A stretch of 64,000 nt of DNA from Eledone cirrhosa (taxonomy: Eukaryota), in contig OZ024742.1 in NCBI GenBank assembly GCA_964016885.1, positions 55,986,001 through 56,050,000 of the forward strand. The letters are read 5' to 3'. Below are positions 1 to 64,000 of the stretch, piece by piece. The position numbers were made by a program, and so were the translations under genes. The stretch's first letter is position 1, and the number at the start of each line of letters is the position of its first letter. Under the pieces are notes generated by a model. The model searched no databases. It saw only the letters and a list, made by a program, of their open reading frames with translations, and was not told the DNA's origin.

Positions 1-690
1 AGATTGAGGAAGGTTCCGGCCCTGAGGCGTCTACAGTACCAAAGAAGTCGGTCCTGAGGTTGATTAGGCTGCTTTCACCACTGAGTATCTCGAGGGTCTC
101 GCTCAGACATAGGTTGCAGATGCCAAATCTCCCTCTATCAGGTGGTACTTTCCTGATTTGGGACCATGCCAGTGAGTACGGAGTCCTGTCCGGCTTGGGC
201 TTCCAGATCAGTTCGGAAAGATCCGTACATTTCCCTTTGCCCTCCCTATTAAAGGAAGGGCGTGGTTATACAATCTGTCTTTGAAGCTCGTTAATGTGGC
301 TCCTATGTAAAGGTGCTCAGAGTTGGGGTTTTTTACTCTACATCCGTATACTAAGTTCTTCATGAGGCATTCATTACTAAGGGAGCATAATGTGGGCTTC
401 TGCAGTTGCAGAATGTGGGGTTTCCGTTGCGTAGTATAGGGTGGTCATCCCCTGGGCTGGGTGGGGTGTCCTTAGGTCTGTTTGGGTTCCTAGGGTGGGT
501 ACCAGGTCCACCATTCCTTCCCTCCACATGGCTCTGCTGGGTGCTTATATTGCCAGCTTCTGGTTGTGTGTAGTTTCTAAGTCTACCCCTATTGATGCTA
601 GCTATGTGCGGGGCTACGTTGCGCGTAGTCGAATACGAGAGCTTCACAGTGTGCCTGTTGAAGATCTTGTGGTATCATTTTGTATTTTTC
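1..690 (-). mobile_element. Penelope-like element fragment (linker + GIY-YIG endonuclease), degenerate
   Basis: Minus-strand frameshifted translation: KLSYSTTRN...CNCR...CLMKNLVYGC...LYIGAT...FKDRLYNH...CNLCLSE, matching PLE Cys-rich linker and GIY-YIG motifs; same type as 48540-48960. Confidence 0.8.
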
Positions 691-1254
691 TCTGTATATA
701 ATTATTCCACGCCATTTGTGGCGTATTTGACGTCGATTTGTCTTACGTTTATTTTGCAATTATGTAGCGGGTCAGACGAAACAATAATGTATCAAGTGGA
801 ATCATGAAACTAGACATTTTCAATAAACTATACAGTTATGCGAGACGATGTATTATGAAAGGTATCTTTACAAGGTAAAGAAACATTGGAGTGTATATAA
901 GTTCCACGATCCGAAAGTGCTAATGGAGAAAAGGCCTATGAGGAAGTATTAACTTTAAAAGAGAAGATAAACATTAATAAGTTAGTGATAGTCATATGTA
1001 TAAGTACGAAATTAGTTATAGAGAAATTGTGTCTGTAGATAAGAAATGAAGACATTCAAATGAAAATACTGCAACATAAAATAAACGCTCTTCTGTTATA
1101 AACATTTATCATCACAAATCTCAACTTCAAACTACTTATTTCTTTGATAACATAAAAAATGATTTATGTAGCGCATTAACTATTGAGTGCAACTATTAAT
1201 AGTCTGTTTTGAAAGACTATGTCGCCTGGGATTTTAGGAGTGTAAATGATGTAA

Positions 1255-1410
1255 AATAATGTTGAAGTTTAAAGAATAGAAAGTTAAAGGTGTAAGGCAG
1301 ACATATAAAGCAAGAGAGGGAAAGAGAGAAAGCTAGAGATAGAGAGAGAGAAGGAAACAGATAGAGAGAGAGCGATAGAGAGATAAAATGAGAGAGAACT
1401 GGAGTGAATA
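1255..1410. repeat. GA-rich repeat, imperfect inverted copy of 5207-5382
   Basis: ATAATGTTGAAGTTTAAAGAA...GAGAGAACTGGAGTGA aligns by eye with the reverse complement of 5207-5382. Confidence 0.8.
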
Positions 1411-1716
1411 CAAAAGAGACAGCGGGAGGTATATGAAAAGTAATTTACAAAATGGAAAAAATGAAACGATAATTCCTTTCCCACTCTTAGTACGGCTGTT
1501 ACTTAAATATAAGTATGTACACGTACATACATATATGTATACCGACGTACAGTAGTATGTATATATATATATACATACATGCACACATATATATATGCAC
1601 GTATGGATTCACCGAACATTTATTATAATGCTCGGTGTGTTTGTAAACAAACATCCCGTATTAAGCCGTAGTGTCTAGCAACCACCGTTGCTCGTTTGTT
1701 CAACACTGACAAAGGA

Positions 1717-1759
1717 ACGCTGTACTAGTTTCAAGCTTGTTAGCTATCGTCAGCAACGT
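1717..1759 (-). ncRNA. Minimal type I hammerhead ribozyme, array unit 1
   Basis: Minus strand: ACGTTG-CTGACGA-T AGCT AACA AGCT T-GAAAC-TA-GTA-CAGCGT; helix I 6 bp, helix II 4 bp, palindromic helix III ACTAGT, GUA triplet. Confidence 0.8.
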
Positions 1760-2140
1760 ATACCTTCCTGCCAGATTGTTGAACGTATATACTTACCTTA
1801 TGCATATTAACGGCTGAGTAGCCCAATTTGCATATCGAGTGGGTTAATCGGCCGGGTGCACCGAAAACGATAAACGGAAAAAATGAAACGATATTTCATT
1901 TCTCACTCTTAGTACGGCTGTTACTTAAATATAAGTATGTACACGTACATACATATATGTATACCGACGTACAGTAGTATGTATATATATATATATACAT
2001 ACATGCACACATATATATATGCACGTATGGATTCACCGAACATTTATTATAATGCTCGGTGTGTTTGTAAACAAACATCCCGTATTAAGCCGTAGTGTCT
2101 AGCAACCACCGTTGCTCGTTTGTTCAACACTGACAAAGGA

Positions 2141-2183
2141 ACGATGTACTAGTTTCAAGCTTGTTAGCTATCGTCAGCAACGT
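2141..2183 (-). ncRNA. Minimal type I hammerhead ribozyme, unit 2
   Basis: Same core as unit 1; helix I 3' strand CATCGT (one U-U mismatch). Confidence 0.75.
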
Positions 2184-2562
2184 ATACCTTCCTGCCAGAT
2201 TGTTGAACGTATATACTTACCTTATGCATATTAACGGCTGAGTAGTCCAATTTGCATATCGAGTGGGTTAATCGGCTGGGTGCACCGAAAACGATAAACG
2301 GAAAAAATGAAACGATATTTCATTTCCCACTCTTAGTACGGCTGTTACTTAGATATAATTATGTACACGTACATACATATATGTATACCGACGTACAGTA
2401 GTATGTATATATATATATACATACATGCACACATATATATATGCACGTATGGATTCACCGAACATTTATTATAATGATCGGTGTGTTTGTAAACAAACAT
2501 CCCGTATTAAGCCGTAGTGTCTAGCAACCACCGTTGCTCGTTTGTTCAACACTGACAAAGGA

Positions 2563-2605
2563 ACGCTGTACTAGTTTCAAGCTTGTTAGCTATCGTCAGC
2601 AACGT
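2563..2605 (-). ncRNA. Minimal type I hammerhead ribozyme, unit 3
   Basis: Identical to the unit 1 motif. Confidence 0.8.
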
Positions 2606-2984
2606 ATACCTTCCTGCCAGATTGTTGAACGTATATACTTACCTTATGCATATTAACGGCTGAGTAGCCCAATTTGCATATCGAGTGGGTTAATCGGCCG
2701 GGTGCACCGAAAACGATAAACGGAAAAAATGAAACGATATTTCATTTCTCACTCTTAGTACGGCTGTTACTTAAATATAAGTATGTACACGTACATACAT
2801 ATATGTATACCGACGTACAGTAGTATGTATATATATATATACATACATGCACACATATATATATGCACGTATGGATTCACCGAACATTTATTATAATGCT
2901 CGGTGTGTTTGTAAACAAACATCCCGTATTAAGCCGTAGTGTCTAGCAACCACCGTTGCTCGTTTGTTCAACACTGACAAAGGA

Positions 2985-3027
2985 ACGATGTACTAGTTTC
3001 AAGCTTGTTAGCTATCGTCAGCAACGT
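2985..3027 (-). ncRNA. Minimal type I hammerhead ribozyme, unit 4
   Basis: Identical to the unit 2 motif. Confidence 0.75.
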
Positions 3028-3406
3028 ATACCTTCCTGCCAGATTGTTGAACGTATATACTTACCTTATGCATATTAACGGCTGAGTAGTCCAATTTGCA
3101 TATCGAGTGGGTTAATCGGCTGGGTGCACCGAAAACGATAAACGGAAAAAATGAAACGATATTTCATTTCCCACTCTTAGTACGGCTGTTACTTAGATAT
3201 AATTATGTACACGTACATACATATATGTATACCGACGTACAGTAGTATGTATATATATATATACATACATGCACACATATATATATGCACGTATGGATTC
3301 ACCGAACATTTATTATAATGCTCGGTGTGTTTGTAAACAAACATCCCGTATTAAGCCGTAGTGTCTAGCAACCACCGTTGCTCGTTTGTTCAACACTGAC
3401 AAAGGA

Positions 3407-3449
3407 ACGATGTACTAGTTTCAAGCTTGTTAGCTATCGTCAGCAACGT
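3407..3449 (-). ncRNA. Minimal type I hammerhead ribozyme, unit 5
   Basis: Identical to the unit 2 motif. Confidence 0.75.
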
Positions 3450-3812
3450 ATACCTTCCTGCCAGATTGTTGAACGTATATACTTACCTTATGCATATTAA
3501 CGGCTGAGTAGTCCAATTTGCATATCGAGTGGGTTAATCGGCTGGGTGCACCGAAAACGATAAACGGAAAAAATGAAACGATATTTCATTTCCCACTCTT
3601 AGTACGGCTGTTACTTAGATATAATTATGTACACGTACATACATATATGTATACCGACGTACAGTAGTATGTATATATATATATACATACATGCACGTAT
3701 GGATTCACCGAACATTTATTATAATGATCGGTGTGTTTGTAAACAAACATCCCGTATTAAGCCGTAGTGTCTAGCAACCACCGTTGCTCGTTTGTTCAAC
3801 ACTGACAAAGGA

Positions 3813-3855
3813 ACGCTGTACTAGTTTCAAGCTTGTTAGCTATCGTCAGCAACGT
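3813..3855 (-). ncRNA. Minimal type I hammerhead ribozyme, unit 6
   Basis: Identical to the unit 1 motif. Confidence 0.8.
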
Positions 3856-4344
3856 ATACCTTCCTGCCAGATTGTTGAACGTATATACTTACCTTATGCA
3901 TATTAACGGCTGAGTAGTCCAATTTGCATATCGAGTGGGTTAATCGGCCGGGTGCACCGAAAACGATAAACGGAAAAAATGAAACGATATTTCATTTCCC
4001 ACTCTTAGTACGGCTGTTACCTAGATATAATTATGTACACGTACATACATATATGTATACCGACGTACAGTAGTATGTATATATATATATACATACATGC
4101 ACACATATATATATGCACGTATGGATTCACCGAACATTTATTATAATGCTCGGTGTGTTTGTAAACAAACATCCCGTATTAAGCCGTAGTGTCTAGCAAC
4201 CACCGTTGCTCGTTTGTTCAACACTGACAAAATATATATCCATAACTTTTGTACCCATATACGCTTCATCAGACATGCATAGATACACATTCAAAGGCAA
4301 TATATATTTATACATTTCATTGATGTCTGTATGTATAAATGTAT

Positions 4345-4405
<61 letters not shown>

Positions 4406-4699
4406 TATATATATATATTCATATATATATATATATATAAACATAAAAATTGAAACGAAATTTCATTCCCCACTCTTAGTACGGCTGTTACTTAAATATA
4501 AGCATGTACACGTGCATACACATATGTATACAGACGTACAGTAGTATGTATATATATACATACATGCACATATATATATGTACGTATGGATTCACCGTAT
4601 ATTTATTATAATGCTCGGTGTGTTTGTAAACAAACATCCCGTATTAAGCCGTAGTGTCCAGCAACCATCGTTGCTCGTTTGTTCAACACTGACAAAGGA

Positions 4700-4742
4700 A
4701 CGCTGTAATAGTTTCAAGCTTATTAGCTATCGTCAGCAACGT
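4700..4742 (-). ncRNA. Hammerhead motif of unit 8, helix III mutated
   Basis: GAAAC-TA-TTA instead of GAAAC-TA-GTA; the C-G pair and the palindrome are lost. Confidence 0.55.
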
Positions 4743-4837
4743 ATACTTTCCTGCCAGATTGTTGAACGTATATACTTACCTTATGCATATTAACGGCTGA
4801 GTAGCCCAATTTGCATATCGATATTGCATATCGATAG

Positions 4838-5185
4838 CTAATAAGAGAGGGTTTGTTGGATTTTGGCTTGTGTCGGGATGTTTTTTATGGATTTAGGTTG
4901 TCTTTTGCTCTTTATAATGTTGTGTGTTTGGAAGATTTTGTTCATTCTTGGGTCTCTTTTTAGTAAAGGAATGGTCTGGAGGATGGTGTCGAATGCCTCA
5001 TTGCTGAGGGAGTGGTGTGGAGATGTATGGTAGAGTTTTTTGTTGCGGTTCATTCCTGGATTTGGGGTGTCTGAGTTCCTGGATGTCTAGTTTTAGGGCA
5101 CCTTGGAATCCATTGGTGATTAGAGAATGTGTGTAGTTTCTGCTGATAAGTGTGTTTTTTAATTCTTCTAGTAGTGTGTAGTAAT
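4838..5185 (-). mobile_element. Penelope-like element fragment (RT C-terminal/linker region)
   Basis: LEELKNTLISRNY...IIKSKRQPKSIKNI resembles the PLE post-RT R/K-QP-x-LK motif. Confidence 0.65.
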
Positions 5186-5206
5186 TTATTTTTATATATG
5201 TATATA

Positions 5207-5382
5207 ATCACTCCAGTTCTCTCTCATTGTATCTCTCTACCCTTCTCTCTCTCTCACTTTTTGTCTCCTTCTGTCTCTCTATCTATCTATCTCTATCTCT
5301 AGCTTTCTCTCTTTCCCTCGCTTGCTTTATTTGTCTGCCTTACGCCTATACATTTCTCTTCTTTAAACTTTAACATTATTTC
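5207..5382. repeat. CT-rich repeat, inverted partner of 1255-1410
   Basis: See 1255-1410. Confidence 0.8.
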
Positions 5383-5390
5383 ATATCATT

Positions 5391-5472
<82 letters not shown>

Positions 5473-5934
5473 TACATGTATATATATACATATATATATA
5501 AACACACACGCATACCTACATATATATATATATATATTGTTTAGAAAACGTAAGAGAAAAACAACCATAAAGACAATTTCGGCTCTTTAGTTGTTTTCTA
5601 TGGGTCGCTGATGTTTCGATGCATTAAAGACAGTACATCTTACCACGGTGCGTTAATAACTTCGAGGAATAGTTATTAGGGAATAAAACAACAAAAACAC
5701 AAATGCGATAGCAAAGAGAATGACAGAAAAAGAAAATAAACAGTTGAAAAAAATGAAAAACATATCGGTAGAGAGGGAAAAACACAAGACATGAATTTGC
5801 AGTAACCAATGGGCGAGAGGGTGAAGTTAAAAAGAAAACCGAGCGTAAGCTCTGTGTCCCTATTACCATCACGAGAGAGACCGAAGAGAAAACCGTCTTA
5901 TCATAGCGAGGAGAGACGAAGGAAAACGGAATTG

Positions 5935-6110
5935 ACAGGGGGAGGAAACTTACTAGATCCACGCCATACCGACCGCAGAGCGGGAGTTGTGACCTGTGTT
6001 TACTAGAATTCCATGCCATAATACACTCTAAACTGAACCTGCTTAACAGGAAATCGGAAATTTTCTCCTCTTGCCAACACAAAATCCTGAGTTGCTTCTT
6101 CTATTTTAAA
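5935..6110 (+). mobile_element. Penelope-like element, end of GIY-YIG ORF
   Basis: PYRPQSGSCDLCLLEFHAII...LLNRKSEIFSSC; LLNRKSEIFSSC also ends the PLE at ~48570-48620 (minus). Confidence 0.75.
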
Positions 6111-6242
6111 CCTAGCACATAGACGTAACATATATTACGCAACCCCCACCTAGACATACCCCTCCTTGACTATAACTTCCTCCCCCAACCCATAACCCAG
6201 ATAGATAGGTAGCCTATGGGTGGAACAGTCCCCTACAAGGTT

Positions 6243-6289
<47 letters not shown>

Positions 6290-8214
6290 TCTCCTTTTCT
6301 CTCACGCACACATACACACACACATATGTATGCATATGTGTGTGCATGTGTACATGCATGCATGCATATGTGTGTATGTTGTATACATATATATTGTATA
6401 TATATATATATATATATGTATATTATATGCATATATATTGTATGTGTGTGTATATATGATATGTACATATATATGTATGTATATGTGTGCATACGTGTAT
6501 GCGTGTGTATGATATGTATATATGTGTGTATGTATATATATTTTTTCTGTAGAAGTCTTCTCTATATGTGGTGTTTGGCATGAATTCCTCCTATAATACT
6601 CTTCTTTGAGAGGAGCACGATATGTAGAGTAACACATATGTATTGTCGCAGTTGAAACTGAGAACCACCACCCCTCCTGCTGACCCAAATATTTACTGAG
6701 GACCAGAACACCATTCTCCACAATATAAGAGAGGAACGCGCTTGCCGGACTATTTATGACCATAACATCACATTCCAAGGTAATGGCAAAACACAGTGAA
6801 TGGTAAACACGACCTGAACATCACAACATGCACATCGGAGCAACAGAGATATAATATCAATAAGCGAATCAATTGAATTTTTTTAGTTGAAATACATGTA
6901 AATATGTGTCTGTGTGTATCGGACACACGTACACATGAAAAAACTGCTGACCTAAATGTACCTGTCATGCCTGTCTGAATTCCCAAGAAAATTTTCGGTC
7001 AGTTACTATCTTGACCGCTTACCCTCACAATTACTACGTAGCGGTTCTTGCACGTGACTGCTAGACCCGGATGAAACGAAGACGAAGAATTTCCTTGCGT
7101 ACCGTTTTGTACCACAGATGCGATCTCACTCTGCCTCGTTAATGTTCAATCAACACCAAAGTTATACGTTCTGGGCAATAGAATTGAATCCAACCACCGA
7201 CAACATAGTTGGATGACCGATAATCACACCAAACCGGAGTACTGTGATCCTTGTGATTTCGAGATATACAACCACTGATAGTGTAACGAAGACCTGAAAA
7301 CCATACTCCATAATATTGAACCAAGTGATTGATTTGTGCGACCAAAATAACACCACACACATATTGGGTCGGCAATGAACTAGGAATATTGGATCCTCCG
7401 TCAATGTCTGGGTGAGCAAAAATAGATTTCTATCTGCATTGAAATTAACGAACTTGTGCATCTGCTGTGGTGTCAAACACAAACGCACACGACCGCACAG
7501 ATGAGCAATGGACCATGCGACGTGGGTTGAACTTGCAAGTGAATTGAAGGATGTGTAACTCTGATATACAGATTATTTATTATTAAGATGTATAAACTTG
7601 ACATAACTATTATCATCTTATATTCTCTCAACTAACCACATTTGATTATATTTCTCTATCCCGTTTTCTCCCCCCATATTTATAATATTTTTATTTGACA
7701 AAATCGGTTTTTTTACATTGTGTTTTTCCCTTCTAATAATTGCTTATATTTTTTTAATATATTCTCTATATATTTTTTATATATATATTTGTTTATCTTT
7801 ATTCTTATTTTCACTCTTATCCTCCTTTATATTTTACCTTATTCTTACTTTTATACCTTATTATAGTGTAATCTTCCCCATGCCTTATTATACATTATTA
7901 ATTATAGATTATTATTATTACTCTTATCCCATTTCTAATTACCTCATGTACTTTCTCCTCCGTTATATATATATTGTATGCCCTTTGTGTGTGTGGCCTC
8001 TGCACACCCTCTGCACCCTACTATCGACGCCACCCCATCTATGGCTCCGCTAACGGGAATGAATATGACCACAGCTAGTAAACAAGGATCCACACCCCAC
8101 CCTCCCGCACCAAAATTAGACTTATCGTCCCCTGCGTTTGCTCTTTACTCTCTAAACTCTTTGTTCTTGAATGTTTGGTTGGTAGAGTCCATAACACCAA
8201 TCAAACCCCTTTTA

Positions 8215-8270
8215 TAGCTCTGACGAATCCTACGGTTACGTAAGGAAGAAACATTGTAACCAATAAACAT
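8215..8270 (+). ncRNA. Degenerate minimal hammerhead followed by AATAAA (PLE terminal-repeat-like)
   Basis: CTGACGA-ATCCTACG GTTA CGTAAGGAA-GAAAC-ATT-GTA; helix I poor; followed by AATAAA..TTTTGATGT as at 46580. Confidence 0.5.
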
Positions 8271-8305
8271 ATTTTGATGTTGTAGACGCTCTTGTGTTCT
8301 TTATC

Positions 8306-8401
<96 letters not shown>

Positions 8402-8425
8402 GGGTAGAGAGAGAGAGAGAGAAAT

Positions 8426-8470
8426 GGCTTCCTGATGATTTCTCCCGAATGAAACAGTTCTAGTTCTGTA
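8426..8470 (+). ncRNA. Hammerhead remnant (family of 10106/10664), 3' strand of helix I deleted
   Basis: GCTTC-CTGATGA-TTTCTCCCGAAT-GAAACAG-TTCTAGTT-CTGTA. Confidence 0.55.
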
Positions 8471-8545
8471 TTAAATCTTTATACTCTGCTATGTATTGAG
8501 TACCTTACTTACTGTGGTTACCCCCGATTGAACCCGGGATAAACT

Positions 8546-8609
<64 letters not shown>

Positions 8610-8673
8610 TGATGGTAGCTAGGATGCTTCCATAGACGGTATGCCGGTTGAGCACTCCATAGCAGAGTATGAT

Positions 8674-8959
<286 letters not shown>

Positions 8960-9230
8960 GCAAACATCACGGGCGCTCTATCTCAAAATTATTTTTGAAA
9001 AGCATTAAAAATGCGCAACCGGTAAAACTTAAAACCAAAACTGAATACTAACCAATACTATTACTAATTTTTACTTATTCCTAATTAAACTATTTTTCAC
9101 TGAGAACAATTTGTCACCATTTTCTTTTCCGTTTACCAATATATATATATATATATACATTCTACTCTGAAGAATATCGAGTGCTAATTTTGGCATACCG
9201 CCTACGGAAGCACCATAGCTACCACTATAC

Positions 9231-9314
<84 letters not shown>

Positions 9315-9334
9315 GTATATATATATATCAGGGT

Positions 9335-9935
9335 ATCCCTCAGTCATGAAAGACTGTGGATCTGCGACAAAAGAATTTCGGGTTAGCTGCTGATGGCAGG
9401 GAAGCATCTGCTGTGGCTTTACAGGAGTGGCAGCCTTGTATGCAGTGACTGCACTCGAAGATACTCCCTTCCGATTTTACTGTGTTGGCCTTCTTTCGAG
9501 CTCAATTTTCCTCTGTAGCAAGTTTCACTTGTCCCACTCCAACTCCTTGCAAAGTACTCTTCTCCAGCTTAGTCAATCCTTAGCGACCTCTCCTCATCTC
9601 TCTGGACTTACAGATATACTGACTTCATATCTCTCTTTCAGACGTGTTTGAACCACATTTGAGGTTATTTTCGTGCTCTTGTACCGATGGTCAGTAGGTC
9701 TTGACGGATCCTCCCGTCCGGCAGACGATCTAAGTGACAAAGCCAGCACAGACGGCGGTGTTTGACCATAGTGTATATGCTGGGTATCTTGGCGTGGTTG
9801 AGGACTTTAGGGTTGGTGACTCGGTTTTTTAACTTGATTTCCAAAATGTGTCTGACGTTACGAAGTAGGAAGACGTTATGTTGCCGCTCATTTCCGCGCT
9901 AATGTAGTGTGCTGAGAACGCGCACCATGTAAACA
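9335..9935 (-). mobile_element. RTE-clade LINE 3' fragment, degenerate
   Basis: TMVKHRRLCWLCHLDRLPDGRI...KRDMKS...AKD*LSWRR...CSHC..CHS resembles the RTE C-terminus (RRLRWLGHV.RM.DGR.P). Confidence 0.7.
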
Positions 9936-9953
9936 TCGGTATATATATCTATA

Positions 9954-9986
<33 letters not shown>

Positions 9987-10026
9987 CTGTGTACATATGC
10001 ATGTCTATGTATATATACACACATAC

Positions 10027-10093
<67 letters not shown>

Positions 10094-10105
10094 TTAAAAT
10101 AGAAG

Positions 10106-10156
10106 AGCTTCTACAGGACTAGATCTGTTTCATTCGTGAGAAATCTTCAGGAAGCT
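10106..10156 (-). ncRNA. Type I hammerhead ribozyme
   Basis: AGCTTC-CTGAAGA-T TTC TCAC GAA T-GAAACAG-ATCTAGTC-CTGTA-GAAGCT; helix I 6 bp, helix III 4 bp, GUA triplet. Confidence 0.75.
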
Positions 10157-10663
10157 AACTGTCCAAGTAAAAATGGTGGAATTTATATCTTTTCTGGTGG
10201 TGGGAGAGGGTGGGGAGTGGGATGGGTGGAGGTCGTTGGGTGAAAGAGAAGGGAATTCTTTAAAAGGTAATTCTTTTAAGCATTACTTAGAGTGGCAAAG
10301 GCAGAAGGAATTCTATAAACAAGTTCAAATTTGGGGTGCTGCCTTTCTCACTATAAGTAATACTTTAAAGATTTAGCTTTTAAAAAATTCCCCTTTCTTT
10401 AAATCCATCAACCATGACCTCCACCCATCCTGTAGACACCTGAAATATAGGCAATGTTAGCTTAAGAGAAACTTAAAAATAAGGAGTGGCACTCCATTTT
10501 GAACTTGTTTATAGAATTCTTCCTGCCTTTGTCACTCTAAATATAAATTATAGCTTTAAAGAATTAGCCTTCTCTTTCAACCAACGACCTCCACCCATCC
10601 CACTCCCCAAACTCTCCCACCACCAGAAAAGATATAAATATCACCATTTTTACTTGGACAGTT

Positions 10664-10714
10664 ACCTTCCTGATGATTTCTCACGAATGAAACAGTTCTA
10701 GTGGTGTAGAAGCT
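10664..10714 (+). ncRNA. Type I hammerhead, partly degenerate
   Basis: CTTC-CTGATGA-TTTCTCACGAAT-GAAAC-AGTTCTAGTGGT-GTA-GAAG. Confidence 0.6.
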
Positions 10715-10795
10715 CTTCTATATTAAAACCTTTATACTCTGCTATTTATTGAGTACCCTACTTACTGTGGTTACCTCCGATCAACCCGGAATAAC

Positions 10796-10882
<87 letters not shown>

Positions 10883-11079
10883 GATAAATCTACCAAGAGT
10901 TTACGGTAGTGTCCAATCCGTATGGAAAACTCAATGTAGTCCGGATATCATGGAAAGAAGAGATGCAATGAAAAATCACTTTCGGTGAAAGATAAACGGA
11001 ATACAGAGTCAAGATAAAATATTAAAAAAATAATGAATAAAACAATGAAACAGTTCCTTATATTAAACAAAAAAAGTTC

Positions 11080-11228
11080 ATTATTTAACGATCGTTTCTA
11101 GGATATATATGTGTTAGAATTGGCATGCATATTCAACAGATCTATGTACAAAATTATACAAAATTATACAAACTATCAAGATTAAATATACATACCAAAC
11201 ACACATATATGCCGTCTTCAGAAATAAT
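11080..11228 (-). ncRNA. Type I hammerhead with very long helix II insert
   Basis: ATTATTT-CTGAAGA-[~115 nt; ATATATGTGT..ACACATATAT pairing]-GAAAC-GATC-GTT-AAATAAT; helix I 7 bp, palindromic helix III. Confidence 0.6.
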
Positions 11229-11234
11229 ATTTTA

Positions 11235-11311
<77 letters not shown>

Positions 11312-12053
11312 CAAAGCAAATGTAGTAAAGAACCAGATGGACCATACTGCACCAGAGTACTCAATACTTAGAGTAGTAAAGTGGGAAAAGTTAAAAAGTA
11401 TGACCACGACGGCAGAGCTCAAGCCATTTCGACGGCTATTTCTGAACTAAATTAGAATTTTTAGCCTGGTGAATAAATAGCCGAACTTGTCAAGGGGTTA
11501 CTTCCTTATATGGGAAGATTGTAGTTGCCAAGAGGATTGGTTAAAATTTGTTGTAAACACAAATAAGTCTATCATGGCATTTGGTGGGAGGTAGGGGTGG
11601 TTGAACTTGCCTGTAGAACAATAGGGCAGTGAGTGGGGCGGTCAAGCGTTGAAAGTGATGTGTATACAGCAGATTCTAAGGATAGTGTATGAAACGGAGG
11701 AGGGAGGTTATAGAATAGGTAAATCGAATGAGAGTAGGAGACAATAAAAGATAATAGAAAGAAATAAAAAAAAATATAAAATTAGATAGTGAGAAATTTT
11801 TTTTTTTTATATTCATTTCTCACTATCTAATTTTATTATTTTTTATTAGAAGAAACAGAGGCTGTGTAGTTGCTGGATAAAGTGTATTTATAAATAAGTG
11901 GAAAGCACGAACGGGGGATAATTTCCCTTCATCAGTTGTCTGTTGAAGATCATGGACATTTCTTCAATATAAATATTCGGAAAACAACAAATCAAACAAT
12001 ATAGTACAATGAAAATATATATTAGATTAATACTTGATATAGTATGAAAAGTG

Positions 12054-12089
12054 TCTTAAGGTTTCGAACATTAGTCCTTCATTAGAAGA
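12054..12089 (-). ncRNA. Degenerate hammerhead relic
   Basis: TCTT-CTAATGA-AGGAC TAAT GTTC-GAAACCTT-AAGA; core G mutated. Confidence 0.4.
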
Positions 12090-13388
12090 TTGACTTGGAA
12101 GTAAATGAAGAAATAGAAAGGTAAAGAAACGGGACAAATTGGCGGGGGGAAGAGGATGTTCAGTCAGCCCTATATATGAAAACATATATGTGCGTCTATG
12201 TATATAGTATATATGCGTATGTATCGATTTTAGTATGTAATCCTCTGCACCTGTGTTTCTGTGTACTCAATCTTTCTAAAGGAAGATCTACAGATATTTC
12301 GATATTTTCTAAACAGTAAAGAACTGAAACAGCATTAATTTTTATGCTTATATTTCAAAGTGCATCGGTGTTGTTATTTTTAAATTTCTTGTTGCGTGAC
12401 ATGAATTTCACAAAGGATAGCAAAAGTGGATCTAATTGAAATTGAGAGTGAATTATTGCGTTAAAAATAAGTGTAAAGAACGTCACATTAACTATATAAA
12501 TATATGAATGGAAGATGTCTGTAATATTATATGAATGTTTAAAATTCAAGCTCACTTAAAATATTCGGTTATATCTTTATTTGTAGTAATGTGTATAAAA
12601 TATTTCTAGAGGAAAGAAGAATACAATCTCGTCATTACAAAATAGGAGTAACTAAAAGTTATAGCTACCTTAGTAAATAATTTAAGAAGAACTCATATAA
12701 CGGATTGTTTAAAAATACTTCTGAGATTTTATTCGGTACTGTCTGCATTTTCTCAGTTATCAGGTAAATATAAAATACAAATAGTATTTTTTCCTTTCCG
12801 GTTATACGATATTTTAGAATCAATACCAGCAAATAATCTCATGTTTTATGTTACTCACAAATAATGTACTGAATATTGTACTCGATATAACCTAAGTAAT
12901 AATGTTATATGAACTAAGACTATTAAATTTTTTGATAATATTTCGAAAAACATTCATATCTTTGAATATTGATATTCTGTCCTTTATTTAACTACCTTTC
13001 TAGGTAGAAAGGATTATAAAACACAACCATTGTGTCCATAGCAAGATATCCATTCTAATTGGACAGTATATGAACTAATGTCTTTTTCTGAATATAAAAC
13101 TAACGTTAATGTTGAATAGAAAGGAGATTACGTGTCTCTGCAGTTTGTGAATGGCAACGGATTTTCTTTTTATAGTTCTTGATATTTACCCACAAGACAT
13201 CAAAATTATTTCATAACTAGCATAACTTTATGCAGCCAAACATATTATAAGACATTATCTTTTCCTAGGAAAAAATATTTTAGTCAATATCATTGAAATA
13301 TCCACCTACATACATCTGCAATTTTGAGATACGTTTCAACATCTCTCTCTCGCTCTCTCTCTCTCCCTCTCTCTCTCTATCGCGCGCG

Positions 13389-13437
<49 letters not shown>

Positions 13438-13667
13438 TTTAAACATATCTACGGAACAGGTTTGATTTTGAAATTTAAATTTGTCTAAGTACCACGGCCA
13501 TTTGCCAATATCATTTGTTTTTATTGATTTATTATTTTAAATCGAGACAGGCAAACTGTATTATTATAATTAGTATTTTTCAATCTAGCTAACTTAGTCA
13601 TTTACAATTCAAACACTTATATGTTGGTATTTGTGTTTTATCATATATATTAATTTATATTAACTTG

Positions 13668-13767
<100 letters not shown>

Positions 13768-14209
13768 TGTGTGTGTGTGCGTGTGTGTGGGTGTGTGGGT
13801 GTGTGTGTGCATGGGTGTGTGTGTGTTTGAATAGAAGTAGGTGAGTGTGTGAGCGTTCAATATATATATATATATGAGCACTGAAAATTATAAGTTGATT
13901 CCGTGAATGTAATCGTGATAATGAGGTTAAGGATAAATTGTTTCTATTGCTGGATATAGTACTGTGTAATCCAACATTGGTGGCTTTTCCAAAGTCACGC
14001 AATCGAATAAATTTCAATTCTGTCCCAATATCTATTAATGTAGTTTATTTACATCTATATTTATTTAATCAATTTAATCATCCGTTTAAAGCTGGTGGAC
14101 CAATGCAGAGTGCGGAAGGTATCTAACACCACCTTATATATATATATATATATGACAGAAAATACAAGATCGATGTATATGTATATATATATACATCGAT
14201 CTTGTATTT

Positions 14210-14392
14210 GGTGGATTGGCAGTATCGGTCGAGGGTCGGATGCCATGCTTTGACACATAGAGTTACGACCCTTGCCATTCTGAGTTCAAATCCCGCCGAG
14301 GTTAACTTTGCCTTTCATCCTTACAGGGTCTATAAAATAAAGTACCAGTAATGCACTGGAATAATTGCTGGCCTTGTGCCAAAAGTAGAAAC

Positions 14393-14398
<6 letters not shown>
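14210..14398 (+). mobile_element. tRNA-derived SINE copy
   Basis: A-box-like TGGCAGTATCGG, B-box GAGTTCAAATCCC, conserved body CTTTGCCTTTCATCCTT..GGTC.ATAAAATAAAGTACCAG, ATT tail; six copies in the window. Confidence 0.9.
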
Positions 14399-14427
<29 letters not shown>

Positions 14428-14430
14428 AAC

Positions 14431-14470
<40 letters not shown>

Positions 14471-15113
14471 TTGTGTGTGTATGTTTGGTTCTGGGTATGA
14501 GTATTGGTGCGAGTGTGTGTCTCTGTGTGTGTCTGTGTGTGTGTGCGTCTGGTATGTGTTGATGTAGGCAGATAAATGGTTTAGAAAAGGAAATATAACG
14601 ATAGAGGCGCGCACATATCATATGCAAATAATGATTAAAACTGATAATATTTGTAGAAATATGCTTCAAAAAGAGTATAAAAACGTTGGTAGCAAACGAT
14701 GAGTATGAAGTTTAGATATATATCAAGTTGTTACGTTTATAAAGAAAAATATATATTTAGTTTCAAACTAACTGAGAGATATTTATCAGCACAGATGCAA
14801 AATGATGCACATATAATAAGATGCCCTATCGATAACATTAACAAGATAATACCAGATAATATGTACTTTGCCTTATTTTACCTTTATTTTTACTATGTAG
14901 GATATGAGTAGCATTGACATTTTATAATACAAACACAACCAAACGTATTTTAAAGTCAATGTCCCTGCTAAGGCTATAATTTACCTTGCAAAACCATAAT
15001 CGTCATGCAACATATTTGAGGTTAGTTTCTGCACTCGAAATACCTTCATGGCGCTCACATTTCTAGTCGTTCTTAATATTTATATATCTATATACATATA
15101 TACACAGCCACAG

Positions 15114-15730
<617 letters not shown>

Positions 15731-15814
15731 TTAATATACTTTAGGTGTGTCATGCTGCCAATTAAAATATGACCTGTTAGCTTTCACTACAATATACATA
15801 TGTATATGCATGTG

Positions 15815-15868
<54 letters not shown>

Positions 15869-15880
15869 CATCTTTAAAAA

Positions 15881-15954
<74 letters not shown>

Positions 15955-16399
15955 GGAGAGAGAGAGAGAGAGAGAGAGAGAGCGTGTGGAATTGGAAATA
16001 GCATGGAAAATATATTTAAAGGATCTGTTTTTCTTCTTTTGTCTTTGATCCGTCAAAATGACATTATTGACAAAAGTGAGAGGAACAATTAATTTTTAAA
16101 ATGGGAGTTTTATAATGTATATAAAATATATAAAATATAACCGATTTCAGTGTAATCCATCTCATCAAATGTCGAATATTACAATTAAAAGAATTAAAAA
16201 GCAGTCCATTGAGGGGTTTCCGAAAAACGAACTTACTACTAAATATTCAAGTCAGTGCCGATGTCCCGCGTGACGCATTAACTGCTCCTCGGTTAGCAAC
16301 AGTGCGAGAATGACAGCAACAGTGCGAGACTGGCTGGCGTTGGCGGTAATGCTTAATATTAAATGCAGAATGACTTCACCATATGTAACAATCTACCAT

Positions 16400-17290
16400 G
16401 ATTAAAGAAAACCTGTTTGGAGTTAATTATAATAATAAGGATTTAGATCGATAGCCAGTGATATCAACCACGTTATTTACAATTTGCTCAACAAATTCAT
16501 TTACAGAGCACACGCATATGATTAATTGTAAAACAACATTCCCAGCCACAAGCTTAAGCTATGAAAACAGTGTAATTATTGTATCGTCATATATATGCTT
16601 AATATTGCCACATGTGGTATTTTAAACCATTATATGATAGGCAGATCCAAGGGCGGTGGATTGGCAGTATCAGTAGAGGGTCGGACGCCATGCTTTCCAG
16701 CCTAGTTGCATCCCTTTACTATCTGAGTTCAAATCCCACCGATGTTGACTTTGCCTTTCATCCTTACGGGGTCGATAAAATAAAGTACCAGTAATGCACT
16801 GGATAATTGCTGGCCTTGTACCTAAAGTAGAAACAATTATATGATAGGCAGATTCTATGTCTTCCCTAACTTGTCACAGGTTTTTTATTTTGTTTTTGTT
16901 GTTACTTTTAAATTCGTTTTCACTGGCCTTTGTCAATAAACATTGTTCTCTGATATTAATGTCTGTGATCGTTAATAGTTTATATTCTGGAATAATCTTT
17001 AGAAGATATTTGTGTATGCACAAACGTTCTCTAATCAAGGTTTCTTTTTTGTTGTATGAAATAGTGCAGTGCACAAGCTCCTTGTTAAGAATGTTTGAAG
17101 TTTCGTCAGTTAAAATTTAGCAATAAAATCGAAATATCTTTAAATGTAATGTTTGTTTCTTCGCCAATTCTTAAATCACGTCGCTCATTAGAAAAAATGT
17201 TGGTAGACTTGAAAACTTTTAGTTATTTTATATACATTTTTTCCCTTTACTTTAAAGTATTTTATTGCATATTTGGGTGATAATTAGACT
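16400..17290 (-). mobile_element. Possible hAT transposase relic, interrupted by a SINE
   Basis: Weak motifs TDETSNILNKE, IRERL and LHCFHSLSL (compare DETTD..EQ and HC.AH.LNL); many stops. Confidence 0.35.
16650..16835 (+). mobile_element. tRNA-derived SINE with 18-bp TSD
   Basis: ATTATATGATAGGCAGAT at 16629-16646 and 16836-16853. Confidence 0.92.
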
Positions 17291-17721
17291 CAATACATAT
17301 TCGGTGCTGTTATAGGTTCGGTCATATGATCTGCTATTCTGTTCTTTACTTGCTAATTTATTTCCTGTATTCCACTTCACTTATTTGAAAACATAATCGT
17401 CACATAGAAATAAGAACAACGAACACAATTTGAAACATACACACATGCGCGCACACATATATACATCTATATGTGTTTATATATACATACATATATATAT
17501 TGTTATATTTTAGGAGGGTCATGTTGCCAATAAGAAACACACGGACCAGTTGCTTTCACTTCAATTTATTATAATAAATTTATAAATTTAGGAATTTATA
17601 AATTCCCGGTTGGTTGGTTGGTTCCACAACCAGATGGTTGTTTATATATTGTCAAAGTGCTTTCGTCAATAAATTCCTAAATTTATAAATTTATTATAAT
17701 AAATTGAAGTGAAAGAAACTG

Positions 17722-20700
17722 GTGCGTGTGTTTCTTATTGGCAACATGACCCTCCCAAAGTATAACAATATCGGTTTCAAAACACGTTTTCAGATAAAGA
17801 ATCATGCTAAACAAATTCAGAAACGAAATATCGTAAGCATTAGCCAGGCTAACAAGATACGGAAAACCACCATGTTCTGTTGTCTACGAAATACAATAAC
17901 ATCTCGACAACTACATTTCATAAAAGAATGTGCCTCGTCCCGAGTTTACACCAACACCATCAACACCGATGTAAGAAGATTACAGCTCACCAAAAAGCAA
18001 GCAGATAGGCTAAAACGAACATTAATTCTAAACATAAAAAAGAAGATTTATAGAGAATTAAGTCATCAAGAAAAACATAAGCGTAACCTAATACAAGAAA
18101 TAACTAAGATCACCACACGAAGAGAAAAACTAATATTTATAAACCTTATATGTCCTAAAGAACAGTACATTGTTCAAGAATGTGACAAGCACTTTAACAA
18201 GAAACTAAAGTGGCTTAAACAGATGAAATTAAATCAAGATACTTTAGAGAATATCAATAGATATCCCGACAAAATTGACGGTATAAATATGGCCGACATC
18301 TCATTAACAGATGAATTCAACAACAACAACACAAATATATACGGCAACACTACGGTCAACTCTGATGAATTATCTGTATTACAACTGCCGCCTAAGTATA
18401 CCACATATAACAAGGTAAATACGATTAAATGCTTGTCAGAAACAGAAAAATCATTTACAAAATTACGTTGGAGCCTCAAAATCAAAACCAAAAACAAAAA
18501 CAAAAGTAACAACATAGGCACACACACACACATATATAAGACACATCCCAACAACAAACAGACACACAGACACAAACAACAATAACAACAACACACACAT
18601 CAACAATAATAACATACTCAGAAACAACAACAACAGACACGCAGACACAAACAACAATGACAACACACACAACAATAATAACATACACGGAGACAACAAC
18701 AACAACACACACCAACAACAGCACACATCAACAACAACAACAAAAACAACAACACACACACATTCAATGCTTCTCACCACCACCACAATCTTAACAAACA
18801 CACAGACACAGAAAACTGGTAATGACAATAGCACATAAATAAGGGAAGGTAATAGGATTGAAAGAAGAAGGGAGACTATGGACAGAGAAAATAACCAACA
18901 CGAACACACAGACACACAAAATAGAGTAGATAATAACGATGAGCCAGAGGAAAGAGACAGGAGTAATAATGAGAGACATAGAAACAACCATGAGGCTGTT
19001 GGTGGAAATAGAAATAGAAACAACACAACTAACAATAAAAATAGCACTAGTACACATAAAGCAGCAGCCTGGAACTCTACTTTTTATAATCCCCCCGATA
19101 AGTCGTTCGACCTGCGACGATTCCACGCCACGACTTTAGCTTTTAACAAACGCACGCAATTGCCGTCTTAGGTCGATGAACAAACAGAAGCACAATTTAG
19201 TATAGCTAGATCTAAACTTAGAAATATTATAGAACAGTATAGCAAGAAGCATAATAGAATGGAGGCCCAGCAACTGGGAGAAAAATCTGCAAATTCCTTG
19301 CGTAAGCTCATGCAGCGCTCGCGTAATGGAGAGATAGCGTGATTTCCAACAGACAAGTCTGGCAGAATGTCAGTTGACAGTCTGCCAAACTACATGCAGG
19401 CAATGCAACCCCACATCACTAACACAAGAGCATGAGGATACAGAAAAGGCCCTCAATGCCCATATGATGATGTGGAAAAATATAATGCAGCCCAACAAAA
19501 GGACTGCCAACAACTTCCAGGCCTGGAACAATGACGTGCCAGCGTTGTATGGGCTTCGAAAAGACCATAAAACGAGCAGTGACCCTGTCACAGGACCACC
19601 AACACGGCCAGTCTGTGGAGCTAATATTGCTAGTAACTACAGACTGTCCTACCTCCTCTCCCTGATCATACGCCCCATCATTTAAATGTCCCCAGATGTA
19701 TGTGACAGGACGGAGAACCTCCTCAGCAGAATCGGTGAGAGTAACCGAACTAGGGACCTAACAAACTGCATAATAGGTAGTATGGATGTTGTGTCCCTGT
19801 ATCCATCTATTGACGTGGATTTTGCTGTGGAAAAATGCGTAGAAATGATCAGTGAGAGCAATGTTGAATTCCGTGGGATTGATACCAGTGAGCTGGGACT
19901 CCTACTTAAACTTACTTATAGTAATAATTATCTAGACACATATGACCATAGCAACCTGTGCCCTACAAGACCAGCAAGAGGCAGACCACCTACCATTACC
20001 TCAATGGCCAAGAAAACCCACACAAATAGATGGAACGGGTGGACCAGAGCCATACGGATCCCCGAAAACCACGATGAACTAAAGAAAATGATTGCACATG
20101 CGGTGGGGGCCAGCATAAAATTAACCCTTAAAGAACGTGTGTTCAAATTTAATGGAAAACATATGCCCAATAGGAGGGAGCAGCCATTGGTGTTAGCATT
20201 GCAGGCGACATAGCTAAGCTATTCATGGTATGTTGGGACAGTAGACTTAACTTAAACTTAAAGAACAATTAGAAGACCCCTTAACCCTCATAATGTACTC
20301 CCGCTACGTTGATGATATAAACATCGTAGTTAAAACACCCCCTCTAGATAACAGTCGGGAATTAGAGAAAAACACCACGGAAAGCATCCAGCAAATAGCT
20401 AACTCCATCCACCAGAGTATTAGAGTTACTATAGACTACCCAAGCAAACACCCCAACCATCGATTACCTGTACTAGACACAGAGCTCTGGTTAGATACCA
20501 TTAATAACAAAAAAACAAATCCTCCATTCCCATTATGCTAAACCCATGACTTCCAAATATCTGATCCACCGAAACTCAGCTGTTTCGGACCATACCAAAA
20601 TCAACATACTGATTGCGGATTTGGTACGGGTGATGAGAAATGTGTCCCGCATGTGCAACCCCGAAGAACTAGAGAGACACATACAACATTTCATCCACCG

Positions 20701-21430
20701 TATGCAGTTCTCTGGTTACAATCAGAGAGATAAAATCAGAGTGTATAGAGGAGCCAGAACCAAATGGGACAAAATGGTAAATAATGACACAAATGGGACC
20801 TGCCCCTTGTATAGGAGCAAATTTTGGAATAGAATAGAAAGAACTAGGAATAAAGCTAATCGAATAAACTCATGGTATGATAGCAATAAATACCAGAGTG
20901 TAATGTTCATCGATACAACACCTAGAGGTGAATTAGCTTACAAATTTAGAAGGGCCCTAAATAAACATAAACTCAATATTAAGATAGTAGAAAGACCAGG
21001 TACCTCCATAAAAAACACTTATTAGCAAGACATACCCTTTTCAAAGACATCCCTGTATAGATGAGAAATGTATAATCTGTAAATTAAGCCCCCATATTAA
21101 CTGTAAAACTAGAAATGTAGTATATATCATAAGATGTACTGAAGGACAATGTAGAGATAAAAATATAGTGTACATAGGTGAGACAGCTCGTAGTATAGGG
21201 GAACGGATAAATGAACACTGGCGAGACCTTCAAGATAGTAAAGAATCATCTGTACTCTAGCAACATGCTAAAATAGAACATAAGGGTAAATTAGAGAACA
21301 TAGAAATAAAAATAGAATCTACACACAGAAAAGACGCAATGTTTAGACAAATCATAGAGGCAATAAACATAGATGAATTACAACCAAAATTAAATAGAAA
21401 ACATGAGTGGAACAGCAACATCACAACTTA
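17722..21430 (+). pseudogene. PLE polyprotein (N-terminal domain, RT, GIY-YIG), disrupted
   Basis: FPTDKSG, LYGLRKDHK, RPVCGA, SMDVVSLYPSI, YSRYVDD, LPVLD, CKTRNVVYIIRC...YIGETARSIGERINEH; several stops and frameshifts. Confidence 0.92.
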
Positions 21431-21639
21431 CAATTAAGGACAAAATGAAAATACGCACGCACATAGAACAAACAACCAACCAGTAACATGTAAATAAACA
21501 AATAAATAAACGAATAGAAACACACACAGACACCCGGATGTAACACATGCGCAAACTCAGCACACAACACACACATAAAAACAAGATGGCGTAAGATAGG
21601 ACAAAGGAGAGGCACAAAAAACAAAGAAAAGAATGCCCA

Positions 21640-21682
21640 GTCACTGAAGAGGTCACAGAATGTGTGACGAAAGAACTTTGAC
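21640..21682 (+). ncRNA. Minimal hammerhead in PLE 3' terminal repeat
   Basis: GTCA-CTGAAGA-G GTCAC AGAATGT GTGAC-GAAAG-AA-CTT-TGAC; the inverted 5' copy has GAAAG-CA-CTT-TGAC (17651-17664). Confidence 0.7.
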
Positions 21683-21821
21683 AATATATAAACAACCATC
21701 TGGTACGGAAATAACCAACCAACCGGAAATTTATAAATTCCCAAATTTATAAATTAATTATAATAAATTGAAGTGAAAATACGTTTTCAGATAAAGAATC
21801 TTGCTAAGCAAATTCAGAAAC

Positions 21822-21894
<73 letters not shown>

Positions 21895-21933
21895 GGGGGG
21901 GTGCGTGTGTTTGTGTATGTGTGTGTATGCATC

Positions 21934-23249
21934 AATGGTCAATCAGTTAAGGGCTGAGATGATAAAAGAAATCGAAACTGAAGAGGGATATATATATTTC
22001 GGTGTTCTGGAGGCAGACGACATCAAGAAAAATAAAATGAAGGAAGTGATAAGATCTAGATACATAAGGAGAGTAAGGAACATACTAAAGTCATATTTAA
22101 ATAGTAGGAATGTCATAAGTGCAGTAAATTCCACAGCTTTGTCTGTTATTAGGTACAGTGCGGGAATTCTGAAATGGAATCTTACTGAACAAAAAGAAAT
22201 GGATAGATAGACGAGGAAGCTAATGACTACCTACAGCATGTTCCACAAGAGGAGTGATGTTGATAGACTGTACTTATAGAGATCTGAAGGTGGAAGAGGT
22301 CTCATCAGCATAGAGGACTGAGTTCAGAAAGCGAAAAGCAGTCTGCACAAATATGTGTCTGAGAGTAGGGAGCCAACGCTCAAATTTGTTTTGAAGGAGA
22401 ATACAATAGACCAGGGGATGTTCCAGGAGGAAATAAGAGGAGGAGCAGCCTTCGTTAAAAGACCCTTCATAACACCGTTAAGAAAACGCAATTCAGAGAT
22501 CCACAGACATGGAGCTGGTTTAAAAGAGTAGACCTTTAAAAAAGCTACAGAAGGAATGATAATGGTTGCACAAGAGCAAGCCCTCAGAACGGAGTGGGTG
22601 AAACACCATATTGACAAGGAGGCGGTTAGCTCACTGTGTAGGATATATGTGGAGAGATGGTGACTGTGGCTCACATCGTATCCGAGTGTAAACACCTAGC
22701 CCAGACTCACTTTTAAGGCTGGAGGCATGATACAATAGGAAAGGTGATTCACTGGCATTTATGCAAACTAAATAATTTACCACATTCTGAGAAGTGGTAT
22801 AGAAAAAGATCAAGTGTAGGTGCTGTGGGATTTCAGGATACAGACAGACAAGAAATTACAACACAATAGGCCTGAACTGGTGGTTTTTGACAAGGAAAAA
22901 TAATCGTGCCTGATTGTAAATGTAGCCTGCCCCTTTGACACAAGAGTGCAAGAAAATGAGAAGGAGAAAATTAACCTATACCAGGATTTAAAGTGGGTGT
23001 TAAAAAGGATTTGGAACTGTCAAGAGATCAAAGTCGTCCAGATTGTAATAGGAGCCCTGGGTACTATCTCAAAGAGTTTTCAAGGATGGTTAAAAAACAT
23101 TAGTCCAGCCCCGTTTTTGGAACACTTAAAAAGCCATGCTTGCTGGGAAGAAAAAGAATCCTTCGATACGTCATGAATATCTGAGGCTGCAGGTCGCGAC
23201 TTAATTTGAACAAACTTTACAGTTGAATAACGTCAGTGATTGAGGCTCA

Positions 23250-23301
<52 letters not shown>
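21934..23301 (+). mobile_element. R4/Dong-like RLE non-LTR retrotransposon, 5'-truncated, with (AAT)n at 3' end
   Basis: YFGVLE, RSEGGRGLISIED, AQEQALRT, CRIC..HIVSEC knuckle, WDFRIQTD..NRP, then (AAT)n at ~23250-23301. Confidence 0.88.
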
Positions 23302-23302
<1 letters not shown>

Positions 23303-23816
23303 GTAAACAATTTACCACATTCTGAGAAATGGTATGAGCATAGGCCAGAGGCGGTGATGGAGAACAATCAGGTGAAGGTGCTGTGGGATTTTAGGATACA
23401 AATGGACAAAAAACTGGAACACAGTAGACCTGACCTGGTGGTTGTGGACAAAGAAAAAAGATCGTGTCTGATTGTGGATGTGGCCTGCCCGTTCGACACG
23501 AGAGTGCAAGAGAAGGAGAGGGAGAAAATTAACCGATACCAGGACCTAAAGTGGGAGGTGAAAAGGATTTGGAACTGCCATGAAGTCAAAGTGATCCCGA
23601 TTGTCATAGGCGCACTGGGGACTATCTCCAAAAGTTTCCAGGGATGGTTAAAGAAAATCGGCCCCTTCACGCTTTTTGGAACGCTTCAAAAGGCATGCTT
23701 GCTTGGAACAGCAAGAACCCTCCGATACGTCCTGAATATCTGAGGCTGCAGGTAGTGGCTTGATATTCAATCCAACGGACTTTCCAGTTAACCAACATCA
23801 ATGACTGAGATTCAAG

Positions 23817-23847
<31 letters not shown>
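23303..23847 (+). mobile_element. R4/Dong-like 3' fragment (restriction-like endonuclease) with (AAT)n
   Basis: ORF 23354-23743: WDFRIQMD..RPDLVVVDK..IVDVACP..EKINRY..PIVIGALG; (AAT)10 at 23818-23847. Confidence 0.9.
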
Positions 23848-23848
<1 letters not shown>

Positions 23849-24093
23849 TTTTCTTTATTAACCACAATGGTTTACATAAAGTAGACATTAAGGACAGTAC
23901 AGGACAATACAGGACGGTACAAATGGGCATTTCTGCGTGTAAAAAAAAAACAGAGGATGAAATAAAATAACAAAGAAAAATTCCCCAATAGGGGTGAGGC
24001 TTCCGAGGGGCATTTGTGGAGAAAGCCCATTAAAAGACCACAGTGGCCCTGACCACCAGGGCAAGTGCCCTCTCCCAGTTTTCCACCTTTAAT

Positions 24094-27000
24094 TTACAGA
24101 CACATACTCAGAGAAGGCCCATTCATTCGGGCCATACTTGCTCCTCTCACCCATCTTTCAACAAAATGCTGGGAAGAGAGCACTTCCCTCTCTACCCTGA
24201 TTTTCCTTTTCAGATGAAATTTGAAAAAGTTAATCAGGGCATCACCGAAGAGGTAAGTGCTCGTCTTCAGCCCTTTCAAACGTGTCCACCATACTATCTC
24301 TTTCGCCATGGCCACCAGACAGATAAAAACTGCCTGCCCTTCCCGGCTAAAGGAAGAGGGAGCGGAAATCCTCACGATGGACTCAGCTGATAGCTGGATC
24401 CGTCCTACACGTGACAGCAGGTGTTCGACATAAACCCACAAGTCAGCAATGCTCGGACACTGAACGAGTGCGTGCAGGACGGTTTCGACGCCCTGTGCGC
24501 ATCTCGGACATGCCCGGCTGACGGCACCTCCATGCCTGTAAAGTTTATCCCGAACTGGCAAAGCACCCCGGTAGCACTGCCAGGCCAGGGATTTCTGGAA
24601 GTTGTCCATAGGCCCCGGTCCGAAAGTCCTTCCAAAGAGATTGGCTATTTGATTTTCGTCGACGCCTAGAGTTTCTCCAAGTACGTCGTCGCTCTTCCCC
24701 TCCACTAATCCCCTATAGAACGCCAAGTTGGAGTTTCCACCGATCACATTGCCCGATTGGTCGAGGGCTGTGAGCGCCTGAAGACATTCCAGTCTCCAAG
24801 CGCTCCCTCTCGGTCTTCGCTTGACCCAGGAGTGTAGATCCGTCAAGGAGACGAGCTGGGGAAAAACGTGTCTAGCAAACGGCGACCACACCTGATCACC
24901 GTCGAGGAAGAGGTGGAGATGTCGTAGCCTGAGCGCGTGTCTGCGCATCATCAGCCACGGCATGCCCAGCCCTCCACGTAGCGGGTGTTGACAGCAGATG
25001 GACCGCCTGACCATCGGAGCGCGTCCCTTCCACAATAAGCGAAAGAGCAAACGCTCCAGCGCAGTCAGGCGGGGCTTAGTACAAGGTACGACGGTCAGGC
25101 GGTAGTAGATGACGGATGCGATGTACGCATTCGCCACCTCCGCTCTACCTATCAGGGATAGCTTCCTCTCGGCCCATTTCTGCGTGAGAGAAGCCACCCT
25201 GCTCGTCACCTCGTCCCAGTTTTTGTCCGTCTGGAGGTCTGGACCGAACCAGACCCCTAGCAATTTAACCAGTCCGTCCGTCCAGCGCCCGACGACGCTG
25301 TTGGACGGCATGGACCTGCCTCTCCAGGTGCCGAGCTGCAGGCCCACTGACTTTTCCTGGTTTATCATTGCTCCTGTCACGCTTCGTATTCTCTTAGTGT
25401 AGTGCCGATCGCCTCGATGTGTTTGGCGTTCGACACCACTACGGTGACATCGTCGGCATATGCTGACACGGATCTTCCGCATCCTAGTTCGCGCGGGACC
25501 CCCCTCAACGTCTCCAGTTTGTGCAGTAATGGCTCAAGAGTCAATACGTACAATAGGGACGAGAGGGGTCATCCTTGGCGGACCGAGCGCATGATGTTGA
25601 ACGGTTCCGAAAGGTGACCGTTCACTCTCACCACAGAGCAGATGTCGCTGTGCATGGCAGCGATCCAGCCTCTGAAGACGGGCCCAAAGCCAGCCGCTCT
25701 CAGGACTGCCGCTAGGTAACGATGGTCGACCCTATCGAAGGCTTTCGACTGATCTAAATTGATCAAAGACCCACCCGTGCCAGGTTCCCTAGCTACCCTC
25801 TCTACGATGTATCGCATGAGGTGGAGGTTGTCGTGGATGGATCTGTCGGGAATGGCGCATGTCTGTGCCTCTCCCACCAGACCACCAACGGCAAGCGCCA
25901 ACCTCTTTGCTAGCACCTTGGCCAAAATCTTGAACTCTGTGTTTAGCAGAGTTATGGGCCTAAAATTATCTATGTTATCCCCCTTGTTCGGATCCTTTCT
26001 CAGCAGCGTTCACCGCTCCTCGGATCACAGAGCTGGGAATTCTCCCGTTCTGTTGCCAGTTGCAGTAGACGTCCGCCAAGAGGCCTCCGAACAAGTTTGG
26101 CAGTTGTACGTAAAGTTCATAGGGCAGACCATCCAAACCAGGCGATTTACCCCTTGTGCAACTAGTCATTGCCTCCCGTACTTCGGCGGTTGTTATCGGT
26201 TTTTCGCAACACTCCGCCTCAGTGGCCGAAAGCCGCGGTTGTCCGTCGAGGTAGACACTAAAGTCCATCCCTCGATCCGGCCCGCCACTGCTCCCGAACA
26301 GTTGAGCGAAGTGTCGCTGAAAAGCTTCACACATTTGCCCGGGATCGAGTAGCATGCGCCTGTCGTGGTCCACCAAAGACCGGATCGTGGCTTTGTTACC
26401 ACGACGCGCCTCCGCCACTCGGGCCCATTGAACGGCTTTCGTCCCCTCGTGTCTGAGAGCACGCACTCTAGCTCTGACAACGCAGCCTTCGTGCTTTGCA
26501 TTGAAGAATTGGTCAAGGGCCAATTTCGCCGCAAGTACGTCGGGCGCGATGCCTTTGCTAAGCGCCTCATCTAATTTTCTAACTAATTCTCCCTCTGCTC
26601 TATTTTTCTCTATTGCTAAAGTCTTACTAAATCTAATGGACTCTATTCTAATTGCTCTTTTCAGAGCAAACCACCACTTGTTGTTGACGATGGCCCCCGT
26701 CAACGCCCGCTTCACTAGTTCGCTAATCCGGTCTCTGTAGGCCTTGCGCGCTGGTAAGCACGCGTTTAGCTTCCAGTAGCCGGGTTCTCGTCTATGAAGC
26801 CTATCTAAGTCAAGCACACAGATCACGAATTTGTGGTCCGTGTAGCTGACTATCTTGAATTGTTGACAGCCTATGCTAGACCTATCTATTTCCCTACAAA
26901 ATACTCTATCTAGATATGATCTGGATGACCCTATGCGATTTGTCCAAGTCCACATTGGTACATTCGGGAAATCCAATCGGTACCTGTCAGACAGTTCAAA

Positions 27001-27513
27001 ACGTCTGAGCAGGTTGGTGAGACTCTTGCACCCTCCATCCCTATCCACTAATCCCACACAATCCCAGCGTTCATCTAAGATCCCGTTCCAGTCGCCCACT
27101 AACACTAAAGAGCGGGACGTTCCAAGAAAGGTCTCCAGACGCCAGAAGAAATCAGGCCGCCCTGCTCCTGTCGGGGCATAGACGGCCACTAACCTGAAAG
27201 CTTGCCCGTCTCCGCTGGTCACGTCCAGCATCACCAACTTACTTTCTGGGTCCAGGAAGATGGCCCGTATGGCAAGATCCAAACCTCTCCGAAAAAGCAC
27301 AGCAACTCCACCCCCCGATCCCGGACGGCTGGGAGATGCGTACACATCGTAGCCGCCGAAGATCGGTGCGAAAGCCTGTGCTTCGGAGATTCTGGTCTCG
27401 CTGATGGCCACTACATCTATGTTTAGTGACCTGAGGTCGTTGAGCAGGTGGCCCTGCTTCCATGACGACCCCAAGCCACGCGCATTTATGCTGCCTATTC
27501 TGAGTGAGGTCAT
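24094..27513 (-). pseudogene. Tx1 ORF2 (APE endonuclease, RT, CCHC), a few frameshifts
   Basis: SINARGL, ISETR, GDWN, YLDR, TDH, KSPGLDG, FRPITLLN, LDQSKAFDRV, VRQG, AYADD, CPRC..ETVLHALVQC. Confidence 0.95.
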
Positions 27514-27547
27514 GTTGAAAAGGTGTGGAAAAGATGGGAAAGACCAC

Positions 27548-29535
27548 TTACCTTACTTCTCGTAGGGGAAGGACGGTTTTTTCATCCTTTTCACTGCTTG
27601 TGGCCTCCTCAGGAAGGATGTCCTTATAAATCCTCCTGGAGAGTGCTTGTCGGAAGTCTCCGATGTCTTTGGGGAATTTTTGTTTTAGTGTCATGTACGT
27701 TTTCTGTGTGATGCGAGTGATTTGTATGTGTGGAGGTGGTGTGAATTTTGGGGTTGTTGTGTAGTATTTTTCTGTGATGCTGGTGTTGTGTTGGATGTAG
27801 TGTAATAATTGATTGTTGTTCAAATTTAATGCTGTGTAGTGTGTATCGTTTTGGTTGTTTTGTTTTGTTTGCGTTTGTTGTGGGTTTGTTTCTGTTTCTC
27901 ATGTTGGTGACTTTTGTGGTGTAAGTTATGGTGGTGTTGGGGTTAATGATGGTGATGGTGTTGGTGTTTGGGTTGATGGGGTTGGTGATGCTGGTGTGGA
28001 TGGTGGCATATCTGTCCTAACTTTTTTGTTTCTTAATTTATTTGTTTCCCTCTGTATTTTGCTTTTGGAGGGGAAAGGAAGAGAATTTTTTTTTTTTTGG
28101 TTTCTTTTTTTTTTCCGGATATCGTTTCCCACTCCTCGTCGTCACAATCCCTCTCCAGTTGTGATAGGCCGGGGAGTGGAAAATCCTCCACAGCCGTTAG
28201 TTTTGGTTGTGGCGTGGTGGATGGTGTAGGCGCTGGTGCTAGTTCTGAAGCGTTGGGTGGTGGTGGTGTTGGTTTTGCTGGTGGTGGTGGTGGTGTTGGT
28301 TTTGCTACTGTTGCTGGGGTTGTTGCTGTTATAGTTGCTTCTGTTGTTGCTGCTACAGTTGTTGCTGCCATCTCTGCTTGGTGGTGTTGATGGTTGTGTC
28401 ACTGGCGTGGGTAGGAGAGGTGGCCTCAACCTTTAAGCCTGAGGGCAGAAAGCCCTTAGGTGGGTTCCTTCACCACAAACGACACACCTAAGTCTTCTTC
28501 CCTCGACAATTACCGTGAGGTGGCTGCCGTCAGTGAGGTCTATTACCTCTGGGATCTCCTTAATGCTTTTTTGGTCCGCTTGGATCAGGAGCTCCATCCC
28601 AGATCCAGACCAGTTCTCCTGCTTTTCTTTTGCTATTGCTATTATTTTCGTGTTGGCTTCGATGCCGGCGAGGACGGCCGCTATTAGCCAGGGAATTTCG
28701 ATGGCCGGTGGAACGTGGGTCACCCTGATGTTTACGAGTCTCTGGCCACAATAGCTTGGGACGAGTGTGAAGTCGTCACTTCTTAATGGGGCCATGGAGT
28801 GTTCTCTGGCCTCCTCTGGTGTTTCAAAGAACATGTCCACAGTTCCATACTTTTGCCCACGTCTGATGTGGGTTTTTCTTGCCCACACATGTCCCAAAGC
28901 TTTTGGGATTTGGGACTCGGATGCCCGTTCCACTCGGCGCGATTTTACATTTATTGTTCTATACGACACGGTGCATAGGCGCCGATGCTCCATTTTATTA
29001 GGTGGGGGGTGAGGCTGACCCTGTACCCATCTTTCTTTACCATTTGTTTGGCATTTTCTAAATCCTCCTGAGTTACCGTAAATGCTTCGAACTGTTTTGC
29101 TACTCTGGCGAAACTGAGGGTCGGTTTTATAATGTCATTGTTGTTGTTGTTGCTATCGTTATTTGTGTTAATATTAATTTTAGATTCAGTTGTGGTGGTG
29201 GTGACGTCAGTCGTCTTTGGTGGGGAAGAGTCCATTTTGCTTGATTTCATTTCGACATCACGAGTTAATTTATTTTTTTCTTCTTTTGTTTCTGTTGTCG
29301 CGGTGGTGGTGGGGTGGTGGTTGTCGCGGTCGTGGTGGTGGTGGAGGCTTTAACACCTGCAGTCATTGGTAATGGCGGGAAATGAATGTCTGCCTGAGAC
29401 AAATTTAAAATATTGCTACTGCTTATATTTTTTTGTGTTGGCAAACGTAGTAACATTTACAATGGTGGTGTCGGTGTGAGGTGTTAATTTGTGAGGAAGG
29501 CTTTCAGCTGCTTGTTGCAGAGGTGAATTAGCCAT
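27548..29535 (-). pseudogene. Tx1 ORF1 region (gag-like, one CCHC knuckle), frameshifted
   Basis: Core 28433-28993 ends CVVCGEGTHLRAFC (Cx2Cx4Hx4C); Thr/Asn/Pro-rich flanks; conserved terminal block 27548-27823. Confidence 0.8.
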
Positions 29536-30016
29536 TTTTTTTCAAAGAAATTTTTTGATAATAATAAAAGTTAAAATTTTGGGCACAAGGCCCCAATCTT
29601 TTTGGGTGTCCTTTTCGGAAAACAATGTATGTGCGCTTATAAACAGTTAACAATAAAATTTTCCATAAATGACAATTTTTAACAAACGGAAATAACAAAC
29701 CTTTGCGGAGCTCACGATGATACGATTTACTACGTAGGTCGCCAATAATAATAATGATAAAAATAATAATGTTTTCTTTATTAACCACAAGGGTTTACAT
29801 AAAGTAGACATTAAGGACAGTACAGGACAATACAGAACGGTACAAATGGGCATTTCTGCGTGTAAAAAAAACAGGGTATGTAATAAAAAATAACAATGAA
29901 AAATTCCCCAATAGGGGGGAGACTTCCGAGGGACATTTGTGGAGAAAGCCCATTAAAAGGCCAAAGTGACGCTGGCCACCAGGGCAAGTGCCCTATCCCA
30001 GATTTCCACCTTTAAT

Positions 30017-33000
30017 TTACAGACACATACTGAGAGTAGGCCCATTCACTCGGGCCTTACTTGCTTCTCTCACCCATCTTTCAACAAAATGCTGGGAAGA
30101 GAGCACTTCCCTCTCTACCCTGATTTTCCTTTTCAAATGAAATTTGAAAAAGTTAATCAGGGCATCACCGAAGAGGTAAGTGCTCGTCTTCAGCCCTTTC
30201 AGACGTGTCCACCATACTATCTCTTTCGCCATGGCCACCAGACAGATAAAAACTTCCTTCCCGGCTAAACGAAGAGGGCGGGGCAATCCTCACGATGGAC
30301 CCAGCTGATAGCTGGATCCGTCCTACACGTGACAGCAGGTGTTCGACATAAACCCACAAGTTAGCAATGCTCGGACACTGAACGAGTGCGTGCAGGATGG
30401 TTTCGTCGCTCTGCGCGCATCTCGGACATGTCCGTGGAGTTTATCCCGAACTGGAAAAGCTCCTTGGTAGCACTGCCAGGCCAGGGATTTCTGGAAGTTG
30501 TCCATAGGCCTCGGCCCGAAAGTCCTTCCGAAGAGATTGGCTAGTTGACTTTCGTCGACGCCTAGAGTTTCTCCAAGTACGTCTTCGCTCTTCCACGCCA
30601 CTAATCCTCTATAGAACGCCAAGGTGGAGTTTCCAACGATCAGATTGCCAAATTGGTCGAGGGCTGTGAGCGCCTGAGGACATTTCAGTCTCCAAGCGCT
30701 CCCTCTCGGTCTTCGCTTGACCAGGACTGCAGCTCCGTCAAGGAGAACAGCTGGGGAAAGACGTGTCTAGCAAACGGCGACAACACCTGATCACCGTCGA
30801 GGAAGAGGTGGAGATGTCGTAGCTTGAGCGCGTGTCTGCGCATCATCAGCCGAGGCATGCCCAGCCCTCCACGTAGCGGGTGTTGACAGCAGATGGACCG
30901 CACGACCATCGGAGCGCGTCCCTTCCACAAAATGCGAAAGAGCAAACGCTCCAGCGCAGTCAGGCGGGGCTTAGAAGAAGGTACGACGGTCAGGCAGTAG
31001 TAGATGACGGACGCGATGTACGCGTTAGCCACCTCCGCTGCAGGCCCACTGACTTTTAAAAGTTGATCATTGCTCCTGTCACCGCTTCGTATTCTCTTAG
31101 TGTAGTGCCGATCGCCTCGATGTGTTTGGCGTTCGACACCACTACGGTGACATCGTCCGCATATACTGACACGAATCTTCCGCATCCTAGTTCGCGCGGA
31201 ACCCCCCTCAACGTCTCCAGTTTGTGCAGTAATGGCTTGAGAGTCAATACGTACAATGGGACGAGATAGGACATCCTTGGCGGACCAAGCGCATGATGTT
31301 GAACGGTTCCGAAAGGTTACCGTTCACTCTCACCACAGAGCAGATGTCGCTGTGCATGGCAGCGATCCAGCCTCTGAAGACGGGCCCAAAGCCAGCCGCC
31401 CTCAGGACTGCTGCTAGGTAACGATGGTCGACCCTATCGAAAGCTTTCGATTGACCTAAATTGATCAAGGACCCACCCGTGCCAGGTTCCCTAGCTACCC
31501 TCTCTACGATGTATCGCATGAGGTGGAGGTTGTCGTGGATGGATCTGTCGGGAATGGCGCATGTCTGCGCCTCTCCCACCAGACCACCAACGACAAGCGC
31601 CAACCTCTTTGCTAGCACCTTGGCCAAAATCTTGAACTCTGTGTTTAGCAGAGTTATGGGCCTGAAATTATCTATGTTATCCCCCTTGTTCGGATCCTTT
31701 CTCAGCAGCGTCACAGCTCCTCGCCTCACAGAGCTGGGAATTCTCCCGTTCTGTTGCCAGTTGCAGTAGACGTCCGCCAAGAGGACGACGAACAAGTCTG
31801 GTATCTGTACGTAAAGTTCATAGGTCAGACCATCCAAACCAGGCGATTTACCCCTTGTGCAGCCAGTCATTGCCTCCCGTACTTCAGCGGCTGTTATCGG
31901 CTTTTCGCAACACTCCGCCTCAGTGGCCGAGAGCCGCGGTTGTCCGTCGAGGTAGACACTAAAGTCCATCCCTCGATCCGGCTCGCCGCTGCCCCCGAAC
32001 AGCTGTGCGAAGTGTTGCTGAAAAGCTGCACACATTTGCCCGGGATCGAGTAGCATGCGCCTGTCGTGGTCCACCAAAGACCGGATCCTGGCTTTGTTGC
32101 CACGACGCGCCTCCGCCACTCGGGCCCATTGAACGGCTTTCGTCCCCTCGTGTCTGAGAGCACGCACTCTAGCTCTGACAACGCAGCCTTCGTGCTTTGC
32201 ACTGAAGAATTGGTCAAGGGCCAATTTCGCCGCAAGTACGTCGGTAGCGATGCCTTTGCTAAGCGCCTTGTCTAATTTTCTAACTAATTCTCCCTCTGCT
32301 CTATTTTTCTCTTTTGCTAAAGCCTTACTAAACCTAATGGACTCTATTCTAATTGCTCTTTTCAGAGCAAACCACAACTTGTTGTTGATGATGGCCCCCG
32401 TCAACGCCCGCTTAACTAGTTCGCTAATCCGGTCTTTGTAGGCCTTGCGCGCTGGTAAGGACGCGTTTAGCTTCCAGTAGCCGGGTCCTCGTCTATGAAG
32501 CCTATCTAAGTCAAGCACACAGATCACGAATTTGTGGTCCGAGTAGCTGACTATCTTGAATTGTGGACAGCCTATGCTAGACCTATCTATTTCCCTACAA
32601 AATACTCTATCTAGATATGATCTGGATGACCTTATGCGATTTGTCCAAGTCCACATTGGCACATTCGGGAAATCCAATCGGTACCTCTCAGACAGTTCAA
32701 AACGCCTGAGCAGGTTGGTGAGACTCTTGCCCGCTCCTCCCCTATCCGCTAATCCCACACAGTCCCAGCGTGCATCTAAGATCCCGTTCCAGTCGCCCAC
32801 TAACATTAAAGAGCGGGACGTTCCAAGAAAGGTCTCCAGACGCCAGAAGAAATCAGGCCGCCCTGCTCCTGTCGGGGCATAGACGGCCACTAGCCTGACA
32901 GCTTGCCCGTCTCCGCTGGTCACGTCCAGCACCACCAACTTACTTTCTGGGTCCAGGAAGATGGCCCGTATGGCAAGATCCAAACCTCTCCAAAAAAGCA

Positions 33001-33213
33001 CAGCAACTCCTCCCCCGATCCCGGACGGCTGGAAGATACGTACACATCGTAGCCGCCGAAGATCGGTGCGAAAGCCCGTGCTTCGGAGATTCTGGTCTCG
33101 CTGATGGCCACTACATCTATGTTTAGTGATCTGAGATCGTTGAACAGGTGGCTCTGCTTCCATGACGACCCCAAGCCACGCGCATTTATGCTGCCTATTC
33201 TGAGTGAGGTCAT
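30017..33213 (-). pseudogene. Tx1 ORF2 copy B, disrupted
   Basis: ORFs 32920-33213, 31244-33247, 31056-31274 (VYADD), 30685-31185 and 30017-30286. Confidence 0.93.
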
Positions 33214-33247
33214 GTTGAAATGGAGTGGGAAAGATGGGAAAGACCAC

Positions 33248-35416
33248 TTACCTTACTTCTCGTAGAGGAAGGACCGTTTCTCCATCCTTATCACTGCTTG
33301 TGGCCTCCTCAGGAAGGATGTCCTTATACATTCTCCCGGAGAGTGCTTGTCGGAAGTCTCCGATGTCTTTGGGGAATTTTTGTTTTAGTGTTTTGTACGT
33401 TTTCTGTGTGATGCGAGTGATTTGTATGTGTGGAGGGGTGTGAAATTTTGGGTTGTTGTGTAGTCTTTTTCTGTGATGCTGGTGTTGTGTTGGATGTAGT
33501 GTAATAATTGATTGTTGTTCAAATTTAATTGTTTCTACTTTTGGCACAAGGCCAGCAATTATTCCAGTGCATTACTGGTACTTTATTTTATCGACCCCGT
33601 AAGGATGAAAGGCAAAGTTAACCTCGGCGGGATTTGAACTCATAACATAAAGGGAGGTAACTCTATGCTTCAAAGCATGGCGTCCGACCCTTACCGATAC
33701 TGCCAATCCCAAATTTAATGCTGTAGTGTGTATCGTTTTGGTTGTTTTGTTTTGTTTGTGTTTGTTGTGGGTTTGTTTCTGTTTCGCATATTGGTGACCT
33801 TTGTGGTGTAGGTGATGGTGGTGTTGGGGTTAATGATGGTGATGGTGTTGGTGTGTGGGTGATGGGGTTGGTGATGCTGGTGTGGATGGAGGCATATCTG
33901 TCCTAACTTTTTTGTTTGATAGTTTATTTGTTTCCCTGTATTTTGTTTTTGGAGGGGGAAGAAAGAGAATTATTTTCTTTTTTGGTTTCTTTTTTTCCTG
34001 ATACCGTTTCCCACTCCTCGTCGTCACAATCTGTCTCCAGTTGTGATAGGCCGGGGAGTGGAAAATCCTCCACAGACGTTAGATTTGGTTGTGGCGTGGT
34101 GGATGGTGTAGGCGTTGGTGCTAGTTCTGGCGCGTTGGGTGGTGGTGGTGTTGGTTTTGCTACTGTTGCTGGGGTTGTTGCTGTTATAGTTGCTTCTGTT
34201 GTTGCTGCTACAGTTGTTGCTGCCATCTCTGCTTGCTGCTGGTGATGTTGATGTTTGAGTCACCGGGGTGGGTAGGAAAGGTGGCCTCAACCTTTTAGCC
34301 TGAGGGCAGAAAGCCCTTAGGTGGGTTCCTTCACCACAAACGACACACCTATGCCTTCTGCCCTCGACAATTACGGTGAGGTGGCTGCCGTCAGTGAGGT
34401 GTATTACCTCTGGGATCTCCTCAATGCTTTTTTGGTCCGCTTGGATCAGGAGCTCCATCCCAGATCCAGACCAGTTCTCCTGCTTTTCTTTCGCTATTTC
34501 GATTATCTTGGTGTTGGCTTCGATGCCGGCGAGGATGGCCGCTATTAGCCAGGGAATTTCGATGGCCGGTGGAACGTGGGTGACCCTGATCTTTACGAGT
34601 CTCTGGCCACAATAGCTTGGGACAAGTGTGAAGTCGTCACTTCTTAATGGGGCCATGGAGTGTTCTCTAGCCTCCTCTGGTGTTTCAAAGAACACGTCCA
34701 CGGTTCCATACTTCGGTCCACGTCTGATGTGTGTTTTTTTGGCCCACACATGTCCCAAAGCTTTTGGGATTTGGGACTCGGATGCCCGTTCCAGTGGGCG
34801 CGATTTTATATTAAGTGTTCGATAAGACACGGTGCATAGGCGCCGATGGTCCATTTTATTAGGTGTGTGTTTGGGGGGTGGGGGATCTGAGGCTGACCCT
34901 GTACCCATCTTTCTTTACTATTTTTTTGGCTTCTTCTAATTCCTCCTGAGTTACCTGAAATGCTTCGCACTGTTTTGCTACTCTGGCAAAACTCAGGGTG
35001 GTTTTCTTAATGTCATCGTTGTTGTTGTTGTTATCGTTATTTTTGTTATTATTAATTTTAGTTTCAGTTGTGGTGGTGATGGCGTCAGTGGTGTTCGGTG
35101 TTCATTTTGTTTGAATTCATTTCGATATCACGAGTTAATTTATTTTTTTCTTTTGTTTCTGTTGTCGCGGTGGTGGTGGGGGGATGCTTTTCGCGGTGGT
35201 GGTGGGGTTGGGGGTTGTCGCGGTGGTGGTGGTGGTTGTGGCGGCTTTAACACCTGCAGTCATTGGTAATGGCGGGAAATGAATGTCTGCCTGAGACAAA
35301 TTTAAAATATTGCTACTGCTTATATTTTTATTGTTGGCAAACGTAGTAATATTTACAATGGTCGTGTCGGTGTGATGTGTTAGTTTGTGAGAAAGGAGTG
35401 ACTCTGAGTCAGCCAT
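33248..35416 (-). pseudogene. Tx1 ORF1 region copy B, disrupted
   Basis: MADSES start at 35416; core 34024-34908 with CVVCGEGTHLRAFC. Confidence 0.8.
33530..33709 (-). mobile_element. tRNA-derived SINE inserted in Tx1 copy B, 10-bp TSD
   Basis: CAAATTTAAT at 33520-33529 and 33710-33719; single empty site in copy A at 27821-27830. Confidence 0.93.
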
Positions 35417-35629
35417 GATTTTTCTAAGAAAAAGTTTTGTTTGATAATTATAAAAGTTTAAATTTTGGGCTCAAGTCCCCAATCTTTTTGGGTGTATTTT
35501 CAGATAACAATGTATGTCCACTTATATACAGTTAACAATAAACATTTTCCATGAATGGCCATTTTAAACAACTGAAAATAACAAACTTTTGCGGAGCTCA
35601 CGATGATACGATTTACTACGTAGGTCTCC

Positions 35630-35692
<63 letters not shown>
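35630..35692. repeat. (AAT)n microsatellite between Tx1 B and an R4 fragment
   Basis: Direct reading. Confidence 0.95.
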
Positions 35693-35693
<1 letters not shown>

Positions 35694-35889
35694 TGGGAGC
35701 ATGATGCTGAACATGATAGTCAGGCAGTGTAGATTGCGACAGTACAAAAGTAGATTAGTGAACAAGCACACCAACAAACTGATTTGAGTATCACAGTTGA
35801 AACTCTTAAAAGGCAGGCAAAAAACTAACCAACTGGAAATCACCAGGCCTAGATGGTGTGCAGGGGTATTGGATTAAAAATCTAACATC

Positions 35890-36745
35890 TTAAATATAAG
35901 TATGTATACGTACATACATATATGTATACAGACGTACAGTAGTATGTATATACATACATACATGCAAACATATATATATATGTACGTATGGGTTAACCGA
36001 ACATTTATTATAATGCTCGGTTTGTTTGTAAACAAACAACCCGAATTATTTGCCGTATAGTGTTCGGCAACCATCGTTGCCATTTTGTTCAACACTGACA
36101 AAGGAATGATGAACTAGTTTCTAGCTTATTAGCTGTCATCAGCACCGTATACCTTCCTGTCAGTTGATTGAACGTTTGAAAGTATATACTTTCCTTATGC
36201 ATATTAAAGGTTGAACAGCCTAATTTGCATATCGAGTGAGTTAGTCGGCTGGGCGTACCGAAAATGATAAATGGAAAAAATGAAATTTCATTTCTCACTC
36301 TTGGTGCGGCTGATACTTAAATATAAGTATGTATACGTACATACATATATGTATACAGACGTACAGTAGTATGTATATACATACATACATGCACACATAT
36401 ATGTACGTATGGGTTAACCGAATATTTATTATAATGCTCGGTGATGACAGCTAATAAGCTAGAAACTAGTTCATCGTTCCTTTGTCAGTGTTGAACAAAA
36501 TGACAACGATGGTTGCCGAACACTGTACGGCAAATAATTCAGGTTGTTTGTTTAGAAACAGACCGAGCATTTTAATAATTGTTCGGTTAACCTATACGTA
36601 CTTACATATATATATATGTGTGCATGTATGTATGTATATACATACTACTGTACGTCTGTATACATATATTTATGTACTTATACATACTTATTATTAAGTA
36701 TCAGCTGTACTAAGAGTGAGAAATGAAATTTCATTTTTTCCAATA
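35890..36745. mobile_element. Insertion of the 422-bp-family element (1.3 units plus an inverted partial unit), 7-bp TSD
   Basis: TAACATC at 35883-35889 and 36746-36752; CTTAAATATAAG recurs ~427 bp apart; 36442-36742 is inverted. Confidence 0.88.
36106..36148 (-). ncRNA. Minimal type I hammerhead, diverged relative of the array HHR
   Basis: ACGGTG-CTGATGA-C AGCT AATA AGCT A-GAAAC-TA-GTT-CATCAT. Confidence 0.72.
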
Positions 36746-38242
36746 TAACATCCCTCCACCCGAAATTGACAACCATGTTCAATGACTGCTTGATGTCGGG
36801 TGAGGTACCAGAGTGGTTGACAAAAGGTACCACAGTTCTGGTAATGAAAGACCGAATCAAGGGTAATGATGTTACCAACTATAGACCTATCACATGTCTG
36901 TCCGTAATGTGGAAACTGTTAACAAGCATTGTGTCTGAGGAAATCTACCATCACCTCCACATAAACAATTTGTTACCAGACGAACAGAAAGGATGCCGAA
37001 AGAAGTCCCGTGGTACAAAAGACCAGTTACTTATTGATAAGATGGTAATGAGGAATTGCAAGAGGAGACACACTGGTCTTGCCATGGGATGGATAGATTA
37101 AAAAAAGGCATTCGATATGGTACCTCATTCTTAGATAACCAAAAGCCTAGAGATCTTCAAGGTGGCAGATAACATCAGACAGTTGCGAGCAAAAGTATGA
37201 AGTCCTGGGAAACAGAGTTAACATCAGCTGGAGAATCCTTGGGAGGCGTGAAGATCAAGAGAGATGTCTTGCGGGGAAATAGTTTGTCCCCTCTGCTGTT
37301 TGTCCTTGCCCTGATACCCCTGGCCATTATATTGCGAAAAGTGAGAGCAGGATACAATTTCGGAAAAGGAGAGCTTACCATCAACATCCTTTCATGGACG
37401 ATCTTAAACTCTTTGGGAAGAGTGAGAAGGAATTGGATGTACTTGTTGCCACTCTCCGTATTTTCAGCAATGATATATGTATGTAATTTGGTATTAATAA
37501 GTGTGGAGTCCTATTGATGAAGAGGGGTTAAATTGAGCAGAAGCAACGGAATCCAGGTACCAACAGGTGAGATGATAAAGGAAATTGACACTGAAGAAGG
37601 ATACAAGTATTTGGGTGTTCTGGAGGCAGATGACATCAAGAACAAAAAATGAAGGAATTGATAAGCTCTGAGTACATTAGGAGAGTAAGGAGCATATTAA
37701 AATAACATCTAAATAGTAGGAATGTCATAAGTGCAGTGAATTCCCGAGCTGTGTCTGTTATTAGGTAGAGTGCGGGAATTCTTAAATGGAATGTAGCTGA
37801 ATAAAAAGAAATGGATAGGAAGACTAGGAAGTTATTGACTATCTACAACATGAACCGCAAGAGGAGTGATGTCAATTGACTCTACTTAAAGAGATCTGAT
37901 GGTGGAAGAGGTCTTATCAGCTTAGAGGACTGTGTTCAGATGGAGAAAAACAACTTGCACAAATACGTGACTGACAGTAGGGAGCCAATGCTCAAATCTG
38001 TACTGACGGAGAAGACAATAGAGCAGAGGATGTCCAAGGAGGAAATAACAACAAGGATGAAGAGCAACCTTCATGAAAAATCCCTCCATATTACCTTCTT
38101 TAAGAAAACTGAATTTAGAGATCCACAGACATGGAACTGGTTAAAAAGAGGAGACCTTAAAAAGGCTACAGAAGGAATGCTAATGGCTGCGCAAGAGCAA
38201 GCCCTCAGAACGAAGTGGGTGAAACACCATATTTAACAGCTT

Positions 38243-41200
38243 TAACAGCTCATTGTCTTCGACGCCCAGGGTCTCCCCGGTAACGCCGTCGCTCTTTCCC
38301 TACACTAGCCCTCTATAGAACGCCGAGGTGGATGTTCAGCCGTTACTAGTGCCCAGCTGGTAGACGGCGATGAGTTGTTGGTGACATTCCAGCTTCCAAG
38401 CGCTATCCCTCGGTCTTTTCCTGATCCAGGACTGCAGCTCCGTCAAGGAGACGTGCTGGGGAAAAGCGCGTCTGGCAAACGGCGACCACACCTGTTCACC
38501 GTCAAGGAAGCACCAGAGATGTCGCAGCCTCAGCGCATGTTTGCGCATCATCAGCCACGGCATACCTAGTCCTCCACGCAACGGGTGTTGAAAGCAAATA
38601 GATCGTCTGAGCATGGGAGCACGTCCCTTCCACAAAAAGCGGAAGAGAAGGCGCTCCAATTTGGTCAGAGTTGGACGGACGCTATGTACGCATTCGACAC
38701 CTCCACCCGACCTTTCAGAGACAGCCTCCTCTCGGCACTTTTCTGGGTGAGAGAGGCCACCCTGCTCGTCACCTCGCTCCCGATTTTCTCCATCTGGAGG
38801 TCTGAACCGAAGCAGGCCCCGAGTGATTCAACCGGTCCTTCCGTCCAGCGGCCCATGACGCTGTCGGACGGCATGGACTCGCCTCTACAGGTGCCGAGTT
38901 GCAAACCCACCGACTTTTCCTGCTTTATCTTTGCTCCTGTCATCGCTTCGTAATCCTTGAGAGCGGTGCAGAGCATCTGGACGTGTTTGGTGCTCGACAC
39001 CTACACAGTGATGTAGTCGGCGTAAGCTGACACAGATCTCCCACATCCCTGTTCGCGGGGGACCCCCCTCATCGTCTCCAATTTGTGCAGTAACGGCTCG
39101 AGGGCTAGTACGTACAAGAGGGACGAGGGGGGGGGGGGGGGGGGGGGCAACCCTGGCGAACAGAGCACATGCTGCAGAAAAGCTGCGACAGGTGACGATC
39201 CACCCTCACAATCGAGAAGATGACGCTGTGCATCGCAGCGATCTAGCCCCTTAAAACTGTCCCGAAGCCGGCCGCCTCGAGGACCGCAGCCAGGTACCGA
39301 TGGTCGCCCTATGAAATGCTTTAGATTGATCCAAGTTTATGAGGGCCCCACACGTGCCAGTTTCTTTAAGCACCCTCTCTATGATGTATCGCATGTGATG
39401 GAGGCTGTCGTGGATGGATCTGTCCGGAATGGCGCATGTCTGCGCTTCTCCCACCAGATTACCGACGGCAAGCGTCAATCTCTTTGCTAACACCTTGGCC
39501 AAAATCTTAAACTCTGCGTTTAGCAGAGTTATGGACCTGAAGTTGTCTATAACGTCCCCCTTGTTCGAGTCTTTTCTCAGCAGCCCACCGTCCCCCGGAT
39601 CACAAAACTGGGAATGCTCCCGTTCTGCTAACAGTTGCAGTAGACCTCTGCCAAGATATCGCCGAACAAGTCTGGCATATAGGCATAAATCCCGTAGGGC
39701 AGACCATCCAAAGCTGGCGATTTACACCTCGTGCAGTAAGACATCGATTCCCGTATTTCACCTGCTGTTGTCGGCTTTGCGCAGCACTGCGCTGCAGTCG
39801 TAGAGACCCACGGCAGTCCGAAGAGGTATGCACCGAAGTCGATACTCCGACCCGGCCCGCCGCCACTCCGGAACAATTGAGCAAATTGCTGTTAAAAAGC
39901 CGCACACATCTGCTCGGGTTCGAGCAACATGCGCCCGTTTTGATCAAGCAAAGACCGAATTGTGGTTTTGTTGCCACGTCGCGCTTCCACCACCCGGGCC
40001 CATTGAACGGCTTTCGTCCCCTCGTGTCTTACAGCACGCACTCTAGCTCTGACAACGCAGCCTTCATGCCTTGCGTTGCGTGGAAGAATTGGTCAAGTGC
40101 TAATCTCGCCGCAAGCACGTCAGTTGCGATGCCTGTCCTAAAAGCTAGATTTCTAACTAAATCTCCGTCTACTCTATGTTCCTCTCTCACTACTCTTTTG
40201 CTAAGCCTTATCGATTCTACTATAATAGCCCTTTTCAGGGCAAACCACCACCTGTTGTTGACGATCGCACCCGTCAACGCACGCTTAACTAATTCGCTAA
40301 TCCGCTCTCTGCAAGCTTTGCGTGCCGGGAACGACGCGTTCAGCTGCCAGTAGCCAGGCCCTTGCCTATGTAGTCTATCTAAGTCAACTTCACAGATCAC
40401 AAATTTGTGATCTGTGTAATCGACTACTTTAATTTGTGGACAACCTACACTAGCCTTATCTGTTTCCCCACAGAATACCCTATCTAAATACAATCTGGAT
40501 GTCTCGATGCGATATTTCCATGTCCACATTGGCACATTCGGATAATCCAGTCTATACCTGTCAGAGAGTTCAAAACATCTGAGCAGGTTGTTGAGGCTTT
40601 TAAACCCTCCTGCCCTGTCTGCTAGCCCCACATAATCCCAGCGTGCATCTAAAATACCGTTCCAGTCGCCCACTAACACTGCCCTTCTTGGGGCGTGGGC
40701 GGCTACTAGCCTGAAAGCACTGCCTTCGCTGCCGGTCACATCCAGCACCACCAACTTACCTTCTGGGTCCAGGAAGATGCCCCGTATGGTGAGATCGAAG
40801 TCTCTCCGAAAAAGCAAGGCACCCCCCCGATCCTAGACGGCCGGGAGATGCATATACATCGTAGCCCCCGAAGATCGGTGCAAAGGTTCGTGCTTCGAGA
40901 TTCTGGTCTCGCTGATGGCTACCACATCTATGTTTAGTGACCTGAGGTCGTTGAGCAGGTGAGCCCAGGCCACGTACATTTATACTGCCTATTCTAAGTA
41001 CGGCCATGTTGGATGAGAAACTGTTTAAGAGAGAAAGAATCACTTACCTTGATTGTGTGGTGAATGGACAGTAGAACCGTCCCTTTTGCTGGTCATAGGT
41101 GTTTCCAAGAGGATGTCGGTGTATATTCTCTTGGTAACCGACCCTCTGAAGTCTCCAACTGTGTTGGGGAATTTTTCTTTTAAAAGTTTACAATGTTCTA

Positions 41201-43188
41201 TTTTGATTTCAATCATGTTTATGTTTTTCGGGAGAGTTCTTGGTGTTGGTGGGGTGTAGTAATTTTTTTCTGTGATGTCTGTGTGCTGCTTTATATGTTG
41301 CAAGGGTTCTTTATTTGCCATGTTTATGGCTGTGTACCTTTAGGGGTGAGGGGGTATTTTGTTGCTGTTTTCTTCTTGTTGCTGTTGGGTGTGTGTGTTT
41401 TGTTGTGTTTGCGATGTTGGTGTTTTTGTTGATGCTGGTGGTGGTGTGGTTGTTGTTGGTGGTGATGCTTATGGTGGTGGTGTTGCTGCAAATCTCCTTT
41501 CAGCATTTACCCCTCTTTGTTTGTCTTCGCTTTTGGAGGGTGATACTAAGGGGTTTTTCCTCTTTTGTTTTTTGTGGCAGACCGTTTGCCACTTCCCTCC
41601 CACCTCATACTCAATGTCGGATTCCGTGGCGTCTGCGAGGCGTATGAGCTCCACTACTGTTGGTGGTGGTGGAGCCTGCTCCGACGATTTTGTTGCTGGT
41701 GTAGCTACTGCGACTGCCACTGTTTTAGTTGTCCGTGGCCTTGGTATGGGTGCCACGGACGTTGCCCTCCTACTCACCATGGAAGGGTCATCTGCCTCTG
41801 TTGCCTGCCCTGCTCTTGGTAGCAGCGGATCAGGCGTCGGAAGGAGGAGGGCCCACTTCTTGGCTGTCTTCTGTGACCATTCTGCGCACAGAGATATCAC
41901 TTTGGGCGCCTTCCTTCCTCGCTTATACGGAGTTGGAGTCCTTCTGCCAGGTCTATGATATCTGGGATGGACTCGATGCTCTCCTAGTCAGTCTGTATTA
42001 GCATTTGCATGCCTATTCCTGCCAAGTTCTCTCTTCCCATTCTCTGTATTTGCAGTATGGTGGTATTCTGCTCGAATCCAGCCAGTACAGACGCGGCCAG
42101 CCAAGGTATGGACACGTCGGGCGGGACCTGGGTCACTTTGACCCTCACAATTACTGCCCACAGTAAGAGGGCACACACACTATCTTCTCACTCTTTAGGG
42201 TTTCCAAAGAGTGATACTTCGCCTCTTGGTGGGTTGCGAAAAGTACGTCTACTGTGGCGTACTTTTTGCCTCGGGTGATGTGAGTTTTGCGCGGCCAGAC
42301 GCACCCCAAGGCCGTTTGGATTTGAGCCTCCGTGGCTCTCTCCACCCGATGTGACATTTTGCTTACGGTGAGTTAAGTCACGGTGCGCAGCTGCTGGTCT
42401 TTGTAGAAATCGGGTGGAGTTTTTAGGGAAATTCTATTTTCATTCCTTGTCACTATGGCTCTTGCGACTGCCATCTCCTCCTTCGTGACTAGTACTGTCT
42501 CTATATTTCGGGTCACACCTGCGAAAGAAGTGGTCCCTTTTTCAGCGGCACCATTATTGATGCTGGTACTGCTGCTACTGGTCTTGTTGGTGCTGTTGTT
42601 GTTGCTACTGGTACAAACGGTGTTGTTGTTGTTGCTGTTATCACTGTTGTAGTTGGTTGTATTTTTGGTGCTACCGTTGTTGTTGTTTCCGGTTCAATTT
42701 GTATTGTTGCTGTTGGTGTTGTCGTTGTTTATTTTCTTGTTAGTGATGTTAATATCGTTGTTGTATTTGTTGTCATTTTTTTTTCGTTGTCTGTATTTTG
42801 GTTGTCGCTGTTGTTGTAGTTGGTGTGGTAATTTTTTTAAAATTAGTGTTCTCAGTGTTGTTGTCATTGTTCACGTTGATTGTGGTGGTGTTTGTTGTAT
42901 GAATTTCACTAACCCTCCTCTCAACTTTTACGCCGTTGTCACACGACGGCAGACATATTTCTCTCGTGGCTCAGCCATGATTTTTTATTTTTTTTTATTT
43001 TCAAAAGTAAAATGTTCAAATATTGTTCAAATATTTGGGCCAAAAGGCCCACATATTATACATTCGCCTTCACAGGGCAAAGTCCAAGGGCTTATATCCC
43101 TTACACAACAAGAAAATATTAACAAATAATTATAACAGGTAAATAAAGCGATTTATTGGGAACGAGCAAAAAGACGTCCAATCAGACC
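38243..43188 (-). mobile_element. L1/Tx1-clade copy C (diverged subfamily), 3' end missing
   Basis: ORF1 homologue (VERATEAQI..KTHITRGKKYATVDV); ORF2 from 41007 (MAVLRIGSINVRGL, GDWN, TDH, LDQSKAF); 5' end followed on the plus strand by CC-AATAAT. Confidence 0.92.
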
Positions 43189-43198
43189 AATAATATTA

Positions 43199-43233
<35 letters not shown>

Positions 43234-43377
43234 GGGGAGGAGGAAGAGGAGTAACGGTGTATCATTATATTTCCTCACGTGTTACGCGTGTTTCGCCATC
43301 AATTAGCTCATGAATAAACAAATATAATGATGCTATATTGATACCTCAAACGTGCTCCTTAATATTATTATCATAAT

Positions 43378-43457
<80 letters not shown>

Positions 43458-43521
43458 GTGGTAGAATGTGGAAGGTAATATCCGTAGTGGTAGAGCACTC
43501 AGTCCATGGGACGAGTTAGGT

Positions 43522-43687
43522 AGAAGTGGTAACACAACAGTTAGTTCACTATACCGAGAACAATGTTTTCACCTTAGCGGATCCTCAGCTGTAATAACCA
43601 TGTATAACCATGTCCATTAAGAGCTGAGGATCCGCTAAGGTGAAACAATTGTTCTCGGTATGGTGAACTAACTGTTGTGTAACCACT

Positions 43688-43690
<3 letters not shown>
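43522..43690. repeat. Fold-back inverted repeat (~69-bp arms) containing an HHR
   Basis: Arms 43522-43590 and 43622-43690. Confidence 0.9.
43621..43656 (+). ncRNA. Minimal hammerhead
   Basis: GAG-CTGAGGA-TCCGCTAAGGT-GAAAC-AATT-GTT-CTC; palindromic helix III, short helices I and II. Confidence 0.55.
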
Positions 43691-43729
<39 letters not shown>

Positions 43730-43731
<2 letters not shown>

Positions 43732-44424
43732 TTAGTATTTTTTTCACCCTAGCGAATCTGGTCCCTTACGATTTGAACACATATATGTATATACCTGTGT
43801 TGTTTATCTCACTTTTATATTCAATTATATTACACGGCCCGGAAACACTTTTTTCCTTGAGCTATTTAATTGTACTAGACAATTTTGAGTTTCTAACTCA
43901 ATATATACCTTTGATAAATTCGGCTCCTTGAATTTAAATGTCGAGTAAACTTGGCTGCTATTTTTAGTAGCATACGTTTTATGAGACACGCTAGGTTCTG
44001 ATGCCATGTGCGTTATTTTATATACGTACACTATTCAGTCTTCTGAGATACTTAGATGGGAAGGGTTTACTAATTTCACACCCACTGATGAGCAAAAGAA
44101 TTATTAATTCTCTATCACTAAATTGTGAAACAGCATTGCCAAAATCTGTCTGGGTGTCTGACAGTTGTCGCAATTATGGTTTGTATTTCTTTTCTTAATT
44201 TATTCTTTTAAATTTGGTCTGGTTTACCCTATTGTTCATAGTTTGTATTTTGTTCACCTTAGCGAATCTGGTCCATTACGATTTGAACACATATATGTAT
44301 ATACCTGGTGTTTATTTCTCTTTTATATTCACTTATATTACACGGCCCGGAAAAAATTATTTCCTTGAGCTATTTAATTTTAAGAGACTATTTTGAGTTT
44401 CTAGCTCAATATATACCTTTGATA
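43730..44424 (+). repeat. ~1.3 copies of a 510-bp unit (direct repeats ~43730-43914 and ~44240-44424)
   Basis: AGCGAATCTGGTCC at 43751 and 44261. Confidence 0.88.
44078..44157 (+). ncRNA. Canonical full-length type I hammerhead ribozyme
   Basis: ACACCCA-CTGATGA-GCAA..TTGT-GAAACAG-CATTGCCAAAAT-CTGTC-TGGGTGT; helix I 7 bp, helix II 4 bp, helix III 4 bp, GUC triplet. Confidence 0.85.
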
Positions 44425-45006
44425 TATATATATCCTCAGGTCATTACGAAGGTCCGACTTCCACACCGATCTCAAACTGTGGCACGCCGCAGTTAGTCCT
44501 CCGAGGAACTGGAAACATATGGTTCCAGTTCATCGGAGGACTAACAACACACCTAGGAGCTGGACATATCGATGAATTTACAGTGGAACACATTTCAACA
44601 ACATGTTTACCTGTTTTTTTCTACATTTATTCGTACTGCCCGATGAGGTCACAGCCAATAATATATATAGCACAAATATATATATATAGCAGAGAATTTA
44701 TAATAAACGAAGCCAAATTTAACATGTTTGACTTACTTATTTTACATTACTCCGGAGTAAACAAACCAGCCTGCGTACTTCGTCGAATGCTCCAATCTGC
44801 ATACTGGGGTGTCGGCAAGCAACCAACACATACTATTTGTTTACCCCTTTCACCTTTTTATTTTTATATATATACATACATGCACACATATATATATGGA
44901 CGTATCGGTTTTCCGAACATTTATTATAATGCTCGGTTTATATATATTTAAGAATTAAACAAGTTTCAATGAATACATCAAAGAATGAGTTTTACACACA
45001 TACATG

Positions 45007-45051
<45 letters not shown>

Positions 45052-45166
45052 GTATATATATATGTAAGTATGTGTATGTGTATATGTATGTGTATGTGTA
45101 TGTGTGTGTGTATATTTATTTATATAGGAGGAGGTTATAGTTCACTTGAAGCATTGTGTAATGAGG

Positions 45167-45501
45167 TATAAACGTTTGAATATGTATAATAAAGCCAAAA
45201 CAATGCAGGTATGGACATAGAAAAAGAATGCAATTGCAAAAGATATTGTTGACAAATTGTCTTTTACCTTAGATTTATTTAAATGTCCTTAATTTTCGAG
45301 ATAATATCTCTTCTTCAGAGTTTGAGACCTTTATTTCCCTCTGAAGAAGAGATATTATCTCGAAAATTAAGGACATTTAAATAAATCTAAGGTAAAAGAC
45401 AATTTGTCAACAATATCTTTTGCAATTGCATTCTTTTTCTATGTCCATACCTGCATTGTTTTGGCTTTATTATACATATTATACATATTCAAACGTTTAT
45501 A
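45167..45501. repeat. Near-perfect fold-back inverted repeat (~154-bp arms, 18-nt spacer) with HHR-like motif
   Basis: Arms 45167-45320 and 45339-45501; right arm CCT-CTGAAGA-A GAGAT ATT ATCTC-GAAAATTA-AGG. Confidence 0.92.
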
Positions 45502-46353
45502 TTTATTTATATGTATGTATGTGTATGTGTAATTGTGTGTATTGCTTACCTCGTGTGTTTGTTCATTTATTTGTGTTCTTTCCTGTATCGCTGTCAACTT
45601 TATAATAATTTTTACATTTATTTTTATTTTTATGTGACGGGCTATATGGTCGACTATTGTTTTTTTTTTATTATTATTATAATTAATTGTGTGTGTGCGT
45701 ATGTAGGTGTGTGTATATATATCTATATTTGTGTGTGCGTATGTATGCATATATGTGTGTATGTATGTGTGTGTATGTACGTGTGTATATATGTATGATT
45801 ATGTGTGTGTATATATATATATATATAAGTATATATATATATATATATACATGTGTGTGTGTGTGTTTGTTTATTTGTGTGTATGTGTTTGTATGGATAT
45901 GTGGATATATATGTGTACGTATGTATATGTATAGGTATGTGTATTTGTACGTGTATATATATGTGTATGTATATATATGTATATATGTATATATATGTAT
46001 ATATGTATATATATGTATATATGTGTGTGTGTATGTATATGTGTGTGTGCGTGTGTGTGTGTATATGTGTGTGTGTGCATATGAGTTTATCTACTTTTAT
46101 ACTTATTCATTTTCCTTTCCTTCTTCCTTTTCCAGCCTCACTTTCATATAGATTATATTTTTGTTTTTAAAAACCACTGTCAATAAATACACCAGGATTT
46201 TTCATTGTGATGATTGAAAGCAAATTTTGTTTGCTTTCAAGAAACCACTGGTAAATGAAATAATTATCTTATGTTGTTTATTACATAACTATTAAGCTCT
46301 GTAACCTACATACAGCACTCTTTTTTCCTGGACCTTTCCGACGGAATTACTTC

Positions 46354-46433
<80 letters not shown>

Positions 46434-46579
46434 ATTAGAATACTGGAGCGTGTTTGAGTCAAACACCCCCTTCGTATTATAGAAATGACAGTAAAAGGTA
46501 TAGCTCAATGCAGTTAAACAGAGCCAAAAAATTAAGAGAGTAAAACAAAGAATCCTTTAATACATCAAAAGTTTTTATT

Positions 46580-46619
46580 AGCCGACAATGTTTCGTCCTA
46601 TTAAGGACTCATCAGAGGT
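46580..46619 (-). ncRNA. Minimal hammerhead followed by AATAAA
   Basis: CT-CTGATGA-GTCC TTAATA GGAC-GAAAC-ATT-GTC-GG; canonical core and helix II, short helix I. Confidence 0.72.
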
Positions 46620-48539
46620 AATATCGGCAGAAACAAGCCAGAAACTCTGAAGAATATGGAGTGTACATACACTAATGTCTTACAAAAATATATGATAATA
46701 AAAATGAAAATAAAGATAAAAATAATAAAAATATATAATAAGAATAACTAAGGATGTAGATAACATTAAGAACCATATTACAAATATAGTCCAAAGCAAC
46801 CAACCTAAATCTAAACAAATTTGGTTATATAGAGCAGGAATTATATATAACACAATATAATACATTATAATAATAATATACTTTTACCAACATTAAAATT
46901 CCAAATTAAAAATCAAAAGGTACAATATATACATGTATATATGTGCGCACACACACACACACACACACATATAACAACACACACATCTATATTCGACTAC
47001 ACAAAAATTAAGCCCTATTAGAAGTTTGAATATTAAAAATAAGCATGATAAGAGTGAAAATAATACTAATACATCTACCCAATATACATGAGGCAATAAT
47101 GTGATATAATTACAAGAAACACATATAACAAATAATAAACAACAAAATTATATAATTCAATATAATATAATGAAATAGATAATCCCCGGTTAATTTACAG
47201 AAACAATATAGATGTCACAATAAAATACAATGATAAAACGTTAACAGTGTATTAACATGTACCATAAACAATATATACAAATTGATTCATACTGGGTTAC
47301 AGAATAAATGAGGAAATATAAATTATATAATACTAAAAAAAAACTATAATGGTACAGGGAAAAATTATGATGTTACAGAAAAAAATATGATGTTACAGAA
47401 AAAAATATTCAGACATCTAACATGATATGTAAAGTCTAAATATCATAATGTTACATATAAAGAACAGTAAGTAATAAGGATCAATATTACAATATTACAA
47501 AAATCCAGACATCTTACATGATATATAAAGTTTAAATATCATAATGTTACATATAATGAACAGTAAGTAATAAGGATCAATATTACATACAATATAATAT
47601 AATATATTATAAAATTGGCATAAAATATATAAATACTTATAATTACAAGGTTAGTAGACAGACATATGTGGATGAGTGAGCGAAGCCAGACAGTGAATAG
47701 TAAATAGAATATAGAATAAAACAAATAAATACAATCAACCGGAAATTTCAAAACAAAAGCAAATATACACACACTTAGGCCTCGCGTGCATTTAAGAAAT
47801 TAGGTAAACACTAAGGAAAGCAATCATTTTAATTGACTCCAAACCCTATTTGATAAATTAATATTAAAAATATCGAACCCGTCCAATAAGATAGTATAAA
47901 ATTAGCTGTAGTTTAAGTCATTAAAGTATATAAACTTTAATGTATCGTTACAAATGTTTACAAAAAGGAATGGAAATTATACTATCATATACGCAACGAT
48001 ATCTAAAAAACTGACTTAAGTAGAATTAAGGTAGGCTAATGGGGACAGAATTGACGAAATATATGGAGGGTGCGAAGTGGCATAAAATATAGTCGAAATA
48101 CTATAATAAATAATAGAACGGAGCATAAAAGAGGGGGGGGGGTTAAATATAATCATATTCAATCTGGAGGGGTTGACAATAAGTTTATGTGTGCATGGGG
48201 GGAGGGGGGTGGGGTTGTCGATAGATAAATCAGAATAGACTTAGAAATAAAAATAGAATTAAAAATAAAATTAAAGTTAAAATTAAAGTTAATAATAATA
48301 AAAAAATAAAGATAATAATAGAATAACGTAAGTGGCGTAAAGTATGTAATCTTATGTATACTGACAAGGTGTAATAGTGAAGACATAGATGTGGTACAGT
48401 AGCCAAATGTTTATGAGAGCTAGAATGAAGAGTCATCAAAAACCAATGATAACATTAATGTTGGCAAACAAAAGAACCCAAACAAAAAACTAAGTAATGG
48501 AATATATCTGCTAATGGGTACAATTTGTACTACTAGAAC

Positions 48540-50718
48540 ATTTGGGTTTATAATAAAAATAAGAATTAGAAATGGCATGGAGGCAAGAAGAGAATATCTC
48601 AGACTTTCTATTCAGTAAGGGTACGCTAGAGAAAATAATAGAGTGTGTCTCAAGTATACAGAGATTACAAAACTTACTATGTGCAGAAAGGTGGTTAGAT
48701 CGTGCTACTAAACTCCAGTTAAGGCTATATGGTATATAAGCTCCCTTAAGATCCCAGATATAATGCGCTAAAGAGGTAGAATTCTTAAACCTAACATGTT
48801 TGAAGTTAGAGATATGAGAGTTAAACCTAGTCTTAAAAGTGTTTGAAGTAGATCCTATATACGTTCTTTTAGAGGAATTAGTTTAACCTCGCAAGCGTAG
48901 ACAGTGTTCTTAGAAAGGCAGTTACCGTTTAGAGGGCAGTTAGCACTCACTCTACAATTGCACTTCCGGGTGTTATTGGTTGGCTCGAGTGGTGATGTAT
49001 TACACGTAGGACCTCTATTAGATAAGGACTGTTCTGGTGGTAAAGCATTGTCAGATCCATTCAGACTAGTAGTATGTAGAGAGGAGAATCCATCCCTAAT
49101 GTTCCTATTATTAGTGCTAGCTAAATGAGAACTAATATTAGGGGTGGTAGAGAATGAGAGTTTAATAACATTTTTATTAAAAATACCATGATATTTGTGA
49201 GAAGGGGGGAATGTTTCTCCAAGATAGTGAAGAAAGACCTAGGGATATTAGTTGATACATCCTGATTATATGGCGGGTTGAAATAAATATTTAATCGCCT
49301 TCTATTTTTATTTTTATTCTTATCGACCCTAGCTCTATCAAATGTCCCACCGTCGAGACTAGGGTTACTATCGGGAATAGTTGAAGCCGCATTCCTAGAA
49401 TCAGCCATAATTTCGTTATGCCTATTATAGTTTCTACCTCCAGTAGACCGCTGTTGTCCGGAATCCCTACAAGAGGATTAAGGCCAATGATAGGATCAGT
49501 AGGAGCAACATTATTAGAATAAGATCCAGCAAAACCAACACCAATGCGTGAGCGCACAGGGGGCTCGACTTGTCTCCTAGAGGTATTATATTTGCTATTA
49601 CGAGTCCGGTGGGATAACTTATGGCTGGGTTCAGATACTCCTATATAAGTTCTACGGTTACTATGTTTGCTATTCCCATTCATGGCCATGTTATGTGATA
49701 TAATGTTATTATTGTTAAGAGTAAGCGGAGACTTTCTAAGGTTACTATTATTATAATTTATTTTACTAGAGTGACCTGAATTTGCTAGGGCATTATTGTA
49801 GTACTCCGCATGTTCATTAAAAGTTCCTATGTCCTTAGATAGTGTGGAAATCCTATTAGAGACGCCCTTAATTATAGAGTTTATCATAGACTTAGGGTGG
49901 TTAGAGTTGGGGCTAACATAAGAAAGAATTTCATTAGGCTTATGGAAGGGTTTAAAACTATTAGTGGCCAAGTCCAAAGTCACATCTAAAAAGTTAACCG
50001 CTCTATCATTTCTATCTATCGTGATCGAAAGGTTGTAGCTTTTAAAAAACTTATAAAGCTTCTTCTTATTATGTTGTACATTGTTGGTGCTAGAGTTAAT
50101 TACAAACAATGCATCATCAAGATATAGTCCACCTATAAGGTGCGGGAAGGTAGCGTATAGTTCATTAAGGAGGAACAACCCAACAAGATCAGTAACCTGG
50201 GCCGAATCACTCGAACCCATTGTAACGTCGAAATTATTGGGCGTGTTTTTACGGGTCCAAAATGTATCCTCAAATTTAATAATAGTTTTACGGGCTGCTA
50301 GTATAATATCTACCTGCGATCGTGTAAGGCTGGACACTCTCATGGCCAACATTAAGGCTTTATTGAGGAGGATGGGTGAAATTGATGTGTAGTAGGCATC
50401 AATATCGAATTGGATAAACTTATTAGATTCAAGTCTATTAATCCCAGAGAACCAATCTATAACTTCCCTAGTGTTCCCCCATAAGTTAAAATTAACCTTA
50501 TCCCTAACATCTGGTATAATAAGGTCAAGGATTTTTTTACTGATAATGGCTATATCCGACTTAGAAGGACAGATAAGTCTAACTGAGGGGTTACTAATAA
50601 AATCAACCTTATGGTCCTTAAGTGTGAATATCGGTTCTCGAGGGTAATATGGCTGGGTATACTTATCGAGTCCGAGGTCAGAGACTATTCTAAGGCCCTC
50701 ACTGTTGATGTGGTTCAA
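48540..50718 (-). pseudogene. PLE RT + GIY-YIG, frameshifted
   Basis: FTLKDHK..VRLICPSKS, QFDIDAYYTSI, VTMGS, LYLDD, NFLDVTLDL, YFNPPY, CNCR..CPLNGNCL..VYAC..YIGST..FKTRFNSH, CNLC. Confidence 0.92.
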
Positions 50719-50889
50719 ATTCTCAAACTTATGTGTGAATATGCAAATGAATATGTAAATAATTGAAAAACAACCGTTTATTTAAATGACACTGGAGAAA
50801 GAGAGAGAAAAAAATATAAGGAGATAAAGATAAAAAATATTACGAGAGAGATATAGAGAAGAAATAGACACGAGAAGATGAATATAACG

Positions 50890-51950
50890 TTAATTTGGGG
50901 GAAATATATTTCAAACTTCTAATATAGCTGTCTATTGTTTCTTTATTTCTTTCACATCTTGTCTGTGCTTGAGTTTTCATATAACTGATGAATTAGGTTC
51001 AAATAACTTGTTTTTTTTCTGAAAATTGCTGAAATGGTCCAATTCCATGGATCTTGAAAGTGGGTATACAACTATCATCATTGATGATATTTGCGCCAAA
51101 TGATGTCATTTGGAATGCATTATCTTACTCTTGAATATTTTGAAGATAGTTTCTCGATTAAGTAGTTGTACCAATCAGTAGTATCCTCAAGGGTTCCGAT
51201 AGTTCAGGTAATAGTTTAAACTTAATCGTTCCATGTAAACAGCCCAATCTAGTTGTCTCAGCATTCCATTTTTTAGCACCACTATACTATTTGGACAAAT
51301 TTTGTTCATTGAGGAAATTCGAATTAAAGGTTCTGAGGCATAGTCTTGATGTGGATTGTAACTAAAAGCAGCCAAAGTTCAACTCGGCAAAGTTTTTATG
51401 TCTTAAATTTGGTGTTCTTGCCCTCTGTTGATATAGCCTTTGAGTTGTTTAAGATTCAGTTTCTTCAAGTGGCCTTTGAAATGTTCTATTTCTCTCCATT
51501 TACTGTCTTGGTTTTCGTACATCTGATTCCTTCTGCTGTATAGTTACTTTTATTGGCCTATCATCAACAAGCCTTTTTGATCTTTGTTCCTCTAATTCAT
51601 CCTATCTATACTGTGCACTTCTCATTCTTTGCTGTTGAAGCCTTGATGATATTTGTGCATCTCATTCATCCTGTCTGTTTTGTGCTATAGCTACGTACCT
51701 CTAATTACTCTTGATGAATAATTGCTTTACTCTTCCTATCACCAGAAAGCCTTTATAATATTTGTTCTTCTGATTCATTCTGCATATGTTCGGTGTTGTT
51801 TTACTTTTCTTTAAGTCTTGATTGCCGCATCTCTTCACTTTCATTCTCCCTTTGTAACTTGACATAGCTTTATGAGACTTCCATGCAAATGAAGGTCTAT
51901 TCTTCGCTGTCATTCTTTCGCTTGCATGTTTATTTTGGATGCGTTTATGT
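50890..51950 (-). mobile_element. Helitron Rep-helicase N-terminal relic
   Basis: AAFSYNP..ISSMNKICPN..KKWNAET..EPLRILL..NAFQMTSFGA..PTFKIHG (51040-51400) resembles Helitron YNSAFQMTSFGA..PTFKVQG; charged repeats upstream. Confidence 0.75.
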
Positions 51951-52617
51951 CCATGTGAAAACAATAGACGTGTTTTATATACACATAAACTTATACATAT
52001 GTCTATATCTACATCTATATATATAATACATATGTATGTAAATATATACGTACCCACATGCACACACACACACACACACGCATATACATGTGTGTGTGTG
52101 TGTGTGTGTGTGGCTGTGTGTGTTTCTATTTATATAAAGAGAAATTCAGAAGTCGAGAAATATAATTGGTGTCGATGCGAACATAGATAAAACAACCAGC
52201 CCCTTTATGAAAAAAGTGTGAACTGACAAAGTTTTTTACTGAAGACCCGAATGAAATCAGAAGTTTCGCCTCCAAGACAATCGCTCAGGGAACAACATAA
52301 ATTTTGTGTTAAAAATCAATTTTCGTAATTAACTAAACTATAAATTAACAAGAATTAAGCACATAAATATGAGAAATTACGTTAAATACTTTTTATTGAG
52401 AAGTCGTATAGGGAAAAGGCAAAGACGTATGGCTTTCAAAATATTTAGAGTTTCTAATATATACATTAACAGTAACTGAAAATGTTAAGTGAATTTCTTA
52501 TATATATATATATATATGCGTGTGTCTGTGTGTGTGTGTGAGAGTGTGTGTGTGTGTAGGTAGGTACATATGCATGAGTATATATGAATCCACTCAAGCA
52601 CACACACGCACACACAT

Positions 52618-52667
<50 letters not shown>

Positions 52668-52697
52668 ATAGGCAGATATATATGCATGTGTATATAC

Positions 52698-52731
<34 letters not shown>

Positions 52732-52759
52732 AGTCGAGACTTTAGTGTTTCACTCATCA

Positions 52760-53900
52760 AGTATTTTCGTGTATAGTTGTTTTCATGTGATGGACAAGAC
52801 AGAGAAAATCAATATAACGAGCGACTAATAACAGAAGTCTGACTGTTTGATGAGACGAATGGATAGGAAGTATGATTTTAATATTAAATGAGTGAAATGA
52901 ACAGACACAGACAGCAAGGATGAATGTCGCACCCATTAAAATAGGATTAATCGGCCTTTCTCGGGTTTGCATCTCATAATGACTGGGGAGAAGGCATCTT
53001 TTCATGTCATCATGTTCCCGGTGGTCAAAAAGCCGAATGTGATCTCAGAATCCCTAGATTTGGAGCAGATGCGAGACTTCATCTTGTCTAACTCTTTAGC
53101 AACATCAATAATTCCTCAACACAGCTGCTGCCTTTGTTTCGATTTTTGTTTAGCTATTGGCTACGTTTAGGTTTGAGGTCATTTCATAGCATCATATAAT
53201 TCTATGATTAATATATTCTTTAATTTTCTTCATGGTGGCTATTACACTTTCTCCGCCATTTTCGGGGATGTCTGTTACATCAATCAGTTTGGTATAGCTG
53301 TCGGATTTTTTGATAGGAAATACAATACTTTTGCGTTAATGTCTTATACTATTTAATGGATTACTTTTGTCCTAACGTGAATGCGATATAATAATGACAG
53401 AGGTTATCTAACTCTTCATATTTTCAATTATATTACATCTGGGCGTTTGAATGGTGTACTCAAAAGTAGGTTATCTCCCTCATTTTATAACTTTTCATAC
53501 TAATTTACTTATTTCCCAATTGTCAATGTAACAATTATATCATTATATTGATTCGTGTTTCATTACTCTTTACATTCATATATGCTTCAATAATTGGTGT
53601 AATAATATCCACTCCTCGACTTCTCTTTTGTTCATTAGGGTTTGCTATCATGTTCATTAAAACTTACGTATTTGTACATCAGTGTTTAGTCAAATTCACT
53701 TATCGCTTATCACTGATTCTTTATCTTCAACATTGTTAATGGTTTTGATTCCTTTTCTCACTTTAAGGTGGCTATGACTCACTTACAAAGGCGAATGTCA
53801 TGACGGCTGCTGCATACTTTATATAAGATGGTTTCAGATTATTTGTTGCGTGCAGTATAAACTATGGCATCATATATATGTATGGCATTGCTGATTGTAA
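52760..53900 (-). mobile_element. Possible hAT transposase relic
   Basis: Weak motifs NLTKH, PKMAEKV and W..SSLLSVSVHF..LKSYFL; heavily decayed. Confidence 0.35.
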
Positions 53901-54322
53901 CCTGAAGCAATGTAATCGATATCCGGTCTGGTTTTTGTATGTGGGTTAATGTACTTAATTCTATGAATAAAATGAAATGAAAAATGGAGGCTATGTTGAT
54001 ATATTCCTCTTCGGTTAGGGGTGTGTTTCATTAGTATAAGTCTCAAATGTTTTAATCTGTAATGTATTCTTTTCATTGTTTCCAGCATCCAAAAGTCGGG
54101 AGCAAGCAAAATGACTTTTGATAATCAGTTCACGCCCACAACTTTCTTTCTATCTGCTTTCACGACTTGAATAGTCGCCCCGCCACAACCCAACCCACTT
54201 ATTAATTTTTCAGATTTTTCCACCCCACCCCACACCTTCTTATCAAATTTTGCTAATCTATTTCCATCGAAAGTGATTCATATTGATACAGCAACTGGAG
54301 AATCTAATGATATTATTTTACA

Positions 54323-54499
54323 ATTGGCAGTATCGGTAGAGAGTCGGACACCATGCTTTGAAGCATAGAGTTACGTCCCTTTATGATCTGAGTTCAAATC
54401 GCGTCGAGGTTAACTTTGCCTTTCATCCTTACGGGGTCGATAAAATAAAGTACCAGTAATGCACTGGTTAATTGTGGCCTTGTGCCAAAAGTAGAAACA
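54323..54499 (+). mobile_element. tRNA-derived SINE, 11-bp TSD
   Basis: ATTATTTTACA at 54312-54322 and 54500-54510. Confidence 0.9.
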
Positions 54500-54969
54500 A
54501 TTATTTTACATTAAAAAACATTATATATGACAAAATAAGAATATTATAAAAAGTCCCATATTTACGAACGTATACTATACAATTACCGACCCCTTACTCT
54601 CACTTATAAGAATTTCAGCAAATGTCCAACATCCTGATTATTCCACCCCACCCGAGGGTACATGATTATCCGTTGTTCTTCACGTTCATTTTTCCATGCC
54701 ACCCTTGCATAAGGACACAAACACACCTGTATGTTGTATTTCTTGGTCTTGCTGTTGTTACTGTTATTGTTGTTGTTTTCGTTTTTGTTTTTGTTGTTAT
54801 AATTAAAGCGGTGTATTGGCAGTTACCGTGAAAGAGCGGTGTTAAAAACGTTATTGTGTTACAAGGATTTGCTTTCTGAATTTATATAGGCTGCGCTTTT
54901 AAACTTTTAGTTTATTTAGCATTGATCTAAATATTTTTCTACAGTTTAGTATATTTCCAATTTTTGCTT

Positions 54970-57030
54970 ACTTCTTGAAGCTTAGGGTGAAGAATAGGTC
55001 TCTGTGGGTGGTGTAAATTTATGTACCAAACTAGGTGTCCGAATACAGATCCTTCCTTGATGAAGTCATTGCAGCGTTATATGTAGTTAAGACTAAGTCA
55101 TATCCTGATGGGATACGTCAATGCATATGTTGACACTGACCACCTGACACGAAAAGGAGTGATTGGAAGAAATGGCGAACCCGATCTAAATACGAATGGA
55201 AAGGCCATATTAGACTTCTGATCTAGCAATGGACTCTCTATTATGAACACCTTCCTCCATCAGAGGGACATCCAGAAATATACATAGTATAAGGAGAACC
55301 AGGGACGGAGATCAATAATTGTTTTGTTAGTGCCTCTGACCTCTTCGATTCTGTGCTGGACTGGATGTTAGTGTTAAGAGGGATGATGAGCTGTTAACTG
55401 ATCATACCTCCTCCCTACCTGCTACCAGGAACATGGCTGGGGTTCTCCTCTGTTAAGAGACGTACATCCTCGCAATGTGGAAACATTACTTTGCTGATCA
55501 CTTAAAAGCCGATCAGAACAGGATATTCTGATCTACACTAGGTGCATCTGGGACCGGTTACTAACCTCACAGAGGCTGAGTTCACAACAGCAGTTAAAAA
55601 GCTGAAACGTGGTGAGGCCGCTGGAGAAAATAAAATCCGAATCGAGATGTTGAAAGCCTTAATTAGAGAAGGTATTCTCTGGCTGACTCATGTGTGCCAG
55701 GTATCACTGAAAACGCTCCTGAGCAATGGAAATCAAGAGTGATTATCAGAATTTACAAAAAAGGCTGACAGGAGAAATTGTTCCAATTAAAGTGGGATAT
55801 CCTTGTTATGCCTCCCCGGAAAAAGGCTATGCTAAGTGTCTAGCAAAGGAATGCAGTGAGAGTGCCGAGTCCAAGCGAGCTAATGATCAGTGCGATCTTC
55901 GCACTGGAGCCAGCATAGACGACCAAATATTCCCAAGGGCTCCGGTCTACGAGTAATCGTGGGAATGTTGTCACCAGGTATATTCTTGTATTGTAGACCT
56001 CGAAAAGGCATATGACCACGTTCCTCGAGACCTGCTGTGGAAGTTTGTACCGGTGTATGGGATCAATGGTTAGCTTCTTGCTGCCTTCATGTCTCTATAC
56101 GAATGCCCAATATTTGTGGATAAATGGTGCTAAATCGAAACCATTCAAAATGGTAGTCTGTTTCCTCCTAGGTTGCATACTGCCACCTCTACTGTTCATT
56201 ATTAGATTGGCAGTATCGGTAGAGGGCCGGATGCCATGCTTTACAGCGAAGAGTTACGGCCATTTATGGTCTGAGTTCAAATCCCGCCGAGGTTAACTTT
56301 GCCTTTCATCCTTACGGGGTCGATAAAATAAAGTACTAGTAATACACTGTGAGAATTGCTGGCTTTATGCCAAAAGTAGAAACAATTATTTTCATGAACA
56401 GGATTGACATGCTCAGCGGTGTTGAAAGTGACATCACGACTGAGGGGTGTAATATCAGTCACCCGGAATTTGCTGACCATATGATATTACTTAACCCGAC
56501 TGAAGGTGATCACCAACTTGCACATGATAGGTTTGATGCCGTGTGCTGTATGACTGGAATAAAAACCAGTGCTATGAAAACTTAGACAATCGGCCTCTCA
56601 AGGTACCCTGCACTGTGCATTCTACTAGTGAATGGAGTTCTACTAAAGCAGGTGGAGTCGTTCAAATATTCACTAGTCATGGAATGCAGAAGACTGAATT
56701 AAATACGAGAATTGCAGGAGTTGGTGGAGTGATGCTCCAGCTTCAGCATTTTATAATCAAAATGGAGGTAGGTGTAAAAGCATGTAAAATGTCAAGATGG
56801 GATGCGTAGCTGGGAGATCATAGAATCACACCAGGTGGAAACCACTATTTCTCCGAACTGAGAGATCACAGCTCCGATACAATGGATATGTGGTTAAAAT
56901 GTCCCAGGAAAGAATCGCTGAACAGATTTTACAGGCAAAACCAACTGGCAGGAGACCCAGAAGTAAACCCCGAGCAAGATGGTTGGATAACTTCCTTGAG
57001 TTTGGCAGGTGTCGCTTGGAGATTTATTCA
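54970..57030 (+). mobile_element. RTE-clade LINE relic (APE + RT) with internal deletion
   Basis: GVIGRNGEPDLNTNG..IMNTF, EFTTAVKKLKRGEAAG, ISLL.LPGK, VDLEKAYDHVPR, GCILPPLLFII|FMNRI, FADH, RPRSKP. Confidence 0.85.
56204..56384 (+). mobile_element. tRNA-derived SINE inserted in the RTE RT
   Basis: ATTATT at 56198-56203 and 56385-56390; RT frame LLFII|FMNRI rejoins across the insertion. Confidence 0.9.
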
Positions 57031-58441
57031 TTTCCAGTTAGTTTCATATAACTCGTTTCTAATTATGTATTGTTGTTTTGTCACAGTTTTCGTCTTGCGT
57101 CAGTTGAATTTTATCTCACTGTGTGCCATGTATATTCTATTTATATCCGTTTATGATTTCAAGTTTCGGACACTTGCTAGTAGGTTCCTTGCCCTCCCTC
57201 CCTAAACCCTTTATCTGTCTCCGCGGTGGTAAATTCTGGTATATGATGCATCAAGGGAAAAAATCTTTCATGAACTCGGATTAAACATCAAATATTCTTT
57301 TCAATATTGTATATTTTAGCATCATATCACATAGTATATTGGAATCATGTCACGTTATATGTTGGCAGTATGTCACATAATAGTTGATCTCTTGTCCTGA
57401 ACTATTGATCTTATGTCGATTTATATACAGTCTGAACAAATGTGGCTCTACTGTTTGTTTTACTTCATGTTTCACCATTCAGTAATCTAAAAGCCAATTC
57501 AATATGTTTAATGCTTTGGGCTTTATCTCATGTTAATTGTTTTCGCAATTCACAAAAGTTTATGACAAAACTGGAAATATTGTTTTTACTCTCTTTCAGC
57601 ATGGCCGCCTTCCTGCCTTGATGTGCTTGATGACAGTCACACAAAACTTCTATGAAGAAGTGTTCGATAAATGCATAAAAGTCGATAAATGCAGTTGACG
57701 CGAGGAGTGGGAAAATCTAATGTTTCAAACAACTGTCAATAGAATGGAACGAGAGAGAAAAGTGAACAGTGCTATCACTTGGTCTGTCGTTATGTACATA
57801 ACGAGTAGATTGCTGCTGAATGTGTCATATAGCGAATGATGTGAGTCGTTGTGTGAGAGCTTCAGAAAATTTAACTGGGAATTTAACACTTTTCTTATCA
57901 TATTTCTGTGACACTGTCCCCGGTGTGTTTCCACTAATTTCGAAAATCGAGTATCTGGAGGGATTTAGTAAAATAACTAATGTTATCATTGCTGATTTGG
58001 TGTTTGGAATCTAACTTAATAATGGTCCTTGCATCAAATCATCACGGAAACGTGTTAGATAAATATACGCAATCTAACACATTCGTTGTCATATGGAATA
58101 TACTGTCTAGTAATGTTGAAATAATTTTTTAAATAATCAAGAATTTAGAGGGATTTAGTAATATAATGAATGTTCTAATGATTCAGTTTCAACATTATTT
58201 GTTCCTCTTTCTGGATCTGGTTGAGATGAATCGAAAGCGATTTCCATGCGATATAATGTACAAATTTCCAATATTCAAGTGATTAAAATATGTCATCAGA
58301 AGAGTACCCAACGAAGCATAACCGGGATGCGAATCGTCTTCTTAGGGTGTAAAGAGTTAAGTTACAAAACACTTGCATGAGAGGAGTGGAGTTTCTTCTC
58401 CGAAGTAATTATTTTGTCCAGCTCTCTCGAAGGTTTCTTAT

Positions 58442-58524
58442 TACTACTGATGAACGATTTTAGACTAAATTTGAACTGTTTAAAGTAGACAGTTCTGTAT
58501 CATCGAAACAGAGACGGTTTGGTA
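58442..58524 (+). ncRNA. Partly degenerate type I hammerhead
   Basis: TACTA-CTGATGA-[~50 nt]-GAAAC-AGAGACG-GTT-TGGTA; helix I 5 bp, helix II base imperfect. Confidence 0.45.
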
Positions 58525-58671
58525 TGAGAAGTGTTAAAGAAGGTGAAAGAAGCAATACATTAGATAGGAAAGTTGAGAACGTTAATGAGTGAGACAATTC
58601 AAAATACAACGCCTCTGCATTATAGGTGGTGAAAGATTCGTTTCTCGTTAAATATTAAAGTGCATATTACC

Positions 58672-58769
<98 letters not shown>

Positions 58770-59196
58770 CCTATATATGTCTACAAAGTTTTGGATTATG
58801 ATCTATATTGAATTTGAAATAAAAGAGTTTGTCTTACCTCCTTAAGCTATACCGTATGTCTGTCCGTTAGTAAGTCGAAACAAATTGGGTTTGCTTATTT
58901 ATTTTATATGTTAGGACTACAAACTGTTTCCTTTCTTGCTAATGATATTTTGCGCATAGCTGAGTAGTTAAATAGTTCGCTGTGTAGCATCTTGGGTAAA
59001 TTTCATTTACCATATCATCGCGTGATGCCTTATAAGAGAATTTGTGTAAAAGGAAAACCTGTTTGAATGCTTGTCGGGTGGATTATACCTGTAATTAAAA
59101 CAGCCAATCTCAGCAACAAATGTGACTCGTTGAATCTCCCTGAGAATTAGTTATACGTACATAATATTGTTGTAGTTATTATTATGGTTTAATAAT

Positions 59197-59382
59197 AGGG
59201 CGGTGGATTGGCAGTAACGGTAGAGGGTCGGACGCCATGCTTTGACGCATAGAGTTATAGCCCTTGCCATTTTGAGTTCAAATCCCGACGAGGTCAACTT
59301 TGCCTTTCATCCTTAGAGGGTCGATAAAATACAGTACCAGTAATGCTGGACTTGTGCCAAAAGTAGAAACAATTATTATTAT
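59197..59382 (+). mobile_element. tRNA-derived SINE
   Basis: Full head GGGCGGTGGATTGGCAG, B-box and (ATT)3 tail. Confidence 0.9.
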
Positions 59383-60095
59383 TTAATAGTTTTCTGAGTT
59401 GGCTTGCCACAATATTTTCTTTCTTGTTTATCTATGTTCCCTTTTGTAAACAGAATTTCACCATTTACACATGCATTATAATTAGCATCCTCTTCGTTGT
59501 CACCTTTGGCTATATTCTGGAATTAACGAAGTCCAATAACTACTTATGTTATCCCTATATTATTTTCTTAAATTGCTTATGGCAAGGCTGTATCGGTTTA
59601 CATTCATATTCTGTTCATATGTTACTGTTTACGAAAATTATTGAGTATCATCGTGGTGTATCAGCCACGAGAGCTTTCATCGGAAATATCGACCGCAGTA
59701 CCGCATTAATTATATTGAAGAAGCATAAATAATGGATTGCGAAACATTTGTTGAAATAAGACTATATATATATATATATTTGTGTGTGTGTATGTGTGTG
59801 TGTGTGTGTGTGGGGGGGGGGGGGGTATTCGCAATAAATTAGTGGTCTATATTTTATATTTTCATATTTTCTTCTTACGTAGTTTCTGAAAAGATCGCAA
59901 AATGTTCTCATTGCACGTGTAAATGTCGTCCTCTAATCTGTACTTTTATAATACATTTTTCTGGGTATTTTTACATTATTTATTGAAGCTATATATATAT
60001 ATATATAATGTAGGAGGTGAGTTTTATTGTAGTACAATAAAGCAATGCAGATATCGGATAAGTACCACTCTACAGTTTGTAGGACTGGAGTATAA

Positions 60096-60433
60096 ATAAT
60101 AATATATAAGATCAAAAGATGGTTAAAAGAGTTCCATGTATTTTATTATGCGCATTTCAAAAACAAATATCATCATGCAATAACATTTGCGTTTTCGTCA
60201 GATAAAATAGGGAGACATGATATGAAGGTTAAAACTGACTTGTGAATAATGCAGTTTTTTATGTTGATTTAAAACTGCACTATTCACAAGTGTGTTTTAA
60301 CCTTCATATCATGTCTCCCTATTTTATCTGACGAAAACGCAAATGTTATTGCATGATGATATTTGTTTGTGAAATGCGCACAATAAAATACATGGAACTC
60401 TTTTAACCATCTTTTGATCTTATATATTATTAT
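60096..60433. repeat. Near-perfect fold-back inverted repeat (~163-bp arms), one HHR per arm
   Basis: Arms 60096-60260 and 60271-60433. Confidence 0.93.
60139..60209 (-). ncRNA. Type I hammerhead with AUA triplet
   Basis: TATTTTAT-CTGACGA-[~15-bp helix II]-GAAAT-GCGC-ATA-ATAAAATA; helix I 8 bp, palindrome ATGCGCAT. The partner copy at 60320-60390 has ACA. Confidence 0.7.
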
Positions 60434-60667
60434 ATATATATATATAATAAAAAGAAATGCACATACTGCAGAAGATATAGCCTATGTTATTTATCTGGTT
60501 TTACTTGGTTTGATCGCTTTCTAAGATGACGCCTAAATAATTGAATGTTATGACAGGTGCCATGACTATATTTCACACTACATTTCTAAACGATTTCTCT
60601 TTTACAAATTACTTAAATTACATTTGCGCCACCTGCCAAACTGATAGGCAAATATATGGTAAATAAA

Positions 60668-60760
<93 letters not shown>

Positions 60761-60835
60761 CAGCAGCAGCAGCAGTAGCAGCAGGCAGCAGCAGCAGTAG
60801 TAGTAGTACCACCAGTAGCAGCAGCAGCTGTAGTT
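60668..60835. repeat. (TAG)n/(CAG)n microsatellite
   Basis: Direct reading. Confidence 0.95.
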
Positions 60836-61309
60836 GTATTTTTTTCGTTCTCATTTTCGACGGGCATTTCCATATCGGCTCCAGGAAGTTGGTTATTTTA
60901 AGTTGTTTTAAAGTATAATTTATTGAATATTTTTGGTACGAAGTGTATATAAAGTGCGATTCATTGCCTTGTGAGAAGATAAACCCCTAATATTTGGCTC
61001 GAAGTCCCAAATATTTGAAATTTGTTTTTCTGTTATAATTTGAACTTTTTCAAATAATATAGACGGAATACCCCACCTATTCACGTTGAGCCAGCTGTCA
61101 TGTGACAGCAGCTCAAACGTTGAGATGAGTGACACTGTCCCAACAACCACAGCTGTATCACAAACAACAAAGAGAAAATAAGCTAAATTCAAGAATGGCT
61201 ACAATGAAATTAACAAGACCACCAGTATAAAGAACAACAAAACAGCACTTTCGCAGTCGTGGCTGCAAAATTGAGACAATTCATTCAACAATTTAGTTAA
61301 GCAAGGGTT

Positions 61310-64000
61310 GACAGGGCGGGTGGGTGGGGGTCAACAATAGATGGTGGGGGGCTCTCAAAAGACAGATTAGAGTAATTTCGATAGAGTTTACCAAAGAAGT
61401 AGTGTTAGAGAAAAGTAGAAAGGAGGGGGAGCTGGTAGATAAGTTAGACGAGGCTATTTGTAGTGGCATTGCAACTGACGTGCTAGCGGCAAGAATGGCT
61501 TTAGACCATTTCGTTAATGAGAAACACGAAGGTTGCATTGTCACATCTAAGGCACGTGCTCTGAGAAACGAAGGAACCAAAGCTGTTCGATGGGCCCGCG
61601 TGGCAGAGGCGCAGCATGGTAATAAAATCAAAATTCGGTCTTTGATGGACCGAGACAGGCATCATCTGACCGATTCTAGGCGGATGTGTGAGGCCTTTCG
61701 CCACCATTTTGCTCGGTTTTTCCGGGGAAGTGAAGTGGTGGGTCAGAGACGGTGACGGAATTCAGTCCCTACCTCGACGGCTTGCCGCGCCTCTCTACGT
61801 CCGACGCTGAGCGCTGCGAAAGACGGATAACTTCAGCCGAAATTCATGAAGCCCTTGTCGGCTGCACGAGGCGCAAGTTACGCTGTTTGGGTGGTCTGCC
61901 AGACTTGCGCTCCGATCTCCTCGAAGCGCTCTACTGCAACTGGCATAGTAACGCTGATAAGGAAAGACGAGAAAATGAGGAGCACATTAGATAATTTTCG
62001 GCCCATAACTCTGCTCAAAACAGAGTTTAAGATTTTGGCGAAGGTGTTAGCGAAGAGGTTGTCGCTTGCCGTCGAAGATTTGGTTGGGGAGACGCAAACC
62101 TGCGCAATGCGACCAGGTCCATTCACAACCTCCACCTGATGCGATACATTATAGAGAGCGTAGGGTGTAAACCTAGCATCGGTGGGACTCTAATCAATTT
62201 AGATCAATCGAAAGCATTCGATAAGATCGACCATCGTTACCTGGAGGCTGTCCTCAATGCAGTTGGCTTCAGCCCCATCTTCAGAAGCTGGATCGCTGCA
62301 GTGCACAGCGGTATCTGCTCGGTGGTCAAAGTTAAAGACAGCCTCTCAAAACCGTTTCAAATCTCCCAATCGGTCCGTCAAGATTGCCCTGTCTCCCTAC
62401 TTCTGTACGCATTGACTCTCGAGCTTTTACTGTGGAAGCTGGAGCTTTGCAGGGCATCCCGCTCGAATCGGGACGCGGAAAGGCAGTGTGGGCTTATGCG
62501 GACTACATCATTGTGATGGTGTCGGACACCTCGGATATCGAGGTGGTCGACAACTCATTGGAGGAATGTGAAAGGTTGATGGGAACGAAACTTAACCCGG
62601 CAAGTTCATGCCGTCCAACAGTGTCGTTGGGCACTAGACGGATAGACCGGTAAATTTGCTCGGGGCTTGGTTCGAGCCAGACCTCCAGGTGGATAAGAAT
62701 TGGGACGAGGTGACGGGCAGGGTAGCCAGTCTCACCGAGAAATGGGCAGCGAGGAAGCTATCACTGAAAAGTCGGGCGGAGGTGGCCAATGCATACATCC
62801 CGTCCGTCATCTACTACCGCCTGACCGTCGCGTCTTGCCCCCGTCCGCGTCTCACCAAGCTGGAAGGGTTCCTCTTCAAATACTTGTGGAGGGGACGAGT
62901 TCCGTTGGTGAGACGGTTCATCTGCTGCCAGCACCCTCTACGCGGAGGGCTGGACATGCCGTGGCTAATGATGAGCAGACATGCGTTGAGGCTGCGGCAA
63001 CACCAGATATTCTGCGGCAACTCCAGATATTCTGCCTCAACGGTGATCACGTGTGATCACCGTTTGTCAGACGGGCCTTTCCGCAGCTCGTATCTTTGAC
63101 TGAGCTGCAGTCCTGGGTCAACAAGAGACCGGGATTGCGTGACTGGCATGTGGAATGTTGCCAGGCACTCATTGCCCTATACCAGGCGGGGAATGTTGTC
63201 ATTAGAACCTCCATTCTCGAGTTCTATAAAGGATTAGTGGTGGGCAAGTGCGACGACGCACTCGGAAAAACTCCGGGCGTTGACGAAGTCTAACTAACCT
63301 GTCTCTTTCGAGCCGGGGACCGAGGATAACTTCTAAAAAAACCCTTGCTTGGCAGTGCTACCGGGGCGCACTGCCGTTTCGAGAGAAACTCTACAGGCAC
63401 GGAAGTGCTGTCAGACGGACCCGCCCGAGATGCACGCAGAAAGACGAAACCGTTCTGAATGAACTCCTCCAGTGTCCGTGCATTACTGACTTGTGGAGTT
63501 ATGTCGAACAGTTGTTGTCGCGTGTAGAACGGGTCCGGCAATCGGCCGAGTCCATAGTGAAGATCGACCCGCCGCCTTCTTTTGGCCAGGAAGGGCAGGC
63601 AATTTTCCTCTGTATGGTGGACGATGTTGAAAGGACTGAAGACAGACACTTTTCTCTTGGGCCAATATCTCATCAACTTTTTCAAATTTCACTTGGAAAG
63701 GGAGGTGAGGGTGGAGAGAGAGGTGCTGTCCTCCTGTACATTTGCTGAAAGGTGGGTGAATGTGGCGAGAATGGCCCGTGTAAGTGTGCCTACTCTGACC
63801 ATGCACCTCTAAGCTGGTGAATTTGAGGAGGAGAGGGGTGCCCTTCCCAGGTGCCCTCGAAGCGTCGGGTGGTTCAGGATTGATGGGGTACGGTGGTTAT
63901 CCTCCCTATTGGGGAATTTTCAGTGTTGTATTTTTCTTGTTTATTATTGTTGTTTTCCTATTTTTTACTCGATTTTTATGTAAAACCCCCATTGTCCCCG
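61310..64000 (+). mobile_element. L1/Tx1-clade copy D, 5'-truncated, degenerate ORF2 plus 3' UTR
   Basis: NNRWWGALKR, FRPITLL, LDQSKAFD, AYADY, LSLKSRAEV, FFKFHLERE; 3' UTR CCTATTGGGGAATTTT shared with copies A and B. Confidence 0.92.

Follow-up and report, generated by a model that had tools for sequence, protein, structure and literature searches.

How does a non-coding repeat, otherwise met as satellite-looking DNA, come to lie inside the reading frame of a retrotransposon, in two opposite orientations and between two copies of the target sequence, and which enzyme could have put it there? This question is raised by a locus of the Eledone cirrhosa assembly GCA_964016885.1, lying in a stretch of 64,000 nt that was analysed at its full length and is called here the window (contig OZ024742.1, positions 55,986,001-56,050,000 of the forward strand). 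An earlier note, made from the letters alone, had proposed that the unit of a tandem array present in the window is mobile through an RNA intermediate, in the manner of Penelope-like elements (PLEs). The features needed for the argument are the following, phases being counted from the predicted ribozyme cut and A and B designating two preferred 3' end sites described below.

1450..4231, minus strand: 6.6-unit array of the 422-bp sister subfamily; 3' end at site B, 5'-truncated; two-haplotype mosaic of units
4453..4821, minus strand: further partial copy of the retrozyme family
35694..35878, plus strand: host non-LTR retrotransposon, part 5' of the insert; its frame resumes at 36753 and is unbroken in paralogs
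35879..35889, plus strand: left copy of the 11-bp target-site duplication, altered by a single A>C change; its final C is common to the element end
35890..36442, minus strand: arm 1, spanning about 1.3 units between its 3' end at A (phase 223) and its 5' end at phase ~91; one crossing of the cut site
36103..36147, minus strand: type I hammerhead motif, with CUGAUGA core, helix II, GAAA, a 1-bp helix III and a palindromic CUAG loop
36182-36189, minus strand: TATA-like box upstream of the ribozyme
36223-36230, minus strand: octamer-like ATGCAAAT upstream of the ribozyme
36442, no strand: head-to-head inversion junction with a 1-nt overlap
36442..36741, plus strand: arm 2, spanning about 0.7 unit between its 5' end within the ribozyme core (phase 398) and its 3' end at B (phase 267)
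36699..36741, plus strand: the "tail", i.e. the A-to-B stretch, at the right end of the insert only
36742..36752, plus strand: right target-site duplication, exactly the empty site of the paralogs; its initial A is common to the element end
36753..38236, plus strand: host LINE, part 3' of the insert, a decayed RT region 3.7% from the paralog majority

The insertion of the repeat into the host LINE is real. The host, which we take from its motifs to be R4-like (the label also used in the earlier note), has Pfam RVT_1 as its sole profile match, and a sister copy, 84% identical, is located upstream of a PD..D-type motif. As the earlier note had read it, the host frame is split, ending at 35889 and resuming past the insert. 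Other host copies were searched with the right flank as query, and among the 19 best non-self copies (40 scored, from 1604 candidates) the target site is single in 19/19: the empty site that the earlier note had advised looking for is thus found in all of them, and none already carries the duplicated TAACATC that would have spoken against an insertion. All 19 paralogs read A at the position where the left copy reads C, so that the duplication is AAT(C/A)TAACATC, 11 bp with one mismatch, of which a 9-bp core is left once the letters common to the element ends are excluded; the 7-bp TAACATC first put forward has to be replaced by this length of 9-11 bp. The distance between the two copies, i.e. 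the insert, is 852 bp. Contigs from public runs bridge the site with 863 letters skipped (four runs from at most two samples, one of which is possibly the source of the assembly), and contigs across it show 11 letters fitting either side (two runs, one sample). As the host is 3.7-5.6% from the paralog majority and the arms are 4.7-6.4% from the family consensus, four shared alleles counted, the insertion likely occurred soon after the arrival of the host. The duplication at 35879-35889 and 36742-36752 is readable because the target is a unique sequence, which is the sole unusual trait of this target.

The inserted unit is 427 nt long and the insert, in which no ORF of at least 100 aa occurs, is non-coding. 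The predicted hammerhead lies on the minus strand of arm 1 and would cut between 36112 and 36111. Across subfamilies, consensus units measure 422-477 nt and are found in tandem and dispersed; an exact 30-mer motif has 856 matches in the genome and the pattern of the younger subfamily 11,216 exact matches, against 0 in the controls of both. LTR, PBS and PPT are absent from the unit (PBS and PPT judged by eye), and TSDs are 9-12 bp long. In a set of 12 hand-picked sequences across subfamilies, whose relatedness makes the result a support and not a probability, 97.1% of the cells of the hammerhead helices are paired, 6/12 pairs have changes on both sides, the covariation score is equalled in 0/500 shuffles, and the loop of helix III stays palindromic (CUAG, CAUG). 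Among the 150 of 186 Rfam matches listed for the window, the ribozyme of the family is absent, these matches being microsatellite-driven miRNA matches and one hammerhead of another element. Folding of the isolated motif gives no monomeric hammerhead fold (z near 0), which is expected of a dimer-type helix III, although it brings no support either. By its sequence traits the inserted repeat is a non-LTR retrozyme. Upstream of the ribozyme, at 36182..36230, the boxes that we presume to be octamer-like (ATGCAAAT) and TATA-like may form an internal promoter; the octamer-like motif is retained in a 75%-identical relative. This sister family (L222:4681-5219, L294-L313) also displays compensatory changes in all three ribozyme helices. 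In one other insert (L361-L364, C1:319893981-319896446), the loop has changed from CUAG to CAUG in 4/4 sampled ribozymes, on both arms and with the palindrome kept, and one arm additionally has its own private variant.

Both the class and the hypothesis that links it to PLEs are already published (PMC7229834; bioRxiv 10.64898/2026.07.22.740005; PMC7761336), as far as the accessible texts go. Non-LTR retrozymes of metazoans are described in PMC7229834 from coral, mussel and axolotl, with circles and cleavage demonstrated, and PLEs are put forward there as their mobilisers. The Eledone family shares with them non-coding units of a few hundred nt, a type I hammerhead, a tandem or dispersed arrangement and TSDs of more than 4 bp, and shares with HHR_Amex1 of axolotl a one-pair helix III with a palindromic tetraloop, of the dimer type. 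It differs in being described from DNA, with measurements of its insertion ends, tails and paired arms; the words "octopus", "cephalopod" and "inverted" have 0 occurrences in the accessible text of PMC7229834. The preprint 10.64898/2026.07.22.740005 treats retrozymes as non-autonomous PLE derivatives that use the PLE machinery, on the basis of co-occurrence and pLTR homology, mainly in vertebrates; its accessible text holds no analysis of insertion ends. In the Eledone family, an insertion signature is present and no pLTR homology was found in the PLE families sampled. No cephalopod retrozyme was found in the literature consulted, and no count of the end pairing reported below; preprint supplements, Repbase and subscription papers could hold either.

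The layout described in the earlier note, about 1.3 units followed by an inverted partial unit, is confirmed, the inverted part amounting to 0.7 unit; the family assignment changes, as the insert belongs to a 427-nt subfamily that is about 85% identical to the 422-bp array. At the junction, the overlap read against the insert's own first unit is one T, and the microhomology CGGTG suggested earlier would need an additional 3-nt deletion. The breakpoint does lie within the hammerhead core here, but a special role of the core is not supported: over 58 junctions, 11/116 inner ends fall within the ribozyme against 11.1 expected. Near-palindromic junctions, with inner ends at most 20 nt of phase apart, number 6/58 against 5.6 expected. 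These rates indicate a random breakpoint and do not favour fold-back. Overlaps of 1-6 nt are found in 30/58 junctions.

The outer ends were read in 84 ribozyme-anchored loci (90 fetched consecutively along contig C1, 6 overlaps removed), in 28 best matches (30 fetched, 2 duplicates removed) and in 52 young loci, elements reaching a locus edge being excluded in all samples. On the ribozyme-sense strand, 3' ends are fixed and 5' ends scattered. Site A covers phases 205-230 (mostly 218-223) and site B phases 255-276 (mostly 267-272), about 50 nt apart; the two windows represent about 11-12% of the unit length, yet 147/186 outer 3' ends of older-family arms and 80/100 of young ones fall there. Conversely, 5' ends are spread across all phases (n=211), and arm lengths range from tens of nt to about 3000 nt. 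The ends at A or B run into (TA)n in 118/147 cases. The earlier note had counted fixed termini with Helitron or TIR signatures against its own reading: the 3' termini are fixed indeed, no Helitron or TIR signature is seen, and fixed 3' sites do not refute the PLE reading, as internal initiation by PLEs predicts them (PMC11167929, in its accessible part).

Furthermore, the two ends of an insert follow a nearly strict pairing. Two outward 3' ends are present in 94 inserts. Classification was possible for 54, in which each end is at A or B, and one A is combined with one B in 51 of the 54 (27/29, 5/6, 19/19; binomial p 1.5e-12 against one half); the other 40 have at least one end outside A/B, some being cut by later insertions. 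Since single-arm inserts end 28 times at A and 22 times at B, an independent choice would predict about half A+B. These 50 single-arm inserts have no inverted end, and remnants of a second arm were not found as a rule at their 5' ends. Other inserts with a readable target (L072, L105, L068) are flanked by repeats of 11-12 bp, shared letters counted, and the 9-bp TSD core is found in L001, L072 and L105. Two inserts that contain two subfamilies (L003, L096) were considered as single events and rejected, being read as nested insertions.

Several of these traits are known from PLEs. According to the accessible text of PMC11167929, the Poseidon protein PAc nicks AT-rich DNA in vitro and extends both of its strands, two adjacent internal RT start sites 3' of the ribozyme delimit the tail, and a protein dimer is predicted. 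The retrozyme family has in common with it two start sites downstream of the ribozyme and AT-rich targets. However, PAc is autonomous and coding, and its two strands display no start-site difference in vitro, whereas the genomic pairs counted here are almost always A+B. As described in the available parts of PMC3846280 and PMC8557442, Penelope, Neptune and Naiad have head-to-head 5'-truncated copies, TSDs of 8-10 bp, a (TA)n bias and a tail of 30-40 bp, often at one end only, a description that is qualitative; the inverted copies are ascribed there to self-priming or endonuclease resolution. The retrozyme differs from these inverted pLTRs in its tail of about 45-60 nt and in being non-coding. 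The empty site, the TSD of 9-11 bp, the fixed 3' and scattered 5' ends, the (TA)n targets and the one-sided tail bear out the proposal of a PLE-type spread through RNA.

The reading that we favour, with a probability of roughly 0.8, is that the insert is a retrozyme RNA reverse-transcribed by a PLE enzyme, probably of the Neptune type, both nicked strands having primed on RNA of a single lineage. The AT-rich target DNA would be nicked on its two strands at positions staggered by about 9 bp; one target strand would be extended from B, its partner from A, a start lying some 50 nt farther upstream in the RNA; each cDNA would proceed toward the RNA 5' end, past the cut site; and the growing cDNA ends would be joined through short microhomology. 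A more elaborate picture, which we offer tentatively, is that a PLE dimer might hold a single RNA circle with its active sites at A and B, giving each nick its own start site, so that two polymerases would roll along the circle and their products would fuse head-to-head, while germline ligation could join retrozyme and PLE RNAs at the ends left by their ribozymes. If this picture is true, the PLE tail and the inverted pLTRs would in general record paired priming and not fold-back or resolution.

Other routes to such an insert have to be weighed against this one. Helentron derivatives may comprise hairpins, a microsatellite and tandem arrays, and the inverted arms of the family resemble TIRs, so that a DNA-level element (a MITE or an element of the Helitron/Helentron type) or a satellite spread by recombination might come to mind. 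Such an origin, to which we give next to no credence, is refuted by the variable 5' ends and the TSD: 5' ends lie all over the unit, the 50 single-arm inserts lack any inverted end, arm lengths vary over the range given above, the TSD itself refutes a Helitron, and the ribozyme helices covary. Twin priming, in the style of L1, by the protein of a LINE such as the R4-like host acting on a linear RNA, accounts for more. A TSD, outward 3' ends and short junction microhomology are typical of it and are all present here, and LINEs are abundant within the window. However, the outer end of the inverted arm should then adjoin the 5' end of the other arm and vary with it, whereas A and B are its fixed positions, and in the insert at 35890-36741 the two ends are 175 nt of phase apart. 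Moreover, poly(A) and 3' homology to the host LINE are not seen, and the ends agree with the behaviour of a resident PLE. Twin priming, largely refuted by the fixed second end, is thus very improbable.

A closer rival keeps the PLE but has it prime only once, the tail and inverted arm arising later through self-priming or fold-back and endonuclease resolution (PMC3846280, PMC8557442, as far as their available parts go). It also predicts a tail at one end only, and the private alleles common to both arms agree with it. We nevertheless consider it unlikely, as fold-back predicts palindromic junctions, which occur at the chance rate given above, and the longer arm may be either of the two, each of which may be more than a unit long. 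The last alternative also retains PLE-driven insertion: the template would be the uncleaved multimeric transcript of an array, the ribozyme would be dispensable and long arrays would grow later by DNA duplication. It is a possible explanation, although we lean away from it. In its favour, insertion in vitro occurs without need for ribozyme cleavage (PMC11167929, accessible part), the array of the window is a haplotype mosaic, some passes within an arm differ, and source arrays of 5-6 units are present. Private variants common to all units of young loci, the identical ribozyme-dead junctions of an insert that has no source array, and chimeras at the cut site, which imply cleaved RNA, stand against it, each of them being still compatible with duplication after insertion; these three observations are detailed below.

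Paired priming on one RNA lineage, which we prefer, receives support from the alleles of the arms. Both arms of the insert at 35890-36741 carry 61A, 73T and 117T, found in only 2/188, 7/192 and 4/224 segment readings of the family, respectively. Over 41 inserts, opposite arms have derived alleles in common at 0.8% of sites, compared with 0.25% for random pairs, and the arms of one young insert are identical over 264/264 nt. To judge from these alleles, both arms usually derive from one RNA lineage, although later gene conversion is another possible source of them.

The shape of the template is a separate matter. The arms cross the cut site in 128/170 A/B arms and exceed one unit in 80 (in a sample chosen for ribozyme content), so that a cleaved linear monomer is insufficient as template and the circular or multimeric template of the earlier note stands. 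Variants private to a locus are common to all its units in 7/12 young multi-unit loci. A very young head-to-head insert (L226, G000:C1:184445217-184448050) has a right arm of about 5.5 units of 465 nt, in which five junctions all lack the same 7 nt at the cut and the four full units are identical. This deletion is not found elsewhere in its subfamily, and no source array is present in the assembly. Its placement is ambiguous by one base either way and it recurs in another subfamily, once at C2:217046420 and once at C19:21467018, so that deletion of a palindrome at the DNA level is possible. Successive passes within an arm differ at polymorphic sites in 22/144 comparisons; together with the two-haplotype mosaic at 1450..4231, this indicates that the copying of a single circle does not by itself account for the longer arrays. 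On the whole, we hold a circular monomer to be a somewhat more probable template than an uncleaved multimer.

Which PLE could have acted as partner? A young PLE of the same genome, called Neptune-like from a motif given in the accessible part of PMC8557442, has intact frames of 1217 aa with a CxxC linker before the endonuclease. Its copies end at a short or long site of their own (A or B), into (TA)n, and its head-to-head pairs are A+B in 7/7 classifiable cases (read off a listing), an eighth having an intermediate end. No pLTR homology to the retrozyme unit was found in three PLE samples of 30 loci each, which are a small share of the PLEs of the genome, nor in the flanks of the 75%-identical relative, and no shared RNA structure is evident at A/B between retrozyme and Neptune elements. 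The sole link found between the retrozyme and a partner consists of two chimeras (L344, C1:64633310; L345, C7:90896449), in which a retrozyme 3' end is joined to Neptune-like family Y. Both sides of the joins are predicted cut sites, with no shared letters: the retrozyme part is the last 43-47 nt of the unit, up to its predicted cut, and the part from family Y starts at the hammerhead-like cut of that family. At one of the two loci, family Y is itself inserted head-to-head as a B+A pair. The retrozyme sequence begins at phase 381-385 in both, some 25-30 nt past the TATA-like box, a position that may mark a transcription start. As the two loci share variants, they may go back to a single event. 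Their structure suggests a ligation of cleaved RNAs, or a bridging of these by the enzyme of family Y. No further chimeras were found among 15 and 24 matches, and no reverse chimera (PLE ribozyme plus retrozyme) among 19 matches, each of which was a point variant or an inversion junction. The cut is not clearly enriched in breakpoints: it has 15, and two control positions, whose anchors are unequal, have 9 and 5. Neptune-like family Y is thus a tentative candidate for the mobilising partner.

So far, the re-entry of animal retrozymes into the genome is a hypothesis that draws on co-occurrence and on homology of pLTRs. As for the one-sided tail of PLEs and their inverted copies, the papers cited leave the origin open. 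What appears to be new here is evidence at the level of insertions for the mobilisation by PLEs of retrozymes, proposed earlier mainly from co-occurrence and homology. The family provides a large natural data set of a non-coding ribozyme repeat with a full PLE insertion footprint, in a genome that has both young intact Neptune-like ORFs and near-identical retrozyme copies. Where a tail had been described as frequent at one end, the nearly strict A+B pairing of this family provides a rule, testable by the existing in vitro PLE assay. Part of the satellite-looking DNA and of the (TA)n clutter in the Eledone cirrhosa genome would then be retrotransposed.

Other elements of the window and its surroundings deserve mention. 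A decayed Neptune-like PLE with an inverted terminal repeat lies at 17713-21790 (plus strand), and its young relative has the intact 1217-aa frames, with an asparagine-rich insert (L194-L223). Another PLE, at 46576-50781 (minus strand), has a GIY-YIG match and a hammerhead at 46578-46621, and in its relatives (L265-L293) frames are open over about 915 aa. A solo 3' piece of family Y is found between (TA)n runs at 8955-9140 (plus strand), with a hammerhead-like core that displays U3-A8 and GCAA instead of GAAA. Several decayed L1/Tx1-like LINE copies occupy 24094-34914 and 38336-42700, one with endonuclease and RT Pfam matches, and one such copy truncates the host LINE at 38236. One and the same retrozyme fragment (phase 259 to 98) occurs at the same point of an RTE-like LINE in two loci 283 kb apart (L059:1363-1629, L060:1691-1956), which could be due to an ancient duplication or to carriage by the LINE. 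A second hammerhead repeat of high copy number (window 44560-44900 and L142-L160) has head-to-head arms and two end types; in 13/13 listed pairs, a long arm is accompanied by a short inverted one, the query favouring long arms. The repeat is followed at 44865-44939 by a stretch that resembles the retrozyme hairpin. Finally, a further head-to-head multi-unit insert of the young retrozyme subfamily lies 10 kb upstream of the window (L163, 4208-6318).
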